Assembly (NCBI GenBank): GCA_963780165.1 | Contig: CAWABB010000001.1 | Span: forward strand, 1,816,556 to 1,880,555 | From: an uncultured Ignavibacteria bacterium | Lineage (GTDB): Bacteria > Bacteroidota > Ignavibacteria > UBA10030 > UBA6906 | DNA: 64,000 nucleotides | Direction of reading: 5' to 3' | Shown here: piece after piece, positions 1-64,000 of the stretch | Layout: the number at the start of each line of letters is the position of its first letter | Numbering within the stretch: position 1 is the first letter of the stretch | Program-made: the position numbers and the translations under genes | Notes under the pieces: model-generated | What the model saw: only the letters and a program-made list of their open reading frames with translations | What the model was told of the DNA's origin: nothing | Database searches by the model: none

Positions 1-933
1 TTCCTTCAGGTATTCTCTGTCGATGTGCGTGTAGATCTGCGTGGTCGAAATGTCCGAGTGCCCCAGCATTTCCTGCACCGCACGGAGGTCCGCACCCCCT
101 TCCAGGAGATGTGTCGCGAACGAATGGCGGAACGTGTGGGGGTGCACGTCTTTGTCGATCTTCGCGCGCGTGCTGTACGTCTGCACGATCTTCCAGATCG
201 CCATGCGCGTCATCGGCCGGCCACGGGCATTCAGAAACAGCACGTCGGTCGACTGCCCGGAGCGGCGAAGGAGCGGGCGACACTCGGATGCGTACCGCCG
301 GATCCAGGTCAGCGCGGACGAACCCACCGGTACAAGGCGCTCTTTTCTCCCTTTTCCATACACCCGAACCGTGCCGTCGTCCGCCTGGATATCCGACCGT
401 CTCAGGCTGAGAAGCTCCGACACGCGGATCCCGGTGGCATACAGCACCTCCAGGACGGTCCGGTCGCGGAGCCAGAGATTGCGCACGTCCTTCGCCGTCG
501 GTGCAGGCTGCTGCAGGATGCTGTCGACTTCCGTGGTGGTCAGGACATCGGGGAGCTGCCGGGAAAGTTTCGGCGGATCGAGTGTCTCGGTCGGGTTCGT
601 TCGCGCGGCGCCATCCCCGACGAGGAACTTGTGAAAGCCGCGGATGGCAGAGAAACTTCGCGTGATGGAGCGGGGCGACAGCCCGCTCTTGCGGAGCGAC
701 CGAAGGAACCGCGCGGTGTGCTCTTCGGACACCTGGTCGGGAGATGTCACCTGCGCGTCTTCCAGAAACCGCACGTACCGGTCGAGATCGAGCCGATACG
801 ATGCAATGGTATTTGGCGACGCGTTCTTCTGCAGTTGCAGGTAGTGGAGATATTGCAGGCAGTACTGATTCACGGGGATTCGCGGGAGATCATTCCTGGC
901 CGCGAGCGGGGATTGGTTCCTCGCCCTGGTCAT
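1..933 (-). CDS. Tyrosine site-specific recombinase, XerC/XerD family. The C-terminus runs off the window start.
   Basis: Reverse complement of nt 1-100 translates to RGGADLRAVQEMLGHSDISTTQIYTHIDREYLKE, the XerC/D catalytic R...HxxR...Y region. The N-terminus (YLHYLQLQKNASPNTIASYRLDLD) lies near 800-933, with an ATG at 931-933. The gene is absent from the ORF track because its stop lies outside the window. Confidence 0.85.
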   Translation of the reverse strand, partial: MTRARNQSPLAARNDLPRIPVNQYCLQYLHYLQLQKNASPNTIASYRLDLDRYVRFLEDAQVTSPDQVSEEHTARFLRSLRKSGLSPRSITRSFSAIRGFHKFLVGDGAARTNPTETLDPPKLSRQLPDVLTTTEVDSILQQPAPTAKDVRNLWLRDRTVLEVLYATGIRVSELLSLRRSDIQADDGTVRVYGKGRKERLVPVGSSALTWIRRYASECRPLLRRSGQSTDVLFLNARGRPMTRMAIWKIVQTYSTRAKIDKDVHPHTFRHSFATHLLEGGADLRAVQEMLGHSDISTTQIYTHIDREYLKE

Positions 934-3187
934 CGCGCCGCTGCGCCGAAGAGGACGCGCGCCGCACGCGCTTTCGCGGCTCGACGTCGGGATACTTCAC
1001 GCGCGTGTGATAGATGCCAACCAGGACGTTCACGAACGCTTCCTTGACCTTCGTGATGTCCTGCAGCGTTAACGGGCACTCATCCAGCTCACCCTGTTCC
1101 ACGCGCCGCTTCACAACGTCGTCCACAAGATCGGTGATGCGTTGCGGCGTCGGCTCTTCGATCGTCCTGACTGCCGCCTCGATCGCGTCCGCAAGCATCA
1201 TAATCCCGGTTTCTCGGGTCTGCGGCTTCGGTCCGGGATAGCGGTAATCCTGCTCCTTGATCTCGTCGATCTTTGTTTCGTCGTCGGACTGGCGCGCCAC
1301 CTCCAGCGCCTTCGAGTAGAAGAAGTCCATCCGCGTGGTGCCGTGGTGCATCGGGATGAATTCGATCACCTCTTCCGGGAGCTTGTAGTCGCGGGCCAGT
1401 GCCATCCCCTCCTTCACATGGGCCGCGATGATGAGCGAGCTCATGCGCGGCGCAAGCTTGTCGTGCCTGCTGCGGGAGGTCTTCTGATTCTCGACGAAGT
1501 ACGTCGGCTTGATAATCTTCCCGATATCGTGGAAGTATGCGCCGACGCGCGCAAGCGTTGCATTGGCTCCGATCGTTGCGGCCCCCGCCTCAGCCAGGCT
1601 GGCCATGGTCATACTGTGGTGGTAGGTGCCGGGCGCCTTCTCGGCAAGCTGGCGGAGCAGCGGGTGGTTGAACTGCACCAGCTCCAGCAGCGTCAGGTCG
1701 GTCGTGAGCCGGAACGTCTTCTCGATGAAGATCAACAGACCGTATGTCAGCACCGGAGAAATGATGGCGTTGGACGCGGCGAACGCGAGCTGCTGGAGGA
1801 GCAGCCCGAGCGGCTCGCTCCGCGCAAAACCCAGCGCGACGATCGCCAGCCCGTATCCCAGGAAGATGAAGCCCAGAGAGTGGAAGATCTGGGTGCGGTT
1901 CTTCATGTCCCGTACCGTGTAGACCGACAGCGCGCCAGCGACGAGCGAGGCCAGGGCGATGCCGTAATCGTTCCCCCAGATGCCAGCGACGATGAACGAA
2001 AGGATCACCGTCCCGTAAAACCCGACGCGCGAATCGAAGAAGATCGTCAAGAGCATTGAGGCCGCGGGCACGACGATGAGATACTCCACCGGCGCCTTGA
2101 CATGCAGCATCCTGAGCGCCCAGGCGGCGGTCCCGGCAAGGAGCATGATCAGCGCAATCAAGGCGAGCTTTCGTGTTCTGCCCACGATGCGCTTTCTGAA
2201 CAGGAATAGATAGATCCCGTAGAGCGTGACGAGGAGTGCGACGTGCAGCGCGGAGCCGATGATCTGGAGCGGTGTGTCGGTGGCGGGGCCCCGGTCCACA
2301 CGGGCCCGGTTGAACGAATCGAGCTTCAGCTTGATCTCGGGCGTGATGCGGTCGTGCTCGGAGACAATGCGCTCGTTCTCCTGCACGAACCCGGTCGTGC
2401 GCGGAACGGCATCGACGGCGGCAGCGGCGGCAAGCGCTGTGGCGGTGTCGTTGAACACCAGGCTCGGCAGAATGTCCGTGATGATGATCTTGTACGCCTG
2501 GCTGCGCAGGCCCGCTGGCAACCGGCCTTCAGCGTCCAATCGTCTGTCGAGGCGCTCGGCGAGATCCCCGCGGTCCAGGAACCGGCTGAGCGGAACAATC
2601 TCTTCGGTCTTGCCGCGCCGGAGCGCAATGTCGGTCCTCTCGAGCTGCGTCTTCGAGCGGTCGAGGACTCCAGTCTGGAGAAATTCTGTCCCGATCGCGG
2701 CAACCGTGCTTTCTAGGACCGCCATGCGCCCGCGGACGTAGATTCCGCGCAGATCCCGCCACTCCTGATCCGTGAACCGCACATCGAGGCCGGAGCTCGA
2801 GGCGCTGAAGGCGAGCGTATCGCCCGCAGGGATGCGGAGCGTAGAATCCAGACGGGAGAACACTCGTGCAATTGCGGCGCGATAGTGCGCCGGCGCGGTC
2901 GAATCACGTTCAAAGACGGGATAGACGGAACGGCGTGCTTCAGCCACGTCCTGTGCGTACTCCTGCTCGTCGCGGTTGATCGGAAAGGAGAAGGGGGCGA
3001 TAAGATCGCGCTGGGCCCAGATAGCCCCGACGCGCGCATCGACTTCGATCTGTTCTCCCCGGGGGAACATCAGCCCGAGAAGGACGATCAGCCCGAGAGC
3101 GATGCTGAGTTTGGCCGCATCAGACCTGACGAGGTGCAGGCCGCGAAAGCGGCGGCCCAGAGCGAGGAGGGGATATTCATCGGCCAT
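890..3187 (-). CDS. 7TM receptor with intracellular HD/HDIG phosphohydrolase domain (7TMR-HD family).
   Basis: 765 aa. It has an N-terminal extracytoplasmic region, a block of about 7 TM helices, and a C-terminal HD domain (HHSMTMASLAEAG...YFHDIGK...HHG). The start ATG is at 3185-3187. Confidence 0.8.
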   Translation of the reverse strand: MADEYPLLALGRRFRGLHLVRSDAAKLSIALGLIVLLGLMFPRGEQIEVDARVGAIWAQRDLIAPFSFPINRDEQEYAQDVAEARRSVYPVFERDSTAPAHYRAAIARVFSRLDSTLRIPAGDTLAFSASSSGLDVRFTDQEWRDLRGIYVRGRMAVLESTVAAIGTEFLQTGVLDRSKTQLERTDIALRRGKTEEIVPLSRFLDRGDLAERLDRRLDAEGRLPAGLRSQAYKIIITDILPSLVFNDTATALAAAAAVDAVPRTTGFVQENERIVSEHDRITPEIKLKLDSFNRARVDRGPATDTPLQIIGSALHVALLVTLYGIYLFLFRKRIVGRTRKLALIALIMLLAGTAAWALRMLHVKAPVEYLIVVPAASMLLTIFFDSRVGFYGTVILSFIVAGIWGNDYGIALASLVAGALSVYTVRDMKNRTQIFHSLGFIFLGYGLAIVALGFARSEPLGLLLQQLAFAASNAIISPVLTYGLLIFIEKTFRLTTDLTLLELVQFNHPLLRQLAEKAPGTYHHSMTMASLAEAGAATIGANATLARVGAYFHDIGKIIKPTYFVENQKTSRSRHDKLAPRMSSLIIAAHVKEGMALARDYKLPEEVIEFIPMHHGTTRMDFFYSKALEVARQSDDETKIDEIKEQDYRYPGPKPQTRETGIMMLADAIEAAVRTIEEPTPQRITDLVDDVVKRRVEQGELDECPLTLQDITKVKEAFVNVLVGIYHTRVKYPDVEPRKRVRRASSSAQRRDDQGEEPIPARGQE

Positions 3188-3242
3188 GCGGACGGGCAGA
3201 CATTATGTAAACAAATAAACTAAGAACGCGCGCCAGAGTCAA

Positions 3243-3284
3243 TCAGAAATGCGAAGCCCCGTCCTGCTGACGCCGGCCGGGGCT
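3243..3284 (-). terminator. Candidate rho-independent terminator downstream of the cytochrome/Cyc2 operon.
   Basis: AGCCCCG...CGGGGCT forms a 7-bp GC stem (3255-3261 / 3278-3284). On the minus-strand transcript it is followed by a U-rich run (UCGCAUUUCUGAUU). It sits 30 nt after the stop of the 3316..3753 gene. The loop is long, so the call is weak. Confidence 0.35.
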
Positions 3285-3315
3285 CCTGGTGCCAATGTTT
3301 CAGACCCTGACACGG

Positions 3316-3753
3316 TCAGTTGTTCTTCGCCCCCTGATTCACCCACTCGGTGATGATGCCGATGTCCCCGTCCGACAATGGCTTGATCGGCTCCTTCTTC
3401 CGCTTCTTGCGGGGATCAAAGGGCATCCGGTCGCCGAACGGCGGATTCTCCAGAAGCTTCTGCACGAAGACGCTCTCCGATGCCTTCCCCGGCTTAACCA
3501 AATCTCCGTGTTTCCCGCCTTTCATCAGCAGATCATACGAGTCGAGCGACAGCTCGCTCGGATTAAACTGCTCCTCCGCATGGCACGGCATGCAGTTCCT
3601 GCTGATGATCGGGACGATGTCTTGCGAGAATGATACGGGCGGGCGGACCTTCGGAGTATCCACTCTTTCCACGCCCTTCTCCTGCGCCCGCGCAGCAACC
3701 GCCCAGCCCACCACGAGCAGCGCCAACACACACCAACGATGACGTTCTCTCAA
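3316..3753 (-). CDS. Periplasmic monohaem c-type cytochrome, PSCyt1-like domain.
   Basis: It has a signal peptide (MRERHRWCVLALLVVGWAVAARA) and a single CXXCH motif (CMPCH). The C-terminus shows the pattern ...GG.HGDLVKPG...S.....L....FGDRMPF...LSDGDIGIITEWVNQGA, which resembles the Planctomycete-type cytochrome c (PSCyt1) domain. It is a paralogue of the C-terminus of the 4979..5683 gene. Confidence 0.7.
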   Translation of the reverse strand: MRERHRWCVLALLVVGWAVAARAQEKGVERVDTPKVRPPVSFSQDIVPIISRNCMPCHAEEQFNPSELSLDSYDLLMKGGKHGDLVKPGKASESVFVQKLLENPPFGDRMPFDPRKKRKKEPIKPLSDGDIGIITEWVNQGAKNN

Positions 3754-3764
3754 CGCGCCCTCCC

Positions 3765-4886
3765 TTACAGGTAAAAGTGAAGCATGATGTGAAACTCGTT
3801 GTTGGAGTAGTTCTCCGGCTCCTCCACGACCACGCGATACATCGGACGGACCTCTACGCCGCTCACGGGGAAAAATTCCACCCCGAAACTGTAGCGCGAC
3901 ATCGCGCCATCCTTCACGTCCTTGTCCGGATCGTAGAAATCGTATGCGACCTTCAGGTCCACGCCCGGCGTGACGACGTAGTTGGCCTCGGCGTATGCCA
4001 CGTAGCCGGTAACGGTCCCCGACGGATGTTTCGTCTGGATCATGTCCCCCTCGCCGAACAGCGTGAAGTCTCCGATGCTGAACGACCCAACGCCGCCGAA
4101 GAGATTCTGCGTCACGTCGCCCGAGGTCGTCGTCCCGAACATGTTCGCCCCCAGGCCGAGATGCATGTCTTTCCCAAGCTCGAAGAGACCGTCGGCCCTG
4201 ACCAGGTATGCCTTGCTGTTCCCCGTCGCGGCGCCGAAGCCGTCCTGCGCGTTGTACACCCCTGCAAACGCGGAGAACCAGCCGGGCGACACTCCCGCCT
4301 CGAGGCCCGTCAGCTCAGGCCGCGGGCTGGATTCCGGACTGAACCCCGTGTAGTGGCGGATGTAGGCCGTATGGTCGTCGAGGCGCGTACCAAAGTTCGG
4401 GACAAACTTTCCGACCTTCACGTGCCCGGCGGCCGGCAGCTGGGAGACCATGCCGAACAACTCAAAGCCACTGTAGAGGCCCTTTTCGAAATAGACGTTC
4501 ACCCTCTTGGCGAGCTTGAAGTTGAGGTACAGATCCCCCTGCATCTCCCAGAACGCGTTGCTGTTCTTCCCGGATGAGCCACCGGTGTCCGGCAGCTGCA
4601 CATAATAATAGAGCGTCCGCACGTCCACGCCGACTCCGACGAAGTTCGTGAGCAGCGTCGTAAAGTCTTCGATCTCCATGTCTGTGCCCCACTCCGGAAC
4701 CGGGAGCGTTTCCCGGCCGTACTGCGCACCAAACAGCTGCCGCATGCCGGCACCGGACGGGTTCACGTGACACGACTGGCACTTCGCGCCCGTCCTGCTC
4801 GAAAACCGCGGCAGGGCGGCAGCCTGGTTGAGCATGAACATCGCGCCAACCACAACGAGAGAAAGACAACGAAGCAGCACGCGCAT
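3765..4886 (-). CDS. cyc2: Cyc2-like fused monohaem cytochrome c / outer-membrane beta-barrel porin.
   Basis: It has a signal peptide (MRVLLRCLSLVVVGAMFMLNQAAA) followed by a single CXXCH (AKCQSCH) within 20 residues of the mature N-terminus. About 340 aa then follow with alternating hydrophobic beta-strand patterns rich in G/Y/F, ending ...IMLHFYL. Size (about 373 aa) and architecture match Cyc2-type iron-oxidase porin-cytochromes. The ATG is at 4884-4886 with an AAGGGA ribosome-binding site upstream. Confidence 0.6.
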   Translation of the reverse strand: MRVLLRCLSLVVVGAMFMLNQAAALPRFSSRTGAKCQSCHVNPSGAGMRQLFGAQYGRETLPVPEWGTDMEIEDFTTLLTNFVGVGVDVRTLYYYVQLPDTGGSSGKNSNAFWEMQGDLYLNFKLAKRVNVYFEKGLYSGFELFGMVSQLPAAGHVKVGKFVPNFGTRLDDHTAYIRHYTGFSPESSPRPELTGLEAGVSPGWFSAFAGVYNAQDGFGAATGNSKAYLVRADGLFELGKDMHLGLGANMFGTTTSGDVTQNLFGGVGSFSIGDFTLFGEGDMIQTKHPSGTVTGYVAYAEANYVVTPGVDLKVAYDFYDPDKDVKDGAMSRYSFGVEFFPVSGVEVRPMYRVVVEEPENYSNNEFHIMLHFYL

Positions 4887-4978
4887 GGTCGTCCCTTTCG
4901 GTCCTGGAGGTGGAATGCACGACACGGGAGGCGGGGAAATATACCTACCCCCCGTGTGTGATTCAACACAACCGACCA

Positions 4979-5683
4979 CTAGTTATTCAGCGCGCCCTGA
5001 TCGACCCAGGTACGGATGGTCGTGATACTCGCGTCCGGCAGGAACGGACCGCCCTGCGGCATGCGGGCACCGAAAGGCGGGTTCGGTGAGATCTTCTTCA
5101 CGAGGTTCGAGCCGGCTCCATCGCCAGGCACGATGGCCGGTCCATGGTTGCCGCCTCTGAGCAGGTCGGCAACCGTTTCCACCGTCAGCCCGTTGGTGCC
5201 GCCGTGGCACCCTGTGCAGCCGTGCTGCACCAGCAACGGGTGAACATCCTGCGAGAAGGAGACCTGTGTCGTCCCCGCCTGAACCGTTACTCCGACGGCA
5301 TTCGAGTTCGCGGAGATCCCGCCCGCCGTCACGGCGCGCACACGATAAAAGTAGCGCGCGCCGGTGGTGAGCCCGGTGATCGTGAGGGAGGTCGCAATTC
5401 CGGCGTCGCGGTTGTTGTAGCCGGCAAGGAACGAGCCGAACAGCGAATCCTGAGAGACGTCGAGGCGATAACCCGTAGCCCCGCTGACGGCGCTCCACCT
5501 TGCGGTGAAGCTTGAATCGGTGACGCCCGTCGGCGAGCCGGCGGTGGGGACGCCGGTGTCGGGCGGAGTAGCGGGGTTGGTGCCCGAATCGCTGCACCCC
5601 GCTGCCAGCAGCATCAGTCCGGCCATTGCTGCCAGAAGCGGGGACGCAGTCGTCGACCCGGCGGAGGATCGAACGATGAACAT
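4979..5683 (-). CDS. Lipoprotein with an FN3-like domain fused to a C-terminal monohaem cytochrome c (PSCyt1-like).
   Basis: Lipobox LLAAGC. The central part has a fibronectin-III-like segment (...GYRLDVSQD...TGLTTGARYFYRVRAVTAGG). The C-terminus has CTGCH plus ...GG.HGPAIVPGDGAGSNLVKKI...FGARMP...ITTIRTWVDQGA, homologous to the 3316..3753 gene. The ATG at 5681-5683 lies 17 nt after the CHRD gene stop. Confidence 0.7.
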   Translation of the reverse strand: MFIVRSSAGSTTASPLLAAMAGLMLLAAGCSDSGTNPATPPDTGVPTAGSPTGVTDSSFTARWSAVSGATGYRLDVSQDSLFGSFLAGYNNRDAGIATSLTITGLTTGARYFYRVRAVTAGGISANSNAVGVTVQAGTTQVSFSQDVHPLLVQHGCTGCHGGTNGLTVETVADLLRGGNHGPAIVPGDGAGSNLVKKISPNPPFGARMPQGGPFLPDASITTIRTWVDQGALNN

Positions 5684-5699
5684 GTGGTGGTGCCTCCTG

Positions 5700-7616
5700 T
5701 TATTTGAGTATGAGCATGCGTTTCGTGAGCGATGGGCCGCTGCCCGCATCCAGCCTGTAGAAATAGACGCCGCTGGAAAGTCCGCGCGCGTCAAAGGTGG
5801 CCAGGTAGGTCCCGGCCGGGCGCACGTCATCAACAAGTGTCGCGACCTCCTGCCCGAGCAGACTGTACACCTTCAGCGACACCCGACCGGGCTCCGGAAC
5901 CTGGAAGCGGATCGAGGTTGACGGATTGAAGGGGTTGGGATAGTTCTGATCCAGCGAAAAGGCTGACGGTAGAGCCTCCTCAACCGGCGCAACGGATGTC
6001 ACCGCGTCTGAACCGAAACGCACCTGTCCGCGGATCTCACCTCCCGGATGGGCGGCCGTATGGAAGTTAGCATAGATGCGACCAGCCAGCAAGGAATCCA
6101 CGAGCGCCCGGGTCAACGGCTGCGACGGGCTGTTCGTGGACCAGTTGTCCGCAATCGTTGCCGACGCAGGATCGCTTGCCCCGGCAATGTTCCGCACCAC
6201 GGGCCCGTTCACACCGACCGGCGCCGCATGGAAGTGCCCGCCGATCGAAAGCGGTCCGGAGAGGCCATAGTACGTAATTGCATAGCCAATGTCTTGACGT
6301 TCCGCATTCAGCACCACGGATCCCGCCCCGCGCCCCGCGGTTGCGACGGCAGGAACTTCCTGATCCCCGTCAAGCATGATGGTGAACCCCACGCCGGTGG
6401 TGAGATGCACCTGGTCTCTGATTTCGCCGGCCGGGTTCGCCGTCGTGTGGAAGTTTACGTAGATCCTCCCTGCCAGCAGCGCCTCCACCAGCGCGACTGT
6501 CAGCGGCTGGGAGTCGGTGGTCGTCCACGTCCCTGCATACGTGGCAGAAGCAGGGCCGCCGCCATTCGCTACACCGCGCACGACCGGCCCGGATTGCCCC
6601 TGATCGCCCGTATGGAAGTGTCCGCCGGCGGTCAGCGGCCCGGTCAGGCCGAAGTAGGTAATCTCGTAGCGCAATTCATTCCGCGCATCGTTCAGCGTGA
6701 ACGACCCGGCCCCTTTCCCGTCTGCGGTCACCGTCCCGGGTTCGTTAGAAGCTTCGAGCCACGAGAAGAAGCTCGTGCCGCCCTGGAGTTCGAGCTGGCC
6801 CCGGATCTCCCCTCCGGGATTCGCGGCGGTATGGAAGTTCACGTAGAGGCGCCCGGCAATGAGCGAATCCGCGAGCGCCGGTGTGAGCGGCGTGCTGTCC
6901 GTGAACTTCCAGCTTCCCTTGATGGCGTCCGCTGCGGGACCCCCGCCCGACGCGATTCCGAGCGCCACGGGCCCCGATACCCCACGAGCCCCCGTATGAA
7001 TGTGGCCGCCCGCACTGAGTGAGCCGCTCAGGTCGCGATAGGCCAGGTAGTAATCGAGCTGCGATCTGTTTGGAGATAGGATGAATACGCCCGTCCCCAT
7101 GGCGTCGGTCGTCACAGGATTCGGTTCCTGCGCCCCGGAGAGGTGCGCGGTGAAGTGCAGGGCTGTCGCAAGCGTGACCTGGCCCCGGATTTCGCCCGCC
7201 GGATTTGAGTTTGTATGGAAATTCACGTAGACCCGGCCGGTGAGCAACGACTCAACAAGTGCCGGTGTGAGCGGCTCTGTGTCGGTGCTCCGCCAGACTC
7301 CCGTGATGATCCCCGACGGCGCCGCCCCCGCCTCTGCAATGCCTCGCATGGCGGCGCCGTTTGTTCCCGGGGACCCCACGTGAAAATGCCCGCCCACCGA
7401 GAGCGCGCCTGTCAGCCCCTGATAGGAGATCACATACGCAAGCTCGGTGAACGTCTCATTCAGCGAGAACGAACCTGAGCCCGTCCCTGTGACGGCGGAG
7501 GGGGGAACGCTCTGCGCGCCGTTCAGCGTTGCCGAAAAGTGGATCTGCGCGTTCGCCGGGCCCGCCCCAGCAAGCACGAGAGCGATCAGCACCATGGTGT
7601 ATCGGAATCGAGTCAT
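5700..7616 (-). CDS. T9SS-secreted protein with four tandem CHRD domains.
   Basis: It has a signal peptide. Four modules of about 150 aa each carry the CHRD signature (GGH[FI]H.G..G..GPV...I.......G.W...D..PLT.ALV..LL.GR.YVNFHT..[NH]P.GEIRGQ). The C-terminus (NYPNPFNPSTSIRFQVPEPGRVSLKVYSLLGQEVATLVD...GVYFYRL) is a Por/T9SS C-terminal sorting domain. Confidence 0.8.
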   Translation of the reverse strand: MTRFRYTMVLIALVLAGAGPANAQIHFSATLNGAQSVPPSAVTGTGSGSFSLNETFTELAYVISYQGLTGALSVGGHFHVGSPGTNGAAMRGIAEAGAAPSGIITGVWRSTDTEPLTPALVESLLTGRVYVNFHTNSNPAGEIRGQVTLATALHFTAHLSGAQEPNPVTTDAMGTGVFILSPNRSQLDYYLAYRDLSGSLSAGGHIHTGARGVSGPVALGIASGGGPAADAIKGSWKFTDSTPLTPALADSLIAGRLYVNFHTAANPGGEIRGQLELQGGTSFFSWLEASNEPGTVTADGKGAGSFTLNDARNELRYEITYFGLTGPLTAGGHFHTGDQGQSGPVVRGVANGGGPASATYAGTWTTTDSQPLTVALVEALLAGRIYVNFHTTANPAGEIRDQVHLTTGVGFTIMLDGDQEVPAVATAGRGAGSVVLNAERQDIGYAITYYGLSGPLSIGGHFHAAPVGVNGPVVRNIAGASDPASATIADNWSTNSPSQPLTRALVDSLLAGRIYANFHTAAHPGGEIRGQVRFGSDAVTSVAPVEEALPSAFSLDQNYPNPFNPSTSIRFQVPEPGRVSLKVYSLLGQEVATLVDDVRPAGTYLATFDARGLSSGVYFYRLDAGSGPSLTKRMLILK

Positions 7617-7645
7617 GTGTGTCTCCAGTCTGGTTGCAGCTGTGG

Positions 7646-7852
7646 TTAGGCCGACCGTTTCGCGGTCGTGACCTTGAGCAATGCGTACAGCGGGCAGAAT
7701 CCGGCGGCACCCGTCACGAGCAGCACGACAGCCACGATCCCGAGGATCACGGCAGTCGGGCCGGTGAGCTGTCCACCCATGATCAACACTCCGATCGCAA
7801 GTGCGACGAGCGTCCGGATGACACGGTCCGCCGAGCCGACATTCTTTGTCAT
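7646..7852 (-). CDS. DUF2892 (YgaP-like) small inner-membrane protein.
   Basis: 68 aa with two TM helices. Conserved ADRVIR...G.......LTG..GFCPLYALL motif. It is the first gene of the operon and has a GGGGGGA ribosome-binding site. Confidence 0.65.
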   Translation of the reverse strand: MTKNVGSADRVIRTLVALAIGVLIMGGQLTGPTAVILGIVAVVLLVTGAAGFCPLYALLKVTTAKRSA

Positions 7853-7975
7853 TTCAGTCCCCCCAGAAAAAGGTTTGCGTACTGCGTTGATTCAGTTGCT
7901 GTCGCCGTCCTGATCTTCGTCGGGGAAGGCCTTCTCAAACGACCTTTTGATGTTGTCTTCGACCATCCTCGCAGG

Positions 7976-7991
7976 GTCAAGCACCGTGCCA
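7976..7991 (-). promoter_or_regulatory. Putative sigma54 (-24/-12) promoter reading toward the DUF2892/CHRD/Cyc2 operon.
   Basis: The minus strand reads TGGCACGGTGCTTGAC. This matches TGGCACG-N4-TTGMW, with GG at -24 and TTG at -12. The single mismatch is GA in place of the conserved GC. It lies about 125 bp upstream of the DUF2892 start, and a sigma54 activator is encoded adjacent. Confidence 0.45.
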
Positions 7992-8100
7992 CACCGGGAG
8001 GCGCGCAGGCCGGCATGAACATGGCGGAAATGGCTGATACGGTGCGGGTCCGGGGGGGAACGGGGATTTCAGGCCGCACCCCGGGTACGGAGATGGGCGA

Positions 8101-8128
8101 CCCGGTGTGGCGGCCGTGCCACACCGGG
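8101..8128. promoter_or_regulatory. Perfect inverted repeat CCCGGTGTGGC-N6-GCCACACCGGG, a candidate enhancer (UAS) for the adjacent NtrC-family activator.
   Basis: The arms are 11 bp with a 6-bp spacer. It lies about 115 bp upstream of the putative sigma54 promoter, relative to minus-strand transcription. The half-site GCCACACCGGG recurs at 7988-7998, overlapping the -24 element. Confidence 0.45.
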
Positions 8129-8223
8129 GAGAGGCTCAACGAAAGCCACGATGGAGCTCGCAAGAGACCGGGAGATGGTCTTTGGGAGACTGGGCTGAAG
8201 CGCGCAAAAGGCTGCGGCAGCGC

Positions 8224-9639
8224 TTACGCGCGATATGTGGCCGGGTCGATCGAGTGCTCGGCGAGTTTGCGGTACACGGTCTTCCTGTCCACCTCCATCA
8301 GCCGCGCTATCTGGTTGATGTTGCCCCGATGCTCCCGCATGAGCCGGAGCAGGTATCGCTCCTCGGCGACGCGCACAATCACCCCGAGATAATCGCGGTA
8401 CGGAATATCGAGGCCGGGGACGGCGGGTTGCTCATCTCCCGCGAGCGCGTGATCGGCGGCACCGGGGAGTTCGAGGTGCGTGATCGTGTCGCCGGGCGTC
8501 TTGAGCAGCGCACGCTTGATCAGGTTCTCGAGCTCGCGGACATTCCCGCGCCAGGGATGCGCAACCATCTCGCCGATGACGTCAGGACTGATGGAGGTGA
8601 CGCGCCCACCAGCAAGGTGGGCGTGAAGCCGCAAGAAATGCTCCGCAAGCAACGGGATGTCCTCCACGCGCTCGCGCAGTGGCGGAAGCGTGATCGGAAA
8701 CACGTTTAGACGGTAGAAGAGATCCTCGCGGAAATCTCCCGCAGCAACCATGACATCAAGATTGCGGTTCGTTGCGGCCACGACACGGGTGTCGACCGTA
8801 ACGGTCTTCCCTCCGCCGACGCGCTGGAATGTCTTTTCCTGCAGTACCCTCAGGAGCTTCCCCTGCAGCGCTGGCGGCATCTCCCCGATCTCATCCAGGA
8901 AGAGGGTCCCCGTGTCTGCCTCCTCGAACTTCCCGGTCCGCTGCCTGTCGGCTCCCGTGAACGAGCCCCGCTCGTGGCCGAACAGCTCGCTTTCCAGCAG
9001 TTGTTCCGGCAGCGCCGTACAGTTCACGGCAACGAACGGGCTCGACTTCCGTCTGCCGTTGAAGTGCAGCGCACGCGCGACAAGCTCCTTCCCGGTTCCG
9101 CTTTCACCAAGGATCAACACGGTCACGTCGGTGTCGGCAACCTGCGTGATCTGGGTGATCACGTCCCGTATCCCGGGGCTGCGGGAAACCATCCCGCCCA
9201 GACTGTACTTCGTCTGGACGGCGTCCCGCAGCGACCTGAGCTCGAGCTCCCGGAACTGCTGATCCAGAGCCCGGCGGATCTTGATCGACAGCTCCTCATT
9301 GTTGGACGGTTTGGTCAGGTAGTCGATGGCGCCGAGTCGCATGGCTTCCACCGCCGTCTGGATGGAACCGAATCCCGTCACCATGATCACAGGCAGGTCA
9401 GGCCACTGCTGCTTGACGATGCGAAGAAGGTCGATGCCACTTCCGCTCCCCATCACAAGATCGGAAAGGAGCAGGTCACATCGCTGGGCAGCGAGGATAT
9501 CGAGCGCTTTCGTGACGCCGTCGGCCAGCGTCACCTTGTAGCCCTCGTCCTCGAGCACGGTGCGGGTCGCCAGCCGGAAGGCTCCGTCGTCATCCGTCAC
9601 AAGGATGTGTTCTCTCGGGCGTGCGTCAGTGTGTGTCAT
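8224..9639 (-). CDS. Sigma54-dependent response regulator (NtrC family; REC-AAA+-HTH).
   Basis: Receiver domain (ILVTDDD...DLLLSDLVMG...). AAA+ sigma54-interaction domain (GESGTGKELVARALH, GAFTGA-like SFTGA). C-terminal Fis-type HTH. Its start overlaps the stop of the upstream kinase. Confidence 0.9.
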   Translation of the reverse strand: MTHTDARPREHILVTDDDGAFRLATRTVLEDEGYKVTLADGVTKALDILAAQRCDLLLSDLVMGSGSGIDLLRIVKQQWPDLPVIMVTGFGSIQTAVEAMRLGAIDYLTKPSNNEELSIKIRRALDQQFRELELRSLRDAVQTKYSLGGMVSRSPGIRDVITQITQVADTDVTVLILGESGTGKELVARALHFNGRRKSSPFVAVNCTALPEQLLESELFGHERGSFTGADRQRTGKFEEADTGTLFLDEIGEMPPALQGKLLRVLQEKTFQRVGGGKTVTVDTRVVAATNRNLDVMVAAGDFREDLFYRLNVFPITLPPLRERVEDIPLLAEHFLRLHAHLAGGRVTSISPDVIGEMVAHPWRGNVRELENLIKRALLKTPGDTITHLELPGAADHALAGDEQPAVPGLDIPYRDYLGVIVRVAEERYLLRLMREHRGNINQIARLMEVDRKTVYRKLAEHSIDPATYRA

Positions 9640-11209
9640 CGTGCGCGTCTCCGGACGGCAGCGTGATCGTGAGCCGTGTTCCCTTGCCGGCTGTGCTCTG
9701 GACGGTGATCGTGCCGCCGTGCTGGTGAACGATTCCGTGGGTGACCGAGAGGCCGAGGCCGACCCCGCTTACCTCTTTCTTTGTAGTGAAAAAGGCGTCG
9801 AAAATGCGATGAAGGTGTTCGGGAGGGATGCCCGTGCCGGTGTCGTCCACACGGACCACGAGGTTGCCTCCCTCCGCCCGCGCCCCGATCGAGATCGTCC
9901 CACCATGCGGCATCGCATCCCGCGAGTTCAGAAGAAGATTCAGGAACACCTGCTTCAGCTTGTCCCGGGATCCGCGGACTGCAGGGAGTCCGGGGCCCGC
10001 CGATACGTCGATCGAGATACCCTGCCCTGCGAACGATTCCCGGTACATGCGAACAACGTCTTCCACGAGGTCCATCACGTTCACCGGTGAGCGCTCCACC
10101 CGGACCGGAGCGCCGCGGTACATGTCCAGCATCGCCCTCGTCAATCCCGCAAGGCGGTTCACCTCGTCCAGCGCCACCGACACCAGCTCGTGCGCCGGAT
10201 CATCGGCGCGGATTTTCCGGAGCGATGAAGACAGGAGGCTCTGGATGTTATGGACGGGGTTGTTGATCTCGTGCGAAAGCTGGGCGGTCAGCGTGCCAGT
10301 CAGCGCGAGGCGCTCGCTGCGCACGAGGTCTTCCTGTGTCCTGCGCAGGCGCTCGAGTGCCTCTTCGATGTCACGATTCTTCCGCGACAGCTCACGGTTG
10401 GCGTGATCGAGCTCGCCGATCTTCTGCCTGAGCGAGAGACGCATGTCGTCGAACCTTGCCGCAAGGAACCCGAGCTCGTCTCCCGCGTCCGTTTCCTCCG
10501 CCGCCCGAGGGGTGGCAGACTCGAGGTCGCCCTTGCTGATCGCGCGGGTCGCCGCAACCAGCCGGTCCACCGGCCTGGTGACAAACCGCGTGAACATGAA
10601 CGACGAGACAAAGATGACGAGCCCCGTGAATCCCAGGAAGATGAGGAGCGACCGTGTCCAGTTCGCCCTGGTCGCGGCGGTCATATCGGCGAACGAAACG
10701 CTGAGGTCGGCCGCGCCAAGCGTGTAGCCCACGGGCACAGCATGGCACTCCTGGCAGGTCTTTGTTGCAGTGAACGGGATGACCCCTCGGAACCGATCGC
10801 CCGCCCGAACGAACTCGGGGGTTCCGCTCTCCAGTGCCTTCCGCGTCATCGGGTCGCGCGCACCGATGTCGACGAACCGGCGGCTGGTGGCGACCTTCGG
10901 CACCGCAGGCTGCGCTTCCTTGCGCAGCCGGAGGTCATTCACCACGAGCCGCACCGTCTCGAACCGCTCGATGGTATTCACCCGCTCGATAAACGCAGTA
11001 TCGACTTCCAGATTCGTCACCATCATGCTGACCAGGGATTCCCGGAGGATGTCGGCATGTGTGTGGGCGGACAACTGTGCCTGCTCCACCATTTCGCGCT
11101 CCTGGAACCGGTTCTGGAGGAGCACGCTAACCGAGATAAACAGGAGGAACAGGGGGAGAATCCCCAGGAGAATCTTCCGGGAGAGCGGCAGACGCTGCAG
11201 AACGTGCAT
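9626..11209 (-). CDS. Sensor histidine kinase with a periplasmic CXXCH (haem-c) containing sensor domain.
   Basis: N-terminal TM, a periplasmic domain of about 170 aa containing TKTCQECHAVPVGYTLGAADLSVSF, a second TM, HAMP, HisKA (LSHEINNPV) and HATPase_c. The periplasmic module may be Tll0287-like/DUF3365 (haem-c PAS-like), but this is unconfirmed. The likely start is the ATG at 11207-11209. Confidence 0.85.
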   Translation of the reverse strand: MHVLQRLPLSRKILLGILPLFLLFISVSVLLQNRFQEREMVEQAQLSAHTHADILRESLVSMMVTNLEVDTAFIERVNTIERFETVRLVVNDLRLRKEAQPAVPKVATSRRFVDIGARDPMTRKALESGTPEFVRAGDRFRGVIPFTATKTCQECHAVPVGYTLGAADLSVSFADMTAATRANWTRSLLIFLGFTGLVIFVSSFMFTRFVTRPVDRLVAATRAISKGDLESATPRAAEETDAGDELGFLAARFDDMRLSLRQKIGELDHANRELSRKNRDIEEALERLRRTQEDLVRSERLALTGTLTAQLSHEINNPVHNIQSLLSSSLRKIRADDPAHELVSVALDEVNRLAGLTRAMLDMYRGAPVRVERSPVNVMDLVEDVVRMYRESFAGQGISIDVSAGPGLPAVRGSRDKLKQVFLNLLLNSRDAMPHGGTISIGARAEGGNLVVRVDDTGTGIPPEHLHRIFDAFFTTKKEVSGVGLGLSVTHGIVHQHGGTITVQSTAGKGTRLTITLPSGDAHDDTH

Positions 11210-11331
11210 GGAACGGCCGGTAATTGGTGGACGGCGACGGCTGATTCGGCTCAAGGTACCTGTTTGACGAAAGAGAATCAAAAAACAGCCTTCTTGAACC
11301 TCCACATTCGGATGCCTATATTATAGATTCG

Positions 11332-11781
11332 ATGTGCATTTCACATCGCACGCTGATGACGCCAAGCTCCTCGACACTCTCTCTTCTGGCCGCACTGGAC
11401 ACCGCCTCCCGCGGACAGCTGAAGCGACGCGACGACCTCGGAATATTGCTTGACCTGGGGGCCTCCCCGGAGCAGTCTGCCGTACTCGCCGATCTGGCAT
11501 TTCGCTCGAAATTCCTGACGCGCGCATTCGGCATCATGCAGAGGATCGGCCGTGAAGGGAATGGTTACGACAGGCTGGAAACGGAATTCGCCGTCAACAT
11601 GGACGCGGCCCGCGGCCGTCTGCGCTCACTTCTTTCCGGTGCCCCGGACGACATCCGAGACCGCTTCTCTTCCTCATACCTCGCACTGACCCCCGGCGGG
11701 CTCAGCACTCTGATGGCGCTCCTGGGCGATCTCACGTGGTACAAGAACTGGCTCCTCGACAGCAAGCAGGCGCACGTATGA
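11332..11781 (+). CDS. Hypothetical protein, first gene of an ATGA-coupled operon.
   Basis: 149-aa ORF with no recognizable motif. Its stop overlaps the next start (ATGA at 11778-11781). Confidence 0.45.
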   Translation: MCISHRTLMTPSSSTLSLLAALDTASRGQLKRRDDLGILLDLGASPEQSAVLADLAFRSKFLTRAFGIMQRIGREGNGYDRLETEFAVNMDAARGRLRSLLSGAPDDIRDRFSSSYLALTPGGLSTLMALLGDLTWYKNWLLDSKQAHV

Positions 11782-12326
11782 CGGACAATCGCCCGGACGC
11801 CAGGCTGCAGGACCGCGTCTTCCGGCTGGCGCTCGTCGTCCTCCTGATGGCAACCATTGTGTGGTTCGGCGCGAGCATCATGCGCATCATGCTCTGGAGC
11901 GAGCTGTTGAAGCCGGGCACGCTGCAGTTCGAGGACTATATCGCCCCCGAAGCGGAACGTGAGATCTACCGGCTGCTCTCGATGGCCTCGGCCTACGCCA
12001 TTGGCGGATACGTGATCGTCATCATGAGCAGCGTCGTGGTGCTCGCCACCTCTCCTCTGCGGCCAAAAGACCACGGTTGGCTTATGCTGAGCGCCATCCT
12101 CCTCTTTCTCTTCGTCCCCGTCGAGGTGTACACTGCGTATCTCGATCTGAAGATGATCTACATGGAATTTTACACGGCGGAGGCCCGCGCCTCGTTTCGC
12201 GAGCTCTTTCTCGCCCGCGTCGGCGCCCTCGCTGGCACCCCCTTCATCGCACAGCTCTGCTACATCACCATCATCGTGGTGGTGGTATTCCAGCCGTTCC
12301 GAAAACGTTTTCCATCCGCGCCATGA
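11778..12326 (+). CDS. Hypothetical integral membrane protein (4 TM).
   Basis: Four hydrophobic helices. ATGA overlaps at both ends. Confidence 0.5.
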   Translation: MTDNRPDARLQDRVFRLALVVLLMATIVWFGASIMRIMLWSELLKPGTLQFEDYIAPEAEREIYRLLSMASAYAIGGYVIVIMSSVVVLATSPLRPKDHGWLMLSAILLFLFVPVEVYTAYLDLKMIYMEFYTAEARASFRELFLARVGALAGTPFIAQLCYITIIVVVVFQPFRKRFPSAP

Positions 12327-12595
12327 AAGCCGAGGACATCATCGAAGAGCTGCAGGACGTCGCCAGACAGATCGGCGTCACCGTCCGGTTTGAAAAGGGT
12401 GATTTCGAGGGCGGATACTGCGTGCTGCGGGATCAGCACCTCGTGCTGATCAACAAGCGGCTCATGCCCTCGCGCAAGGCCTCCACGCTGGCGCTCGCGC
12501 TGCAGAACATCGGCCTGGAGACGATCTTCCTGAAGCCTGCCATCCGTCAGTTCATCGAAGACGAGGCCGTGAAAGCCTCGCGGGAGGCGCGATGA
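12323..12595 (+). CDS. Hypothetical small protein (90 aa).
   Basis: MKAEDIIEELQDVARQIGVTVRFEKGDFEGGYCVLRDQHLVLINKRL... ATGA overlaps at both ends, and coding-like codon usage. Confidence 0.5.
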   Translation: MKAEDIIEELQDVARQIGVTVRFEKGDFEGGYCVLRDQHLVLINKRLMPSRKASTLALALQNIGLETIFLKPAIRQFIEDEAVKASREAR

Positions 12596-13290
12596 TCAAG
12601 GCCGTGATTTTTGACCTCGACAACACGCTCGTGGATTTTATGAGCATGAAGCGGCAGGCCGTCGATGCCGCGATCCAGTCGATGATCGATGCGGGGCTGA
12701 GGCTGAGCCCCGGCGCCGTCCGCGAACGCATCGACGCGATCTACAAGGAGCGGGGCATCGAGTTCCAGAACGTCTTCGACCAGCTGCTCTACGATGTCTT
12801 CCAGAAGGTCGACTACAAGATCCTGTCCGCAGGCATCGTCGCCTACCGCCGGGCCCGGGAGGCGGCACTGGTTCCGTATCCGCATGTGAATATGACGTTG
12901 CTCGCGCTGCTGAAGCGCGGGATCAAGCTCGCGGTAGTCAGCGACGCGCCCAGCCGCGAGGCGTGGCTCCGCCTCTGCTACCTGAACCTCCAGCACGCAT
13001 TCGATGTGGTCGTCACGTTCGAGGACACCGGTCAGCACAAGCCGAGCCCCGCACCCTTCCTCAAGGCACTCACCGGCCTGGGAGTCGAGGCGCACGAGAC
13101 TCTCATGGTCGGCGACTGGCCGGAGCGGGACATGGTGGGGGCGGCAACCGTCGGCATCACCACAGTGTTCGCCCGCTATGGCGATACGTTCGGGACAATC
13201 CATTCCGGGGCGAAATACGACGTCAACGACGTGTCCGAGCTTCTGACTGTCATCGACAGGGAAAACGGGATCCCGGGGGATATCCGATGA
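12592..13290 (+). CDS. HAD-superfamily hydrolase.
   Basis: Motif I is FDLDNTLVD. K-PSP and GD.P.D motifs are present, and the length is typical (232 aa). Confidence 0.85.
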   Translation: MIKAVIFDLDNTLVDFMSMKRQAVDAAIQSMIDAGLRLSPGAVRERIDAIYKERGIEFQNVFDQLLYDVFQKVDYKILSAGIVAYRRAREAALVPYPHVNMTLLALLKRGIKLAVVSDAPSREAWLRLCYLNLQHAFDVVVTFEDTGQHKPSPAPFLKALTGLGVEAHETLMVGDWPERDMVGAATVGITTVFARYGDTFGTIHSGAKYDVNDVSELLTVIDRENGIPGDIR

Positions 13291-13664
13291 TCAAGGGAAT
13301 CGGCGTCGACATCATCGAGATCGATCGTATCCGTCGCCTGGCGACTGACAGCGGAGAGAGGTTCCTTCAGCGGGTGTTCACCGAGGGCGAGCTCCGGTAC
13401 GCCGCCGGAAAGCACCATCAGTACCAGCACCTCGCGGCACGCTTCGCCGCCAAGGAGGCAACGAGCAAGGCCCTGGCCACCGGATGGTCCGGGGCTTTCC
13501 GCTGGACGGACGTCGAGGTGGTCAACGACCCCACGGGCCAGCCGCGCATCGTGCTCCATGGCGAGCTCGAGAAGTTGCTGGCCGGCGCCACCGTCCATGT
13601 CACCATCTCCCACTCGGATTTTCACGTCGTCGCGATGGTTGTCATCGAGGAGTCCCGGCCGTGA
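13287..13664 (+). CDS. acpS: Holo-[acyl-carrier-protein] synthase (4'-phosphopantetheinyl transferase).
   Basis: MIKGIGVDIIEIDRI...FTEGELRYA...RFAAKEATSKALGTG... is a canonical AcpS sequence of 125 aa. Confidence 0.9.
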   Translation: MIKGIGVDIIEIDRIRRLATDSGERFLQRVFTEGELRYAAGKHHQYQHLAARFAAKEATSKALATGWSGAFRWTDVEVVNDPTGQPRIVLHGELEKLLAGATVHVTISHSDFHVVAMVVIEESRP

Positions 13665-13666
13665 GG

Positions 13667-15124
13667 ATGAGCATTTACGGGAAGATGGTGATCGGGTTTG
13701 GTGTCATCATCCTGGTGCTGGTCCTCGTCAACGGGTCCATCCTGTTTCAGCTGCGGGAGTTCTCGGACACGGTTCGCCTCATGCTGGCAACGAACGCCCG
13801 CACCATCGAAGCTGCCCGCCAGGCGCGCACGCTACTGGCTGAAGAGGAGGGGAGCGCCCGGAAACTCCTTGTCACCGGCGACACCCTGTACAGGGCTCTC
13901 TTTGCCGACGTCGCCTCGCTCTCCCGGCCACTCATCGATTCCGTCCTCCCATCGATCTCGCCGCCCCGCGAACGTCCGGCGCTCGCGGCCATCGCCGCGT
14001 CCCATCGCACGCTTTGCGAGTCGATCATGAACCCCGCGATGCTGCCGGGCAAGGGAACGGCCTCGGGGCTGCGGGAAGCGGCGATCGCCGACACAATCGC
14101 TCGGCTTCAACTGTCGCTGGACGGAGTGATCATGCGCACGCGCGAGGACATGAGCCGCTCGATGACCGAGCTCGAGACGAACACCGGGCGAGCGCTGGAA
14201 CGCGCGGCGTACCTGACCATCGGGGCGTTGCTCGGCACGCTGCTCGTCGCGCTCATCATCACGCGCACCATTACCCGCCCGCTGAAGGCCCTGCAGGCCG
14301 GAACGCGCCACGTTCTCGAGGGAGTCCATGTCCCTATCCGGGTCTCCTCCAGAGACGAGATCGCCAGCCTTGCCGACGACTTCAACGACATGAGCGAGCG
14401 GCTGAAACGGAGCAACGAACTCCGGACGGAAATGCTGCAGCAGATCTCACATGAGATTCGGAGTCCGCTGCAGTCCATGTACGCCGCATACTACCTCCTC
14501 TCCCAGCAGATCGCGGGCCCGATCACGGACGAGCAGCGCAAGGTGATCGGCAACATCAAGAACAACATCGACCGCATTTCGGATTTCAGCACACACTTCC
14601 TCGACCTTGCAAAGATCGAAGCGGGCGTGATGCCGTTCGCCCCCGAAACGGTCAACCTCGCCGACGTGATCGCCCCGGCCGTCGAGAACGCCCTGCTCGT
14701 CGCGCGTGAACGGAACATCACCCTCACGCTGGAGGCCACAGAGACCCCCCGGGTGACAGTCGATCCCGGCAAGATCGAGCAGGTTGCGACGAATTTTCTG
14801 ACCAACGCCCTGAAATATACGCCCGAGGGCGGAAGGATCACCGTTCACGTCGGCCCCTCCGAATTCGGGACGCAGCTCACCGTCACCGACACCGGCGTGG
14901 GAATCCCGCCGGAGGACGTGCCGAAACTCTTCACGAAGTTCTTCCAGGCAGCGAATTCCGGACAGACGGGGAGGAAGGGGACCGGTCTCGGGCTCGCCCT
15001 CGTACGGGCGATCATCAAGCAGCACGGCGGCCATGTCCGCGCGGAAAGCGTGCTCGGCTCGGGCTCGACGTTCATCGCCGAGTTCCCGCCGGCAACTGTC
15101 AGCCAGGAGGAATCAGCATCATGA
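13667..15124 (+). CDS. Sensor histidine kinase (TM-sensor-HAMP-HisKA-HATPase).
   Basis: N-terminal TM, HAMP, HisKA (ISHEIRSPLQSM) and HATPase_c (DTGVGIP..., GTGLGLAL). Confidence 0.9.
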   Translation: MSIYGKMVIGFGVIILVLVLVNGSILFQLREFSDTVRLMLATNARTIEAARQARTLLAEEEGSARKLLVTGDTLYRALFADVASLSRPLIDSVLPSISPPRERPALAAIAASHRTLCESIMNPAMLPGKGTASGLREAAIADTIARLQLSLDGVIMRTREDMSRSMTELETNTGRALERAAYLTIGALLGTLLVALIITRTITRPLKALQAGTRHVLEGVHVPIRVSSRDEIASLADDFNDMSERLKRSNELRTEMLQQISHEIRSPLQSMYAAYYLLSQQIAGPITDEQRKVIGNIKNNIDRISDFSTHFLDLAKIEAGVMPFAPETVNLADVIAPAVENALLVARERNITLTLEATETPRVTVDPGKIEQVATNFLTNALKYTPEGGRITVHVGPSEFGTQLTVTDTGVGIPPEDVPKLFTKFFQAANSGQTGRKGTGLGLALVRAIIKQHGGHVRAESVLGSGSTFIAEFPPATVSQEESAS

Positions 15125-15669
15125 CGGATTCACTGCGATATTCGCCGGCAGTCATCCTGTGCTGCGTATTGTTGGCAGGCTGCGCGCCATCGAAGGACAC
15201 TGGCTCGGCAGAGGGCGACGCCGAGGCGGTCCTGGCATTCGCCGAATCGCTCGAAGCCGATTCCTTGCTCGACCAGGCTACAGCTCAATACGCGATAGTC
15301 GCAGAGCAGTTCCCGACGGCCGACGTCTATCCGCTGGCCGTTCGACGGGTAGCGTTTCTGTACGCTCATCCCGACAATCCCGCCCATAACGACACGCTGG
15401 CGTTACGGTGGATGAGGATCTACAATCCCCTGGCGCGCACCCGGGAGGAACGGCAGGAGGTCGCCGTGGCCACAACCCTGATCCAGCAGAACATGGCGCT
15501 CCGTGAGCAGCTGGGCCACGAATCCGCTTCCGGCGACAGCCTTGCGACGCTTCTCCGCAGGCAGGGTCGCCGCGTCAGGGACCTCGAAACGGAATTGCAG
15601 CAGGTCAACGACGAGCTCCGCAAACTCAAGGAAGTTGACGTGCGCACGTCCCGGACACGAAAGAAGTGA
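15121..15669 (+). CDS. Lipoprotein with a C-terminal coiled coil, uncharacterized.
   Basis: Lipobox LLAGC. Coiled-coil heptads sit near the C-terminus. Its ATG overlaps the kinase stop (ATGA). Confidence 0.6.
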   Translation: MTDSLRYSPAVILCCVLLAGCAPSKDTGSAEGDAEAVLAFAESLEADSLLDQATAQYAIVAEQFPTADVYPLAVRRVAFLYAHPDNPAHNDTLALRWMRIYNPLARTREERQEVAVATTLIQQNMALREQLGHESASGDSLATLLRRQGRRVRDLETELQQVNDELRKLKEVDVRTSRTRKK

Positions 15670-15797
15670 TCCCCGTCGCATGATCTTCGGGTGGCGGCAG
15701 GGCTTGCGCCGCCGATCCCCCCCGGGGGGGGGCGGTTTGCAACTCAGAGGCAGATTCTGTAAGTTCTTCTCGATTACGTCACGGCGCGTGAGGGACC

Positions 15798-16181
15798 ATG
15801 AAGTCGCTCGGCATCAAAAAACTGTACTACTCCATCAGCGAGGTCAGCAAGATCACCGACCTCGAGCAGTATGTCCTGCGCTACTGGGAGTCGGAGTTCG
15901 ACGAGCTGAAGCCGGCGAAGAACCGGGCGGGAAACAGGATCTACACAAACCGTGACATCAAGCTGATCCTGTACATCAAGAAGCTGCTGCGCGACGAGCG
16001 CTACACCATCGAGGGGGCAAAGCAGGTCCTGAAGAGCTACGCTCCCGATACCGGCCTGGGCGAGCAGCTCGAGCTGATTAACCAGCCGAAGGCCCGGACA
16101 AAGATCAAGGACGAACAACTCCGGTCCGACGTGACGGAAGTGAAGACCTTCCTCGAAGACCTGCTGAAGAAGTTGAACTGA
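15798..16181 (+). CDS. MerR-family transcriptional regulator.
   Basis: N-terminal HTH (YYSISEVSKITDLEQYVLRYWESEF) followed by a coiled-coil tail. Confidence 0.7.
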   Translation: MKSLGIKKLYYSISEVSKITDLEQYVLRYWESEFDELKPAKNRAGNRIYTNRDIKLILYIKKLLRDERYTIEGAKQVLKSYAPDTGLGEQLELINQPKARTKIKDEQLRSDVTEVKTFLEDLLKKLN

Positions 16182-16206
16182 CGACAGCACCAGATTGCGC
16201 AAACGC

Positions 16207-16245
16207 CTGCGGGGCCGTCCATCGGGACGGCCCCGCACTGTTTTG
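16207..16245. terminator. Rho-independent terminator between convergent genes.
   Basis: GCGGGGCCGTCC-atcg-GGACGGCCCCGC forms a perfect 12-bp stem, followed by ACTGTTTTGTT. Confidence 0.7.
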
Positions 16246-16280
16246 TTGCCCACGACTGGCGGGAATCGAAACGTCAGGAC

Positions 16281-16988
16281 CTAGTCGCAGCACCCTCCGT
16301 GAGGAGCGGCCGGCAAGGGAGCCGCAGGGCTGACATACGGAATTCCCAGACCGAGCCCCCGCACAATCAACAACACGCCCAGCAGTGCGCCGAACCACGG
16401 GAGCATTGCGACGAGCTTCATCCTGAAGGAGCCCGGCAGTTTGTATCCCGCCATCGACAACCCCAGCATGATGGGCACAGTACCCGTGCCGAAGCCGGCC
16501 ATGAACATCACTCCGCCGGCCTCGGAGCCGGTCGTAGCCGCGCCGGCGAGCGCCGCCACAACGAACCCACACGGGAGAAAGCCGTTCAGCACGCCTACCA
16601 GAAACAACGCGAACAGCGACCGGCGTCGGAACAGCGAGCCCAGCGCGTCAGTCATGCGCCTCTGCACGGCATCGGCACCGGGGACACGGGGAAGGAAGCG
16701 GCGTGCAACCGCCGGGGCGAGGGATGTAAGAATCAGGAATGCGCCGAGAACAATGGAAAGGGCCTGCTGGTAGCCGAGAAGCGCGATGCCTCTGCCGATG
16801 GCGCCGACCACGAGGCCCAGCAGAGCGTATGTCACAATACGGCCGCTGTTGTAGGTAAGTCGACCTGCGAGGAGCGGCCATGCGGTCTTCCCGCCAGTTG
16901 GCAGCGCAAGCGCGATGGGCCCGCACATCCCGGCACAATGCACGCTTCCCATGACGCCGACAAGAAATCCCGATACAATCTCCATCAC
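16281..16988 (-). CDS. DsbD_2/TauE-like membrane protein associated with cbb3 oxidase maturation.
   Basis: Multi-TM protein with an HCAGMCGP motif near the N-terminus. It is the last gene of the cco cluster. Confidence 0.6.
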   Translation of the reverse strand: MMEIVSGFLVGVMGSVHCAGMCGPIALALPTGGKTAWPLLAGRLTYNSGRIVTYALLGLVVGAIGRGIALLGYQQALSIVLGAFLILTSLAPAVARRFLPRVPGADAVQRRMTDALGSLFRRRSLFALFLVGVLNGFLPCGFVVAALAGAATTGSEAGGVMFMAGFGTGTVPIMLGLSMAGYKLPGSFRMKLVAMLPWFGALLGVLLIVRGLGLGIPYVSPAAPLPAAPHGGCCD

Positions 16989-16995
16989 GGAGCCC

Positions 16996-17451
16996 TCAGT
17001 TCAGAACGACTTTCGCCTCTTCATAGTACTGCGCTCCGCCGGCGAGCCATTCGACCTTCACCGTCCAGAGCCCGGGGTGCAGCCACGGTGATTCAATACG
17101 CATCGTTCCGGACGAGTCCAGGCTGAGCGGCGCGGCAAAATCCATCGCGCGGTCCGACGGACGGTAGAGCGTCACGGTTCCGTTCACCTCGCCGGACCGA
17201 GCGACCCCGGGGATCATGATCGTCACGCCGCCGGTCGTTCCGCTCACCGTCATCAGGGCGCCCGAGGATCGCGCACGCTGGATGCTCTGAATCCGCCCCT
17301 CGTACTCGAGCCCCCGCTGGTAGTAGTCGTCCGCGACCAGGTCGGTCGGGCTCGAGAGCGCGATCCAGACCATCACTGCCAAGCCCACACCGAAGATCGC
17401 GAACGCGATCACGATCCCGGTCCCCCAGTTCAATGTGCGCGCCGCGTTCAT
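16996..17451 (-). CDS. ccoH: FixH/CcoH-family protein.
   Basis: Single N-terminal TM plus a FixH-like periplasmic domain. ATGA overlap with ccoG. Confidence 0.65.
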   Translation of the reverse strand: MNAARTLNWGTGIVIAFAIFGVGLAVMVWIALSSPTDLVADDYYQRGLEYEGRIQSIQRARSSGALMTVSGTTGGVTIMIPGVARSGEVNGTVTLYRPSDRAMDFAAPLSLDSSGTMRIESPWLHPGLWTVKVEWLAGGAQYYEEAKVVLN

Positions 17452-18893
17452 CGCTGCACCCCCGGACCGAGAAACGAGGTGTGAATCGTATGGAGCTTCT
17501 TCCCGTCCGCGTACACGCCAACGGTCAACGGTGTGCTCAGGCCCGTAAGCTGCTCGCGCTGCAGCAGAATCAGCAGCTTCGATTCCGCGATCCCCTGTGG
17601 CTCCGCCGCCAGGTCACCGCCCATGACCTCAATCTGCCCTTCCGTCTCCTCGAGGATGAACGTAACGGGCACTTTCACGAATGTCTTGTTCAGGACCTTC
17701 ACGTCGTATACGTTGCTGACCCTGCCGTCCGGGCGGTCCTGATAGAACATCCCCGGAGTACGGAGAACCGTCACATCGACCTCGCTCCGATTGGCCAGCA
17801 AAACAGTAAGGACGCTCACGAGGAGAAGCAGCACCACCGAGTATCCGATGACGCGGGACGTCCAGAGGCGCGACGTGCCGGTGGCGATCGCCGTGGCGGA
17901 GTCGTACCGTACGAGCCCACGGGGTTTCCCGATCTTGTCCATCACGGTGTCGCAGGCGTCGATGCATGCGGTACAGTTCACGCATTCCAGCTGCGTGCCG
18001 TTGCGGATGTCGATTCCTGTCGGACAAACCTCCACACACTGGTCGCAGTCGATGCAGTCGCCCTTCGTGCGGTCAGTGCCCCGGCGGAGCCTGCCCCGGG
18101 GTTCGCCGCGACGATAATCATACCCGATCACGATAGAGTTCTTGTCGAGGAGCACGCCCTGCAGCCTGCCGTACGGACAGACCAGGATACACGCCTGCTC
18201 GCGGAACCACGAGAAGATCCAATAGAACACCGTGCTGAAGATGAGCATCGCCGTGAGCCCGCCGATATGCCTGAAGGGCGGGTCGGTCACGATCGTCCAG
18301 AGCTGATCGGTCCCGATGATCCAGGCGAGCAGGGTGTTGCCGATAGCGAAGGCCAGCACGGCGTAGATGAGAAACTTCGTCCCCTTGCGGAGAAGCTTCT
18401 GGCTGTTCCAGGGGGACTCGTTCAGCCGGCGCTGCTGTCGGTGGTCCCCCTCCACCCAGTAGTCGATCTTGCGGAACACCATCTCCATGAATACGGTCTG
18501 CGGACAGACCCAGCCACAGAAAAGGCGCCCGAAGACGACCGTGAAAAGAATGATGAAGACGATCGTTGTGATGAGCGCTATGGCGAGCAAATAGAAGTCG
18601 TGGGGGCCGAACACGGTGCCGAACAGGATGAATCTCCGTTCGAGGATGTTGAAGAGGAAGAACGGCGTGTCGTGCATGCGGACGAACGGCATGCCGACGA
18701 GGAAGGCCAGGAGGAGAAAGCTCAGGATCGTGCGCCACCGGTAGAAGCGGCCAGACGGCTGCTTGGGATAGATCCAGCTCCGCTTCCCCTGTTTGTTGAC
18801 GATGGTCATCGAGTCACGGAAGCTCTCCGTGGCCTGACCCGGCTCCTCCGCCGCCCCCTCGGCCCGTACCGTTCCCCCGTCTGTGTCTCCCAT
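17448..18893 (-). CDS. ccoG: cbb3 oxidase accessory protein CcoG/FixG (4Fe-4S ferredoxin).
   Basis: TM helices plus two ferredoxin cysteine clusters (CILVCPYGRLQG; CIDCDQCVEVCPTGIDIR). Confidence 0.85.
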   Translation of the reverse strand: MGDTDGGTVRAEGAAEEPGQATESFRDSMTIVNKQGKRSWIYPKQPSGRFYRWRTILSFLLLAFLVGMPFVRMHDTPFFLFNILERRFILFGTVFGPHDFYLLAIALITTIVFIILFTVVFGRLFCGWVCPQTVFMEMVFRKIDYWVEGDHRQQRRLNESPWNSQKLLRKGTKFLIYAVLAFAIGNTLLAWIIGTDQLWTIVTDPPFRHIGGLTAMLIFSTVFYWIFSWFREQACILVCPYGRLQGVLLDKNSIVIGYDYRRGEPRGRLRRGTDRTKGDCIDCDQCVEVCPTGIDIRNGTQLECVNCTACIDACDTVMDKIGKPRGLVRYDSATAIATGTSRLWTSRVIGYSVVLLLLVSVLTVLLANRSEVDVTVLRTPGMFYQDRPDGRVSNVYDVKVLNKTFVKVPVTFILEETEGQIEVMGGDLAAEPQGIAESKLLILLQREQLTGLSTPLTVGVYADGKKLHTIHTSFLGPGVQR

Positions 18894-19727
18894 TTATCCG
18901 GTTGCCTTTGTGCTATCGGCCGGAGCGGCATTCACGGCGGGCTCGACGTACAGCGTTCCCTCCTGCTTCTTGGCATTCGGGGGGGCTGTTCCCTGCAGCG
19001 ACAAGACGTAACTGGCGATTTCCTGTATCTGCTTTGGCGTAAACACCAGCTGCCAGCTGATCATGCCTTTTGCCGCCACACCGTTCTTGATGGTTGCATA
19101 CACGTTTGAGATGGCACCCCCGTGAATCCAGTACTGGTCGGTGAGGTTGGGCCCCACCACGCCCTGCCCCTGGGGACCATGACAGGAAACGCAGTACTTG
19201 CCGAACGCTTCTTTGCCGCGCCCGAGGGCTCCCGGGTCCACGAGCGCCGCGAGCGCGTTCTCGTCGATCGCACCTTCTTTCGCGATCATCATCCGCCGCT
19301 GGAGATCCGCCGCCGCGACCTCCTGCCGGTACTCCTCGACCATGAGCGGCGAACTCCCGAGCACATGATAGCTGATCATATAGGTCGCCCCGAAGACGAT
19401 TGTCCCCAGGAAGAGCGTTGTGAACCAAGGAGGTATGCGGTTGTCCAGCTCCCGGATGTTGTCATACACGTGGTCGGGCATTTCGGCGTCGGCGGACTTC
19501 CCGGCAAGCGCATAGCGCCGCAGGAAGGCGAACGTCGCACCGAGCCGTTTCCGATCGGCCTCCGGGAGCACGAGGAGAAAGAAGAGGATCGCGATGATGA
19601 TGATCGTGGTTGTCGCGGTAAGGTTCAGCGCGAAGGTGGTGCCCGGATCCCCGGACCCCGCCGCGAACGCGGCGCCGGTGGGCATGATGGGAAGGGTCAT
19701 CATCAACATACGTCGCAGTGTTGTCAT
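18894..19727 (-). CDS. ccoP: cbb3-type cytochrome c oxidase subunit III (CcoP), monohaem variant.
   Basis: N-terminal TM/FixP_N-like region and a single CVSCHGPQGQG haem site. The ATG at 19725-19727 overlaps the ccoQ stop. Confidence 0.8.
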   Translation of the reverse strand: MTTLRRMLMMTLPIMPTGAAFAAGSGDPGTTFALNLTATTTIIIIAILFFLLVLPEADRKRLGATFAFLRRYALAGKSADAEMPDHVYDNIRELDNRIPPWFTTLFLGTIVFGATYMISYHVLGSSPLMVEEYRQEVAAADLQRRMMIAKEGAIDENALAALVDPGALGRGKEAFGKYCVSCHGPQGQGVVGPNLTDQYWIHGGAISNVYATIKNGVAAKGMISWQLVFTPKQIQEIASYVLSLQGTAPPNAKKQEGTLYVEPAVNAAPADSTKATG

Positions 19728-19912
19728 AGTCTCACTTCCTTTCCGCGCACGCTGTCATCGTCGAACGGGAGCCGCTCACAGTGGTCGATCCGCTCACGCG
19801 TGATATGGAACACCCGGACGACAATCAGGAGGAAGGCCAGGACCGAGAGTATGAGAGATACCTGGCCGATGTACTCCGAGCCGGTCAGGGATGAAAGATA
19901 GTGTGAGATCAC
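19724..19912 (-). CDS. ccoQ: Small cbb3 oxidase subunit (CcoQ-like).
   Basis: 62-aa single-TM peptide (VISHYLSSLTGSEYIGQVSLILSVLAFLLIVV...) with a GTG start. It lies between ccoNO and ccoP. Confidence 0.5.
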   Translation of the reverse strand: MISHYLSSLTGSEYIGQVSLILSVLAFLLIVVRVFHITRERIDHCERLPFDDDSVRGKEVRL

Positions 19913-19928
19913 GGTGGCTTTCCTCCTG

Positions 19929-22043
19929 TTACCGCTTCGCGCCTTTGATGTCGGTGCCCAGGCGCTGCAGGTACGCAATGAGGGCGATGATCTCCTTCTG
20001 CGGATCCGCCGGCGCCCCGGCCTTGGTGATGTCCGTCGCGAGCGCCTCGGCTTGAAGCTTGAGGTCCTCAACAGCGCGCTCATCGTAGCCGGCCGGGTAC
20101 GGAACGCCGAGCGACTGCATGGCCCGGATCTTTGCAGCGGTCGAACCGACATCCAGATCCTGCGACAACAGCCAGGGGTATGCCGGCATGATGGATCCTG
20201 GTGACATGGAGGTCGGCTCGTTCATATGGAGGTAGTGCCAGAGATTCGGAAACTTGCCGCCGACGCGATGGAGATCAGGCCCTGTCCGTTTGGACCCCCA
20301 GAGGAACGGATGGTCGTAGACAAATTCCCCGGCCTTCGAGTACTCGCCGTAGCGCTCCGTCTCCGACCGGAACGGGCGCACCATCTGGGAGTGACAGTTG
20401 TTGCACCCCTCGCGGATGTAAATGTCCCGTCCCTGGAGCTCCAGCGGCGTGTACGGCTTCACGCTGGAGATGGTGGGGATGTTGCTCTTTACGACGTAGG
20501 TGGGGATGATCTCGACCAGGCCGCCGATCAGGATCAGCACGAGCGCAAGGACAGTGAACTGCGCCGGTTTCCGCTCGATCCAGCGGTGGCGGGATTCCTT
20601 CGGACCGTGATGATCGGCCGCAAGCGGCGCTGCAGCAGCTTCGACGGAGGCCTCAAACTTTCCCTGACGGGCCGTTTTGACCAGGTTGTACGTCATCACC
20701 ACGACGCCGCCCAGATACAGGGTTCCCCCGAAAGCCCTGATCGTCCAGAACGGGACGATCTGCAGGACGGTTTCTAGGAAGTTCGGGTACTGCAGGGTTC
20801 CAAAGTCCGTGAACTGCTTCCACATCAGGGACTGTGTCAGGCCGGAGGTGTACATGGCCACCGCGTAGAACACGATGCCGAGCGTCCCGATCCAGAAGTG
20901 GAGGTTTGCCAGCGTGCGGGAATAAAGCGTCGTCCCGTACAGTTTCGGCACCAGCCAGTAGAGCATCCCGAACGTGAGGAACCCGTTCCAGCCAAGGGCC
21001 CCGACGTGCACGTGCGAGATGATCCAGTCTGTGTAGTGCATGATGGCGTTCACGTTCTTGAGCGAGAGCGCCGGGCCCTCGAACGTCGCCATCCCGTAGG
21101 CGGTAACCGCAACCACCATGAACTTCAGCACGGGGTCCTCACGCACCTTGTCCCATGCTCCCCGGAGCGTCAGCAGACCGTTGATCATGCCGCCCCACGA
21201 CGGGGCGAGCAGCATGACCGAGAAGACCGTACCGAGCGACTGCGCCCAGTCCGGCAGGGCCGTGTAGAGCAGATGGTGCGGGCCCGCCCAGATATAGATA
21301 AAGATCAGCGACCAGAAGTGGATGATGGAGAGCCGGTAAGAGTAGACCGGCCGGTCAGCCGCTTTCGGGAGGAAGTAATACATCAGCCCAAGGAACGGGG
21401 TCGTGAGGAAGAACGCCACCGCGTTGTGCGCGTACCACCACTGGACCAGCGCATCCTGCACGCCCGCATACAGGGGGTAGCTCTTCATGATCGACGCGGG
21501 CAGCTCAAACGAGTTCACGATGTGCAGAACGGCGACGGTGACAATCGTCGCGATGTAGAACCAGATTGCCACGTACATGTGGCGTTCCCGCCGTTTGACC
21601 AGGGTGCCGAACAGGTTGATGGCGAAGACCACCCAGACCAGCGTGATCGCGATGTCGATGGGCCATTCCAGCTCCGCATACTCCTTGCTGGTCGTGAGTC
21701 CCAGCGGGAGCGTCAAGGCGGCGGAGACGATGATCCCCTGCCAGCCCCAGAAGTGGATCCACCCCAGCAGCCTGCTGAACATCGGCGTCTTGCACAGGCG
21801 GGGAAGTGAATAGTAGATGCCCGTGAAGACCGCGTTCCCCACGAAGGCAAAGATCACGGCGTTCGTGTGCAGCGGCCGGATGCGGCCGAAGGTGATGTAC
21901 TGGAGGCCGGCGTTGAGCGAGGGGATGAACAGCTGGAAGGCGATGATGACGCCGACCAGCATCCCCACAAGGCCCCAGACGACCGTCGCAATGGTGAACG
22001 CGCGGACGATCGTGTTGTCGTATCGGAAGCGTTCGAGTTCCAT
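19929..22043 (-). CDS. ccoNO: Fused cbb3-type cytochrome c oxidase subunits I+II (CcoNO).
   Basis: Haem-copper oxidase subunit I with 12 TM and His ligands, fused to a monohaem CcoO (CNNCHSQMVRPF...WHYLHMNEP). The likely start is the ATG at 22041-22043 (MELERFRYDN...). Confidence 0.9.
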   Translation of the reverse strand: MELERFRYDNTIVRAFTIATVVWGLVGMLVGVIIAFQLFIPSLNAGLQYITFGRIRPLHTNAVIFAFVGNAVFTGIYYSLPRLCKTPMFSRLLGWIHFWGWQGIIVSAALTLPLGLTTSKEYAELEWPIDIAITLVWVVFAINLFGTLVKRRERHMYVAIWFYIATIVTVAVLHIVNSFELPASIMKSYPLYAGVQDALVQWWYAHNAVAFFLTTPFLGLMYYFLPKAADRPVYSYRLSIIHFWSLIFIYIWAGPHHLLYTALPDWAQSLGTVFSVMLLAPSWGGMINGLLTLRGAWDKVREDPVLKFMVVAVTAYGMATFEGPALSLKNVNAIMHYTDWIISHVHVGALGWNGFLTFGMLYWLVPKLYGTTLYSRTLANLHFWIGTLGIVFYAVAMYTSGLTQSLMWKQFTDFGTLQYPNFLETVLQIVPFWTIRAFGGTLYLGGVVVMTYNLVKTARQGKFEASVEAAAAPLAADHHGPKESRHRWIERKPAQFTVLALVLILIGGLVEIIPTYVVKSNIPTISSVKPYTPLELQGRDIYIREGCNNCHSQMVRPFRSETERYGEYSKAGEFVYDHPFLWGSKRTGPDLHRVGGKFPNLWHYLHMNEPTSMSPGSIMPAYPWLLSQDLDVGSTAAKIRAMQSLGVPYPAGYDERAVEDLKLQAEALATDITKAGAPADPQKEIIALIAYLQRLGTDIKGAKR

Positions 22044-22050
22044 GCGTTCC

Positions 22051-22227
22051 TTACGATAGATGATGATTCGAGTCCCGCGGCGCGGGATTCGGCTCGTCAA
22101 ACAACATGCGTATAGATGGCGTCACGCGGTCATCGTACTGCCCCGACCGGACCGCCCAGAGGAACGCCAGGAGAAATCCTCCCGCGAGCATCAGGCTGGC
22201 TCCGATCATGACCGCGATGACGGACAT
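22051..22227 (-). CDS. ccoS: cbb3 oxidase maturation protein CcoS/FixS.
   Basis: 58 aa (MSVIAVMIGASLMLAGGFLLAFLWAVRSGQYDDRVTPSIRMLFDE). It is absent from the ORF track because it is under 60 aa. It lies between ccoI and ccoNO. Confidence 0.75.
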   Translation of the reverse strand: MSVIAVMIGASLMLAGGFLLAFLWAVRSGQYDDRVTPSIRMLFDEPNPAPRDSNHHLS

Positions 22228-24626
22228 CAGGCAATCCCTTTGCGTCGCGCCGCAATCCGCACCGACATGGTGGAGAGCAGCACGACGGTGATGGAGCTGA
22301 GCGGCATAAGGATAGCCGCCACCACGGGGGAAAGATCCCCGCGAACCGCCACCCAGAGCACCGCCGCATTATACAGAAATGAAACCGCAAAACTCACGAG
22401 CACGATGCGCACCGCGGCCCGGGACAGATCCAGAAACGCCGGGAGCAGATGGAACGAGCCTCCGTGCAGAATCCCGTCGCTGGCCGGGGTGAACCGGGCT
22501 GCATCCTCCGACACCGCGATTCCCACGTCCCCTTCCTTGAGCGCCACGGCATCGTTCAATCCGTCGCCAACCATCATCACGACTGCTCCTTCTTTCCGGA
22601 GTCCGCGAATGTGTTCGCGCTTCTCAGCCGGCGACTTCCCGAACTGCATCTCGACATTTCCGCCCAGGACGGCCTGCAGCGGGCGCCTGTCCCCCGCCGT
22701 GTCGCCCGAAAGCAGCCCGAGGCGATACCGCCCTCGCAGGGACGCGAACACTCTCTCGAGTCCATCGCGAAACCTCGTCCGGGCGACGAAGATCCCCCGC
22801 GTGGTGCCGTCTACGCCAACGGCCACGTGTGTCCGCCCGGGCATTGGCCCATCCGCACCCGCTACGAACCGCGACGATCCGAGCCGAACGGCATGCCCGT
22901 CAACCGTTCCCTCGATGCCTTCGCCGGGAATTTCGCAGAACTCCTCGACGGTTCCCGTGGCATCACCCTGGAGCGCGGCTGATAGCGCGCGGCTGAGAGG
23001 ATGCGACGAGTGCTGCGCCAGCGATGCCACCAGAACCGCATCCTTCCGCGACAACCCCACTCCCTCGAACTGCAGCCCGACTCCGCCGGCACACGTCAGC
23101 GTGCCGGTCTTGTCGAAGAGAATCGTCGTGACGCGGGCGAGCTGCTCCACCACTCCAGCGTTCTTCAGGTAGAATCCTTTCCTGCCGAACAGCCGCATCA
23201 TCGTCCCGAACGCAAACGGCGTCGCCAGCGCGAGCGCGCATGGACATGCAACAATCAGGACCCCGGTGATGGCGTCAAGCGCAATGCCCGCATCGCGCGG
23301 GAACCAGTACAGGCCTGTGAGCCCCGCACCAAGCAGGACGCCCGCGGTGAAGTACCTCGCCACCGTGTTCGACACCGTGACCAGGCTCCGGGATTCGTCT
23401 CGCTGATCGCCGTGCTCGTTCCACAGGCTCGTCAGATAGCTCTGCGAGACCTCCCGCACGACCTCAAGCTCGATCGCGCCACCGCGCTGCCGACCGCCCG
23501 CATGCACCAGGTCGCCGACAACGCGCTCGACCGGCGTCGATTCCCCCGTCACAAAACTGTAGTCGATGAGCCCGCGCCCGTACATCATGACGGCGTCGGC
23601 GGGGACGATGTCGCCGTTCCGGACCACGACGCGCTCGCCGACCATAAGCTTGGATACCGGCACCGGACGCTCGCCGTCCTGATTACGTACCGTCACGGCC
23701 AGCGGGAAGTACGCCTTGTATGTGCGCTCGAAGTTGAGCGTGTCGTACGTCTTGGCCTGAAACAGCTTCCCGAGGAGCAGGAAGAACACCAGGCCGCTCA
23801 TCGAATCCAGGAATCCCGGTCCTGCACCCGAGACGATGTCGAACAGGCTCCTTGCGAACAGGATAAGGATCCCCAGCGCGATCGGCACATCGAGGTTGAC
23901 GATCCCACGCTTCAACCCTCCGGCCGCGGAGAGAAAGAACGCTTGTGAACTATACAGGAGCACGGGCAGGGACAGGGCAACATTCAGCGCCGAGAACAGC
24001 TTGCCCAATTCCGATTCCCCGCCGGCGAAATACTCGGGGAAACTCAGGAGCATGATGTTGGCGAAGCAGAATCCCGCTACGCCCACGCGCGCGTAGAGAG
24101 CGGCCATCGGCTGTGCCGGTGCGCGCCGCTCGGGAGAGGCAAACGAGAGCTCGGGCTCGTATCCGAGCGAGGCAAGAAGCTCGACGACGTTCCTGAGTGT
24201 CGTATCGCCGTTGAACCTGATAAAGAGCTGTCTCTTGAGAAAGTCCACGCGTGAATGGACAATTCCTGGGTCCAGGGCGTGCAGGTTCTCGAGCAGCCAT
24301 ACGCACGAGGCGCAATGCATCCCGGGAACAGTCAGCGTGGTGGTGTGAGTTGTGCCGTCGGTGAAATCGAGCAACCCTGCAACCACTTCGGGATCGTCAA
24401 GATACGCGTAGCGCGCGTCGCCGCCGAACCGGGGAGTCAGGCCCGGGGATTCCTCGCGCCGGTAATAGTCTCCCAGCCTGTGGCGCTCCAGCAAATCGTA
24501 GACCGTTTTGCACCCTTGACAACAGAACGCTTTCCCGTCGCCCTGAGGCACATCGCTCGGGACAGGATCGCCACAATGAAAGCAGCTCGTCTGGGGTGAG
24601 ACTGCCTCGGCGTGAGGAAGGGGCAT
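22227..24626 (-). CDS. ccoI: Copper-translocating P1B-type ATPase CcoI/FixI.
   Basis: Cys-rich N-terminal metal-binding region (CFHCGDPV, CCQGC), CPC motif, DKTGTLT and GDGxND motifs. Confidence 0.9.
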   Translation of the reverse strand: MPLPHAEAVSPQTSCFHCGDPVPSDVPQGDGKAFCCQGCKTVYDLLERHRLGDYYRREESPGLTPRFGGDARYAYLDDPEVVAGLLDFTDGTTHTTTLTVPGMHCASCVWLLENLHALDPGIVHSRVDFLKRQLFIRFNGDTTLRNVVELLASLGYEPELSFASPERRAPAQPMAALYARVGVAGFCFANIMLLSFPEYFAGGESELGKLFSALNVALSLPVLLYSSQAFFLSAAGGLKRGIVNLDVPIALGILILFARSLFDIVSGAGPGFLDSMSGLVFFLLLGKLFQAKTYDTLNFERTYKAYFPLAVTVRNQDGERPVPVSKLMVGERVVVRNGDIVPADAVMMYGRGLIDYSFVTGESTPVERVVGDLVHAGGRQRGGAIELEVVREVSQSYLTSLWNEHGDQRDESRSLVTVSNTVARYFTAGVLLGAGLTGLYWFPRDAGIALDAITGVLIVACPCALALATPFAFGTMMRLFGRKGFYLKNAGVVEQLARVTTILFDKTGTLTCAGGVGLQFEGVGLSRKDAVLVASLAQHSSHPLSRALSAALQGDATGTVEEFCEIPGEGIEGTVDGHAVRLGSSRFVAGADGPMPGRTHVAVGVDGTTRGIFVARTRFRDGLERVFASLRGRYRLGLLSGDTAGDRRPLQAVLGGNVEMQFGKSPAEKREHIRGLRKEGAVVMMVGDGLNDAVALKEGDVGIAVSEDAARFTPASDGILHGGSFHLLPAFLDLSRAAVRIVLVSFAVSFLYNAAVLWVAVRGDLSPVVAAILMPLSSITVVLLSTMSVRIAARRKGIA

Positions 24627-24756
24627 ACGCGGCAGAATGGAAGCACAGGACTGTTAGCAAGAAACATACAAAAAACACCCTGGAAATCAAACCTTGGAGC
24701 CGGGCGGGCCCTCCGACGAAAATCGCTCGAAGCCGTTTCAGGAAGCGAGAACGGGC

Positions 24757-25665
24757 CTAGAAGTAGAGCCCATACCACACCGCATTCGGCGAGATACGCA
24801 CCGCAGGCGCCGGCAAGTGGATGAAATTCAGCGCCTCCGCGAGGAGCCGCAGGAATTCGGTGTCCTGCGGGATGATCTTCGTCAGGTCGTAATCCAGGCT
24901 CAGCATGACGATGCTGTAGGGGTTCGGCGTCGCCACATCCCTGACCCCGTATCCAACCGCCAGCGCAAGCCAATCAGGCCAGACCGGCTCGACCGATCGC
25001 GGGAGCAGGTTGTTCACGTGGATGCTCAGCCAGAGCGTCTGCCCCTCGTAGTCGTCGAACATGATGTGCTTCTGCCCCTGAAAGCCCACGCCGCCCGGTT
25101 CGTTGATCAGATCCGAAGGATGGTAGGAAAACTTCATGTTGAAGTCCTTCAGCGGCGGCCAGTAGAACTGAGCCACGGGGTACAGCGCCCCGGCGAGGTT
25201 CGCGGCGAAGTCAACGCGATCGAAACCCCACGCCGAAAATCCGTCCTGCACCTCCACATAGGTCTGGAAGAGGATTGCGCCTGACGTGCCGAACCAGAGC
25301 GACTGTTCGGCGGACATGTTGGTCCACTCGAACGATTTTCTGAGAATAAACGCTACGACGGTCGCGCCATAGAAGTGCCCGAGCTTGTCCACCCAGAGCC
25401 CGTACTCGAGGTCCTCCTGGAAGTGGAACGATGTGCGATTGTTCTTCCACCAGCCGTTCTGCTGGTATACATGGATTCCGACCATGGCTGCGGCGGTGAG
25501 GCCGCCGACGAGAACGAGGCGAGCCGTGTTCACGCCTTCCCGCGCGGTTGTCGAGTCAGCAGTGATTGGTGGTCGTGGGAGAGAATCGGCCGGGGCGGTT
25601 GTCTGAGCCATGGCCGACGCCCGGACAAGGAGCAGACACGGCAGTATACAAGAGACGAGTTTCAC
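24757..25665 (-). CDS. Hypothetical secreted or outer-membrane protein.
   Basis: Signal peptide and a C-terminus ending ...VWYGLYF (aromatic terminal residue). No catalytic motif. The start is uncertain (GTG at 25663-25665 or an internal ATG). Confidence 0.5.
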   Translation of the reverse strand: MKLVSCILPCLLLVRASAMAQTTAPADSLPRPPITADSTTAREGVNTARLVLVGGLTAAAMVGIHVYQQNGWWKNNRTSFHFQEDLEYGLWVDKLGHFYGATVVAFILRKSFEWTNMSAEQSLWFGTSGAILFQTYVEVQDGFSAWGFDRVDFAANLAGALYPVAQFYWPPLKDFNMKFSYHPSDLINEPGGVGFQGQKHIMFDDYEGQTLWLSIHVNNLLPRSVEPVWPDWLALAVGYGVRDVATPNPYSIVMLSLDYDLTKIIPQDTEFLRLLAEALNFIHLPAPAVRISPNAVWYGLYF

Positions 25666-25675
25666 CTCGAGGCGC

Positions 25676-26101
25676 TCACGACGGGAGCGTGAGGTGGCCG
25701 AGCTGGAGGAGCGCACTCAGATTGTCCCACTCGACCCAGACCTCGGCAATGCGTCCGTCCTTCAGCCGGAACATGGCGAGGAAGTTCGCCTCGATGCGAC
25801 GACCGGAGGCAGGGAACGGCCCCATGGGTCCCTTCTGTGTTCCGGTGAACTGGAGTGCGGCGGCGACCCGGTCCTCGTCGGCAACGAGATAGAGAATCTT
25901 CTGGTGCGCGTCGGGGAAGGTCATCGACTCGTTTTTGAGGAACTCTACGAGTTGCCTGCGTCCGCGCAGTTCAGGTTGTCCGTACGTGCGGCTGCGGCGC
26001 ACGACGTCGTCCGCGACGAGGGCGTCGAGCGTCGCCCATTCCTGCCCGCTGATGGCCTGGACGAACGCGGTGACCGTGGCCTTGTTGTTTTCTATGCTCA
26101 T
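25676..26101 (-). CDS. SnoaL-like / NTF2-fold protein (ester or polyketide cyclase-like).
   Basis: 141 aa with a pattern typical of SnoaL_2 domains (KATVTAFVQAI...DDVV......EFL...). Assigned by sequence pattern only. Confidence 0.6.
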   Translation of the reverse strand: MSIENNKATVTAFVQAISGQEWATLDALVADDVVRRSRTYGQPELRGRRQLVEFLKNESMTFPDAHQKILYLVADEDRVAAALQFTGTQKGPMGPFPASGRRIEANFLAMFRLKDGRIAEVWVEWDNLSALLQLGHLTLPS

Positions 26102-26255
26102 GGGGCGCTTTTCTGAAAACTACTGACCGCGGGGGGGATTGTCAATCACGCATTGGAGCCCGCCTGCGTGGACACCGTAAGCCCGTTCGGATGTCACTGC
26201 ACTTCAGGCGGGATCTCGGTATTCTCAAAAGTCAGGGGCAAGCAAACCAACACGA

Positions 26256-26330
26256 CGGAACGTAGCGCAGGCCCGGTGGCGCACCTGCATGGGGTTCAGG
26301 GGGTCATGGGTTCAAATTCCACCGTTCCGA
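26256..26330 (+). tRNA. Divergent, possibly pseudo, tRNA-Pro(GGG)-like gene.
   Basis: Cloverleaf with anticodon loop AUGGGGU. Relative to the 41248..41321 copy it has a C-U mismatch at 31-39, an A-C mismatch at 49-65, a G-U at 53-61 and a longer D-loop. Confidence 0.5.
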
Positions 26331-26727
26331 CTGGATTTCACCTACCTGTTGACAGCATTGTGGACACCTTTCGCCTGAAAGGCAACGACCATAGCACACC
26401 ACCCAGTCTGACCTCACCAAACGCCCCACTCAGCTTTTGTTGAATTGCCATGGGAAAGGCTGTGACTTGACATTCCCTCCTGTCCTCGGTAGCTTGGTGA
26501 AACCATTCCACTGATCGTGGATGGGTGTTGCTGCACAACTGCGGCTCACTGTTCTTGTGGTACAGGATGTTCCTCCTCGGTTCGCATCCAGCTCTCCCGG
26601 TCACACGTGAGTGTGCTCGCCCGGATTTTGTGCGGACCTGCAACTTCCAACCCCTGCGGCCCCTCCACCCGACATCCAACCGTCTCCGTTTCAATTTCTC
26701 AACCCTCCTAATCTTGAGGAGCACGTA

Positions 26728-29328
26728 ATGGAATCACGCCATACGTTCGCCCTTCTGTTCTTGCTCGTCCTCCCATTGGCCGCAGCCACCGCTCAGGAGG
26801 TGGATGATTATCGGATACTCAATATCACCCAGACTACCTCCTCCCCGACACAGCTGGCTATTGACCGGGGTCGACTCATCTGGCGCGACACCGACCCGAA
26901 CTCGGGCAAGTACTTTCTCAAGTACTCTTCGGGTGCTGATGTTATGGTGCTCGATTCCAACCTCCACGCAGTGTCTGCGGCCATAAGCGGCGACCACGTA
27001 GTGTGGACCACTCACCTGGAGAACGTGAAGGCATTTGACATTCGCTCGTGGACAACCGTTCCGATCGGTGTGTCGTACAACCCCGATTTCAGGCAGCCTG
27101 TCTGCGCGTCAGGAGACTTCGCCGCGTACGCAACGCGGAAACCGGGGACCGGTACGAATATCCTCCTGCACTGCTTCTCTTCAGGAGTCGACACGTCACT
27201 GAGCGCAGGGGTGTGGAATACTGCCCCGAGCGTCCACCACGGACAAGTTGCCTGGGTTGCCTCTGACGCAGAATTCGAGCTGGCTTCGTCGAGCATCGTC
27301 TTCTTCGATGGCCAGCGAACACGGACTATCTCCGGAACGACGGGTCTCCAACCTCGGGCCCCGATAATGAGAGACGCACAGGTCGTATGGGTGGAATCGG
27401 GCCCTCCCTCATGGCGTGTGCGGCTCTTTACGGAGGATTCCGTCATTACCCTCCTTGAACAAGGAGTCGGATCCGACGTGTGCACGGGGTACGACGCCAG
27501 CAATGGTATCGGCGTGGCGGCACTGCGAGACACGATCACGAGCCGCGGAAGGATCGAAATCTTCTCCGCCGAGACGGGAACCAGACAGACGATTCCCGAT
27601 TCCAACGGAGTCTGGAGCGTACACATCGATAACGGATTAATCGTCTGGCAATCGGGGAGCGGGCCGCGCAAGCGGTTGAGGACCCATGCATACCCCGGCG
27701 GACTCTTCGAGGAGATCGGTCTCGCCGAGAATCCGGTCGTGGATGATGGTCGGATTGCCTGGACCCTGGGCGATGCCGTCAGCCTGTATGTGCCGGTCAC
27801 CTACACGCGCATGACCTCGGACGGTGTGAACGGGTGGGAGCAGACGAAGTTCAAGACGATCGATAGCAGCGCGATCGTTTGGGGGAACGCGGCCGGCAAC
27901 ACGACTTCCTATCGGCTGTTCTACGACAACGCGGGCACTACCACACAACTGACCGACTCCTTGCTGCCGCGCGATCTGCTCATGCTGAATGACGGCTATC
28001 TCGTCTGGCGATCGAACTTCGACTCTCTCCATTATTACGATGGTGTTCACGCGCCCGTGAAGTTCCTGGACACCATTCAGGCTGAAAATCTGTACGTGGC
28101 CGGGGGTTCGATCGGATTCTTCGGCCCCAGAACAACGAACGGAGAGAGTATCAAGCGAGGCTGGCTCTATCGGATTGCCTCAGGGAGCCTGATCCAGTTG
28201 ACTTCCGGTGACGCTGAATCCGGCAATGTGCTCTGCTATGGGGCGACGGCGTGCTGGCGTGATCTGAACACAGAACGTATGATGTTCCACGACGGAGCCA
28301 CTACCGCCACGATCAGCGATTCATCAGTCACTGAACACTACAGCTACAGGAACGGCGTGATCGTGTGGTCGGAGCGCCGAAATGGAATTCAGCAGATCAT
28401 GATGTACGATATCGCAGCCGCGGCAAAGACCCAGGTCACCAACTCTAGTGCGTCGATGCTCTATCCGATCACCGATGGGTCTCATATCGTCTGGTACGAG
28501 AATGCAGAGTACCCGTTCCCCGCCGTGAATCCAGTGATGTGGTACTATGACGTTGCCACGAGTGAATCGCGACGAGTTGCGCGCACATCATACAACCAAC
28601 TGATGTGGAACTGGATGACAGACGGTACCATCGCATGGACCCAGGACAAGAATGTTCTCGTGTGCGACGGGAGGGTCGTCACGCAGCTGACAAGCGATGA
28701 TTTTTACGAGAACGCTCCGGTCTATCTGGACCGTGGATTGTATGTGTGGCGGCGCGCAGGCGATATCTTTCGCGGGAAGCTTCGCGCCCACGCCGCATTC
28801 GATGCAGCAAATATTGCCGGCGACGTCCCGCTCACTGTAGCGTTCACCAATCGATCCTGGGAGGGATGCCGGAGCTATCTCTGGAAGTTTGGGGATGGCA
28901 CCTCGAGTACAGCAATAGATCCGGTTCACACCTATGTCGCTCCCGGGAGCTTCACGGTGACGTTGACGGTCACAGGCCCAACGGGAACGGCGAGTGAGAA
29001 GAAGGTACAGTTGGTGAGAGCATTATCCTCCACGGCCATTGCGGCAGACGATTTGCAGCATCCAGAACGCACGGAGCTCTTGCCGAATTACCCGAACCCA
29101 TTTAATCCGACCACGGAGATTTCCTATCAGATTGCGGATGCGGCAATCGTGACGCTCAAGATCTACGACGTCCTCGGGAGAGAGGTGGCGACGCTTGTGA
29201 ACGAGGCACAATCCCCGGGAACTCACCGTGCGCCATGGGACGGATCGCAGCACGCGAGCGGAATCTACTACTACACCATGAAGGCAAATGCATTTCTCGC
29301 CACGCGCGCGATGATTCTCATGAAGTGA
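26728..29328 (+). CDS. T9SS-secreted protein with W-rich repeats, a PKD domain and a Por C-terminal sorting domain.
   Basis: Signal peptide. Repeated ...G.[IV]VW... units. PKD domain (WKFGDGTSS...HTY..PGSFTVTLTVTG). C-terminal LPNYPNPFNPTTEISYQI...VYDVLGREVATLV CTD. GAGGA ribosome-binding site before the ATG at 26728. Confidence 0.8.
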   Translation: MESRHTFALLFLLVLPLAAATAQEVDDYRILNITQTTSSPTQLAIDRGRLIWRDTDPNSGKYFLKYSSGADVMVLDSNLHAVSAAISGDHVVWTTHLENVKAFDIRSWTTVPIGVSYNPDFRQPVCASGDFAAYATRKPGTGTNILLHCFSSGVDTSLSAGVWNTAPSVHHGQVAWVASDAEFELASSSIVFFDGQRTRTISGTTGLQPRAPIMRDAQVVWVESGPPSWRVRLFTEDSVITLLEQGVGSDVCTGYDASNGIGVAALRDTITSRGRIEIFSAETGTRQTIPDSNGVWSVHIDNGLIVWQSGSGPRKRLRTHAYPGGLFEEIGLAENPVVDDGRIAWTLGDAVSLYVPVTYTRMTSDGVNGWEQTKFKTIDSSAIVWGNAAGNTTSYRLFYDNAGTTTQLTDSLLPRDLLMLNDGYLVWRSNFDSLHYYDGVHAPVKFLDTIQAENLYVAGGSIGFFGPRTTNGESIKRGWLYRIASGSLIQLTSGDAESGNVLCYGATACWRDLNTERMMFHDGATTATISDSSVTEHYSYRNGVIVWSERRNGIQQIMMYDIAAAAKTQVTNSSASMLYPITDGSHIVWYENAEYPFPAVNPVMWYYDVATSESRRVARTSYNQLMWNWMTDGTIAWTQDKNVLVCDGRVVTQLTSDDFYENAPVYLDRGLYVWRRAGDIFRGKLRAHAAFDAANIAGDVPLTVAFTNRSWEGCRSYLWKFGDGTSSTAIDPVHTYVAPGSFTVTLTVTGPTGTASEKKVQLVRALSSTAIAADDLQHPERTELLPNYPNPFNPTTEISYQIADAAIVTLKIYDVLGREVATLVNEAQSPGTHRAPWDGSQHASGIYYYTMKANAFLATRAMILMK

Positions 29329-29340
29329 CCGGAGGTGGGT

Positions 29341-32175
29341 ATGAGGAACGTGAAACGCGTGGTGTTGACTGCCAGTCTGCTCATTTCGGGTCTCGCCATG
29401 TCCACGGCCCAGACTGCGTACGAGGCGTGGGTCCGGCAGTATCCCGATGTCGACACCAGCGATCACTCGGTGGAGGATATGGTTGTGGACAGCGTCGGCA
29501 ATGTGTATGTGACGGGTTACGGTCGCCTGCCCGGGGAATCAGACTACGGGCTTCTCACCAAGAAGATCAATCCCTACGGCCTCACGGTCTGGGAGGCGCG
29601 CTATGCGACCCACTTCAGGGGATACCCCGGCACTACTGATACGGGGCCCGTCATCCGCACCGATGGCATGGGGAATGTCTATGTAGGGGGTACTGGCTTT
29701 GGAGCGACGACATTTGAAGATTTTGTGACGATCAAATACAATTCGCGAGGCGAACAACAATGGGTCGCCAGGTACAACGGACCGGGTGACACGAGCGACG
29801 TTCTCATGGGGCTGGTTCTTGGTCCCTCAGGGGAGGTGGTAGTGTTCGGATGGACACAAGACGAGCAGAGGGAGTTGATGGGCGCAGTGGTCAAATACGC
29901 TTCCAACGGTGTTCAGGAATGGAGCGCTGTCGATACAATCTTCGCTCCAGGCGCGGGGGCGATCGACCGGCTCGGGAATATCTACATCAGCGCGCCATTC
30001 GGCCGGGTCAAGAATCTCAAGTACTCTTCGGATGGTACACTTCAATGGAAACGGTCCTTCAACGTCTCCGGGACCGCCTTCCCACCGTCATCTCTGGCCG
30101 TTGACGAAACGGGGAGCGTCTATGTCGCGGGGTGGTCCGAGAATATTCAGACTGGTGACGACTATACATGGTCGATCAAGTACAATAGTGCCGGTGTGCA
30201 ACAATGGAGTAAGGATGATCCATTTGACGGCGGGAGTGTCCACATTGTTCTTGATTCTACCCTTGTGTATCTGAGCGCGGGGTGGTCCCTCAAGTGCCTC
30301 ACCAGAAATGGCGGCACGGTGTGGTCTGTGGCGTGCTATCCTGACAGCATCTGGAACATCCTTGCCCTCACGATGACCAAGTCCCGGGATATCGTGGTTG
30401 CAGATGTTGCCACCCCCGGGGGTCTTATTCCGACGGCATCGTACTCCCGGTTCGGTGCAAAGCAATGGGCACGCAGGACGGTCATCCCGGATCCGGCGTA
30501 CAGGTATGGTCAGACCGTATGCGCCTTCGATGAATCCGGGTACGCGTACCTGTCGTTTAACAATCGATACACAGACTTGCCTCCGTTCATCGCAAAGATC
30601 GATAGTCTCGGGCGCCATGTATGGTCGGAACCGACCTCCATTCCGGGGCTTTCGTTTCCGATGGCGTCCGCTTCCGATGCCAACGGAAATCTGTTTGTGG
30701 CCGGGTACACCTACAACCCGGAGACGCTGACCGACTGGGTCACCCTCAAATACGACTCAGCCGGCATGCCGGTCTGGGCGGCACGTTACAATGGACCGTC
30801 GGACTTGAGGGACAATCCCCGGGCTATGGCTGTTGATGCATCGGGAAATGTCTACGTCACAGGTCCGATGGAGGTGGACAGTGCGGACTTCGACTATGTG
30901 ACCATCAAATACAGTCCGTCAGGAGAACGGCAATGGGTGGCCCGATATGGTGAACCCTTCCCGTGGCGCGACATCCCCCGTGCGATGGCCGTCGATTCGT
31001 TCGGATATGTCTACGTCACAGGTGAAAGCTATGAAGTGACGGAACGAGACTTCGTTACCGTCAAGTACACACCGCTTGGGTTGCAGCAGTGGGCAGCTCG
31101 ATTCAGTGCTTCTAGCGGAGGGTCTGACATCCCGGTGACGATCGCAGTGGACGCCGCCCGAAACGTCTATGTGACTGGTACCAGCGATAGCACCGGGACC
31201 GGCCAGGATCTTGCCACGGTCAAGTACGATCAGTTCGGCCAGTTCCAATGGGCACGACGCTACAACGGTCCAGCGAACCGCAACGACAAACCTTCGTCGC
31301 TTCACATGGACCCATCGGGAAACATTCTGGTGAGTGGGGTGAGCGAGGGCGTCGCAACCCAACAAGATATTGTCACCATCAAGTACACTCCCCAGGGCCT
31401 TCAACAGTGGGCTGTCCGATATGACGATAGCGTTCACTCGTTCGATATCGGGACCGCCATGGGCATCGATCCCGAGGGGAATGTATATGTAACGGGTTCC
31501 TCAACGGGAGGGGGAAACGCAGAAGACTATCTCACCATAAAATATGACACGAATGGCAATACGATGTGGGAGGTGACGTACGACGGGGATGCACATGGGA
31601 GAGATGTTCCAACTCTCCTCGCGGTGGATGATGAAGGGAGCGCGTATGTCACAGGCCAGAGTTACAACCCCGTGGGGGGGAACGAGATCGTCACGGTGAA
31701 ATACAGCAGTGATGGGAGTGAGATCTGGCGAATGCGGAGATCGGCTAATCCCACATCCTACCAGAACACGGTTGGATTGGGGCTTGACCAGGGCTCGGGT
31801 GTCTATGTGACGTTGGTACGATCCAACACCGACGCGGGGTCTTCCTGGACCGCGATTAAGTATGGCCAGACTCCCATCGTGGGCGTCAGCCAGGAGGGGC
31901 CTTCACGATCACGGTCATTTGAGCTCGATCAGAACTATCCAAATCCATTCAATCCAAGCACGACGATAGAGTACACCCTGCCACACTCCGGCTTTGTCAC
32001 GCTCAAAGTGTACAACACTCTGGGCCAAGAGCTTGCCACGCTTGTATCAGGGGAAAAGGTGGCAGGCAAGGCTAGCGCCACGTGGAGTGCGAGTGGGTTT
32101 CCGAGCGGCGTGTACTTCTATCGCGTGACCGCAGGCGAGTATGTGGAAACGAAGAAGATGCTTCTGATGAAGTAG
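29341..32175 (+). CDS. T9SS-secreted SBBP beta-propeller-repeat protein.
   Basis: Signal peptide. About 12 repeats of D.[SA]GN[VI]YVTG...D[YF]VT[IV]KY...G...W...Y (SBBP repeat). C-terminal NYPNPFNPSTTIEYTLP...KVYNTLGQELATLV CTD. Confidence 0.85.
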   Translation: MRNVKRVVLTASLLISGLAMSTAQTAYEAWVRQYPDVDTSDHSVEDMVVDSVGNVYVTGYGRLPGESDYGLLTKKINPYGLTVWEARYATHFRGYPGTTDTGPVIRTDGMGNVYVGGTGFGATTFEDFVTIKYNSRGEQQWVARYNGPGDTSDVLMGLVLGPSGEVVVFGWTQDEQRELMGAVVKYASNGVQEWSAVDTIFAPGAGAIDRLGNIYISAPFGRVKNLKYSSDGTLQWKRSFNVSGTAFPPSSLAVDETGSVYVAGWSENIQTGDDYTWSIKYNSAGVQQWSKDDPFDGGSVHIVLDSTLVYLSAGWSLKCLTRNGGTVWSVACYPDSIWNILALTMTKSRDIVVADVATPGGLIPTASYSRFGAKQWARRTVIPDPAYRYGQTVCAFDESGYAYLSFNNRYTDLPPFIAKIDSLGRHVWSEPTSIPGLSFPMASASDANGNLFVAGYTYNPETLTDWVTLKYDSAGMPVWAARYNGPSDLRDNPRAMAVDASGNVYVTGPMEVDSADFDYVTIKYSPSGERQWVARYGEPFPWRDIPRAMAVDSFGYVYVTGESYEVTERDFVTVKYTPLGLQQWAARFSASSGGSDIPVTIAVDAARNVYVTGTSDSTGTGQDLATVKYDQFGQFQWARRYNGPANRNDKPSSLHMDPSGNILVSGVSEGVATQQDIVTIKYTPQGLQQWAVRYDDSVHSFDIGTAMGIDPEGNVYVTGSSTGGGNAEDYLTIKYDTNGNTMWEVTYDGDAHGRDVPTLLAVDDEGSAYVTGQSYNPVGGNEIVTVKYSSDGSEIWRMRRSANPTSYQNTVGLGLDQGSGVYVTLVRSNTDAGSSWTAIKYGQTPIVGVSQEGPSRSRSFELDQNYPNPFNPSTTIEYTLPHSGFVTLKVYNTLGQELATLVSGEKVAGKASATWSASGFPSGVYFYRVTAGEYVETKKMLLMK

Positions 32176-32547
32176 TCAGCACCCATCCGGACAAAACACT
32201 GGACACCGATCGCTCCCGTACCCAAAGGTGCAATTGTGTTTTGGTGCAGGAGGGTGTGCTATGTCCCGCTACCACGCATACCCGATATCAAACCTGAGCG
32301 CGGGCGCCCATCCGTCGAACTTCCCGATGCCATCCGTCGGTTTCATTCTTGTTCTCTCCCTGCATCTAGCTCCCGTACGTTGAGAGGGCCCGCGTGTTGG
32401 AGGGACGCCGGCCTTCAGACTCCTTAATACACATACGAAATGCCAGACCTGGCTTCCCGCGGAGGGATTCTGAGATCCTCCCTGACGTTGACTATCAGGC
32501 ATGCCGGATGTAGATTGGCCCACAGCTCACAAGCCACCATTCCACAC

Positions 32548-35458
32548 ATGCCCATCCGCCTCCTCAAAATCGTCATCCTGGTCGCTCTGGCGTCTTCTGA
32601 GGCGTTCCCCCAGTCTTTTCCCTTCACGACCTACACGACCACGGACGGTCTCGCCCAATCTGCCGTCTCCTGCTTCTTTCAGGATTCCCGGGGTCACATG
32701 TGGTTCGGGACGTGGGGCGGAATTAGCCGGTACGATGGACGAACGTTCTGGAGCTACAGGAACAGCGCATTCCACGTCACGAGCATCTGCGAGGACGACA
32801 GGGATACGCTCTGGATCGGGACGACGACGGGATTGGCCCTGCTCGCATTCGGCGACTCCACAGTCCACTGGATGAAAACCTGGGACGGCTCATTGCCTTC
32901 TGATTACATCCTGACACTTCTCAAGGATGATGACGGGAATATGTGGGTCGGCACCGACAGGGGCCTCGTCGTCTTCACGCCCTCAGGCAGAAGAGTTTCG
33001 TTCGGCACAAAGCAGGGACTTCAGGACGAGTATATTCCCGTCCTGCGAAAAGACAGCACGGGCGCCATTCTCATCGGGTCCGCCGGAGGCATCCTGCAAT
33101 GTTCATTGAAGAACGACGAACTCGTTGACGTGCGAGAGATCCTCACAGGGAACCCCCGCTGCCCAGATGATCGAACTGCGCAACGGAGACATTCTTGCGG
33201 GATCGGCTCGAGATCGAACCGTCATCCGATACCATGACGGTGTATGGACGTCGGTATTCACCTGTGAACCCCTCGGCCCATCGGTGCAGGTGAGAAGCCT
33301 CGGCGAAGATGAACAGGGAAATCTCTGGATTGGAACAACGGATGGTCTGGTGGTGGTCGAAGCAGGGCATGCGGTCCGCCTTCCCAGGGATCAACGACTG
33401 CCCAACCAGTACATCGGCGCGATCTTCAGAGACCGGGAAGATCTCTTGTGGTTCGGGACCGAGGGCGGAGCGTTCAAGCTCGTGAGCACGCCGTTTCGCA
33501 GCTACAACTATTCCACAGGCTTGCGCAGTGACCACGTCATAGGGATCTTCCTGGACGGAGAGAGAAACTGCTGGCTGGGCACCTATAACGGGGCGGCGGT
33601 GTTCGAGCCCGGAGGGCGGACCACATCCTTCGGACTCAACGACGGATTGCCGCATCTCGCCGTGCACTCATTCGCTCAGGGTCTGCACGGGAGCGTCTGG
33701 ATCGGGACGTGGAACGGGCTTGTTGTCCATGAGAGGGGGAAGCTGAAGCCCGGTTCGATCGGTGCACTCCGCGACGTGCCGGTGATCCGACTTCTTCCCG
33801 ATCGGCAGGGGACTCTGTGGGGTGCCAGTCGCCGGAAGATCGTGAACCTCACCCCGGCAGGAAAGGTCTTGTTGACGCTCGATGCAGACGAGGGAATCCC
33901 GGATGCGGATGTCTCTGCGGTTTTCATCGATGCGGATAACACTCTCTGGTTCGGGACAGATTCACGGGGCGGCGGATTCTACCGAGACGGCAAGATCGTC
34001 CTCCTCGGAGAGCCGGAAGGGCTTCCTCACCAGTGGGTCATGTCGATAAGCCAGGACAGGCATGGCACGATCTGGTTTGCCACGCAGCGTGGGGCCGTCT
34101 TCTGGAGCGGGCATCGGTTCGAGCCGATGAAGACAATGGAGGAGGATCTTCGCAACGGCATCGTCACGTTCGTGGTGCGGGACAGCCTCCGGAATATGTG
34201 GTTCGGCACACAGCGTGGGATCTATGAATGGGATGATTCCGTGCTCGCACACCTCGGGACCGACGACGGCCTCGTGGCGGACCCAACGAGATGCGGGTAT
34301 GTTGACACCGAAGGGAACCTCTGGATCGGGACCGTCGGCGGCGTATCACGCCTTGAAATGAGGACCTTTCGGAAGAAGCAGGATCCTCCCCCCGTCTACA
34401 TCGAGGGCCTGGCTCCGGACGGGCAACCGCACCCGAGCCTTCGAACATCCTTCTCCTACAGCGAAAATACTCTGACGGCGCACTTCAACTCGCTGAGCTT
34501 CCGGGACGAACGGCGTACCGTGTTCCAGTGGATGCTGGGGGGCTTTGATGAAACCTGGCAGGCGCCGCACACGGATCGGTATGTCCGCTACACCCACTTA
34601 CCGTGGGGAACGTATGAGCTCCTCGTTCGCGCGCGCAACGGGCGCACGCCCTGGTCAGACCCCGCGCGCCTGACGTTTGTCATTCACCCGCCGTTCTGGG
34701 GTACCTGGTGGTTCGTGGCACTTTCTGTCGTGGCCGTCGCCGGAGTGCTACTGTCGATCCATTCGCGCCGCGTCAAGAGTCTTGAGAAAGAGGCGCTCGC
34801 AGAGCAGACATTTTCGCGCAGGCTCCTGGACCTGCAGGAACACGAGCGCAAACGGCTCGCCGGCGAGCTTCACGACAGTCTCGTGCAAAACCTCATTGTC
34901 GCCAAGAACTGGTCGTTGCTGAGCATCAAGAACGCCGGCGACCCCGGACGAGTTGTCAAGGAACTCACCAACATTTCCGATGCGCTCACCGGAGCAATCC
35001 ATGAAGTCAGAGAGATCGCGCACAACCTCAGGCCGTATCAGCTGGACAGGCTGGGCCTGACACAGGCTCTTCGTTCGCTGGCGGCGGACACGAGCGCATC
35101 CTCCACGACCGCGTTCACCGCTGACATCGATCACATCGACTCGCTGCTAACGCCGGACTCGAGCACGCTCGTCTACCGCATCGTGCAGGAATCCGTCAAT
35201 AATATCCTTACGCACTCGGCCGCGTCGGAGGCGTTTATGACCGTGAAGCGAACCTCTTGGGGGATTGACATCACCGTCCGTGACGATGGTCGTGGATTCC
35301 CCACGGGTCAGTCAACGCCACCGCAGACCTACGGCTTCGGCCTCAGCGGAATCGATCAGCGCGTCCGCATGTTGAGCGGGACATGGACGATCGACTCGAC
35401 GATCGGCACCGGCACGACCATCCATGTCAGCATCCCTGTCCGGACGGCAAAGCCATGA
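32548..35458 (+). pseudogene. Hybrid-type sensor kinase (Reg_prop beta-propeller repeats + Y_Y_Y + TM + HisKA_3 + HATPase), interrupted by a frameshift at a C5 run (33152-33156).
   Basis: Two overlapping track ORFs (32440..33237 and 33125..35458) belong to one architecture. Removing one C from AACCCCCGCT restores a continuous reading frame (...EILTGNPAAQMIELRNGDILAGS...). The NarL-type kinase core is LHDSLVQNL...HATPase. This may be a sequencing artefact. Confidence 0.7.
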
Positions 35459-36108
35459 CCTCTCCCATCACGGTGGTTATCGCGGATGATCACCCCGTCT
35501 TTCGCAGGGGGCTCCGCCAGTCCATCGAGGAAAATGCCTCGTTTTCGATCGTGGGTGAAGCCAGCACCGGAGCGGAAGCCCTCAGGCTGGTCGAAGAACA
35601 TATGCCGGATATCGCCGTACTGGATATCGATATGCCTGAGCTGCGAGGACTACAGGTAGCCAGGGCAATTCAGGACAAGGAGCTGTTCGTCGGGGTCATT
35701 ATCCTCACCATTTACAGGGAAGAGGATATGTTCAATGAAGCGATGGATTCGGGTGTGCGCGGGTACGTGATGAAGGAGACTGCTGTGATCGATCTGCTGG
35801 AGGCGATGAAGGCTGTGGCGATGGGAGAGTACTTCTTCAGCCCCTCGCTGGCCGGCCACCTGGTAGGCAGGAGCCAGCGGGTCCGGCACCTCCTTGCGCA
35901 GAAGCCGAGTCTCGCCGACCTGACCCCGGCGGAGCGACGCATCCTGAAACTTATCGCGCTCAACAAGACGAGCAAAAACATTGCCGACGATCTCGGCATC
36001 AGCTACCGCACCGTTGAAACCCACCGCACGAATATTGCCACGAAACTCAACATTCACGGCAGCCACAGTCTGCTGAAATTCGCTCTCGAGAACAAGTCCT
36101 CCCTGTAG
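35455..36108 (+). CDS. NarL/LuxR-family response regulator.
   Basis: REC domain (VVIADDHPVFRRGL...LDIDMP) plus a LuxR HTH (LTPAERRILKLIALNKTSKNIADDLGISYRTVETHR). ATGA overlap with the kinase stop. Confidence 0.9.
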   Translation: MTSPITVVIADDHPVFRRGLRQSIEENASFSIVGEASTGAEALRLVEEHMPDIAVLDIDMPELRGLQVARAIQDKELFVGVIILTIYREEDMFNEAMDSGVRGYVMKETAVIDLLEAMKAVAMGEYFFSPSLAGHLVGRSQRVRHLLAQKPSLADLTPAERRILKLIALNKTSKNIADDLGISYRTVETHRTNIATKLNIHGSHSLLKFALENKSSL

Positions 36109-36356
36109 TCCCTGCAGTCTCTCGCGGGTTTCCACGCCATACGAGCATAGCGCAATCATGAGCGCAGTCTATACTACGTGTATCCCCGTAGCCCAAGTTA
36201 CGTGTCCGGCTCTATTCCCCCCACCCGCCAGTCTTCATATACTTGGGCCACGCCGTCATGTCGCACGAACCGCCAGGCACCCTCGATCTCGCTGAATTCC
36301 ACAGATGCAATCATTCGGTGCCGGGACAACGGGTCCATCGGGTTCGGATCGTTCTG

Positions 36357-38390
36357 ATGGCGCTCTTGCTCGTCGAGCCGGTGACCATGGCAGCCCAAGA
36401 AGTCTCGGCGGTCATGCATGGGGGCGGGGATTGGATATCGAGATTTGCACCGGTGCAGTTCACCCTGGAGGGAACCGTTCCCGCAGGCGGTCATCTCGGG
36501 CTCGTCATAGGACATACGGATGTGACCAACCTGTGCGCCATCCGAGAGGATACGTTGAGCTACACGCCCGGGGAGATTCCCCTGCCGGCTGGCGTGGTTG
36601 AAGTCTCACTCTATCTTGTCAGCGGCGATGGACCGTGGACTCTCGTTGGCACCTATTCGCTGAACGTCCTTGCCTCCACGGGGTTGGAAAAGGTCCTCGT
36701 CTCGCCATCGATCACTCTCTCCAGCCGGGGCCAGCTTGCGGCGGGCCAGTTCCCCGAAAGCACGGCGCCCGATCAGGGCAGGTTCCAGGAACTCAACGGG
36801 CAACTGGCGGTGAAGGCGGAAGCCGAACGGAGCGGCGTCGGTGTGGGCCTCGGCGTCAATATCGTTGGCGTATCCTTCAGGCAGGAAGCCCTCCGCTTCG
36901 CCGAACTGGGAGATGCCGCCCCCAAGATTGACCTTGCCACGTATCTGGTCGAAACTCGCACAGGCCGGACGGCAGTATCCGTAGGTCATATCAGTCACGG
37001 CAGGTCCCGACATCTTCTCAACGGTTTTTCGAGCCGGGGCATTTCAGCAAGCACTGCCATTGGGTCCTTCGTCGACCTTTCGGGAAGCATTCTGAACGGG
37101 ACGAGCATCGTAGGTTGGGACAATCCGTTCGGACTGAATAACTCATCGCACCGGGTGGTGAGCGGCACGCTGGGAGTGGAAATTCTCCCGGAAGACCCGG
37201 GCACGATTCGCGTCGAGGGATCCTATGTGTACGGGTCGCAGTTGCCATTGACCAACTTCAACCAGGGTCGGGTCAATGACGCCGAGGAGAGCAACGGTGG
37301 AACCGCGCGGCTCCTCCTTTCCGATGCGGGGAAACGCCTCTCCCTGGATGCGGGCTTCACAGTGGCGCGGTTCACCAACCCGCCCGACCCCCTCCTCTCG
37401 CAGGGGGTTGACATCGTTCCTGTCGAACCGACGACGCGTCAGGCACAGTATGTCGATGCCACATGGGAGGTCGTCCGGGATGCGACGCTGTTGGAGAACC
37501 TGCCTGCCCGGTTGAACGTCGCATTTCGTCACGAGCGCGTCGATCCGCTCTACCGGGCTGTCGGCTCAAGCACACAAGCAGATATTCTCCAGAACGCCTA
37601 TGAACTCCACGGCGGCGTCGGCCCCCTCCAGATGGATTTCATGCACCGGAGGGCGGAAGACAATCTCGCGGACATCGCATCCGTGTTGAAGAGCAAGACC
37701 CGGCAGACGACAGTCCACATCGCATTATCCCCCCTCGCGTCGGCGGAGTTGCTGCCACCCTGGCTGCCGGCATTTTCTTACGGTCTGCTGAGCACGCATC
37801 AGTTCGGTGTCAGCACGCCGACCAACAGCGAGTTCACCCCCGCACGCGTGCCCGACCAGTTGACCACCACACACTCGGCCGGCATCGAGTGGCAGGGAGG
37901 CGGTCTGCGGGTGGGATACCGCGGCACATTCACGATGCAGGACAACCGACAGCCCGGAAGGGAAAACACCGATATCGTTGGCCATACGAACGGGCTCAGC
38001 CTCTCCTTTTCTCCGGTCGCAGAGGTTTCAACAAGTCTCGACGGATCGCTCGAGTCCATCGAGAACACCGGGACCGGCATGATCCTTCGCACCGATCGGG
38101 CCGGATTCAATGTCCTGGCGGGCTTGTTCACGGGCGCGACCGCCTCGCTCAACGCGTCGCTCTCGGTGACAGAACCCGATGACGGCACAAGCGAACAGCG
38201 CCAGGCGTCGTTCACCCTTGAGACGTCGTACGCCTTCGATCTCTCTTCATTGTTCGTCTTCAGCTGGCGAGGTCAGATGTTCGTGCGGTACTCGTGGAGT
38301 GAGACCACGTCGCGGGACAATGTGTTCAATCTGGACTCGCAGACGCGGGCCTGGGTCGTGAACACAGGTTTGTCGATCAATCTGTTCTGA
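36357..38390 (+). CDS. Large outer-membrane beta-barrel protein, uncharacterized.
   Basis: Signal peptide, about 680 aa rich in alternating beta-strand patterns, and a C-terminal ...GLSINLF (terminal Phe, an OMP signature). The start is uncertain (36333-36357). Confidence 0.55.
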   Translation: MALLLVEPVTMAAQEVSAVMHGGGDWISRFAPVQFTLEGTVPAGGHLGLVIGHTDVTNLCAIREDTLSYTPGEIPLPAGVVEVSLYLVSGDGPWTLVGTYSLNVLASTGLEKVLVSPSITLSSRGQLAAGQFPESTAPDQGRFQELNGQLAVKAEAERSGVGVGLGVNIVGVSFRQEALRFAELGDAAPKIDLATYLVETRTGRTAVSVGHISHGRSRHLLNGFSSRGISASTAIGSFVDLSGSILNGTSIVGWDNPFGLNNSSHRVVSGTLGVEILPEDPGTIRVEGSYVYGSQLPLTNFNQGRVNDAEESNGGTARLLLSDAGKRLSLDAGFTVARFTNPPDPLLSQGVDIVPVEPTTRQAQYVDATWEVVRDATLLENLPARLNVAFRHERVDPLYRAVGSSTQADILQNAYELHGGVGPLQMDFMHRRAEDNLADIASVLKSKTRQTTVHIALSPLASAELLPPWLPAFSYGLLSTHQFGVSTPTNSEFTPARVPDQLTTTHSAGIEWQGGGLRVGYRGTFTMQDNRQPGRENTDIVGHTNGLSLSFSPVAEVSTSLDGSLESIENTGTGMILRTDRAGFNVLAGLFTGATASLNASLSVTEPDDGTSEQRQASFTLETSYAFDLSSLFVFSWRGQMFVRYSWSETTSRDNVFNLDSQTRAWVVNTGLSINLF

Positions 38391-39655
38391 TGCCATCCAT
38401 GAAGCCCCGGGCTATCAACCTGCTTCTGATGCTCGCCCTGATCGGGAGCAGCGCTAGCGCTCAGATCAAGGTCGATCCGCACTGGGTGAATGTGAACACG
38501 ACTGGCGCAACGACCGTGTTCCTTACCTTCGGAGGGGTGGTCGGGTACGTCCCCGGCGAATCAGTCTGGTGCGGGGAGATCACGAATGCCGCTCCGGATA
38601 TCGGGTCGAAGCCCGTGGCCGGGACGATCTTCGGCGTGTTGCCCGCGAGATTCAACCTCTCGACATCGAGCGGCACCACCGGGTTCACCGACATCATGTC
38701 CATTCCTCCTTCGGTCTCCAGACGGGCCTACCAGGCGGCGGCCGCCGGTGAGACCTCGACCTTCTTTTATGTTCGACGGTTCATCAGCACAACGGGCGGG
38801 CCGGACGAGTACGTTGCCGTGACGTGCGAGCTCGGCAGCGGCGGTGCGCGCACGCCGTTCGCGCTGACGAACGTGGAGCTGGCGTTCGAGAATCGTGACG
38901 TCGTCGCGTCGATCAACGAAGGCGATCCGTCCCCTCCACTTTTCGCGTCGATTTCATACAACGGCACCGGCCAGCTGCAGGGGCGATGGGAGATCGTCAG
39001 GCCGGGTGACGAGCTGCCGACAGAACTGGACCTCCTGACGCAAGCGACCCTCCCGATTGAGCAGCGGTCACAGCAGCGGCGGTATACAGAGTTGGAGCGT
39101 TTCAGCGTCTTCCTTCCCCCCACCGGAAGCTTCACCCTGCGAGGCCCCGACCCATCGAAACTCCCATCTAACGTCCGGGGGCTCTATATGATCCTTCTCC
39201 GGATCGAGTCTACTCCGGACATCGAGTCAACGTCGAATCTTGACGCTGTGGGTGCAGGCCCGGCGCCCGTGGATGCAGGGGGCACTGCAGGTTTCCCCAT
39301 CCCACCGCTCCGGTACTTTGTGGGAAAGACGCCCTCCCTGGGCGAGAATGCCGTCTCCCTTCTTGCGCCAAGAGACATGGCGGTCGCCACGCCGGAATCG
39401 CCTTTATCTTTCGCCTGGACGGACATCCCGAAGGGGTCGCTCTACCGAGTGGTCGTGATTGACCCCACGAACACTGTTGTGTTGACGGCATTGCTCCGAC
39501 CCGGGGTTGGAACATACAGTCTGCCGCCGTGGATCTGGACGAAGCAGGACGCAAAGAGCGTCTTCTGGAGTGTCGAAGCTCTCGACGAGAATGGTGATCT
39601 CCTGGTCAAAAGCGAGTGGCGAACGCTCGTGCGCGGGAGCGACGGACAGCCGTGA
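38390..39655 (+). CDS. Secreted hypothetical protein (421 aa).
   Basis: Signal peptide (LLLMLALIGSSASAQ), no recognizable domain. Its start overlaps the OMP stop. Confidence 0.5.
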   Translation: MPSMKPRAINLLLMLALIGSSASAQIKVDPHWVNVNTTGATTVFLTFGGVVGYVPGESVWCGEITNAAPDIGSKPVAGTIFGVLPARFNLSTSSGTTGFTDIMSIPPSVSRRAYQAAAAGETSTFFYVRRFISTTGGPDEYVAVTCELGSGGARTPFALTNVELAFENRDVVASINEGDPSPPLFASISYNGTGQLQGRWEIVRPGDELPTELDLLTQATLPIEQRSQQRRYTELERFSVFLPPTGSFTLRGPDPSKLPSNVRGLYMILLRIESTPDIESTSNLDAVGAGPAPVDAGGTAGFPIPPLRYFVGKTPSLGENAVSLLAPRDMAVATPESPLSFAWTDIPKGSLYRVVVIDPTNTVVLTALLRPGVGTYSLPPWIWTKQDAKSVFWSVEALDENGDLLVKSEWRTLVRGSDGQP

Positions 39656-39777
39656 TTCGCTCCCGACACATCTTTGGTGCGTGGACGGTGGCCAGGGGAC
39701 CTTGAAGATCGCCATCCCTGAAGGAATCGTTGGTTCAACAGCAGCATTTCATTCATCAACATCACGGAGCTACAACA

Positions 39778-40938
39778 ATGAGAACCGCAATGCGTTGGTT
39801 TGTGCTGGGCGTCCTGTTCGCCTCCATGGCGCAGGCCGCACTTGCCGGCACGGTCATCGGGAAGGTCGGCAGAACGTGCTTTCCCACGACCTACAGCCCT
39901 CCGGGGTTCAACCTCGACGTGTACGGAAACTGGATCGAGAATATCGACAGGGTCACGGCCCCGGCGGGGGTCACGGTGAGCATCGTTGCCAAGAGGAATG
40001 GGGCCCAGAATAACACGGGACCCTATGCGGGGAAGGGAGACGTCACCCTTCGCATCGGCACAAGCAATGCGACCCCTGGCGAGAAGACCATCAATTTGAT
40101 TAACGACCCCGACCTTGGCCTCGGTGGTGAAACGTTTTCATTCACCATCACCGTTCTGGCCGCACCAACGGTGACAAGCGTTGATGTGCCTTCGCCCGCG
40201 GAACCCTTCAATGAGATCGTGGTAACGCTTACGGGCACGGGACTGCAGGGAGCAGTCGACCCGGCAGTCGGAGCCATCGTGGTGGACAACCTCGTGCCGT
40301 TGATTACCCTGGGCGGGAATGCGACCGTGACCAGTGTCAGAGTGTTGAGCTCGTCGGCCACGTCGCTCCAGGCACGAATATTCTTCAGCGCGAAGATCCA
40401 GGACGTGACCGTCGCTCTGACATTCAAGAGCAACACAACGTGCAGCCCCCTAGGCAAGGATATTTCGCCCTCGGGATTCACAAAGCAGGTGCGCACGAAA
40501 TGCACGAACGTCAAGAACTACGTCAGGTCGATCACCTTTCCGACCGGGAGCACGATTGACAAGAACAGCACCGCGACCATCAATGTGAATCTGCTCTTTC
40601 GCGCGCCATCGACCACGTTGACCACCGGGATCACGGTGGGTAAGACGGGGTCCACCTCGACAACCAGCAATAGGCGGGTATTCTTCAAGTTCCAGCCTGA
40701 TAATGCGATCAGTCGCCCTGACGGGACGGCCTTTCCTAAAGACAGTCAAGGCTTAAGCTTCGTGGACGCCAATCCAGGAGACGACCTGGTCCCAATTGGG
40801 ATCAAAGTCGTGAATTGCGGGGGCGGGCAACCCGGCACGTCGAATGCGGTGTCAATTCAGACCTGGATGCAGAACCCGCTCACGAACCTTCCACCGGAGT
40901 TCATCGAGCAGCGGTTCTTTGCTCGTTGCACCCAGTAA
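39778..40938 (+). CDS. Secreted hypothetical protein with Ig-like repeats (about 385 aa).
   Basis: Signal peptide (MRWFVLGVLFASMAQAALAG). T/S/V-rich beta-sandwich-like segments. Confidence 0.5.
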   Translation: MRTAMRWFVLGVLFASMAQAALAGTVIGKVGRTCFPTTYSPPGFNLDVYGNWIENIDRVTAPAGVTVSIVAKRNGAQNNTGPYAGKGDVTLRIGTSNATPGEKTINLINDPDLGLGGETFSFTITVLAAPTVTSVDVPSPAEPFNEIVVTLTGTGLQGAVDPAVGAIVVDNLVPLITLGGNATVTSVRVLSSSATSLQARIFFSAKIQDVTVALTFKSNTTCSPLGKDISPSGFTKQVRTKCTNVKNYVRSITFPTGSTIDKNSTATINVNLLFRAPSTTLTTGITVGKTGSTSTTSNRRVFFKFQPDNAISRPDGTAFPKDSQGLSFVDANPGDDLVPIGIKVVNCGGGQPGTSNAVSIQTWMQNPLTNLPPEFIEQRFFARCTQ

Positions 40939-41247
40939 CGCAGGACATCTTCAGGCATGGCCGGGCGCTCGCGAGCGCCCGGCCATGTTCCTATCGAGCA
41001 CGTCTCCACCCAGCAGCACAGTCCCCCCACCTCAGATTTCCTCTCCCTGTCCTTCCGTTGAGGGTTGACGAGAAGGACCTTATTCAAGGAGGCGATTGGG
41101 TTTCTTATCCAGGTTGTGTTTGGCACGAACCGCCCTTGACCGCGGGGGCATTGTCAATCGGGGCGCCGGGTTGCGCCAGCGTCCGCGCTGGATGCCGGTG
41201 CCGTTCTCGTTGCATTTCAGGGAAGATCTGGGTATTTTGGATCGATA

Positions 41248-41321
41248 CGGAACGTAGCGCAGCCCGGTAGCGCACCTGAATGGGGTTCAGGGGGTCGTGG
41301 GTTCAAATCCCACCGTTCCGA
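41248..41321 (+). tRNA. tRNA-Pro (anticodon GGG).
   Basis: Perfect cloverleaf: acceptor CGGAACG/CGTTCCG, D-arm GCGC-AGCCCGGTA-GCGC, anticodon arm CCTGA-AUGGGGU-TCAGG, T-arm GTGGG-TTCAAAT-CCCAC, discriminator A. Confidence 0.85.
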
Positions 41322-41360
41322 CTGATTCCACAGATGGTTCTTTGCACGTTGCCTTCCCGG

Positions 41361-41396
41361 CCCCGTGAGTCAACTACTCACGGGGCCTTTTCATTG
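41361..41396 (+). terminator. Rho-independent terminator after tRNA-Pro.
   Basis: CCCCGTGAG-tcaacta-CTCACGGGG forms a 9-bp stem, followed by CCTTTTCATT. Confidence 0.75.
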
Positions 41397-41825
41397 GTCT
41401 CGATATCGCGTATGCTTCTCCATCGTGAGATGTCCCGGGAAGTGAGGTAGACAGAGGACTTTGGCCGGCGCGTCCCTGCGACAGCGCACTACGGCATTCA
41501 TACCGTTCGTGCGACGGAGAATTTCCCCATCACCGGCATCCCCATCGCCCACTACCCATCCCTCCTGGTTGGGCTCGCATGTCTGAAGAGCGCCGCCGCT
41601 GTCGCACATGCCGAACCGGGATTCCTTAACTCAAAGCCTCGGACGCAATCCGGTGCGCCTGCAGGGAGATCATTGCAAGAAAACTCCATGATCAGTTCGT
41701 CGTTGACGTCATTCATGGGGGGCGGGCACATCCACGAACATGAACGCCAGCAGGGTGGCAAAATCAGAAGAATCTTGGTATCATAGCCTTCAATCTTCTG
41801 TCAGCCATCGCCTGGAAGGGGTTCA

Positions 41826-42956
41826 ATGAACAAGCGCGAATTTCTCCGCACACTCGGGCTCGCGGGCCTCGGACTCGCCGCACGGCCCCTGCTTCACTCA
41901 CGTGTGCCGTTCCGCGCTATCACGCCGGAGTTCGGTCCCAAACACTGGGCCTGGCTCGCAACAGACCTCTCATCGTCCCCCGATGACATGAAACGGCAGT
42001 GTGCCCTCATGCGCACGTCGGGAATCGATGCAATCCTTCCGGAAATCTACGACGCTCAGCACGCATACTACAACAGCAAGCATCTTCCTGTTGAAGAAGC
42101 GTGGCTGGAAAAGCTCCTGCCCATCGCCAGGGCCGAAGGACTCGAAGTACACGGCTGGATGTGGTCGATGCCGTGCAACATCGAAGACGTGCGAAAGCAA
42201 CACCCGGAATGGTTTGCCGTGAACCGGAAGGGTGAATCGGCCGCAGAGAAGCCGGCATACGTGGATTACTACAAATTCCTCTGCCCCTCCCATGCGGGGG
42301 TCCATGAATTTCTGGCCGCAACCGTCACCGAGTTGTGCCAGTACGAAAACCTTCGCGGGGTCCATCTCGACTACATCCGCTATCCTGACGTGATCCTCCC
42401 CAAGGCTCTTCAGCCCAAGTACGGCCTTACACAGGATCGTGAATATCCCGAGTTCGACTACTGCTACTGCGATGCCTGCCGTCACGATTTCAAGCAGCAA
42501 ACGGGCATCGACCCGATGACGCTCGAGGATCCCACCTCGAACACTGTGTGGAGGCAGTTCCGCTACGACCGGATCACGCATCTGGTCAACGATACGCTGA
42601 TTCCCATCGCCCGGGCCCACGGAAAGAGCATCACCGCGGCGGTCTTCCCCGGCTGGGACATGGTGCGCCAACAGTGGCCGGCGTGGAAACTCGACGCTGT
42701 CATGCCGATGCTCTACCACACGCTCTACAAGAAGGGCCCCGAATGGATTAAGGAGGAGACGGAGAAAGGCGTGAAATCTCTGCAGGGCCGTGCGCCGCTG
42801 TACAGCGGCATCCTGATCTTCCACCTCGATGAAAAGGAATTCGCCCGGGCAGTCGAGGCCTGCATCGAGGGGGGCGCAAACGGTGTTGTACTGTTTGAGG
42901 GCGGTGCGATGTCGAAAGCCCAGTGGGACATTTTTCGCTCCGTGGTCGGGCGTTGA
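41826..42956 (+). CDS. Tat-secreted glycoside hydrolase-like family 10 (GHL10/DUF187) protein.
   Basis: Twin-arginine signal (KREFLRTLGLAGLGLAA). TIM-barrel-like GHL10 pattern including a Cys cluster (YCYCDACRHDF). Confidence 0.55.
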   Translation: MNKREFLRTLGLAGLGLAARPLLHSRVPFRAITPEFGPKHWAWLATDLSSSPDDMKRQCALMRTSGIDAILPEIYDAQHAYYNSKHLPVEEAWLEKLLPIARAEGLEVHGWMWSMPCNIEDVRKQHPEWFAVNRKGESAAEKPAYVDYYKFLCPSHAGVHEFLAATVTELCQYENLRGVHLDYIRYPDVILPKALQPKYGLTQDREYPEFDYCYCDACRHDFKQQTGIDPMTLEDPTSNTVWRQFRYDRITHLVNDTLIPIARAHGKSITAAVFPGWDMVRQQWPAWKLDAVMPMLYHTLYKKGPEWIKEETEKGVKSLQGRAPLYSGILIFHLDEKEFARAVEACIEGGANGVVLFEGGAMSKAQWDIFRSVVGR

Positions 42957-43010
42957 TGCTCGCGTTCGCACCGAGCCGGAGCACCGCCTTCTCCGCGGCA
43001 CCCCACACCA

Positions 43011-43922
43011 TCAGCGCACCAGCTCGCCCCCGGAGTCGACATTCTTCTGCGTGTAGACGCGCGAAGGGAGCACGACCTCCTTCGGGACAGTCTTCCCGTT
43101 CAGGATTTCAAAGGCGATCCTGATCGCCTCCGCACCTCCCGTCGGATATTCGAACGACGCGGCGAGAATCCCCTGGCGCACATACATCTGTCCCTCGTGC
43201 GGAAGTGCATCGACGCCGACAAACAGGATCGATGTCTCCCGCCCGGCGGCCTTCGCGGCGACCCACGCCCCGTGGGCCCCGGGATCGTTGTGCGCATAGA
43301 CGAGGTCAATCTTCCCGAACCGGGTCAGAGCGGACTCCATTTCTTTCCGTGCATTCGGCTCGAGCCACTTCATGTCCGCTTCGAAGACCATCTTCAGCTC
43401 CGACCCCTCAATGCCTTCGCGGAATCCGCGATGGCGGTCCTGCCCTGGCGTGGAGGTCATCAGCCCTTTCAGTTCTACAAGATTCCCCTTTCCTCCCAGC
43501 GTCGCAGCGATCCACCGACCCGCCGCGCGGCCGATCTTGCGGTTGTCGGCGCCGATGAAGCACGTGTACTGATCCCCGAGAACCCGTCGATCAAGGACGA
43601 TCACGGGGATTCCCTTCTTGTATGCTTCCTGGACGGGTCTCGTGAGCGGGGCCGCCTCTTTCGGCGACACAATGATCAGGTTCACGCCTGCACGCACAAA
43701 CTCATCGATGTGCGCACTCTGCCGCAGCGCGTCGTTCTGCGCATCTTTGAACACCAACCGGAATTCTGGATGCGTCTCCGCCGCCTGTTTGACGTCCGCG
43801 TTCATCTGCACGCGCCACGGCTCGCCGAGATTGCACTGGCTCATACCGATGGTCCAGCGGGTCACCTGCGAGGAGGATTGCCCCGTGAGAAAGGCAACGA
43901 AGAAGAGAGCGAAGGGGGCCAT
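43011..43922 (-). CDS. Sugar ABC transporter periplasmic substrate-binding protein (RbsB/LacI-type fold).
   Basis: Signal peptide and a Peripla_BP_1-like sequence (...GVNLIIVSP...IPVIVLDR...YAHNDPGAHGA...). Confidence 0.75.
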   Translation of the reverse strand: MAPFALFFVAFLTGQSSSQVTRWTIGMSQCNLGEPWRVQMNADVKQAAETHPEFRLVFKDAQNDALRQSAHIDEFVRAGVNLIIVSPKEAAPLTRPVQEAYKKGIPVIVLDRRVLGDQYTCFIGADNRKIGRAAGRWIAATLGGKGNLVELKGLMTSTPGQDRHRGFREGIEGSELKMVFEADMKWLEPNARKEMESALTRFGKIDLVYAHNDPGAHGAWVAAKAAGRETSILFVGVDALPHEGQMYVRQGILAASFEYPTGGAEAIRIAFEILNGKTVPKEVVLPSRVYTQKNVDSGGELVR

Positions 43923-44025
43923 ACGACAGATGTCGGAGAGAGACGTCAAGGGAGGTACCGTTCGCATGGCGTGCGATCCTTCTGCTGTCATCGGCTGTTG
44001 TGAGTGCGGGGCGAGTGTGGCCCTG

Positions 44026-45060
44026 CTACGTTCCGGCTCGTGCGCGCTGTGCAAGCACGGCGATCACAATCACGAGCCCCGTGAGCATCAACCGCGTCTC
44101 TTCCCCCACCGCGTTAATGCTGAGAATTTTCTCGAGATACCCGATCGTGAGGATGCCAAATGCCGTTCGCCCGATGGATCCTTCCCCGCCGCGCAGGCTC
44201 GTCCCTCCGATCACCACCATCGCGATCGCGGTGAGTTCGTACGTCGCGCCCGTCTCCGGGTCGCCCTGCTGCTCCTGCGCCGCCTGGCACATGCCGCCGA
44301 CGGCACAGAGCAGCCCGCTGAGGGAGTACGCGAGCACTTTCACGGGTCTGACGCGAATGCCGGAGAGCCTGGCCGCCTCTTCATTTCCACCGATCGCGTA
44401 CAGGGCGCGACCGGTCGAGGTGTGCGCAAGCAGGACCCAGCAGACCGCAAGACAGCAGATCATGACGATGGTGACGACCGCGAGGTTGTCGCCGAGGGTC
44501 TTTGCGTTCAGCGCCTCGAACACCTGAGGGACATCGACGTACCTGAAGGTGCCGTCGGGTTCCTGCACTGCCGTGGAGATTTTCTCACCGCCCGATATGA
44601 GCTTCGCCACGCCCCGGGCGAAAACCATCATCGCCAATGTCGCAACGAACGGCTGCATGGTGAACCGCGCGATCAGTCCGCCCGACATGGCGCCGCAGAT
44701 CATGCCGGCAAACGCCGTGACCACGATGGCCGGTGCCGATCCCCATCCCATCCCGATCGTGAGGATGGAAAACACCACCGCGCAAAGCGCCAGGATGCTG
44801 CCCACTGCAAGGTCGATCCCGCCGCTCACAATCACGATCGTCGCACCGCAGGCCAGTATGCCGAATACCGACATCTGACGCAGCATGTCCCGGTGGGTCT
44901 CCCATTGGAAGAATGCGCCTTCTCCGTTGAAGATGGCACCCAGGACCACCACGACAACCAGCGATACTGCCGCCGTAATGAAGAGATGCGGCCGGTGACG
45001 GATGCCGGTTACCACGTCAGGCTCCGTGGCTACAGAAGTCAACCTTACGCCTTCGGGCAT
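44026..45060 (-). CDS. Sugar ABC transporter permease (RbsC-like, BPD_transp_2).
   Basis: 8-10 TM helices with a typical ribose/xylose-type permease pattern. No ATPase gene is adjacent. Confidence 0.75.
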   Translation of the reverse strand: MPEGVRLTSVATEPDVVTGIRHRPHLFITAAVSLVVVVVLGAIFNGEGAFFQWETHRDMLRQMSVFGILACGATIVIVSGGIDLAVGSILALCAVVFSILTIGMGWGSAPAIVVTAFAGMICGAMSGGLIARFTMQPFVATLAMMVFARGVAKLISGGEKISTAVQEPDGTFRYVDVPQVFEALNAKTLGDNLAVVTIVMICCLAVCWVLLAHTSTGRALYAIGGNEEAARLSGIRVRPVKVLAYSLSGLLCAVGGMCQAAQEQQGDPETGATYELTAIAMVVIGGTSLRGGEGSIGRTAFGILTIGYLEKILSINAVGEETRLMLTGLVIVIAVLAQRARAGT

Positions 45061-45262
45061 GCATTACGGCGGCCTTCATCAGTTCCTCGTCAGGGAAGAG
45101 GGGGGTCAGGTGCGCGAAAAATACCTCATTCCGAGCGCAAGTTCAACGCACCGGGCGGAGCCCTCCATCGCTTGACACCCGGGCTTTACGGTGCTACATT
45201 GAGCAGTTCCGTTCACGTCAACGGCCGAACGACGTTCGAGCCTGACTGACTCACGTTCCCCC

Positions 45263-45781
45263 ATGCCCCGCAACATCGAGATCAAAGCAAAGATTGATGG
45301 AGTTGAAGCCCTGGTCCCTGCGGCGGCCGCATTGGCCGATCAGGGGCCCATCGAGATCGATCAGGACGACACCTTCTTTGCCTGTCCGAACGGAAGGTTG
45401 AAGCTGAGGCAGCTGTCCCCGCAGGAGGGCGAGCTTATTTTCTATCTGCGGCCGGATGACGCGGGGCCGACGGAATCGTTTTACATTATTGCACGGACAT
45501 CGACACCCTCCGCAATGCGTGAAACGCTATCGCACGCCTATGGTGTTGTCGGGCGGGTCAGGAAACGCCGCACGCTTTTTCTTGCAGGCAGGACGCGGAT
45601 ACATCTTGACCGTGTCGAGGAGCTTGGAGACTTCCTCGAGCTGGAAGTGGTTCTCACAGAGAACGAATCTCCACAATCGGGCCTCGATGAAGCGGACCGG
45701 CTGCTCGCATCGCTCGGGATTCTTCCTTCGCAGATGCAGGCGCGGGCCTATGTTGACCTCCTGGCGCGCGCGTGGCGCTGA
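45263..45781 (+). CDS. CYTH-domain protein (CyaB-like class IV adenylate cyclase / triphosphate tunnel metalloenzyme).
   Basis: N-terminal EIEIKAKI (the ExExK motif) and the expected size of about 170 aa. Confidence 0.7.
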   Translation: MPRNIEIKAKIDGVEALVPAAAALADQGPIEIDQDDTFFACPNGRLKLRQLSPQEGELIFYLRPDDAGPTESFYIIARTSTPSAMRETLSHAYGVVGRVRKRRTLFLAGRTRIHLDRVEELGDFLELEVVLTENESPQSGLDEADRLLASLGILPSQMQARAYVDLLARAWR

Positions 45782-45829
45782 CCGCGCTATCGCCGCCCAC
45801 TCTCGAACCGTAGTAGGGGACCAGGAACG

Positions 45830-46351
45830 ATGGATACTGCCACAAAAGAGATCATCTGGAGACAGTTCGGCGCGGCGATCGACATGCTCGAGAACGCCAT
45901 GCGGGCGTGCCCCGAGGACCTGTGGTACGATCGCTCGCGAACCCCGGAATTCTGGTACGTCGCGTTTCACACGCTCTTCTTCATTGATCTCTACCTCTCT
46001 GACACTGACGCAGGGTTTACGCCACCTTCCCCGTTTACGCTGGACGAAATGGATCCGGCGGGAATCATGCCCGAGCGCCCGCACACACAAGAGGAACTGT
46101 TTGCCTACCTTGACCACGCCCGGGGCAAGTGCAGGCGAACCATGGCGGCTCTCACCCCGGAAAAGGCCGGCCAGAGGTGCGGCTTCCACTGGCTCGACCT
46201 CAGCGTCGGGGAGTTGCTGCTCTATAATATGCGTCATGTCCAGCACCACGCGGGCCAGCTGAACATGTTGCTCCGGCAGGCAACAGACTCGGCGCCAAGG
46301 TGGGTGCGCAGGGCTGCGGAGGGAATGCGCCATGGCAAAGGAACTCCATGA
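45830..46351 (+). CDS. DinB/YfiT-like metal-dependent hydrolase family protein.
   Basis: Four-helix-bundle DinB_2-like His pattern (H...H...HH). Assigned by pattern only. Confidence 0.5.
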   Translation: MDTATKEIIWRQFGAAIDMLENAMRACPEDLWYDRSRTPEFWYVAFHTLFFIDLYLSDTDAGFTPPSPFTLDEMDPAGIMPERPHTQEELFAYLDHARGKCRRTMAALTPEKAGQRCGFHWLDLSVGELLLYNMRHVQHHAGQLNMLLRQATDSAPRWVRRAAEGMRHGKGTP

Positions 46352-46672
46352 TGCGCGTCTTCCTCATCGGCGCCGGCGGATTTCTCGGCTCTGTCGCGCG
46401 GTATCTCCTCAGTGGGTTCGTGCAGGGCGCCGCGCCCGAGTCGCTGTATCCCTTCGGCACGCTTACCGTGAATGTTCTCGGCTCTGCGGGCATCGGTCTT
46501 CTCTGGGAACTGGCGGAACAGTACGGTGTTCTCAGCGACCTCTCTCATCGTTGAGATCGTGGATTCCGCCGAGAAGCTCGAGCGATTCCTTCAGGCGGTC
46601 GACGGGGCCATCGGCGAAGGCCTCGCGACCATCGAGAAGGCCACCGTGAGGTTCTACCGCTCGGGAACATGA
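46348..46672 (+). pseudogene. crcB: crcB/fluC fluoride channel remnant, truncated and frameshifted.
   Basis: Frame 1 reads MMRVFLIGAGGFLGSVARYLLS...FPFGTLTVNVLGSAGIGLL (CrcB TM1-TM2) and then stops at 46554. Frame 3 (46472..46672) reads ...STVFSATSLIVEIVDSAEKLERF, which resembles the CrcB TTFSTFSLE C-terminal motif. No intact CrcB of about 125 aa is present. Confidence 0.45.
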
Positions 46673-46732
46673 CGATCGGGGACCCGCGCCACTCGTGTGC
46701 GGGGCAGGCAACGTTGACGTCGGCAGGCTTTG

Positions 46733-47293
46733 TCAGCGTGCTCTCGAGTGGTACCTCGTGAGGAGAGAATCCGCGAGTCCGTCCGGACCCGTGAACACGC
46801 GGTCCCAGTAATACCTGTACAGATCCAGATCCTCGCCCATGAGAGTGACTGGGTTCTTCGCCCTGAGAATCCTCACCAGGCGAATGTTGTACTGCACGAT
46901 GGCGCCGCGGCACATCGGACACGGCTCGAGCAGGCTCACGATCGCCAGCGAATCCCTCCGCAGTTTCCAGAAGTGGTCGAACCCAACGTTCCGCAAAGCA
47001 TCTGAGATCGCATTGATTTCGGCGTGCCCGCCTGCGGCCGTGTCACGGCGGACCGTGTTGTAGCCCTTCCCGATGATGGTGTGGCCATACACGACCACCG
47101 CGGCCGAGGGAAGATCGGCGGATACCATCGCCGAATCGCCACCCGCACGCAGCACTGCCTGCACCCCGGGCTGCTCAACCCGCCCGGACAGCGGCATCCA
47201 GGGTTCAAAATAGGCGCTCAGGAGCGCAAGCACCACGAGCCCTGCCCCGCCCATCAGAGCAATCATGACAAATGATTTACCGGTGGATGACAT
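46733..47293 (-). CDS. Membrane-anchored cytidine/deoxycytidylate (CDA-fold) deaminase family protein.
   Basis: N-terminal TM. Zinc motifs HAEINAI and PCPMCRGAI. Confidence 0.8.
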   Translation of the reverse strand: MSSTGKSFVMIALMGGAGLVVLALLSAYFEPWMPLSGRVEQPGVQAVLRAGGDSAMVSADLPSAAVVVYGHTIIGKGYNTVRRDTAAGGHAEINAISDALRNVGFDHFWKLRRDSLAIVSLLEPCPMCRGAIVQYNIRLVRILRAKNPVTLMGEDLDLYRYYWDRVFTGPDGLADSLLTRYHSRAR

Positions 47294-47855
47294 GTGTGGA
47301 TTTCCCGTTCTCCTCTCGCGTCGAATCTACTCAGTCACGGGACCAAACTCAAATCCGATCTTTCGGACCCCGTTCGCACGGAGGATGCCACACCAAGTGA
47401 CGCTTGCGTGTGCCGTGGATCACCGGGTGCTGAGCCGCATGCATTCTGGGTTGTGTGATTGATTGCGTGGTACACCCATGTCATGTCGATCCGCAAAAAT
47501 TATCGAGCGTCTCCAGATGTATGATGCAGCGCACACTCGCAGCCTCGGGCGATGATTCTCCTTGCGTTGGCTGAAGTGCTTTAGTACATTTGTGCAGTTA
47601 CAGAACCGTGCTTCCTGTTGATCCCCCTCCCGTTTTTTCGACGATGCTGTCGACCGTTCTTGGCGATGTGACGCAGCTTTCCATCACCAGCGCAGCATGG
47701 TCAGGCGACTCCCCCTCGCAGACCAGCTGCAGACTCGATGATCTGGTGAGCTTTCCGATGCTTTCGAACACGACTGTTGATATCGCGGCGCGCATGCCTG
47801 GTGTGGTCGCACGTTCCCGCACGTGGCCCGAGATCGCTGTAACAAAGGAACATAC

Positions 47856-50066
47856 ATGGAGACGCTGAAGAGTATACCCAGTGAGGACCCCGGACTGCGA
47901 CGGCAGGCCCCGATCGTCCTCCTGATCGAGGACGAAGCTATCGTCGCGGCGGATATTCGCGCCCGGCTCACGGCGCTCGGCTATTCCGTCCCGGCCATTG
48001 CCGCCTCGGCAGAAGAGGCCGTTCAGCGCGCTCATGAATTGCGCCCCGACATCATGGTCGCCGATATCGTCCTCGAAGGGACGTACGACGGCATTGATGC
48101 CGTCCAGCAGATCCGCAAGTCCATGGATATCCCCGTCGTCTATCTCACCGCCTATGGGGACGAAAAGACTGTCGAACGTGCGAAGCTGACCGAGCCGGTC
48201 GGCTATGTCCTCAAGCCGTTTGACGAACGTGAGCTCAGGTTCACCATCGAGATCGGCCTGTATAAACACCAGGTCGAGAAGCGTCTGCGCGACCGCGAGG
48301 AGCAGTACCGTCAGCTCGCCGATCATCCCGGTGAAGTCCTCTGGATGATGGATGCAAAATCGGGCGAAACGCTCTACCTCAGCCCGGCGTATGAGCAAAT
48401 CTGGGGCCGACCCTATCGCGACCTCCCGGCTACGCTCGACCACTGGGTGCAACCCGTCCATCCCGACGACCGCCCGAAGGTGCTTGAGGTGTACAACGCC
48501 GCGCTCGCGGGGAAGCAAGAAGACCGCGGCCTGGAATACCGCATCGTCAGGCCGGACGGCAGTACGCGCTGGGTCTGGAGCAGGATCTACCCGGTCCTCA
48601 ATGCCGCCGGAGAGGTGTACCGGATCGCCGGCTCCTCTCATGATATCACAAAGCAGAAGTGGGCGTGGGAAGCGATGCGGGAGAGCGAGGAGCGCTATCG
48701 CCTCATGGCGGACAACGCCACCGACCTGATTTCCCGCCATAGCCCGCAGGGTGTCTTCCTCTATGCGTCTCCCGCATCCCGCACGCTCCTGGGCTACCGC
48801 CCTGAAGAACTGCTCGGCACGTCGGCGTACGGATACCTGCACCCGGACGACACCGATGCCATCAGGCGCGCCGATGCCGACGGCGGGGCGTTTCTGTCGG
48901 CCGGCACCTCGATCTACCGGATCCGCAAGAAGGACGGCGCCTACGTCTGGTTCGAGTCGTCAGCCCACCCCGTGCGCCATCCGCTCACCGGCGAGCTGCA
49001 GGAAGTCATCGTCGTCTCCCGCGACATCACCGGCCGGCGTTCGACGGAGGAGACGCTGCGGCGCTACGAGTTTATCGCAAACTCGTCCAACGAGTTCATG
49101 ACCCTCATCAACCGGCACTATGTCTACGAGGCCGCGAATACCGCGTACTGCAAGGCGCACGGAAAGGAGCGCGATCAGATCGTCGGACGGACTGTCGCCG
49201 ACATCTGGGGCCAGGAGACATTTTCCACGGTCATCAAGGGGTACCTTGATCACTGCTTCGCCGGAAGCGACGTCCATTATGAGCGCTGGTTCGACTTCGG
49301 CGCCAAGGGTCGTCGCTACATCGCCGTGAACTACAATCCGTACCGCGGCGAAAGCGGCGAGGTCACCCACGCAGTCGTCGTGTCGCACGACCTCACCGAG
49401 CGGAAGCAGGACGAAGACGCCATTCACGCATCGCTGAAAGAAAAGGAGATGCTCCTCAAGGAGATCCACCACCGGGTGAAGAACAACCTGCAGGTGATCT
49501 CAAGCCTCCTGAACCTTCAGTCCAACAGCATCGAGAGCAAAGAAACGCGCGAGCTTCTCCGCGAGAGCCAGAACCGCGTCCGGTCGATGGCGCTCATCCA
49601 CGAGAAGCTCTATCAGTCAGAAAGCCTCGCGCAGGTGCAGTTCGCGGAGTATCTCCGCAATCTCACGCGCGATCTATTCCGTTCGTACAGCGCCGGCGGC
49701 GTGGGCCTGAAGCTCCAGGCAGAAGATATCCCGCTCGACGTCGACACCGCGATCCCGTGCGGATTGATCATCAACGAGCTCGTGTCGAACGCGTTGAAGT
49801 ACGCATTCCCTGGCGGGCGCACAGGCGATCTGCACATCAGTTTCCTGAAGATCTCACGCGAGCGCTGCGCTCTCACGGTGACCGACAACGGCGTGGGCCT
49901 CCCTCCGGAGGTCGATGTCAAGAACCCGAAGACGCTCGGGCTCCAGCTCGTGAACATGCTGGTGAACCAGCTCCACGGCACGCTGGACGTCGTCACCGAC
50001 GGCGGCTCAACCTTCATGGTCACATTTGCCTCAGACCGCGACACGCTGAAGTCGCGGCGAACCTGA
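47856..50066 (+). CDS. Response-receiver / triple-PAS / HisKA_2 (HWE-type) sensor histidine kinase.
   Basis: REC (LLIEDEAIVAADI...DIVLEG), three PAS segments and a HisKA_2 core (HHRVKNNLQVISSLLNLQ) with HATPase_c_2. Confidence 0.9.
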   Translation: METLKSIPSEDPGLRRQAPIVLLIEDEAIVAADIRARLTALGYSVPAIAASAEEAVQRAHELRPDIMVADIVLEGTYDGIDAVQQIRKSMDIPVVYLTAYGDEKTVERAKLTEPVGYVLKPFDERELRFTIEIGLYKHQVEKRLRDREEQYRQLADHPGEVLWMMDAKSGETLYLSPAYEQIWGRPYRDLPATLDHWVQPVHPDDRPKVLEVYNAALAGKQEDRGLEYRIVRPDGSTRWVWSRIYPVLNAAGEVYRIAGSSHDITKQKWAWEAMRESEERYRLMADNATDLISRHSPQGVFLYASPASRTLLGYRPEELLGTSAYGYLHPDDTDAIRRADADGGAFLSAGTSIYRIRKKDGAYVWFESSAHPVRHPLTGELQEVIVVSRDITGRRSTEETLRRYEFIANSSNEFMTLINRHYVYEAANTAYCKAHGKERDQIVGRTVADIWGQETFSTVIKGYLDHCFAGSDVHYERWFDFGAKGRRYIAVNYNPYRGESGEVTHAVVVSHDLTERKQDEDAIHASLKEKEMLLKEIHHRVKNNLQVISSLLNLQSNSIESKETRELLRESQNRVRSMALIHEKLYQSESLAQVQFAEYLRNLTRDLFRSYSAGGVGLKLQAEDIPLDVDTAIPCGLIINELVSNALKYAFPGGRTGDLHISFLKISRERCALTVTDNGVGLPPEVDVKNPKTLGLQLVNMLVNQLHGTLDVVTDGGSTFMVTFASDRDTLKSRRT

Positions 50067-50158
50067 ATCGCCTACCCCCTCCTGGTGCAGCCTCTGGCTG
50101 ACGGGCACGACCGCTTCCCGCCGTTGTGCCCGTTCCGTTTTTCCTCTATATTGCCTGC

Positions 50159-51142
50159 ATGTCCCACCAGCCTGTGGAACGACCCCGTCGCCTCTTCGCC
50201 ACGATCAGCGCGGCCGCCGTCCTCGTTCTGTTCTTCGCTTCGCTCTTCCTGATCTTCCTGACAAACAGATTCAGCCCCACCGCCGCGGCCGAACGTCCGC
50301 CATCGAGTCCGGCTTCCGGAGGGTCAATCGCATACCTCGGCGATTTCGCAATCTGCTATCGGGCAACCGGAACCGACCGTGGCAACCCGCCGGCCGTCCT
50401 GCTCCTGGGGGGGGCCGGTGAGTCGGGCATCGGGTATCACGACTGCTTCCGGTTCCTCGACTCGTCCCGGCAGGTCATCTCGTATGACCCCCGCGGGTCC
50501 GGCCTCTCACAGGTGAAGGCAAGTCTTTCGCATTACACGGTGAGCGCTCTGGTGGCCGAGCTTGAGGCGGTGCGCGAGCATGTTGCGAAGGCTGAAAGCG
50601 TCGTGGTCATCGCCCGGGGGTTCGGTGCGGCGGTGGCGGTTCGCTACGCGCGCGAATACCCCGGGCGGGTGGACCGGTTCATCCTCCTATCCCCGATGCC
50701 ACCCGATGGCACCCGCTACGATTCCATCCTCGATCTCCTGGGCGAGACCGGTGGCGCGCTGACTGCTGCCGGCATCCCGCCGGCCGACCCGGTTGCGGCG
50801 GACCAATGGCAGGACCGATACACGCTGGCAACTGATCAGGCGCTGGGCACCGATCAGCCGCTGGCGGCACCCATCGCGTCGCCCCACGCATCGTACGGCG
50901 CGGCGCGTTCGTTGCTCACGTCGCTGGCCTCTTCGCGCCGATGGACTGCCCGGGACATGATGCCGCTCCCGGTTGCCACGCTGGCCCTGCTCGGCCCGGA
51001 CGAGACCCTCCCCGAGATCCTGCCGGTGCTATTGACGCACATGAAAATCGTGCGGATGACTGCCACACCTCAGGCACTCGTGCTCCGTCGCGACCCGGCG
51101 ATGGCGGACACTATTCTCCAATTCCTCAACGAGGGTGTGTGA
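50159..51142 (+). CDS. Membrane-anchored alpha/beta-hydrolase fold protein.
   Basis: N-terminal TM, then an alpha/beta-hydrolase-like core (LLLGGAGES...VVIARGFGAAVAV nucleophile-elbow-like). Confidence 0.6.
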   Translation: MSHQPVERPRRLFATISAAAVLVLFFASLFLIFLTNRFSPTAAAERPPSSPASGGSIAYLGDFAICYRATGTDRGNPPAVLLLGGAGESGIGYHDCFRFLDSSRQVISYDPRGSGLSQVKASLSHYTVSALVAELEAVREHVAKAESVVVIARGFGAAVAVRYAREYPGRVDRFILLSPMPPDGTRYDSILDLLGETGGALTAAGIPPADPVAADQWQDRYTLATDQALGTDQPLAAPIASPHASYGAARSLLTSLASSRRWTARDMMPLPVATLALLGPDETLPEILPVLLTHMKIVRMTATPQALVLRRDPAMADTILQFLNEGV

Positions 51143-51143
51143 C

Positions 51144-52073
51144 ATGAGTACCGTCTCCCTGACGCCAACGCAGCGACAGTCACGCGACCGCAACGCCATT
51201 CGCCTGTCGTTTCTTGCGGGCGTCTGCATGCTTGCTGGAAAATGGATCGCCTACGGACTCACCGGCTCGTCTGCGATCCTCTCGGACGCCGCCGAGTCCG
51301 TCGTCCACATCCTCGGCGTCGGAATGGCGGCCTACAGCGTCTGGCTGAGCCACCGCCCCGCCGACGAGGGCCACCCGTACGGACACGACAAAGTCACGTA
51401 TTTTTCAGCGGGAGCCGAGGGATTCCTGATCCTTGTGGCAGCGGCGTACATCATGTACGAAGCCATCACGATGCTCCTCGGAGAGCCGGCGCTGCGAAAT
51501 CTCGATTCCGGGGTGGGCATCATTGCGCTTGCCTCGGTCGTCAACCTGGTGCTGGGACTGTATCTCGTTCGCACCGGCCGCAAAACAGGATCGCTGATCC
51601 TTGTAGCAAACGGACAGCATGTCCTCACCGATTCCTGGACCAGTTTCGGTGTGGTCGCCGGCCTCCTGCTGGCGCTGCTGACCGGCTGGTACATCCTCGA
51701 CCCGATCATCGCCTTGATCGTGGCGATGAACATCGTCTGGACGGGCTTCAAGCTCGTGCGGCAGTCTGTGGCGGGCCTCATGGATGCAAGCGATCCGGTG
51801 CTGGATGCCGCCGTCCGCAAGGTTCTCGACGCCGAAACCGCAGCACGGTCGCTCCGCTACCACGAAAGGCGCGCACGGAAGAGCGGGAGCACTACATGGG
51901 TGGAATTTCACCTTCTCTTCCCTCCGGCAACCACACTCGAAGCAGCACACCGCCATGCGACCGAGATCGAGCAGGCCCTGAGCAAGGCATTGCCGGCCCC
52001 GGTGAAGGTCCTGAGTCACCTCGAGACGCTCGAGGAGCACGACCTGGCACACGGAGAAGGTCTCAAGCACTAA
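51144..52073 (+). CDS. Cation diffusion facilitator (CDF) family divalent metal efflux transporter.
   Basis: 6 TM with the CDF signature (...SAILSDAAESVVH...HxxxD-like). C-terminal cytoplasmic domain. Confidence 0.85.
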   Translation: MSTVSLTPTQRQSRDRNAIRLSFLAGVCMLAGKWIAYGLTGSSAILSDAAESVVHILGVGMAAYSVWLSHRPADEGHPYGHDKVTYFSAGAEGFLILVAAAYIMYEAITMLLGEPALRNLDSGVGIIALASVVNLVLGLYLVRTGRKTGSLILVANGQHVLTDSWTSFGVVAGLLLALLTGWYILDPIIALIVAMNIVWTGFKLVRQSVAGLMDASDPVLDAAVRKVLDAETAARSLRYHERRARKSGSTTWVEFHLLFPPATTLEAAHRHATEIEQALSKALPAPVKVLSHLETLEEHDLAHGEGLKH

Positions 52074-52164
52074 CCAGCAGAACCGCGAACGAGGCTCCCC
52101 CGGGAGCCCGCATGAACCCCGGGAAAGACCACTCCTCATGCCACCATCTACAAGGGACAGTCAC

Positions 52165-52767
52165 ATGACCGACCAGGCGACAGGGACGGCGGCCCCGGGG
52201 CCGGGCGGACGGGAAGTCGTGATGTCGTTCTCACGGATTAATCTGCTGGCGATCCCCGTCGCAATCGCGGTCATCCTCGTCGCTCTGATCCCGTATGCGC
52301 TCGTGTGGGGACTTGACAGTCTCTGGGAAGGCATTGCCCGGTTCTTCGCGCTCGGCTCGCTCCTCCCCGCCGCTCTCATCGGGATCGTCCTCCATGAGAT
52401 GCTGCACGGCGTGACATGGGCGCTTGCAGGCCGTCGGCCGTTCTCGTCCATCCGCTTCGGTTTTAACGTCGCCACGTTGACGCCGTACGCGCACTTCAAG
52501 GAACCGCTCCCGGCCAACCAGTACCGCCTCGGAGCGGCCATGCCCGGCCTGGCACTTGGCGTGCTCCCGTTGTTGATTGCGCTCGCGACCGGAAACGGAT
52601 GGCTCGCGGGATTCGGAACCCTCTTTCTTGTCGCCGCCGGCGGGGACATTCTCATTCTCTGGATGCTCCGGCATGTGCCCACCTCGAGCAACATTCAGGA
52701 TCACCCCTCACAGCCAGGTTGCATCGTCTATGACACAGACCCATCCGCGGCGGGCATCAGGGACTGA
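52165..52767 (+). CDS. DUF3267-like putative membrane zincin peptidase.
   Basis: HEMLH (HExxH) within a TM-rich protein of about 200 aa. The start is uncertain (52138-52222). Confidence 0.55.
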   Translation: MTDQATGTAAPGPGGREVVMSFSRINLLAIPVAIAVILVALIPYALVWGLDSLWEGIARFFALGSLLPAALIGIVLHEMLHGVTWALAGRRPFSSIRFGFNVATLTPYAHFKEPLPANQYRLGAAMPGLALGVLPLLIALATGNGWLAGFGTLFLVAAGGDILILWMLRHVPTSSNIQDHPSQPGCIVYDTDPSAAGIRD

Positions 52768-52881
52768 CGTTCCCTTGAGTTTGTCCCTGCCCTTTCCGAA
52801 CTTCGTGGAGACACATCCTCGGCTCCTTGCTGCCGCATCCATGAAGACCCGCATGAACTCTCCCAGCCGGCGGTGCGCCGC

Positions 52882-54294
52882 ATGATGCTCCAGTTCCAGG
52901 GTGCGGCCCGCACCGTCACCGGATCGATGCATGTGGTTCGGGTCAAGGACCAGACCCTCCTTCTTGATTGCGGCACCTTCCACGGCCGGAGAGAGGAGGC
53001 CACGAAGCGCAACAGCACCTTCCCCTTCGATGCCGCATCAGTTCATGCTGTCATTCTCTCCCACGCCCACATCGATCACAGCGGGAACCTGCCCACCCTC
53101 GTGCGCCAGGGATTCCGCGGCACCATCTATTGCACACACGCGACGAAGAGCCTGTGCGAGGTGATGCTAAAGGACAGCGCGTACATTCAGGAGAAAGACG
53201 CCGAGTTCATCAACAAGCGGCATCGCAAACGCGGACTCCCGCCCGTGGAACCGCTCTACACGGAAGAGGACGCCAGCGCCACCATCCCTCTCATGCGGTC
53301 AATCGACTACTCGACGGTCGTCGAGGTCGCCGATGGGGTGACATGCCATTTTGAAGATGCCGGACATATTCTCGGTTCGGCGTCGGTTGCGCTCCGCCTG
53401 AGGGACGGATCGCGTGAGGCCGGGCTAGCATTCACGGGCGATCTGGGCCGGACGGGCCTGCCGATTCTCCGTGACCCGGTATTCATCGGTAACGGGCAGA
53501 ACACCGACACGCTCGTCTGCGAGTGCACGTACGGGGGCCGGTTTCACGCGCGCATCGAAGATATGGGGAAGCAACTCCTCGACCCGTTGCGGAGGGCGTT
53601 CGACCGGAAGGCCAAGGTGGTGATTCCCGCCTTCAGTGTGGGGAGGACGCAGGAGCTCGTCTATGTCCTGCACGGCCTTGTCACCAGCGGCCAACTCCCA
53701 TCGGTCCCGGTGTTCGTAGACAGCCCACTGTCCGTCAACGTGACCAGGGTGTTCAGGGAGCACCCCGAATGCTTTGACGCTGAAACGAGGAAGATCCTGC
53801 AGGCTCCCGAGGACAACGATCCGTTCGGGTTTCAGCGGCTGACATACGTCAAGACGCGTCAGGAATCCATGGCCCTCAACGACCGCCCGGGCCCATTTCT
53901 GGTCATCGCCGCCTCGGGCATGTGCGAGGCGGGCCGGGTCGTCCATCACCTCGCGAACAGCGTAACCGACCCGAAGAACATGGTCATCATCGTCGGTTAC
54001 CAGGCCGAGAACACTCTCGGCAAGAAGATCGTGATGAAGGAGTCCGAGGTCAACATCTTCGGCGAACCGCATGCGCTCAGGGCCGAAGTTGTGGTGCTGA
54101 ATTCCTTCAGCAGCCATGCCGATCGGAATGACCTGCTGGCGTACGTGCGCCGGTTCGACACGTCACGCCTGAGGGACATCTATCTCGTCCACGGCGACCT
54201 CGACCAGGCAGAGAAGCTGCAGGCCGGCCTGTCGGAGTCGGGGTTCCGGCGCGTGCACATCCCAGAACGAGGGGACACGGCGCCGCTCATCTAG
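52882..54294 (+). CDS. MBL-fold beta-CASP RNA-metabolising metallo-hydrolase (RNase J/CPSF-like).
   Basis: HAHIDHSG motif, beta-CASP and RMMBL-like C-terminal region (...SFSSHAD...). Confidence 0.85.
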   Translation: MMLQFQGAARTVTGSMHVVRVKDQTLLLDCGTFHGRREEATKRNSTFPFDAASVHAVILSHAHIDHSGNLPTLVRQGFRGTIYCTHATKSLCEVMLKDSAYIQEKDAEFINKRHRKRGLPPVEPLYTEEDASATIPLMRSIDYSTVVEVADGVTCHFEDAGHILGSASVALRLRDGSREAGLAFTGDLGRTGLPILRDPVFIGNGQNTDTLVCECTYGGRFHARIEDMGKQLLDPLRRAFDRKAKVVIPAFSVGRTQELVYVLHGLVTSGQLPSVPVFVDSPLSVNVTRVFREHPECFDAETRKILQAPEDNDPFGFQRLTYVKTRQESMALNDRPGPFLVIAASGMCEAGRVVHHLANSVTDPKNMVIIVGYQAENTLGKKIVMKESEVNIFGEPHALRAEVVVLNSFSSHADRNDLLAYVRRFDTSRLRDIYLVHGDLDQAEKLQAGLSESGFRRVHIPERGDTAPLI

Positions 54295-54318
54295 GCGGTG
54301 CCGCCGGCATTTACCAGC

Positions 54319-56256
54319 ATGCGAATCGCGCGAGCAGGCTGTCCGATCTGGCTCCTTCTCCTCCTATCGGTCTCGACCGTGCGGGGCCAGGAAGGACAGC
54401 GGGTGCCGGAGGGCACACCACTATCGCTCCAGGAGTCGGAAGGCCGGAACGCTGTCTCGGTGCTGTTCGACAGGAACCTCAACACCTACAACTGGCTCGG
54501 ACGTATCGGGCTCGACACCACCGTCCTGGGCACCTCGCTGCTCTACCGACAGCAGTATCTCTCCAATATTATCCTCGTCGACCCGTCCGCCCCAGGTACG
54601 CTTCGGCGCACGCTCGAAAGCAACCAGCACACCATCGGTCTCACGCTCACACGACCGATCCTGGAGGGAGTCGCCGTCCGGACAGAATGGAATACGCTGG
54701 TCTTCTCAGACAACAAGGGTGTCGGGCTGAGCGACGCGAACTTCACCTCACTGCTTGGAGGGTTCGAGTTCGCGCCGGTGTCCTTCTTCAGCATCGCCCC
54801 GCTCGGCGGGTACCGGTGGGACACGCAGGGCGGCGTCGCGGACCGCGGGCCATCCGCGCAGCTGTTCCTCCGGTTTCCGGGAAGCATCCTCAGCGGCTAC
54901 CGGATCGAAGGAATCGGGCAGTACCACACCGACTGGCTCGACCCCAGGCGGCTGGAGAGCCATTTCCTGCGCACCAAGATTTCGAAGTCGTTCACGGACG
55001 AGGCGGACGACAGCCTGGAAGCAGGCGTGTTTCGTACCAGGCGGGAGTACTATACCTCCGGCGATACGGTTCTCGAGAGCCGGCTCGACGATCAGTTCAC
55101 CATCTCGAATGTCATCAGCTACCAGTTCACGCCGCGATTCAACGCCGGCCTGCTGGTGGCGGTAGCCTCTCGCAATCTCGAGAAGTCGCTCCGCACCAGC
55201 TCACCCCTGGGGTTCAGCACGCCGCAGTTCGATACCGAGGTCAACGAGTTTATCCTGCAGGTGCAAGGACAGCTGGGGTATGTCGCGCGTGACGGACGCT
55301 CCTCCGCCCTGCTCCGCTTCTCGCACTTCGAGCGCGACGAAAACCACCGCGCCATTCTCCCCTCCGACGCCACGTCCAACCAGGTTATTCTCTGGAACGA
55401 ACGTAACCGCCATGAGCAGTCGAAGGACAATATTTCAAAGCGTTCCGTCCTGACCGGCTCTATCGGACTTCCACTGTGGTCGGCGGACCGCCTCTCCATC
55501 AGCGGTACGGGGTCGATTCTCCGGTACGACACGCCAAGCCAGCTCAATGTCGAGGACCGCGACGAGCTCCTGGTCGCTCTCTCCGTCCTGACGACGCACC
55601 GGCTGAGCCGGTTCCTGGACCTCGACCTCCTGCTGGACGGAACCTACAGCCATCTGGTCTATTTGCTGGAGGAGCGGAGTGCGAACAACAATGTCAACCG
55701 GGTTTTGCGGCTTGCGCCCCGCGTGACGTATCGCCCGGCCGACGGGATCTCCAGCGCCAACACGTTCGAGGTGCTCGCCAACTACACAGTGTATGATTTC
55801 GAGGAGGAGGCGAGCCTTGCCCGGAGCTTCTCGTATCGGCAGTTTGCCTGGCTGGATTCCACGTCCATCGACCTGACACACCGTGTAGGCCTTGATTTTT
55901 TCGCCTATTTCAAGCTATATGAACGTGGCAGGCTCAACTGGGACGACTTCCAGGAACGGACCGAGAATTCGTTTGTCGACCGAACGCTCGCTGCCCAGCT
56001 CCGATTCAGCCCATCGCCCGGCACCCTGCTCGCGGCCGGTATCCGGTCGTTCAGCCAGTCGCGATACGACTATGTGAACGGCGGGAAGCGCCGCGCAGCA
56101 ACGCTGCACAGCATCGGTCCGACGTGCATCATCCAGTGGGCCATTGGTCCTGCCAGCCGACTCCTCCTCCGCGGCTGGTATGAGCGCCGCGCCCAGCCCG
56201 ACGGTTCCGCCCGATCGTTCCCGACAATTGTCATGAACGTTTCCGTGAATCTCTGA
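54319..56256 (+). CDS. Secreted or outer-membrane hypothetical protein (about 645 aa).
   Basis: Signal peptide (CPIWLLLLLSVSTVRGQ) and beta-rich repetitive strand patterns. No recognizable domain. Confidence 0.5.
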   Translation: MRIARAGCPIWLLLLLSVSTVRGQEGQRVPEGTPLSLQESEGRNAVSVLFDRNLNTYNWLGRIGLDTTVLGTSLLYRQQYLSNIILVDPSAPGTLRRTLESNQHTIGLTLTRPILEGVAVRTEWNTLVFSDNKGVGLSDANFTSLLGGFEFAPVSFFSIAPLGGYRWDTQGGVADRGPSAQLFLRFPGSILSGYRIEGIGQYHTDWLDPRRLESHFLRTKISKSFTDEADDSLEAGVFRTRREYYTSGDTVLESRLDDQFTISNVISYQFTPRFNAGLLVAVASRNLEKSLRTSSPLGFSTPQFDTEVNEFILQVQGQLGYVARDGRSSALLRFSHFERDENHRAILPSDATSNQVILWNERNRHEQSKDNISKRSVLTGSIGLPLWSADRLSISGTGSILRYDTPSQLNVEDRDELLVALSVLTTHRLSRFLDLDLLLDGTYSHLVYLLEERSANNNVNRVLRLAPRVTYRPADGISSANTFEVLANYTVYDFEEEASLARSFSYRQFAWLDSTSIDLTHRVGLDFFAYFKLYERGRLNWDDFQERTENSFVDRTLAAQLRFSPSPGTLLAAGIRSFSQSRYDYVNGGKRRAATLHSIGPTCIIQWAIGPASRLLLRGWYERRAQPDGSARSFPTIVMNVSVNL

Positions 56257-56267
56257 GGGAGTTCCTC

Positions 56268-56690
56268 GTGGCCTCACAACAGAAGGCGTTCCGTCTCACC
56301 CTCAGCAGCAAGCCCAAAAACATCGTCAAGGTCGAAGGGTTTCTGAAGAAGATCGACCGCGTTGTGCACCTCGACGAGATCCAGGAACACAAGCTCATGA
56401 TCGCGCTCACGGAGGCCGTGAACAACGCGATCCTGCATGGCAACAGGTCGAACGAAGAGAAGTTGGTCCACGTGGTGTGCGAGGCGCAGGAAGACGGCTT
56501 GCTGTTCACGGTGACCGATCAGGGGAGGGGATTCAAGCCGGACAAGGTGGCCAACCCGCTGAAGGAGGAGAATCTCCTGAAGGAGACAGGGCGCGGAATC
56601 TTCCTGATGCGGACCCTGCTGGACCGGGTAGAGTTCCGCCGTACGCGCGGTGGGATGGAAGTGAAGCTCTGGCTCGTGCTCAACCGCTGA
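56268..56690 (+). CDS. Anti-sigma regulatory factor / Ser-protein kinase (RsbW-like, HATPase_c_2).
   Basis: 140 aa with the GHKL pattern (EAVNNAILHGN...DQGRGF). Confidence 0.7.
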   Translation: MASQQKAFRLTLSSKPKNIVKVEGFLKKIDRVVHLDEIQEHKLMIALTEAVNNAILHGNRSNEEKLVHVVCEAQEDGLLFTVTDQGRGFKPDKVANPLKEENLLKETGRGIFLMRTLLDRVEFRRTRGGMEVKLWLVLNR

Positions 56691-56838
56691 CTCGGGGATC
56701 GATCGTCGCCCGGCGGGCAGGAAGGCCAGGAGGCCGCTCAGCACGGCGAGCGCACCCCGGAAAACAGCGAGAGCAGCGCGCCACACGCCCCCGGTGGGGG
56801 CGGCGACGGCTGCTCTCGTCAGATTGCAGAGAACGCGG

Positions 56839-57897
<1,059 letters not shown>

Positions 57898-58155
57898 CTA
57901 CGCTTTCGGAAGGATGCTGACGACCTTCCGGGCTTTCGCGTACTTCTTGAACTGGACGACGCCGGCGGTCTTGGCGAAGAGTGTATCATCGCCGCCGATG
58001 CCCACGTTCACACCCGGCTGAAACCGCGTGCCGCGCTGGCGAACAAGAATGCTGCCGGCGGAAACCAACTCGCCGCCGAACCGCTTCACGCCGAGCCGCT
58101 GGGCATTGCTATCGCGACCGTTGCGGGAACTTCCGACACCTTTCTTATGCGCCAT
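57898..58155 (-). CDS. rpmA: 50S ribosomal protein L27.
   Basis: [28 protein letters not shown]... Confidence 0.95.
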
Positions 58156-58166
58156 GGCTCAACTCC

Positions 58167-58478
58167 TCAGACTGCGATACCGTTGATCTCAACCCGTGTG
58201 TATCCCTGGCGGTGGCCTCGCGTGACGCGATAGCCCTTCCGCTTCTTCTTCTTGAAAACGATGATCTTGTCTTCACGCCCGTGCTCGAGAATCGTCGCCT
58301 GCACGCGCGCGCCTTTCACGGTGGGGCTGCCGACCGTGACCTTCTTGTCGTCGCCGACAAGCAGAACGCGTTCGAACGTGAGCTTCGTTCCGGGCTGCTC
58401 CCCGTTCAGGGGGATGTTTACCCGGTCATTGGCGGCGACCTTATACTGGCGCCCGGCGATCTCGACTACAGCGTACAT
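58167..58478 (-). CDS. rplU: 50S ribosomal protein L21.
   Basis: [14 protein letters not shown]...GDKKVTVG...[20 protein letters not shown]. Confidence 0.95.
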
Positions 58479-58553
58479 CGTCACGGTCCTTCAGGGGGGT
58501 GTAACTCAATGCAAAGCAATAGGTTATTAATATAATCAATCCAGAGCCGAATG

Positions 58554-60680
58554 TCAATGCGCGTGCGGAGCTTCCCGCCGGAAATGCCCCAGAATCCTCA
58601 ATCCGTTCAGGATAACGGCCAGGGCTGCCCCGTCATCAGCCAAAATCGCCATCCAGAGCGTGGCATGGCCGGTCAGGGCCAGCACCAGGAAGACCGCCTT
58701 CAGGCCGAGCGCAATCGCGATGTTCTGCCTCACCACCCGCATCGCCCTCCGGCTGAGGGAGACCAGTGCGGGGAGCCGGGCGATGTCGTCAGACATCAGC
58801 ACCACATCGGCGGTCTCGAGGGTGGCATCGGAGCCCGCCACTCCCATCGCGATGCCGACCGAGGCGGCCGACAGCGCCGGGGCGTCGTTCAATCCGTCCC
58901 CCACCATGGCCACGACGCCATGCGTGACTTTCAGCGCTTCCACGGCACTTACCTTCTGTTCGGGCATGAGCCCACCGTGGGTGGCATCCATCCCCAGATC
59001 CTCCGCTAGCCTCCGGGCGGTGAGAATGTCGTCCCCTGAGAGCAGCACCGTCTGCGCGATCCCCTCCCGCCGCAGCCCCTCGATCGCCTGTCGCGCGTGC
59101 GAGCGCATCGTGTCGCGTGCGCCAACAACGCACACCGGCCGGCCGTCGGCCGCAAGCACCATGACGGTCGACCCGTCAGCGTGCACGGTCGCTGCTAGCG
59201 CTTCGACCTCCGCGGTCCACGCGCCAACGCTCCGCATCAGCTCCCGGTTGCCGAGCAGATATGCCGTCCCGTTGATCTCGGCGCGCACGCCTTTGCCCGG
59301 GAGCACTTCAAAGCGTTCCACGACGACATGATCAAAGCTCACGCCGGTGCGCGCAGCTTCGGCAAGCACGGCCTGACCCAGGTGATGTTCCGACCTGTGC
59401 TCGATGGCCGCGAGAAGCGGAAGCACGTCCCTGGGGTGCATGCCGTCAAGAGGCCTCACCGACGTGATGCGTGGCTCGCCGAGAGTCAGCGTTCCGGTTT
59501 TGTCGAACGCCATGACCTGGATTGCGCTGAGAGTCTCAAGGTGCGACCCTCCCTTGATGAGAATCCCGCGCCGCGCCGCCGCCGCAAGCGCACTCACGAT
59601 TGTCACGGGGAGCGAGATAACCAGCGCGCACGGGCATGCGATGACCAGCATCACCAGCGCGCGGTAGAACCACTCGGACAACGAGGCACCGAAGGCGATC
59701 GATGGAATTGTCGCGACGAGTACCGCGCCTGCAAACACCACCGGCGTGTAGATGGCGGCAAACCGATCCACGAAGCGCTGCGTGGGGGCGCGCTTCAGGT
59801 GCGCTTCTTCGATCAGGTGCACCATCCGCGCGAGCGTCGAATCTTCGTATTCGCGCGTGACACTGATCCGGAACACAGTCCGCCCGTTCACCGATCCGCT
59901 GAAGACCGTGTCGCCGGGATTCTTGACCACGTCCTCCGGCTCGCCTGTGATCGGCGCCTGGTTGACGGTCCCGCTGCCCTCCCGGATGACGCCGTCCAGC
60001 GGGATCCGCTCGCCTGGATGGACGAGGATGATTTCGCCTGGCCGTATCTCATCCGCGACGATGGACACTTCCGCTCCGTCACGAAGGACGCGGGCGTGCT
60101 GGGGAGCGAGGTCGACGAGCTCCTCCACGGCCCGTCGTGCGCGCGCGGTGCTGTACGTCTCCAGCATCAGCGATACGGCAAAAAGGACGATCACGAAGGC
60201 CGCTTCCGTCCATTCTCCGAGGGTGATGGCGCCGATCACGGCCGCAACCATGAGGACGTTCATGTCGAGCGTCCCGAGCCCCAGCGCTTTGACCGCCTTC
60301 AGGGCAACCCGCCAGCCGCCAAGGACGATGGCCGCGAGCAGCGTGCCGCGCGCGAGAAGATCCGGCGCACCCCCGTACTCCATGACCGCGCCGGCGACCG
60401 TGAGGAGCAGGGCAACGCCCGTGAAGATGCCGGCCTCGTGACGCTGGAGGAAGGTGGTCCGCTCCGGAGGCGTGCGCCTCGCCCGCGCCTGGAAGCCCGC
60501 GCGGCGGACGAGCCGGATCACCGTGGCTTCCTCCACCGCCGCATCGACGCTGAGTTCGCCGGTCAGCAGGCTGAAGTCGTACGCCGCCGACCCGAGGGCC
60601 CCGCCCAGCGAACGCCGCAGGACTCCCTCCTCGGTGGAACAGCACACGCCCCCAACAACGTATTTCCTCCGGTCAGACAT
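58554..60680 (-). CDS. Heavy-metal (Zn/Cd/Pb-type) translocating P1B-ATPase.
   Basis: N-terminal metal-binding region with CC, then CPC (IACPCALVIS), DKTGTLT and GDGLNDAPAL motifs. Confidence 0.85.
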   Translation of the reverse strand: MSDRRKYVVGGVCCSTEEGVLRRSLGGALGSAAYDFSLLTGELSVDAAVEEATVIRLVRRAGFQARARRTPPERTTFLQRHEAGIFTGVALLLTVAGAVMEYGGAPDLLARGTLLAAIVLGGWRVALKAVKALGLGTLDMNVLMVAAVIGAITLGEWTEAAFVIVLFAVSLMLETYSTARARRAVEELVDLAPQHARVLRDGAEVSIVADEIRPGEIILVHPGERIPLDGVIREGSGTVNQAPITGEPEDVVKNPGDTVFSGSVNGRTVFRISVTREYEDSTLARMVHLIEEAHLKRAPTQRFVDRFAAIYTPVVFAGAVLVATIPSIAFGASLSEWFYRALVMLVIACPCALVISLPVTIVSALAAAARRGILIKGGSHLETLSAIQVMAFDKTGTLTLGEPRITSVRPLDGMHPRDVLPLLAAIEHRSEHHLGQAVLAEAARTGVSFDHVVVERFEVLPGKGVRAEINGTAYLLGNRELMRSVGAWTAEVEALAATVHADGSTVMVLAADGRPVCVVGARDTMRSHARQAIEGLRREGIAQTVLLSGDDILTARRLAEDLGMDATHGGLMPEQKVSAVEALKVTHGVVAMVGDGLNDAPALSAASVGIAMGVAGSDATLETADVVLMSDDIARLPALVSLSRRAMRVVRQNIAIALGLKAVFLVLALTGHATLWMAILADDGAALAVILNGLRILGHFRREAPHAH

Positions 60681-60689
60681 CGTCGCAGG

Positions 60690-61043
60690 TTATGGCTCGT
60701 TGACGTGCCGGACGCCAAGCCGGATCAGCTCTTCGATGTGCTCGTCGTCCAGCATATAGTAGGTCTGCTTCCCGTCCCGCCGGTAGGTTACCAGGCGCAT
60801 GGTCTTCAGCAGGCGCAGCTGGTGGGACACGGCGGATTCTGTCAGGGAGAGGAGGGCCGCGATATCGCCCACGCACAGCTCCCGGCGCGCAAGCCCAAGG
60901 CAGATCTTCAGCCTCGTCTGGTCGCCGAGGACCTTGAAGGTCTCGCTGAGACCCCGGAGCGTACGGTCGTCATGGATGGCGCGGCGGGCGGCGTTCACGC
61001 CGGCACGGTCGGTGATGTCGGGCAGCGACGTGGGGGAATCCAT
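60690..61043 (-). CDS. ArsR/SmtB-family metal-responsive transcriptional repressor.
   Basis: HTH (LGDQTRLKICLGLARRELCVGDIAALLSLTESAVSHQLRLLK). Adjacent to the P1B ATPase. Confidence 0.9.
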   Translation of the reverse strand: MDSPTSLPDITDRAGVNAARRAIHDDRTLRGLSETFKVLGDQTRLKICLGLARRELCVGDIAALLSLTESAVSHQLRLLKTMRLVTYRRDGKQTYYMLDDEHIEELIRLGVRHVNEP

Positions 61044-61104
61044 CGATATCCTTCAATTGAGCGATTGTTCAACTGTTGAAGGATACGATTCTCCCGGCAG
61101 GGAG

Positions 61105-62070
61105 TCAAGCGTCGGGGAGCTGGTAGAGCGAGCGCTCGAGTGTCTGCAGGCGCGTGACAATCCACCGGTTCAGACGGGGTGCACTCCACACGCAGAAGAG
61201 CATGAACAGGGCACCGGCAAGGAGATCCACCACATAATGGTACCGCTGGTACACGGTGGCAAGAATCAGCAGCACGCCCGTGACGGTGACAAACCAGCGC
61301 ACGCGCTCCCGGTAATGCCACGCGTAGTAGATGAGCACCAGCGTCATCATTGTGTGGCCGCTCGGGAAGACGTCACGCTGCGTGAGCGAAATCGCGACAT
61401 CGTTCGGCACCCCTGTCGGAATCGACTCTCCCGCATTGACGAACCAACGAAGGGGGGGGGTCAACCAGAGGCCAGGCAGCTCGCGATCAAGCGCAGCAAA
61501 ATCGTGGAGCGTGAACCGCGGACCGACCGCGGGCAGCGTGAAGTAGCCGAGATACGACAGAAGAAACCCGTAGACGCACGTGAACATGAACAGGTGGAAC
61601 GCTGCCCGCTCGCCGCGCCGGTAGAATTCGTACCCGATGAGCAGAAAGAGCAGATAGAACAGCGTATAGGCGATCATCAACACTTCGGTGAGCACGGGAT
61701 GGGCAAACCGGTACAGCCAGACCGTCGGATCCACCCCGAAAAGCCAGCGGTCCGCCAGAATCAGCCAGTCGTCGTAGTCCGCCCCCAGATGGATCGGCTT
61801 GATCAGATAGTACAGCTGCTTGAATGTGAGGAAGACGGCGGGCGCGATGTACCAGTCGTGGACGACGCGAATGACTCTTGACGTGGTCCGTCCCCTCAGG
61901 GTCGCGACCGCAACGATGAAGATGACGCTGGCCGTGTTCAGCACGAGGAAGACCCGCCAGTACGGAATGCGCCCGGAGAACACGACGTTGACCGCGGACA
62001 GAAACACCGCCCAGGCGATCAGGAGCACGTCGGTTGTGTGCATGGACGACGTGAACCGCCGGAGGTTCAT
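61105..62070 (-). CDS. PAP2-superfamily membrane phosphatase.
   Basis: 6 TM. PAP2 motifs PSGHT and YHYVVDLLAG. Confidence 0.75.
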   Translation of the reverse strand: MNLRRFTSSMHTTDVLLIAWAVFLSAVNVVFSGRIPYWRVFLVLNTASVIFIVAVATLRGRTTSRVIRVVHDWYIAPAVFLTFKQLYYLIKPIHLGADYDDWLILADRWLFGVDPTVWLYRFAHPVLTEVLMIAYTLFYLLFLLIGYEFYRRGERAAFHLFMFTCVYGFLLSYLGYFTLPAVGPRFTLHDFAALDRELPGLWLTPPLRWFVNAGESIPTGVPNDVAISLTQRDVFPSGHTMMTLVLIYYAWHYRERVRWFVTVTGVLLILATVYQRYHYVVDLLAGALFMLFCVWSAPRLNRWIVTRLQTLERSLYQLPDA

Positions 62071-62891
62071 CGGGCCTCCCGGCGGTCGTTGCGGAGCGCA
62101 TTGCTCAGGCGGATGAACTCGTCAAGGGACAGCTCTTCCGGACGGCGCGAAAGATCGATGCCCGCCGGCTTGTCAGGGGGGTCGGCATCCAGAAACATCT
62201 TCAGCGTGTTTCGCAGTGTTTTCCGGCGCTTGCCAAACGTCCCGCGCACCAGCCGCCGGAAATACGCTTCATCGGTTACGGGGAAGCGCGGTCCGGGCAG
62301 CATCCTCACGCGCACCATGGAGGAAACGACGCCAGGAGGCGGAACAAACGCTCCGGGTTGAACCGCAAACAGGACATCCAGATCGGCGTGCAGGCTGCAT
62401 TCGACCGTGAGAATTCCGTAGTCTTTTGTCCCCGGCCGGGCGACGAGGCGCGCGGCGACCTCGCGCTGCATCATGATGACCGCATCCTGAATCCGATCAC
62501 GGTGGTCGAGGAGATGGAAGAGAATGGGGGTGGTAATGTAGTACGGAAGATTGCCGACCACGCGCCAGCGCCCGACATTCAACCGGTCCGCAAGCGCGGT
62601 GAGATCGGTCTTCAGAATGTCGCCGTGGACGATCTCGACGCGGTCGCCGAAAGCGGCACGGAGTCCCTCGAGCACGCGTCCATCCAGCTCGACGACCGTC
62701 ACGCGTCCAGCCGCATCGACGAGGTGCCGCGTCAGCGCCCCGCCTCCCGGCCCAATTTCGAGGACGGGGTCCCCGGGGTGGAGATCCGCGGCGGCAACGA
62801 TTTTCCTTGCGACGCGGTCATCGTGCAGGAAGTGCTGTCCGAGCGACTTCTTCAGCCGTGGAGCGGGCGTGCGAGCGGAGATCGTCGTCAC
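62067..62891 (-). CDS. rsmA: 16S rRNA (adenine1518/1519-N6)-dimethyltransferase.
   Basis: LGQHFL...LEIGPGGGALT...NLPYYITTPIL is a canonical KsgA/RsmA sequence. Confidence 0.95.
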   Translation of the reverse strand: MTTISARTPAPRLKKSLGQHFLHDDRVARKIVAAADLHPGDPVLEIGPGGGALTRHLVDAAGRVTVVELDGRVLEGLRAAFGDRVEIVHGDILKTDLTALADRLNVGRWRVVGNLPYYITTPILFHLLDHRDRIQDAVIMMQREVAARLVARPGTKDYGILTVECSLHADLDVLFAVQPGAFVPPPGVVSSMVRVRMLPGPRFPVTDEAYFRRLVRGTFGKRRKTLRNTLKMFLDADPPDKPAGIDLSRRPEELSLDEFIRLSNALRNDRREAR

Positions 62892-63999
62892 TTCTTCTTC
62901 TTGAAGAGATCTTTGAGCAGGTCGCCCGCCTTCTTCTCAATGTCGCCCTGGAGCTTCTTGGCTTCTCCCGCCACCTTCTCCTTCGCCTTGTCCTGCAAGC
63001 GGCGCTCGAGCTCTGCTGTGTCGAGCGAAACCTTCGGCGACGTGGTGGTCCCTGCCACCTTCAGGTTCAACGGGAGGCGCCCATCGGGGTTTTTCAGCAC
63101 CTGGACCGCTTCGCCCGCAAGACCCGGAAGCGAAACCTTGGACGACATGGGACCTGAAAGCAGCACCGTCATGCCGTAGTCGAGGCTCCCGTCCAGCCCC
63201 TGCGAACCGTTGATCGTGTAGTCGGCGTCACCAGACGCGATCGTCAGATCCTTCAAGTGCAGCCGGCCAGCCACGACCGTGAAGCTGTTCGACCAGTCCT
63301 TGAACGTGATCTCTTCGAGATCCGGCAGGTGCAGCAGGTCCGAGATCGCTGTGTTGATCTTGACGCCCGCAAGCTTCCCCGACTGGATCGAGACTGTCCC
63401 CGAGCCGTTGAGCGTCGATGGGACGAGACCCATCGTGTCGTTGAGCGCACCGCTCATCGATGTCTTCATGCTGAGGGCGCCGAAGAGGCGGTCCGAGAAG
63501 CTCGTGAAGGTGCTGAGCAGGCTGTTGGCGTCCATGCGGGACATATCCATCGAGAGATCGAATTCCGGCTTCGCCGGGTCGGTCATGCGTATCGTGCCTC
63601 GTGTCGTGATATCCCCGTCAAAAGCCTTCGCGACGAAGTTTCGGAGCGTCAGCGTCCCGCCTCTCAATTCCACTGAGGCGTTCACGTCTTTCAGCTCCAT
63701 CTGCTCCATGGTCAGGACCCCGACGCGTGCCGAGAGATCGGCATCCAGATCAGGGAGGCTGCCGGGCTTCGACGCTGCGCGCGGCACGGGGCTCCCACCC
63801 TGCTGCTCCGGCGCCGGTTTTTCCGTAATATCGGCAGCATAGAGATGTCTGGACACAAGCGACCCGGAGAGCCGGGGACGCCCGGCTGAGGCTTCCGGCA
63901 TCGCCATCGCGAGATAATTGTCCATCCTGAAATCGAGCGCCAGGTCGGACTTCCCGAGCATCATCGAGAACTTCCGCCCCTCGAGGCGCTCGTTGGTGA
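62888..63999 (-). CDS. AsmA-family protein, C-terminal part. The N-terminus lies beyond the window end.
   Basis: AsmA_2-like C-terminal pattern with a K/E-rich tail. The reading frame stays open to the window edge. Confidence 0.45.
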   Translation of the reverse strand, partial: TNERLEGRKFSMMLGKSDLALDFRMDNYLAMAMPEASAGRPRLSGSLVSRHLYAADITEKPAPEQQGGSPVPRAASKPGSLPDLDADLSARVGVLTMEQMELKDVNASVELRGGTLTLRNFVAKAFDGDITTRGTIRMTDPAKPEFDLSMDMSRMDANSLLSTFTSFSDRLFGALSMKTSMSGALNDTMGLVPSTLNGSGTVSIQSGKLAGVKINTAISDLLHLPDLEEITFKDWSNSFTVVAGRLHLKDLTIASGDADYTINGSQGLDGSLDYGMTVLLSGPMSSKVSLPGLAGEAVQVLKNPDGRLPLNLKVAGTTTSPKVSLDTAELERRLQDKAKEKVAGEAKKLQGDIEKKAGDLLKDLFKKKK

Positions 64000-64000
64000 A

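Follow-up and report, generated by a model that had tools for sequence, protein, structure and literature searches.

Expression in E. coli has shown Fe(II) oxidation by Cyc2 proteins from several clusters (PMC8406198; PMC13647500), and Keffer et al. caution that Cyc2 homologues of non-iron-oxidisers may have other roles. The reference groups are Cluster 1, with Gallionellaceae, Zetaproteobacteria and Chlorobium, Cluster 2, with Acidithiobacillus ferrooxidans, and Cluster 3, which includes Cyt572 of Leptospirillum. A pathway from Cyc2 through Cyc1 or another periplasmic cytochrome to a cbb3 oxidase has been proposed for neutrophilic iron oxidisers (McAllister 2020, PMC7029218). Other outer-membrane conduits, such as MtoAB, PioAB and MtrCAB, also combine a barrel with a c-type cytochrome to transfer electrons across the outer membrane. 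They are two-protein complexes, in which a decahaem cytochrome threads a barrel of 26 strands (PMC8406198).

The locus described here comes from an uncultured soil Ignavibacteria genome, within a window of 64 kb. Its seven genes, from the kinase to the small cytochrome, all lie on the minus strand (ORF, Pfam and NCBIfam analyses). They encode a sensor histidine kinase (9626..11209; a 527-aa form, within an ORF that reaches 11305), an NtrC-family sigma-54 activator (8224..9639), a YgaP-like DUF2892 membrane protein (7646..7852), a secreted protein with four CHRD domains (5700..7616), a cytochrome c lipoprotein (4979..5683, after correction of its ATG to 5683), a fused monohaem cytochrome-porin (3765..4886) and a small secreted cytochrome (3316..3753). 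An earlier note, made from the sequence alone, had described the last five as co-directional and tightly spaced; this holds, with gaps of 29, 16, 92 and 11 bp, and Pfam and NCBIfam confirmed its domain content for every gene. As in the McAllister pathway and the rus operon of A. ferrooxidans, the porin-cytochrome gene adjoins small cytochrome genes, and a cbb3 oxidase is encoded in the genome. Unlike them, the locus lacks rusticyanin and a dihaem Cyc1, the cbb3 genes are nearby (8 kb) but outside the cluster, and the window gives no sign of autotrophy. The CHRD protein, the DUF2892 protein and a sigma-54 regulator with a haem-motif kinase are not described for either.

Relation of the porin-cytochrome to Cyc2

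The porin-cytochrome (373 aa) has a signal peptide, a single CQSCH motif at residues 36-40 (4767-4781) and a barrel predicted to have 16 strands, as the earlier note had anticipated for the barrel. The Pfam match to Porin_4 is weak and under the cut-off (E 1.4e-3). Residues 17-76 have low confidence in the AF2 model, which thus does not fix the position of the haem domain. In being one polypeptide that combines 16 strands with a single haem motif, the protein differs from MtoAB, PioAB and MtrCAB. With Cyc2 it shares the signal peptide, a CXXCH that occurs once and lies no more than about 40 residues from the N-terminus, an A-x-P-x-F-A..[TY] motif upstream of it, separated from the first Cys by the same three residues, an OprP-like barrel of 16 strands, a length just over the 365-aa filter and periplasmic c-type cytochrome genes that come next. 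The haem module reads ALPRFSSRTGAK-CQSCH-VNPSGAGMR in the window protein and A-x-P-x-F-[AS]-x-R-[TY]-G-x-x-CxxCH in its family, which matches in register and spacing the Cyc2 signature used for comparison (A-x-P-x-F-A-R-[QK]-[TY]-x3-CxxCH).

Profile comparisons place the protein near Cyc2 at one end only. It matches 88 motif-defined Cyc2-like proteins with a probability of 96-97% (E 1e-9 to 3e-11) and the Cluster-1 profile of the Gallionellaceae/Sideroxydans type with 96% (E 3.7e-9), and the Cyc2 match stays at 92-96% once signal peptides are removed. The relatedness is detectable over the first ~50-110 residues, i.e. the N-terminal haem module. When the barrels are compared separately, there is no similarity to Cyc2 (probability <6%), whereas comparisons among canonical Cyc2 subgroups still give barrel matches of 96-98%. 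The HMM of canonical Cyc2, the check proposed at the outset, hits the window protein with only 17-23 bits, over residues 5-43. The published Cyc2 motifs PXFAR[Q/K][T/Y] and PXL are both absent from the window protein. It has FSSRT, and its family FA[AS]R[TY], in place of FAR[QK][TY]; VNPSG occupies the position of PXL, and the family has an invariant VNP[ST]GGG[ML]R behind the haem motif. Family members are also 350-410 aa long, vs 407-529 aa in the canonical Cyc2 set. With two defining motifs failing, a barrel devoid of sequence similarity and a match confined to the N-terminal module, we rejected the identification as a canonical Cyc2. Judged by its sequence, the protein is related to Cyc2 only remotely and falls into a separate family that has not been named.

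This family comprises 1,084 clusters at 50% identity. So far it consists of metagenomic sequences only, and its named members come from MAGs of uncultured Ignavibacteria/Bacteroidota, hosts that differ from the Cyc2 reference groups.

Partner genes

We compared 24 related loci whose porin-cytochromes are 29-98% identical. In 22 of them, genes for PSCyt1-type monohaem cytochromes come after the porin-cytochrome gene, in contrast to the Cyc1/c4 partners of Cyc2 systems. In the window this partner is the 145-aa secreted protein (PF07635 E 3.9e-6), with its haem motif CMPCH at 3580-3594. The lipoprotein (lipobox LAAGC) combines an fn3 domain (E 2.5e-9) with a PSCyt1 domain (E 6e-7) and a single CTGCH at 5204-5218. 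In a distant relative (L146), the flanking genes encode a PSCyt1-like protein and a dihaem c4-like cytochrome. A 58%-identical porin-cytochrome homologue is solitary and adjoins a gene for a CDF (cation efflux) transporter.

The CHRD protein has four CHRD domains (E 5e-105) and a C-terminal T9SS sorting domain (Pfam 2.9e-7; TIGR04183 6.9e-10). Each repeat keeps GGH(F/I)H and NFHT, so that an HxH plus H triad is present in all four, and in sequence the repeats weakly match the human chordin CHRD structures 9qvv/9rd6. CHRD genes are linked to the porin-cytochrome gene in 7/24 related loci, in two orientations. The statement that CHRD proteins are not part of described Cyc2 systems stands, and it gains weight because such genes also lie directly downstream of two canonical Cyc2-like genes. 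The DUF2892 protein (68 aa, two TM segments, PF11127 E 1.1e-20) has counterparts in two related loci only (L002 and L004).

The cbb3 oxidase gene set (16281..24626, minus strand) includes DsbD_2 (16281-16988), FixH, CcoG, CcoP, a fused CcoNO (19929-22100) and a CcoI-type P-type ATPase (22227-24626). It begins 5 kb past the kinase gene and 8.4 kb from the first operon gene, in agreement with the full set reported some 8 kb away. We treat it as context: its link to the locus is one of proximity, and it may provide an electron sink.

Promoters and regulatory proteins

NtrC-type two-component systems act on sigma-54 promoters with palindromic upstream activator sites (UAS), as for NtrC and NifA. 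The activator of the window conforms to this scheme, with a receiver (Response_reg, 2.9e-27), an AAA+ domain with a GSFTGA loop of the GAFTGA type (Sigma54_activat, E 7e-73) and a Fis-type HTH (HTH_8, 4.6e-6); its NCBIfam AtoC/NtrC-like matches fall under the equivalog cut-offs. The kinase has HAMP, HisKA and HATPase_c domains and differs from NtrC-type kinases in its sensor domain, where a c-type haem motif is present and where Pfam gives no match, even with the threshold relaxed to E<=1. This motif, CQECH (10742..10756, minus strand; residues 152-156), lies between two hydrophobic segments, whose starts are near residues 7-15 and 186-189 (527-aa form); by hydropathy it is thus placed in the periplasm. 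The periplasmic CXXCH claimed for the kinase is thereby upheld, and CQ[EK]CHAVP[VI]GY is shared by all 6 orthologues compared (55-89% identity), whose alignment becomes conserved from MHVLQRLPLSRK onwards.

A -24/-12 promoter of the sigma-54 type, TGGCAC-N5-TTGAC (TGGCACGGTGCTTGAC; 7976..7991, minus strand), precedes the DUF2892 gene. GA replaces GC at the -12 dinucleotide, and TTGAC recurs in much of the window lineage, a departure from NtrC-type systems. TGGCAC-N5-TTG occurs twice in the 64 kb, vs 0.4 expected. In the window and in L002, L004, L007, L008, L009 and L014, TGGCAC-N5-TTGAC/TTGAA or TTGC[ATC] is found 108-236 bp past the activator stop, and L011 and L015 have a canonical sigma-54 promoter ahead of the CHRD operon. 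A perfect palindrome, TGTGGC-N6-GCCACA (8106..8123), 115 bp upstream of the -24 element, is a candidate UAS. No other perfect copy occurs in the 64 kb (0.14 expected), and one or two copies are found at the same relative position in 9 loci, comparable to the UAS of NtrC-type systems, where inverted repeats, one or two in number, lie about 100-150 bp upstream. A weak, putative second copy, GGTGCGGCCTGAAATCCCC (8062..8080, minus strand), aligns with the second site, TGTGGCATGAA(T/C)TCCC, of L004, L015 and L011. The sigma-54 promoter proposed earlier is supported: it is conserved, together with activator-type palindromes, in 9 loci.

The porin-cytochrome gene has a promoter of its own: a sigma-70-like TTGAAT-17-TATATT (4938..4966, minus strand) in the 92-bp gap, ~55 bp upstream of the start. 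TTGCAT/TTGTAT ... TATATT occupies the same place in L002, L004, L006, L007, L008, L009 and L010, and L014 retains only the TATATT box. This conserved promoter leaves sigma-54 control of the porin-cytochrome gene unproven. Since the first gene behind the sigma-54 promoter also differs among relatives (an ECF sigma factor, T9SS proteins or a DUF4382-like lipoprotein), a single sigma-54-dependent transcript of the five genes is not established.

Candidate functions of the locus

The porin-cytochrome, its partner cytochromes and the haem-sensing sigma-54 regulator probably serve together to carry electrons across the outer membrane. The whole reading, somewhat short of an even chance in our estimate, is that the locus encodes a conduit for electrons in the outer membrane, which may serve Fe(II) oxidation, with accessory CHRD and DUF2892 proteins and sigma-54 control. 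The conduit would consist of the monohaem c-type cytochrome fused to a 16-strand porin and of dedicated PSCyt1-type cytochromes, one soluble (3316-3753) and one lipid-anchored with FN3 (4979-5683). If the protein works as Cyc2 does, its single, presumably loaded, haem at the pore would receive electrons from a soluble reductant outside the cell, of which Fe(II) is the most plausible, and the small periplasmic cytochromes would hand them on to a terminal oxidase, e.g. the cbb3 encoded nearby. The T9SS-exported CHRD protein, with its conserved His triads, and the DUF2892 protein may be accessory components, expressed from the sigma-54 promoter under the adjacent activator, and the kinase would be a redox or gas sensor. 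The porin-cytochrome/PSCyt1 pair could also be transcribed from its sigma-70-like promoter. The sequence does not tell which way electrons flow, and the periplasmic cytochrome pool might instead deliver electrons through the porin-cytochrome to soluble acceptors (chelated Fe(III), humic quinones, redox shuttles), as a heterotroph's respiration under anaerobic or microoxic conditions. Fe(III) reduction has been described for Ignavibacteria, and Cyc2-like genes have been reported from MAGs of taxa that reduce Fe(III), among them Ignavibacteriaceae (PMC6344600; PMC8478452); the genes of the window are heterotroph-like (sugar ABC transport, glycosidase-like genes, malate/lactate dehydrogenase), and the host organisms appear heterotrophic. 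We nevertheless consider outward flow unlikely: characterised Cyc2-type proteins all act as Fe(II) oxidases (PMC8406198; PMC13647500), a single haem in a narrow 16-strand pore puts mineral surfaces beyond reach, and multihaem cytochromes are absent from the locus (Pfam) and from the related loci examined.

Other explanations dispense with respiration or with the larger unit. The locus could be an envelope redox or metal-homeostasis system, which detoxifies Fe(II), Cu(I) or reactive oxygen at the cell surface, or reduces or oxidises metals for uptake, with the surface CHRD protein as a metal- or superoxide-handling component. CHRD domains have a Greek-key fold like that of Cu,Zn-SOD (PMC13382577), and the triads of all four repeats would suit such a role; the CHRD domains of chordin do not bind metal (PMC13382577), and most family loci lack CHRD. 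A cation-efflux gene adjoins one homologue, DUF2892/YgaP-like proteins are small membrane proteins without assigned role, and control by a stress-type two-component system, sigma-54 and, in relatives, ECF factors is typical of envelope stress responses. The clustering of three c-type cytochromes and the 22/24 linkage to periplasmic cytochromes suggest through-transfer of electrons rather than a local reaction, and make this explanation an improbable one. It is more doubtful still that the genes are mere neighbours by descent, i.e. that the functional unit is the porin-cytochrome and PSCyt1 under a sigma-70-like promoter conserved in 9 loci, while sigma-54 controls whichever gene is first, be it DUF2892 or one of its replacements. 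The kinase and activator genes are missing from many family loci, and the whole neighbourhood is syntenic within the lineage, so vertical inheritance could account in part for the regulators lying nearby. Yet a search of the coding strand between 4979 and 4886 gave no terminator-like site, the kinase-activator pair has kept its place beside the porin-cytochrome cluster although the genes in between were rearranged in three different ways, and linkage to CHRD is seen again in two clades, with different orientations, and beside canonical Cyc2-like genes.

Gene content of the locus

The locus comprises seven genes, all on the minus strand and in one direction (ORF calling, Pfam and NCBIfam). It opens with a histidine kinase (9626-11209 (-); the ORF extends to 11305, and orthologues start at MHVLQRL) and an NtrC-type sigma-54 activator (8224-9639 (-)), which has an AAA+ sigma-54 interaction domain (Sigma54_activat, PF00158, E = 7e-73) and a GAFTGA-type loop, GSFTGA in the translation. 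The last five genes, separated by gaps of 29, 16, 92 and 11 bp, encode a YgaP-like/DUF2892 protein of 68 aa (7646-7852 (-)), a 638-aa protein with four CHRD repeats and a T9SS sorting tail (5700-7616 (-)), a lipoprotein with FN3 and PSCyt1 cytochrome domains (4979-5683 (-)), the 373-aa porin-cytochrome, which carries a single CXXCH and matches Porin_4 weakly (3765-4886 (-)), and a PSCyt1 cytochrome of 145 aa (3316-3753 (-)). NCBIfam assigned neither the DUF2892 protein nor any of the three cytochromes to a family. At 16281-24626, the window encodes a complete cbb3 set (DsbD_2, FixH, CcoG, CcoP, fused CcoNO and a CcoI-type ATPase). The description of genes and domains in the earlier note is accurate, because the seven genes, their domains, the CXXCH motif of the kinase and the cbb3 set were all found as it had stated.

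The window has a G+C content of 62%. At the protein level, its locus is 98% identical to L004, from the soil MAG "uncultured Ignavibacteria bacterium MFD00032.bin.1.149", in which several frameshifts, probably assembly errors, affect the genes for the kinase, the activator, the CHRD protein and the porin. The other relatives of the locus come from Ignavibacteria/Bacteroidota MAGs of soil, fen and groundwater.

The CHRD protein is a predicted T9SS type A cargo, given the matches of its residues 559-635 to TIGR04183 (E = 6.9e-10) and PF18962 (E = 2.9e-7). The CHRD domain has a Cu,Zn-SOD-like fold, and that of chordin binds no metal (PMC13382577). All four repeats of the window protein keep GGH(F/I)H and NFHT, a pattern that offers only a suggestion of a metal site.

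Relation of the porin-cytochrome to Cyc2

We analysed the porin-cytochrome with the criteria published for Cyc2 (Keffer et al. 2021, PMC8406198). The claim that it is a Cyc2-like cytochrome fused to a barrel is borne out for its architecture. A signal peptide (MRVLLRCLSLVVVGAMFMLNQAAA), recognised in the sequence and its alignment, precedes the conserved LPRF. The single CQSCH occupies residues 36-40, and C36, C39 and H40 do not vary among 36 aligned homologues. The C-terminal part is predicted to form a 16-strand barrel, OprO/OprP-like in structure. The length of 373 aa exceeds the published minimum of 365 aa, even if canonical motif-bearing Cyc2-like proteins are longer (407-529 aa). However, the claim does not extend to the two published motifs. 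The N-terminal haem module reads AALPRFSSRTGAK-CQSCH-VNPSGAGMR, and the consensus over 238 relatives is A-[LV]-P-R-[FY]-[AS]-[AS]-R-[TY]-G-x-x-CxxCH-V-N-P-[ST]-G-G-G-[ML]-R. Where Cyc2 has AXPXFAR[Q/K][T/Y], ALPRFSSRT stands in the window protein and ALPRFA[AS]R[TY] in the family consensus: the A, P, F and [TY] positions, the register and the three-residue spacing to the first Cys are shared, whereas the R and Q/K positions differ. The PXL motif, four residues past the CXXCH in Cyc2, is also missing, the window protein having VNPSGAGMR, without Leu, after the CH. The family motif in this place is VNP[ST]GGG[ML]R, and all 36 close homologues share P43 and G45.

The reference set for profile comparisons consisted of 120 metagenomic loci encoding FARQTxxxCxxCH, identified by a DNA pattern search. 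Among them, 88 give complete proteins of 407-529 aa that continue ...CH..FPxL[TN]xFGRxFK as expected, and one subgroup was validated as Cluster-1 type by named homologues (50-57% identity) from Sideroxydans, Gallionella and Gallionellaceae MAGs. The search with Cyc2 models advised in the earlier note, made here with HMMs built from the canonical sets, gave 17-23 bits over residues 5-43 of the window protein and nothing beyond them. In profile-profile comparisons (hhalign), the N-terminal module matched Cyc2 in all runs, with probabilities of 92-97% and E-values of 6e-7 to 3e-11. Full-length profiles gave 96-97% (E from 1e-9 to 3e-11, 52-231 columns from the N-terminus), and profiles without signal peptides gave 92-96%. 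When the comparison was limited to the barrels (with the ~30 residues past the haem motif also removed), the probability was below 6%. The canonical Cyc2 subgroups match one another at 99.8-100% in full length and 96-98% in the barrel only. A search of PDB sequences returned no match for the porin-cytochrome or the small cytochrome. Since the profiles match in the haem module but not in the barrel, we class the window protein, by sequence, as remotely related to Cyc2 through its haem module, as Cyc2-like in architecture and as lying outside the Cyc2 family as published.

The 3765-4886 product is a member of a large separate family. We found 532 matches in 90% clusters and 1,084 representatives at 50% identity (E<=1e-3), almost all of 340-420 aa. 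None of the members has a functional name, none of the named ones comes from an isolate, and look-ups of the clusters of distant relatives gave no informative names. Cyc2-like genes have already been reported in Ignavibacteria MAGs from HMM or BLAST screens (PMC6344600, PMC8478452), so that the idea as such has precedents. FeGenie reports iron-oxidation genes in Ignavibacteriales MAGs (PMC8478452), which may or may not belong to this family, and publications on Cyc2 evolution and sequence similarity networks do not mention the lineage of the window protein. We found no description in the literature of the distinct family, of its PSCyt1 and CHRD partners, or of the wiring by a haem kinase and sigma-54.

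Partner genes and regulation

We searched for the window proteins in 24 related loci by tblastn (29-98% identity). One or two PSCyt1 cytochrome genes adjoin the porin-cytochrome gene in 22 of them, in 21 immediately on its downstream side and in L024 on its upstream side. Two loci depart from this: L001, in which the porin-cytochrome stands alone beside a CDF transporter, and L007, in which the contig ends. The gene for the protein with four CHRD repeats is linked in 7 of the 24, which belong to two clades, and it occurs there in either orientation. Six loci have the kinase-activator pair, and a seventh has the activator without the kinase. L146, a relative with 34% identity, is flanked by a PSCyt1-like protein and a dihaem c4-like cytochrome encoded by the next gene; its PSCyt1-like partner (7519-8001) has CDFGGCH, a CX4CH in place of CXXCH.

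Single-domain CHRD genes also lie directly downstream of canonical Cyc2-like genes with the FARQT motif in two unrelated metagenome contigs, L115 (159-893 (-)) and L128 (1550-2338 (-)). The association of CHRD with porin-cytochromes thus recurs across both families, and we found no paper naming CHRD together with Cyc2 among those searched. In L128, the CHRD gene is followed by one for a 463-aa monohaem protein.

The earlier note had also described a kinase with a periplasmic CXXCH, and this was confirmed: CQECH occurs at residues 152-156, between two hydrophobic segments, and CQ[EK]CHAVP[VI]GY is invariant in six kinase orthologues. Because no Pfam family matches the periplasmic sensor domain (residues ~34-185), even in a permissive search (E<=1), its sequence may represent an undescribed haem-c sensor domain.

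The sigma-54 promoter proposed for the five-gene operon was supported in its layout and less so in its reach. The site TGGCACGGTGCTTGAC at 7976-7991 (-) has a perfect -24 element and GA at -12 (sigma-54 consensus TGGCAC-N5-TTGCW), and the window contains a single further TGGCAC-N5-TTG site. Upstream lies a perfect palindrome, TGTGGC-N6-GCCACA (8106-8123), unique in the window and a candidate site for the activator. Palindromes followed by a -24/-12 element are the classic arrangement of enhancer-dependent sigma-54 promoters. Nine loci share it, with one or two palindromes of this type and, ~100-150 bp on, TGGCAC-N5-TTGAC/TTGAA or TTGC[ATC], and in seven of the nine the promoter lies 108-236 bp past the stop codon of the activator. 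The GA variant at -12 is shared with L002, L008, L009 and L014, and L004 has TTGAA; the -12 GC is found in L007 (TTGCC), L011 (TTGCT) and L015 (TTGCA). This conserved layout is good comparative evidence for a real sigma-54 promoter, with the caveat of the conserved GA at -12. We also considered the 8106-8123 palindrome as an intrinsic terminator of the activator gene and rejected this, as no T-run follows it and as the site, present twice and conserved, resembles a UAS pair. The second site, TGGCAC-N5-TTGCC at 57723-57738 (+), lies inside a malate/lactate dehydrogenase-like ORF (56839-57879 (-)) and ~245 bp upstream of the ORF at 57981-58535, and may be a chance match.

The first gene past the sigma-54 promoter varies between loci. 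It encodes the DUF2892 protein in the window and L002, a DUF4382-like lipoprotein in L004, L011 and L015, T9SS proteins in L007, and an ECF sigma factor in L008, L009 and L014. The additional lipoprotein gene of L004 (6230-6961, 243 aa) stands between the promoter and the DUF2892 gene, where the window has none, and its homologues in L011 and L015 hold the same place. The ECF-type sigma-70 factor genes (L008 8901-9563, L009 8972-9634, L014 9189-9779) precede the porin-cytochrome cluster, which suggests a cascade from sigma-54 to ECF in these three loci; we saw no anti-sigma gene.

The 92-bp gap ahead of the porin-cytochrome gene contains a sigma-70-like promoter, TTGAAT-17-TATATT, at 4938-4966 (-). 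An equivalent element occupies the same place in L002, L004, L006, L007, L008, L009, L010 and L014 (in the latter as a -10 box only). An imperfect inverted repeat (ACACGGGGGG...CCCGTGT) overlaps the -10 region of the window promoter. Because the sigma-54 layout is conserved but the gene that follows it varies, and because the porin-cytochrome gene has this promoter of its own, the sigma-54 system is probably linked to the locus, and its direct control of the porin-cytochrome gene is putative.

Possible function and neighbouring genes

The best-supported reading of these sequences is that the porin-fused monohaem cytochrome and its dedicated PSCyt1 cytochromes would form a small outer-membrane electron conduit. 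Cyc2 expressed in E. coli oxidises Fe(II) (PMC8406198, PMC13647500), and electrons from soluble Fe(II) may likewise pass through the conduit towards a terminal oxidase. The inducible Fe(II)-oxidation or electron-uptake pathway of the earlier note is partly supported: we infer Fe(II) as the substrate, the direction of electron flow and the link to the cbb3 oxidase, as we do the roles of the CHRD and DUF2892 proteins.

There are three rival explanations. The conduit could run outward, delivering electrons to soluble acceptors. The locus could have an envelope function in metal or redox stress. The association could also be looser, the functional unit being the porin-cytochrome/PSCyt1 pair alone. 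Within the lineage, synteny extends over the entire neighbourhood, which tempers arguments from adjacency.

Beyond the conduit itself, we tentatively put forward a broader scenario, which we consider possible rather than probable. An unrecognised and very widespread porin-cytochrome family (at least 1,084 clusters at 50% identity; signature PRFA[AS]R[TY]Gxx-CxxCH-VNP[ST]GGG[ML]R), excluded by the Cyc2 motif filter, would with PSCyt1-type cytochromes provide uncultured soil and sediment Ignavibacteria/Bacteroidota with an electron exchange of their own, iron or another soluble redox compound being the partner. CHRD proteins, at the surface or in the periplasm, would accompany Cyc2-type conduits in general, as an accessory so far undescribed, given that CHRD also adjoins canonical Cyc2-like genes, and the whole system would respond to a haem-c sensor kinase of a new type. 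When microbial iron oxidation is inferred from metagenomes, Cyc2 serves as the main genetic marker, and here a large sister family that does not pass the motif screen retains the Cyc2 architecture and cytochrome partners. Should this family be active, the cycling of iron or electron shuttles by heterotrophic Bacteroidota/Ignavibacteria abundant in soil and sediment would be either missed or mislabelled. The recurrent CHRD partner offers a first clue to the function of CHRD domains in bacteria, the regulatory wiring through the haem kinase and sigma-54 can be put to the test, and the conduit reading is open to the heterologous-expression assay already applied to Cyc2.

In the window and in nine related loci, the gene after the cytochrome cluster encodes a 7TM-receptor HD-domain hydrolase (PgpH-like; 890-3187 (-) in the window), an arrangement that probably reflects conserved synteny rather than function. 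Divergent from the kinase gene, a 149-aa ORF without Pfam match (11332-11781 (+)) is kept in 12 related loci, including a clade at 40% identity that lacks the kinase-activator pair. Farther along, a Reg_prop/Y_Y_Y hybrid kinase and a LuxR-type regulator (32440-36108) precede three consecutive ORFs of 715, 421 and 402 aa with no Pfam match (36243-40938 (+)), and two further T9SS cargo proteins, both large, are encoded upstream of these ORFs, at 26611-32175.

Follow-up and report, generated by a model that had tools for sequence, protein, structure and literature searches.

Introduction

Cyc2 is a common marker gene for neutrophilic iron oxidation; to our knowledge, its downstream partners have been described for only a few Proteobacteria (Cyc1), with a hint of a c5-type partner in Chlorobia. 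The PSCyt1 domain, in its usual setting, forms the N-terminus of large Planctomycete and Verrucomicrobia proteins that also contain PSCyt2/PSD1 (DUF1549/DUF1553), an arrangement that is typical rather than defining, and these classical proteins carry downstream MP and W(I/V)..GA motifs, which recur in the cytochromes described here.

In the Cyc2 pathway, electrons pass from Cyc2 to periplasmic Cyc1 or another c-type cytochrome and on to a cbb3 or aa3 oxidase (Keffer et al. 2021, PMC8406198; McAllister et al. 2020, PMC7029218), and OprP and OprO have been reported as templates for Cyc2 (PMC8406198). The cyc2 gene of Chlorobia always adjoins the gene of a small one-haem 'c5 family' cytochrome with an N-terminal CXXCH (Tsuji et al., bioRxiv 10.1101/653014). 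FoxE combines two fused haem domains, and the Met of each ligates the haem of the other (PMC10654088). FeGenie-based studies report Cyc2 matches in Ignavibacteriales genomes (PMC6344600; PMC8478452; PMC13594681).

Here we analyse a gene cluster of an uncultured Ignavibacteria bacterium, located in a 64-kb stretch of DNA (the window), in which two one-haem cytochromes of PSCyt1 type are encoded on either side of a Cyc2-like fused cytochrome-porin.

Results

Two paralogous one-haem cytochromes

The three genes, whose products of 145, 234 and 373 aa are identical in public gene calls, and the features in and around them are:

3253..3286 (-), GC-rich hairpin, then a U-rich stretch, 3' of the small cytochrome gene; -25.1 kcal/mol, z -1.8
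3753..3316 (-), small stand-alone PSCyt1-type one-haem cytochrome, 145 aa
4886..3765 (-), Cyc2-like fused cytochrome-porin between the two cytochrome genes, 373 aa
4938..4966 (-), promoter-like site TTGAAT-17 nt-TATATT in the 92-nt gap before the pore gene
5683..4979 (-), lipoprotein cytochrome with lipobox, FN3 domain and PSCyt1-type haem domain, 234 aa
5683..5594 (-), lipoprotein cytochrome, signal peptide and lipobox LLAAG-C30
5593..5534 (-), lipoprotein cytochrome, Pro/Thr-rich linker
5533..5294 (-), lipoprotein cytochrome, FN3 domain, residues 51-130
about 5263..4982 (-), lipoprotein cytochrome, PSCyt1-type haem domain

By sequence, the small cytochrome and the lipoprotein cytochrome are paralogues (BLASTP, residues 40-145 against 141-234, 38% identity, E 4e-21), and both mature proteins contain exactly one CXXCH and no further cysteine. 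Both exceed the gathering cut-off of 22 bits of the Pfam PSCyt1 model (PF07635), the small cytochrome with 27.8 bits (residues 54-103) and the lipoprotein cytochrome with 30.4 bits (residues 156-199). The original prediction of two paralogous one-haem cytochromes is thus borne out, and its PSCyt1 assignment, which hung on such a Pfam match, stands. Precomputed annotation places PF07635 on nearly all homologues of both cytochromes, and the family as a whole (319 plus about 90 clusters) consists entirely of proteins of 130-240 aa. A Pfam scan of both cytochromes detected neither PSCyt2/PSD1 companions nor any domain besides fn3, and NCBIfam offered no useful family for either cytochrome or for the pore protein.

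The gene of the small cytochrome starts with TTG, preceded by the ribosome-binding site GGGAGGG, and its product has a Sec signal at residues 1-23 (3753..3685) with cleavage between ARA and QE. The haem motif CMPCH begins at residue 54 (3594..3580, (-)), the conserved PPFGDRMP contains Met110 (3426..3424), and the C-terminus reads WVNQGAKNN. Throughout the small-cytochrome family (319 clusters of proteins 133-150 aa long, almost all of which have PF07635), C54, P56, C57, H58, M110, P111 and W137 are invariant, and the invariant Met of PPFG(D/A)RMP lies 52 residues C-terminal of the haem His. Met110 is therefore the probable distal haem ligand of the small cytochrome, and haem ligation in both cytochromes is probably of the His/Met type. 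The hairpin downstream of the gene is a possible operon terminator with modest support; the count of an intrinsic-terminator scan was not above shuffle expectation.

Used alone as a query against PDB sequences, the small cytochrome gave no match at E <= 10. Its family profile found haem domain 2 of FoxE (5mab, E 1.1e-3) and the haem domain of hydrazine synthase alpha (E 4.6e-3), and these were also the leading proteins in a Foldseek search with the AF2 model (moderate, pLDDT 72.7), in which FoxE ranked third by fold. The FoxE fragment itself exceeds the Pfam PSCyt1 cut-off.

The lipoprotein cytochrome gene has an ATG start with AGGAGG ahead of it, and the N-terminus of its product is MFIVRSSAGSTTASPLLAAMAGLMLLAAG-C30, with a lipobox called by pattern; orthologues show LAGC, VAGC or LSGC at this site. 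The FN3 domain scores 37.7 bits against Pfam fn3 (PF00041; E 2.4e-9, cut-off 25), so that both the lipobox and the FN3-like module predicted for the larger cytochrome were recovered. The haem motif CTGCH begins at residue 156 (5218..5204, (-)), and PPFGARMP includes Met208. That the haem domain stands alone or behind a lipobox and FN3 spacer describes this locus well, but not the orthologues in general: only some 18 protein clusters have the full-length FN3 architecture, most relatives are lipoproteins of 130-145 aa that have a Pro-rich linker and no FN3, and others carry TIG or another Ig-like domain as spacer. The Ig-like spacer of those lipoprotein cytochromes that are encoded between genes had no Pfam match. 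The FN3 spacer is a lineage-specific insertion confined to this lineage, and we rejected the FN3 fusion as the general form of the system, since most orthologues have a Pro-rich linker only.

A Cyc2-like fused cytochrome-porin

The pore gene starts at the ATG at 4886 rather than at 4979. Its product carries a signal peptide of 24 residues and a single CQSCH at residues 36-40 (4781..4767), which is preceded by ALPRFSSRT (4817..4791) and followed by VNPSGAGMR. Signal peptide, single N-terminal CXXCH and a length of at least 365 aa, which are Cyc2 criteria drawn from PMC8406198, are all present, as is, in a structural model, the C-terminal barrel of 16 strands expected of Cyc2. In this AF2 model, DSSP assigned the 16 strands at an overall pLDDT of 58, with blocks of the C-terminal half mostly at 73-86. 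Foldseek returned 158 porin matches at E <= 1e-3, among them OprP (2o4v) and OprO (4rjw) with TM 0.56-0.57 and E ~1e-6, and the Pfam Porin_4 score of 23.8 bits falls slightly under the cut-off. A search of PDB sequences with the pore profile gave chance-level matches only. None of the 532 close homologues is annotated, and at 50% identity, the whole pore family falls into some 1,900 representative clusters.

Compared with the Cyc2 signature AxPxFAR[Q/K][T/Y], ALPRFSSRT agrees at four of the seven fixed positions and has R in place of K/Q; the family consensus ALPRFASRT agrees at five and some members (ALPRFAAQT) at six, and the wider superfamily can be described by A.PR[FY][AS].R[TY]. The PxL motif of Cyc2, about four residues past CXXCH, is absent from the pore protein, where the haem His is followed by VNPSGAGMR with Pro at +3 and no Leu (superfamily consensus VNP[ST]GGGMR). 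Because the signature agrees at only four of seven positions and PxL is lacking, the sequence appears to justify the name 'Cyc2-like' for the pore, while 'Cyc2' itself is not established. The claim that the cytochromes flank Cyc2 was accordingly only partly supported: they do flank a fused cytochrome-porin, in a linkage that is conserved, but this porin can so far be called only Cyc2-like.

The promoter-like site ahead of the pore gene matches at 9 of 12 positions, and a sigma-70 promoter scan was not above shuffle expectation. We suggest that pore and small cytochrome could be transcribed on their own.

Conservation of the gene linkage

Among 63 Ignavibacteria and Bacteroidota species genomes, 58 loci could be evaluated, and in about 54 of these, the gene that immediately follows the pore gene encodes the small cytochrome. 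The spacing between the two genes is typically a gap or overlap of 0-15 nt. A second PSCyt1 cytochrome, a lipoprotein, lies within the fetched flanks of about 27 (about half) of these loci. Five distant relatives of the pore had readable DNA, and in four of them a lipoprotein cytochrome was again adjacent; these cytochromes scored 37-56 bits against the lipoprotein-type profile. The adjacency of pore and cytochrome is thus kept in very distant relatives with unrelated surrounding genes, and the linkage is far beyond chance.

This pattern bears on the view that the locus encodes no dedicated conduit at all, so that the PSCyt1 cytochromes would act as general periplasmic carriers for the cbb3 oxidase or another enzyme, the haem pore would serve redox sensing, detoxification of peroxide or metals, or solute uptake, and the linkage would reflect shared regulation. 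The cluster does adjoin a two-component system and housekeeping genes, with a 7TMR-HD gene downstream in 34 loci, the pore occurs without an adjacent cytochrome in some genomes (at least one 3-Mb Ignavibacteriota contig), and no accessory genes of iron oxidation were seen in the 64-kb window. We nevertheless consider this view distinctly unlikely, given that the adjacency is kept where the other neighbouring genes are unrelated, that the genes are so tightly spaced and that the carriers are homologous to a domain of a known Fe(II) oxidoreductase.

Surrounding genes and regulation

The genes upstream of the lipoprotein cytochrome gene, and the oxidase genes 13 kb away, were assigned with Pfam and are listed here together with a motif found by pattern:

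5700..7616 (-), four-CHRD protein with T9SS C-terminal sorting domain
7976..7991 (-), sigma-54-type -24/-12 motif TGGCACGGTGCTTGAC, 233 nt past the regulator gene
8224..9639 (-), sigma-54-dependent response regulator (REC, AAA+, HTH_8)
9626..11305 (-), histidine kinase (HAMP, HisKA, HATPase)
16281..24626 (-), cbb3-type cytochrome oxidase cluster
24626..22227 (-), ccoI (E1-E2 ATPase)
22100..19929 (-), ccoNO, fused (COX1 and FixO)
19727..18894 (-), ccoP (FixP_N and Cytochrome_CBB3)
18893..17448 (-), ccoG (FixG)
16988..16281 (-), DsbD_2 protein

The CHRD gene and the lipoprotein cytochrome gene that follows it are 16 nt apart. The CHRD protein contains four CHRD stretches (347 bits) and four GGH[F/I]H motifs, it lacks cysteine, and its sorting domain (Por_Secre_tail, 31 bits; TIGR04183) makes it probably a cell-surface protein. 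In about 9 of the 11 loci that have the lipoprotein cytochrome upstream, the gene immediately preceding it is a CHRD orthologue, and the locus thus falls into two separable modules, one of pore and small cytochrome, the other of CHRD surface protein and lipoprotein cytochrome. Since the lipoprotein cytochrome travels with the CHRD/T9SS gene and not with the pore, it may serve the CHRD protein.

In one alternative reading, the lipoprotein cytochrome would be displayed on the cell surface together with the secreted CHRD protein, as part of an MtrC-MtrB-MtrA-like set with FN3 as an outward spacer. The pairing with the CHRD gene persists even where regulator genes separate the pair from the pore, lipoprotein flipping to the surface is common in Bacteroidota (PMC5080379), and the recurrence of FN3, TIG and other Ig-like spacers in different lineages suggests selection for reach. 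Against this, one haem would make a very short surface wire, and the residues that follow the lipid-anchored Cys differ from the published Bacteroidetes surface-export signals after Cys+1 (K-(D/E)2, Q-A-(D/E)2, SDDDD or SDDFE), rules that may not hold in Ignavibacteria: the protein reads C-S-D-S-G-T-N and the family consensus C-K-D-M-G-V-E, each with one acidic residue. This difference favours a periplasmic orientation of the lipoprotein cytochrome, which we infer from its sequence, and surface display appears very improbable to us.

The motif TGGCACGGTGCTTGAC precedes ygaP, the CHRD gene and the lipoprotein cytochrome gene. The number of sigma-54 pattern matches within the 64-kb window is not significant, and the motif is meaningful only because its position is conserved, 105-215 nt past the regulator stop in 10 of 16 related loci. 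At least 15 related loci have an orthologue of the regulator upstream of their pore gene. The periplasmic part of the histidine kinase contains CQECH (10756..10742, (-)), and this CXXCH is retained with its context IPFxATxVCQKCHAVP in all 11 orthologues. The periplasmic sensor domain had no Pfam match; judging from the retained haem motif, the kinase is probably a c-haem redox sensor.

The cbb3 operon lies outside the pore cluster, and genomes of this kind are expected to have one in any case. Genes for a PQQ-propeller protein or a DMT transporter of the FoxY/FoxZ type were not found nearby.

Discussion

A proposed electron conduit

The gene set probably carries electrons between the respiratory chain and the outside of the cell. 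Our leading, still tentative, reading is that pore and cytochromes together form a single Cyc2-type electron conduit from the outer membrane to the periplasm, which serves the uptake of electrons from Fe(II) to cbb3. The 373-aa pore, with its c-haem on the N-terminal segment, would exchange electrons with an extracellular substrate, most likely Fe(II), and the two PSCyt1-type cytochromes would be its periplasmic partners. The 145-aa protein, exported by its Sec signal and probably encoded in one transcription unit with the pore, may act as a soluble shuttle; the 234-aa protein may act as a lipid-anchored carrier whose Pro/Thr linker and FN3 domain keep the haem domain off the membrane. Electrons would then enter the inner-membrane chain, most plausibly at the cbb3 oxidase 13 kb away, which is the likely terminal acceptor. 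Control would probably be exerted by the haem-motif sensor kinase, the sigma-54 activator and the conserved sigma-54-type promoter. A relay between the outer and inner membranes, as had been suggested from the sequence at the outset, is therefore a reasonable inference, and the interpretation offered there is partly supported overall.

Cultured Ignavibacteria are heterotrophs, some of which reduce Fe(III), and this counts against a role in Fe(II) oxidation. The same hardware could be run outward under anoxia, so that electrons from respiration leave the cell for Fe(III), humic substances or electrodes outside. Cyc2-like genes have been reported for Ignavibacteriaceae that reduce Fe(III) and for genomes from humic lakes, for which humic or iron reduction has been proposed (PMC6344600; PMC8478452; PMC13594681); the sequence leaves the direction of flow unfixed, and the haem-motif sensor kinase could equally sense reducing conditions. 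We regard outward flow as unlikely, however: conduits known to work outward use multihaem wires, whereas the pore and both cytochromes have one haem apiece, and the probable His/Met ligation usually goes with a high potential, which would suit the transfer of incoming electrons to an oxidase. Cyc2 and FoxE, the nearest relatives to have been characterised, both oxidise Fe(II), and the nearby high-affinity cbb3 oxidase also speaks for the inward direction. A multihaem conduit was rejected for this locus because each protein has one haem, and orthology to FoxE was rejected in view of the one-haem proteins and the lack of foxYZ genes.

A possible example of a wider module

Our literature search found no paper that names both Cyc2 and PSCyt1, and the papers found on PSCyt1/PF07635 do not treat a pore-cytochrome module. 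The locus might be an elaborated example of a widespread and apparently undescribed module of two genes, in which a lipoprotein cytochrome resembling FoxE and PSCyt1 is combined with a fused cytochrome-porin (haem segment A.PR[FY]A.R[TY]...CxxCH-xNP[ST]GGGMR) whose pore is a sister to, or a branch of, Cyc2, a proposal that we consider possible but doubtful; within it, the Ignavibacteria module would be under the control of the haem-motif sensor kinase and sigma-54. If this is true, many 'heterotrophic' Bacteroidota and Ignavibacteria would exchange electrons with extracellular iron or humics. The one-haem paralogues may even pair by swapping Met ligands and thereby form a split FoxE-like two-haem unit.

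The locus offers a conserved candidate partner family for Cyc2-like pores in Ignavibacteria and more distant lineages, which is tied by homology to the iron oxidase FoxE of a photoferrotroph and consists of small, expressible proteins on which the exit of electrons from a fused cytochrome-porin can be tested. It also offers a candidate redox-sensing regulatory circuit. A pore together with a PSCyt1 partner would moreover be a better genomic signature for judging 'Cyc2 hits' in heterotrophic Bacteroidota of soils and sediments.

Comparison with known systems

The pore shares with Cyc2 the signal peptide, the single N-terminal CXXCH, a 16-strand OprO/OprP-like barrel, a length of more than 365 aa and, in part, the element A-x-P-x-F-A..[T/Y] ahead of the haem site, and as in the Cyc2 pathway, the genome also encodes a cbb3 oxidase and small c-type partners in the periplasm. 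It differs from Cyc2 in reading ALPRF(A/S)(S/A)RT instead of AxPxFAR[Q/K][T/Y], in having NP(S/T)GGGMR in place of PxL, and in a barrel that is unusually well conserved (55-65% identity across the class). The partners differ as well: Cyc1 is a two-haem c4 cytochrome, whereas those described here are one-haem proteins of PSCyt1 type, one of them lipid-anchored.

Chlorobia, which are grouped with Ignavibacteria within Bacteroidota in the literature, provide a close parallel. Their cyc2 has a single partner that is annotated as c5 rather than PSCyt1, a distinction that rests on annotation, and unlike here, no lipoprotein or Ig-like spacer form has been reported for it.

FoxE of Rhodobacter ferrooxidans SW2 (PDB 5mab), a periplasmic protein of iron oxidation, is the best relative of solved structure by profile; its domain 2 lies above the Pfam PSCyt1 threshold, and it has C..CH, PS..EL.L..Y, PG.P..S, DRMP and WI.QGAK in common with the small-cytochrome family. 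Its partners are FoxY and FoxZ, with no pore, whereas the proteins described here carry one haem each and are separately encoded. Classical PSCyt1 proteins resemble both cytochromes in having this Pfam domain with a single CXXCH; in our case, the domain makes up the whole mature protein or has no additions other than a lipid anchor and an Ig-like spacer, and it occurs in linkage with a cytochrome-porin of the outer membrane. MtrCAB, PioAB and MtoAB, finally, follow the same logic of an outer-membrane barrel encoded together with a cytochrome of the periplasm, to which Mtr adds a lipoprotein cytochrome, but they thread ten-haem wires through a 26-strand barrel, whereas the Ignavibacteria locus combines proteins of one haem each with a 16-strand barrel that brings its own haem.

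A cytochrome-porin flanked by two PSCyt1-type cytochromes

A compact run of minus-strand genes occupies positions 3316..11305 of the window, in which two cytochrome genes enclose the gene of a porin that itself carries a haem motif.

Genes of the locus and the terminal oxidase cluster
11305..9626, minus strand, histidine kinase
9639..8224, minus strand, sigma-54-dependent response regulator
7852..7646, minus strand, YgaP-like membrane protein
7616..5700, minus strand, CHRD protein with four CHRD domains and a T9SS sorting tail
5683..4979, minus strand, lipoprotein cytochrome, 234 aa
4886..3765, minus strand, cytochrome-porin ("pore"), 373 aa
3753..3316, minus strand, small cytochrome, 145 aa
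3187..890, minus strand, 7TMR-HD protein
16281..24626, minus strand, cbb3 oxidase cluster, full extent

Only 16 nt separate the CHRD gene from the lipoprotein gene, 92 nt the latter from the pore gene and 11 nt the pore from the small cytochrome gene. The longest pore ORF opens at 4979; the ATG at 4886 is the real start and gives a normal signal peptide, and public gene calls contain the identical three products of 234, 373 and 145 aa. In the closest genome, an uncultured Ignavibacteria MAG (locus L005), the pore gene is 98% identical over the matched stretch. There it is split over two reading frames (5971..7569) and the stop-to-stop ORF extends into the small cytochrome gene, which is probably a frameshift by assembly error but could be a pseudogene.

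The original prediction of a shared, Planctomycete-like cytochrome domain in both flanking proteins was borne out. A domain of about 100 residues is common to the two (38% identity, E 4e-21), both exceed the Pfam PSCyt1 gathering cut-off of 22 bits (27.8 bits for the 145-aa and 30.4 bits for the 234-aa protein), and the predicted motifs recur in the family alignment, where C-x-P-C-H, GG..G, PPFG.RMP and W...G(A) are invariant. The mature form of each protein contains no cysteines beyond those of its single CXXCH; a methionine invariant across the family, 52 residues beyond the haem histidine, would be the obvious candidate for the sixth haem ligand. The domain was also expected to stand alone or on a lipid-anchored FN3-like spacer, and it does both: the small cytochrome begins with a Sec-type signal (ARA|QE), and in the larger protein a lipobox (LLAAG-C) is followed by 20 residues of Pro/Thr linker, then by a genuine FN3 domain (Pfam fn3, 37.7 bits against a cut-off of 25) and finally by the haem domain.

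The pore resembles Cyc2

The pore is made with a signal peptide, and its only haem motif, CQSCH, comes 12 residues after the start of the mature chain. Its AlphaFold2 model has 16 beta-strands, with an overall pLDDT of 58, a weak N-terminal half and values of 73-86 in most blocks of the C-terminal half. With this model Foldseek retrieved 158 outer-membrane porins at E <= 1e-3, including OprP and OprO (TM 0.56-0.57), the templates reported for Cyc2 (PMC8406198). Keffer et al. define Cyc2 by a length of at least 365 aa, one haem motif, a porin, AxPxFAR[Q/K][T/Y] before the CXXCH and PxL after it (PMC8406198). The original identification of the middle gene as Cyc2 therefore holds for length (373 aa), the single haem motif and the predicted barrel, but only partly for the signature, where the pore reads ALPRFSSRT (four of seven fixed positions; five in the family consensus ALPRFASRT and six in the ALPRFAAQT of some members), and not for PxL, in place of which the pore has VNPSGAGMR and the consensus of its wider family VNP[ST]GGGMR. 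By these published criteria we call the pore Cyc2-like rather than Cyc2 proper; it is so in architecture and probably in mechanism. A profile search of 1.84 billion representatives yielded 1,899 pore relatives at E <= 1e-3, and nearly all full-length members among the best 150 contain the segment A.PR[FY][AS].R[TY]...CxxCH.NP.GGG.R.

Conservation of the pore-cytochrome linkage

Species-representative genomes, when scanned, yielded 63 loci, almost all of them from MAGs labelled Ignavibacteria or Bacteroidota; their six-frame ORFs were searched with HMMs built from the two families. Enough downstream DNA is available at 58 loci, and in about 54 of these, after correction of artefacts at two loci (L005 and L062), the gene next downstream of the pore, on the same strand, encodes the small cytochrome. 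The two proteins might nevertheless be carriers for respiration in general, whose only tie to the pore, itself of some other function, is shared regulation; a few pore genes do occur without an adjacent cytochrome, namely at L001/L019 (6001..7113; from a 3.0-Mb Ignavibacteriota contig, between a cation-efflux and a UvrD-type helicase gene), at L021 and at L065 (labelled Terriglobia, a partial pore match). Given the linkage elsewhere, we consider this quite unlikely.

About 27 loci encode a second PSCyt1-type protein, in two forms. Type U, the window's kind, lies upstream of the pore; it is a lipoprotein with CTGCH that usually measures just 130-145 aa and has a Pro-rich linker. In type D, the lipoprotein gene separates the pore gene from that of the small cytochrome, and its product combines an Ig-like spacer with CX4CH (for example CVNAGCH); these forms also bear extra conserved cysteine pairs. 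In many partner lipoprotein cytochromes CX4CH (CVNAGCH, CALSSCH, CAVSDCH, CAFPGCH) replaces CXXCH at the haem-motif position, as at L002 (7126..7845), L067 (1387..1806), L069 (3490..3921) and L072 (184..606). The full FN3-PSCyt1 architecture is limited to about 18 protein clusters near the window, and other lineages have a TIG domain; FN3 is thus, by this distribution, a local elaboration of a tether and not a core feature.

The gene directly ahead of type U is almost always of the CHRD/T9SS kind (in about 9 of 11 loci), which could be explained by an Mtr-like layout where the lipoprotein cytochrome is displayed on the surface and acts together with the CHRD protein. However, the residues from the lipobox cysteine onwards, CSDSG, lack the acidic run of Bacteroidetes surface-export signals, which weakly favours orientation to the periplasm, and we regard surface display as the least probable reading. 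The CHRD protein (5700..7616, minus strand) has no cysteines, and its four GGH[F/I]H motifs might bind metal.

The linkage recurs beside distant pore relatives. Four of the five with readable DNA (L067, L068, L069 and L072) have an adjacent lipoprotein cytochrome of 139-156 aa, scoring 37-56 bits against the type U profile; for the fifth (L070/L071) the contig offers hardly any upstream sequence. In a sixth distant relative, an upstream 150-aa gene overlaps the pore gene. By these sequence comparisons, the partnership extends far beyond the class Ignavibacteria, and on this distribution the lipoprotein type seems to be the older partner, with the soluble 145-aa type apparently added in Ignavibacteria.

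Regulation and genomic surroundings

The kinase (gene 9626..11305) has a CXXCH in its periplasmic part (CQECH, 10756..10742, minus strand), which is kept with its context, IPFxATxVCQKCHAVPxGYTL, in all 11 orthologues; the sensor domain has no Pfam match, and the kinase probably senses redox state through a c-haem, as a type of sensor that Pfam does not cover. At least 15 loci have the kinase and the sigma-54 regulator upstream of the pore. A sigma-54-type motif, TGGCACG-N4-TTGAC, follows the window's regulator gene at 233 nt (7991..7976, minus strand), and TGGCACG-N4-TTGA(C) occurs 105-215 nt past the regulator stop in 10 of 16 related loci, among them L016, L020, L022, L029, L037, L039, L046, L052 and L063. 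Its -12 element is TTGA, the usual one being TTGC. At L046 the motif stands ahead of a gene for an ECF sigma factor (5189..5779), after which come the pore and small cytochrome genes; this order suggests a regulatory cascade.

The cbb3 oxidase cluster is complete (ccoI, fused ccoNO, ccoP and ccoG at 24626..17448); the fused CcoN-CcoO polypeptide has 723 aa, and only one cytochrome domain was detected in the 277-aa CcoP. On the plus strand, 26611..32175 encodes two large proteins with T9SS tails, one of 905 aa with a PKD domain and one of 946 aa of the SBBP beta-propeller type. Their genes lie downstream of a tRNA gene at 26256..26330, and there is another tRNA gene at 41248..41321.

Proposed function and comparison with known systems

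The locus is solidly supported as a conserved module, and its function is a proposal. The likeliest mechanism, which we put a little short of an even chance, is a Cyc2-type conduit feeding the cbb3 oxidase. The pore haem would be reduced from outside the cell, most plausibly by Fe(II), and would hand the electrons to a tethered and a diffusible PSCyt1 carrier, which would in turn feed the oxidase. The same components could run outward, exporting electrons to Fe(III) or humics, which we judge unlikely.

The carrier domain has relatives in known systems. The single small cytochrome sequence gave no matches among PDB sequences; its family profile matched haem domain 2 of FoxE (5mab, residues 200-289, E 1.1e-3) and the C-terminal haem domain of hydrazine synthase alpha (5c2v, E 4.6e-3). 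Both also ranked top in Foldseek with the AlphaFold2 model of the small cytochrome (pLDDT 72.7), and the FoxE fragment itself exceeds the PSCyt1 cut-off (23.2 bits). In our literature search no paper connected Cyc2-like pores with cytochromes of the PSCyt1 type or with FoxE-like ones. Cyc2 matches in Ignavibacteriales have been reported from HMM surveys (PMC6344600, PMC8478452, PMC13594681), and a Cyc2 with a small cytochrome neighbour is already known from Chlorobia (bioRxiv 10.1101/653014). FoxE, whose haem domain 2 the small-cytochrome family resembles, comes from a photoferrotroph, where it acts as an Fe(II) oxidoreductase in the periplasm. Each of its two domains supplies the methionine that ligates the other's haem (PMC10654088); this raises the possibility that one-haem PSCyt1 proteins may pair in FoxE fashion through swapped methionine ligands.

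Follow-up and report, generated by a model that had tools for sequence, protein, structure and literature searches.

A divergent Cyc2-like cytochrome-porin from an unannotated sister clade of Cyc2

We present here a fused monohaem cytochrome-porin from an uncultured Ignavibacteria bacterium and the large group of proteins to which it belongs. This group is new: it is an unannotated sister clade of Cyc2 which fails the published Cyc2 signature and has conserved residues, a partner gene and a regulation of its own. In the literature, no paper was found that describes it. The gene occupies positions 3765..4886 (minus strand) of a 64,000-nucleotide stretch of genomic DNA, hereafter the window, and encodes a divergent Cyc2-like protein of 373 aa. 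The reading that we favour, with modest confidence, is that of a deep-branching Cyc2 relative which would conduct electrons inward across the outer membrane, Fe(II) being, by analogy, the leading candidate for the substrate.

Cyc2 is the main marker gene when microbial iron oxidation is mapped from genomes and metagenomes, and the definition published for it depends on an N-terminal motif. According to Keffer et al. (PMC8406198), a Cyc2 protein combines a signal peptide with a single CXXCH and an OprO/OprP-like porin of 16 strands, and is at least 365 aa long. Two motifs complete the definition, AXPXFAR[Q/K][T/Y] upstream of the haem site and PXL four residues after the CXXCH, and the PXFAR[Q/K][T/Y] form served as a filter for inclusion (PMC8406198). 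Most confirmed Cyc2 proteins have at least 400 aa, and the three that are biochemically validated all lie within the motif-defined clusters 1-3 (PMC8406198).

The cytochrome-porin and its predicted barrel

The open reading frame runs on the minus strand from an ATG at 4886 to a stop codon at 3765-3767 (373 codons). A longer, GTG-started frame reaching to 4979 is also present; ATG 4886 fits as the start, since in relatives the start codon lies 22-25 aa ahead of the conserved ALPRF. The product opens with MRVLLRCLSLVVVGAMFMLNQAAA followed by LPRFSSRTGAKCQSCH, and its C-terminus is HFYL, as originally predicted. By inspection, the hydrophobic MRVLLRCLSLVVVGAMFMLNQAAA, which ends in AAA ahead of LPRF, reads as a type-I signal peptide (aa 1-24; 4815..4886, minus strand) with predicted cleavage after AAA. 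In all relatives the conserved region begins directly behind an AxA-type site, and this shared layout, together with the sequence itself, bears out the signal peptide proposed for the protein.

The signature ALPRFSSRT (aa 24-32; 4791..4817, minus strand) is a variant in register with AXPXFAR[Q/K][T/Y], and its Pro26 is kept in 119 of 120 superfamily sequences. Behind it lies AKCQSCH (aa 34-40), which holds the predicted haem c attachment site CQSCH (aa 36-40; 4767..4781, minus strand) and the sole CXXCH of the 373-aa protein, placed at the mature N-terminus just as had been claimed. This CXXCH is invariant in 120/120 superfamily sequences and in 117/117 full-length close relatives; in the latter it stands at the same place and in single copy, and the three close relatives that lack it are N-truncated gene calls. 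Given a single CXXCH at the same place in all 117 full-length relatives, the architecture described here is correct and not a chance feature. The haem site is followed by a clade-specific motif that stands in for the PXL of Cyc2, VNPSGAGMR (aa 41-49; 4740..4766, minus strand), with the superfamily consensus VNP[TS]GGGxR. Gly45 and Arg49 of this motif are kept in all 120 superfamily sequences, Pro43 in 102 and Asn42 in 101. Met48, tried as a general sixth haem ligand, was ruled out, as it is present in just 62 of the 120.

An AlphaFold2 model of the cytochrome-porin, built on 55 relatives (pLDDT 73.4, pTM 0.72), places 16 beta strands in the stretch aa 83-372, in agreement with the amphipathic beta region and 16-strand barrel that had been expected. 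The predicted porin domain corresponds to 3771..4640 (minus strand). A barrel is thus predicted, and the best homologues are not soluble cytochromes, the two points on which the original prediction could have failed. The haem-site segment (aa 20-76) has a pLDDT below 50 in the model, as is to be expected of a cofactor-dependent domain. Between strands 5 and 6 of the model lies a long, conserved loop (aa 162-191; 4314..4403, minus strand) which contains PNFGTRLDDHTAYIR and is probably an in-pore constriction loop, after loop L3 of 16-strand porins. Within it, Gly166 is kept in 120, Arg177 in 115, His172 in 101 and Asp171 in 88 of the 120 superfamily sequences; Gly159 is kept in all of them.

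His370 (3777..3779, minus strand), four residues from the C-terminus, is clade-specific: His stands there in 114/120 superfamily sequences and in none of the canonical Cyc2 proteins. Judged from strand order and residue alternation, the Asp-Asp-His...Arg of the strand 5-6 loop and His370 are candidate substrate-binding or haem-ligating residues, and His370, which would face the lumen, is a candidate sixth haem ligand. It hints at bis-His ligation, and thus at a potential that would usually lie below the +208 mV reported for Cyc2 PV-1 (PMC8406198).

Relationship to Cyc2 and extent of the clade

A canonical reference was obtained by scanning species-representative genomes for the back-translated pattern P.FAR[QK][TY]xxxCxxCH, which gave at least 120 loci. 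Among the matches listed are loci of Mariprofundus and other Zetaproteobacteria, Sideroxydans, Gallionellaceae and Acidithiobacillus, and also of Ignavibacterium album, Ignavibacteriaceae, Melioribacteraceae, Kapabacteria and Bacteroidales. The set used in the comparisons comprised 89 full-length Cyc2 proteins, including those of Mariprofundus, Sideroxydans, Gallionellaceae and Acidithiobacillus, and the clade was represented by 120 sequences from distinct 50%-identity clusters, namely the query and 119 representatives.

Aligned with hhalign, the clade and canonical Cyc2 match at 99.1% probability (E 7.3e-19); the alignment spans 312 columns, beginning at the N-terminal motif and ending close to the C-terminus. 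With the profiles cut 22 residues past the haem site, each half matched its counterpart, at E 3.3e-12 for the cytochrome and at E 2e-9 for the barrel. Barrel-only HMMs gave cross-hits reaching 40 bits, whereas solved porins gave none at that database size, and the HMM of the 89 canonical Cyc2 proteins scored the window protein at just 25.9 bits. On these hhalign and HMM scores, the homology to Cyc2 is real in both domains, yet remote.

The two Cyc2 motifs are absent in their published form. ALPRFSSRT aligns with AIPAFARKY in register, three residues before the first Cys in both and with no gap to the CXXCH. Compared with AXPXFAR[Q/K][T/Y], the window protein reads A-L-P-R-F-S-S-R-T (clade consensus ALPRFA[SA]RT; with its variants, ALPRF[AS][SA]RT), so that A, P, F and T are shared at corresponding positions, whereas Arg is replaced by Ser/Ala and Q/K by Arg. 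In place of PXL, VNPSGAGMR follows His40; in the hhalign alignment VNP forms a three-residue insertion and G-M-R stands opposite P-x-L, the clade as a whole having VNP[TS]GGGxR. The protein is also at the short end of the Cyc2 length range (373 aa against at least 365), the clade measuring about 370 aa and Cyc2 mostly 400 or more.

A neighbour-joining tree of the 120 clade and 89 canonical sequences splits the two groups in 100/100 bootstraps and leaves the window protein outside Cyc2 clusters 1, 2 and 3; it was drawn on a quick alignment, and because motif or score guided the choice of both sets, intermediates may be missed. The mean distance is 1.5 inside the clade and 2.15 inside canonical Cyc2, against 3.45 from one group to the other. 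The best bridge between them is a Bacteroidetes Cyc2 with the canonical motif (L117; 40.6 bits). The protein therefore shares with Cyc2 a predicted signal peptide, a single N-terminal CXXCH, a 16-strand porin, a sufficient length and detectable homology, but not the motifs or the placement, and on this account we file it as Cyc2-like, in a sister clade rather than in clusters 1-3. The assignment to the Cyc2 family in the original prediction thus stands for the architecture and for remote homology in both domains, and falls on both signature motifs and on placement among clusters 1-3, where a separate clade was found instead.

How large is this clade? A database search returned 532 homologues of the cytochrome-porin, and the best 120 of these 532 are 55-96% identical to it and nearly all 361-435 aa long; every named relative among those 120 is a "hypothetical protein", mostly from Ignavibacteria/Bacteroidota MAGs. 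When 1.84 billion representatives of clusters at 50% identity were scanned in full with HMMER and the profile of the family, 2031 clusters matched at E<=1e-3, of which 840 pass E<=1e-10 and 284 pass E<=1e-30. Nearly all listed representatives that have the N-terminal region have in common P-R-[FY]-A-x-R-x-G-x-x-C-x-x-C-H-V-N-P-[TS]-G-G-G-x-R, and the published Cyc2 motif is carried by 0 of the 150 clade representatives listed. No Pfam family covering the cytochrome-porin was found, and among the general-porin models (Porin_4, Porin_O_P, OMP_b-brl) none reached its gathering threshold: Porin_4 scored 19 bits on the window protein, below its gathering cutoff of 27, and matched just 15/55 relatives at E<=0.1. 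NCBIfam gave no match to the window protein either, a silence that is uninformative on Cyc2 membership, since four canonical Cyc2 proteins are likewise without an NCBIfam match. Searched with the profile of 55 close relatives (A1), PDB sequences gave chance-level matches and no porin at E<=10.

The closest known systems are Cyc2 clusters 1-3, with Mariprofundus Cyc2 PV-1, Acidithiobacillus ferrooxidans Cyc2 and Leptospirillum Cyt572. With them the clade shares the predicted signal peptide, A-x-P-x-F at the mature N-terminus with exactly three residues to the single CXXCH, and N-x-[FY]-G after the haem site, and the window protein shares the predicted 16-strand OprP-like barrel. Conserved in the clade only, and absent from canonical Cyc2, are Gly45, Arg49, Gly159, Gly166, Asp171/His172/Arg177 of the strand 5-6 loop and the His at -4. 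The phosphate-selective OprP/OprO and other 16-strand general porins are just 9-16% identical to the window protein, and unlike it, OprP/OprO-type porins are without a haem domain. MtrCAB, MtoAB and PioAB, which combine an outer-membrane barrel with c-type cytochrome for electron transfer, offer a functional analogy (PMC8406198); the 26-strand barrel with a separate multihaem cytochrome of the MtrB/PioB type is not what the window protein has.

We tentatively propose, as possible rather than probable, that these proteins form a fourth major, unrecognised clade of the Cyc2 superfamily, with its own signature, a PSCyt1 partner, sigma-54-type control and about 2000 50%-identity clusters. The signature proposed for such a clade is ALPRFAxRxGxxCxxCH-VNP[TS]GGGxR with a conserved DDH...R pore loop and a His at -4 from the C-terminus.

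That the host is FCB-like and bears a T9SS had been pointed out; in the analysis, its affiliation was read from T9SS sorting domains and from what relatives are called. Cyc2 homologues have been reported in Ignavibacteriaceae/Bacteroidetes MAGs (PMC6344600) and, in a survey, in Ignavibacteriales (PMC8478452). Since canonical-motif Cyc2 is moreover found in the same lineages (Ignavibacterium album, Melioribacteraceae, Kapabacteria and Bacteroidales), a Cyc2 in an FCB organism is not new.

Conserved gene neighbourhood and a sigma-54-type promoter

In the window, the genes around the cytochrome-porin follow one another on the same strand in the order kinase, sigma-54 regulator, promoter, 68-aa ORF, CHRD protein, FN3-PSCyt1 lipoprotein, cytochrome-porin and PSCyt1 cytochrome. 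The last of these (3316..3753, minus strand) is a small secreted monohaem cytochrome c of 145 aa with CMPCH and a PSCyt1 domain (Pfam PSCyt1, 27.8 bits against a cutoff of 22). We counted neighbours of the close family on four contigs obtained by exact look-up and in 80 metagenome loci, the denominators being the loci with enough sequence. In 52/62 related loci an orthologue of the PSCyt1 cytochrome comes directly after the Cyc2-like gene, on the same strand. The partner is missing in 10/62 loci, three of which have a CDF metal-efflux gene upstream; indeed, a CDF gene stands directly upstream in 3/51 loci (L121, L147 and L148), each without the partner cytochrome. At a further locus (L123) the row is CDF, Haem_bd, Cyc2-like gene and PSCyt1.

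Upstream in the window lies a lipoprotein (4979..5683, minus strand) with an LAAGC lipobox, an FN3 domain and a PSCyt1 monohaem domain with CTGCH (Pfam fn3 E 2.4e-9, PSCyt1 E 6e-7), preceded by a secreted protein (5700..7616, minus strand) that carries four CHRD domains and, at its C-terminus, a T9SS sorting domain (Pfam CHRD E 5e-105, Por_Secre_tail). A haem protein directly upstream of the Cyc2-like gene recurs in 16/51 related loci and an upstream CHRD protein in 8/31. A 68-aa membrane ORF (7646..7852, minus strand) is the first after a predicted sigma-54-type -24/-12 promoter (7976..7991, minus strand; TGGCACGGTGCTTGAC) of the form TGGCAC-N5-TTGAC. In the related loci, 1.03 Mb in all, the pattern TGGCAY-N5-TTGAM was found 16 times, where about one occurrence would be expected (an estimate from information content); 12/16 are on the coding strand and precede the Cyc2-like gene by 0.5-3 kb. 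Across the whole window the sigma-54 consensus is at chance level, and only its position-specific conservation across loci is meaningful; scans for sigma-70 promoters and terminators between 3000 and 8300 likewise gave chance-level results.

Beyond the promoter are a sigma-54-dependent response regulator of the NtrC type (8224..9639, minus strand; Pfam Response_reg, Sigma54_activat, HTH_8) and a HAMP histidine kinase (9626..11305, minus strand; Pfam) with a CXXCH (TKTCQECH) in its predicted periplasmic sensor region. The regulator is found upstream of the Cyc2-like gene in 10/31 related loci, and the CXXCH seen in the window copy of the kinase is conserved in 8/8 same-strand orthologues from related loci. 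A histidine kinase and a sigma-54 regulator lie upstream beside zetaproteobacterial cyc2 too (L003, L045 and L068), and more generally the pair is found directly upstream of some canonical cyc2 genes in Zetaproteobacteria and Acidobacteria, there with a kinase that has no haem site. A haem-c sensor shared with the zetaproteobacterial cyc2-linked kinases was considered and rejected, those kinases being without CXXCH.

The arrangement with a cytochrome c gene directly downstream is also that of Acidithiobacillus Cyc2, where the locus (L025) has Cyc2 and then a dihaem c4, the known cyc2-cyc1 arrangement; the partner type differs, being PSCyt1 in the window clade and c4 (Cyc1) in Acidithiobacillus. 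The window further holds a complete cluster for a cbb3-type cytochrome oxidase (16281..24626, minus strand; DsbD_2, FixH, CcoG, CcoP, fused CcoNO and CcoI by Pfam). It lies 11 kb from the cytochrome-porin, with unrelated genes between, and outside its operon.

Proposed function and competing readings

How might such a protein work? We suggest that a small soluble reductant, most likely Fe2+, would enter the 16-strand pore and reduce the single haem, which is presumed to be attached at the CXXCH of an N-terminal domain that would plug the barrel at its periplasmic end. From the haem, the electron could pass to the product of the next gene downstream, the small periplasmic PSCyt1 cytochrome c, and on to the respiratory chain, with the high-affinity cbb3 oxidase encoded 11 kb away as a possible sink. 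Expression would start from the sigma-54-type promoter and, in this genome, would probably be under the control of the neighbouring haem-c sensor kinase and NtrC-type activator. Fe2+ heads the candidate substrates, since all characterised relatives are Fe(II) oxidases and since one haem inside a narrow pore can meet soluble species only, an argument taken from PMC8406198. An outer-membrane conduit is the simplest reading; the conserved unit, a cytochrome-porin with a periplasmic monohaem cytochrome, matches the cyc2-cyc1 logic.

Several observations were counted on either side of this reading. Those counted for a conduit were the invariant CXXCH, the homology to Cyc2 in both domains, the partner in 52/62 loci, the conserved promoter, the CXXCH of the kinase and the presence of cbb3 in the window. 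Counted against an Fe(II) conduit were that all validated Cyc2 proteins lie across the deepest split, that neither Cyc2 motif is present and that the partner is not a c4 cytochrome. The absence of the partner from 10/62 loci, the 11 kb to cbb3, the bis-His hint of His370 and the low-confidence haem domain were set on the same side.

The same cytochrome-porin could also work outward, with electrons from PSCyt1 passing to a soluble acceptor in the pore, such as chelated Fe(III) or humic quinones, or it could oxidise some other small reductant; we regard this as unlikely. Ignavibacteriales have been described as heterotrophs with both iron-oxidation and iron-reduction genes (PMC8478452), and Ignavibacteriaceae as Fe(III)-reducing taxa that have Cyc2 homologues (PMC6344600). 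His370 (114/120) and His172 (101/120) may together permit a low-potential bis-His haem, and the lower potential of such a haem would favour outward flow. A surface component could exist as well, given the lipoprotein cytochrome and the T9SS-exported CHRD protein in the operon; such components, however, are found in a minority of loci only (CHRD in 8/31, an upstream haem protein in 16/51). Outward flow is further opposed by the characterised relatives, all of them Fe(II) oxidases (PMC8406198), and by the single haem in a narrow 16-strand pore, from which solid acceptors are out of reach (as argued in PMC8406198).

Less electron transfer than metal or redox homeostasis would be involved if the protein took part in periplasmic Fe2+/metal detoxification or gating, in iron/haem uptake, or in redox sensing for the adjacent two-component system. 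This we consider quite unlikely, but it keeps a place owing to the occasional linkage to CDF genes, which stand directly upstream, with the partner missing, in L121, L147 and L148 and in a row with Haem_bd in L123. The conserved Asp-Asp-His loop might bind metal, and the neighbouring kinase with its predicted haem-c sensor region would suit a sensory role. Such linkage is rare, though (3/51 directly upstream), the main conserved neighbour is an electron-carrier cytochrome (52/62), which fits electron flow better than transport, and for uptake, a TonB box and receptor features are absent from a fold that is that of a general porin. That the protein should be no more than an ordinary general porin with a fortuitous CXXCH and no bound haem appears very improbable. 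In its favour are weak Pfam porin matches (Porin_4 at 19 bits, below the cutoff). Against it, no part of the protein is better conserved than the CXXCH with its flanking motif (120/120 from distinct 50%-identity clusters), the CXXCH region is in register with the Cyc2 haem domain (E 3e-12), and a cytochrome c partner gene is conserved alongside.

To conclude, a motif filter of the kind that defines Cyc2 would remove the window clade. Comparison with the clade separates the essential features of a cytochrome-porin (AxPxF, its spacing to the CXXCH, NxFG and 16 strands) from the variable ones. If the clade is redox-active at the outer membrane, surveys based on the canonical motif could under-count iron/EET capacity in Ignavibacteria/Bacteroidota-type heterotrophs, and its haem ligation and potential may be different from those of Cyc2. 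Should the proposed function hold, whether as Fe(II) oxidation or as another outer-membrane electron exchange, abundant heterotrophic Ignavibacteria-like bacteria would carry an iron/EET marker that has so far gone uncounted.

Regulation of the Cyc2-like operon

A -24/-12 promoter element lies upstream of the Cyc2-like operon in the window (7976-7991, minus strand) and is conserved at this position in many related contigs (L122, L124, L135, L136, L153, L160, L161, L163, L168, L173, L179 and L180, all loci with a Cyc2-like gene). It takes the form TGGCAY-N5-TTGAM, with an unusual -12 box that reads TTGAM instead of TTGCW. About 120 bp further upstream, the window carries an inverted repeat, GTGTGGC..GCCACAC, which could be an activator site.

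Also upstream of the operon is a HAMP histidine kinase (9626-11305, minus strand), whose N-terminal sensor region is covered by no Pfam family and contains a CXXCH motif (..FTATKTCQECHAVPVGYTLGA..). Since this motif sits in the sensor region and is kept in all 8 of the 8 same-strand orthologues from related loci, its sequence suggests that the kinase is a putative c-type haem redox sensor. Regulation of the Cyc2-like clade has a parallel at some canonical cyc2 loci, where a histidine kinase and a sigma-54 (NtrC-type) response regulator are encoded directly upstream of cyc2, both in Zetaproteobacteria (L003, L045 and L068) and in L021, L022, L055 and L056. However, the kinases adjoining canonical cyc2 in these seven loci are without CXXCH.

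CHRD protein and cbb3 oxidase

One protein co-operonic with the cytochromes (5700-7616, minus strand) is exported by the T9SS and has four CHRD domains, each of which has the motif GGH[FI]H-x-G. Of 31 related loci, 8 share this arrangement with the window, and a CHRD protein also adjoins the canonical Cyc2 of L117, the Bacteroidetes protein that best bridges the two clades. The window further encodes a complete cbb3-type oxidase cluster (16281-24626, minus strand) comprising DsbD_2, FixH, CcoG, CcoP, a CcoN-CcoO fusion in a single polypeptide of 723 aa, and CcoI, a P-type ATPase.

A tRNA-bracketed block and an envelope candidate

Two near-identical tRNA-Pro(GGG) genes (26256-26331 and 41248-41322, plus strand) flank a block of ~15 kb; the first copy scores lower against Rfam (36.7 bits versus 64 for the second). 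Encoded within it are two proteins with T9SS tails, a kinase of the Reg_prop/Y_Y_Y type, one LuxR regulator and three ORFs of unknown identity. The GC content of the block's first half is reduced, at 0.56-0.59 compared with ~0.62. The block may be an integrated island, although no integrase was seen.

At a cutoff of 1e-5, Pfam matched none of three consecutive large plus-strand ORFs (36243-38390, 38390-39655 and 39730-40938; 715, 421 and 402 aa). The first ends in ..SINLF, resembling an outer-membrane barrel, and the N-termini of the other two are signal-peptide-like; the three could together make up an envelope system that is as yet uncharacterised.

Variants among relatives

Six distant superfamily members among the matches listed (P0142, P0173, P0232, P0234, P0253 and P0254), one of them from a Nitrospirota MAG, carry a second CXXCH ~25-30 residues past the first and are predicted to be cytochrome-porin fusions of a dihaem type. 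In L124, the gene downstream of the Cyc2-like one (9518-10036) encodes a protein with a PSCyt1-like C-terminus, in which CVNAGCH (CX4CH) replaces CXXCH. Some relatives encode a CDF cation-efflux transporter immediately upstream of the Cyc2-like gene (L121, 8551-9966; L147; L148; L123, 6627-7487). The small secreted partner cytochrome PSCyt1 is absent from L121, L147 and L148. The CDF-linked loci hint at a metal-homeostasis variant of the Cyc2-like module.
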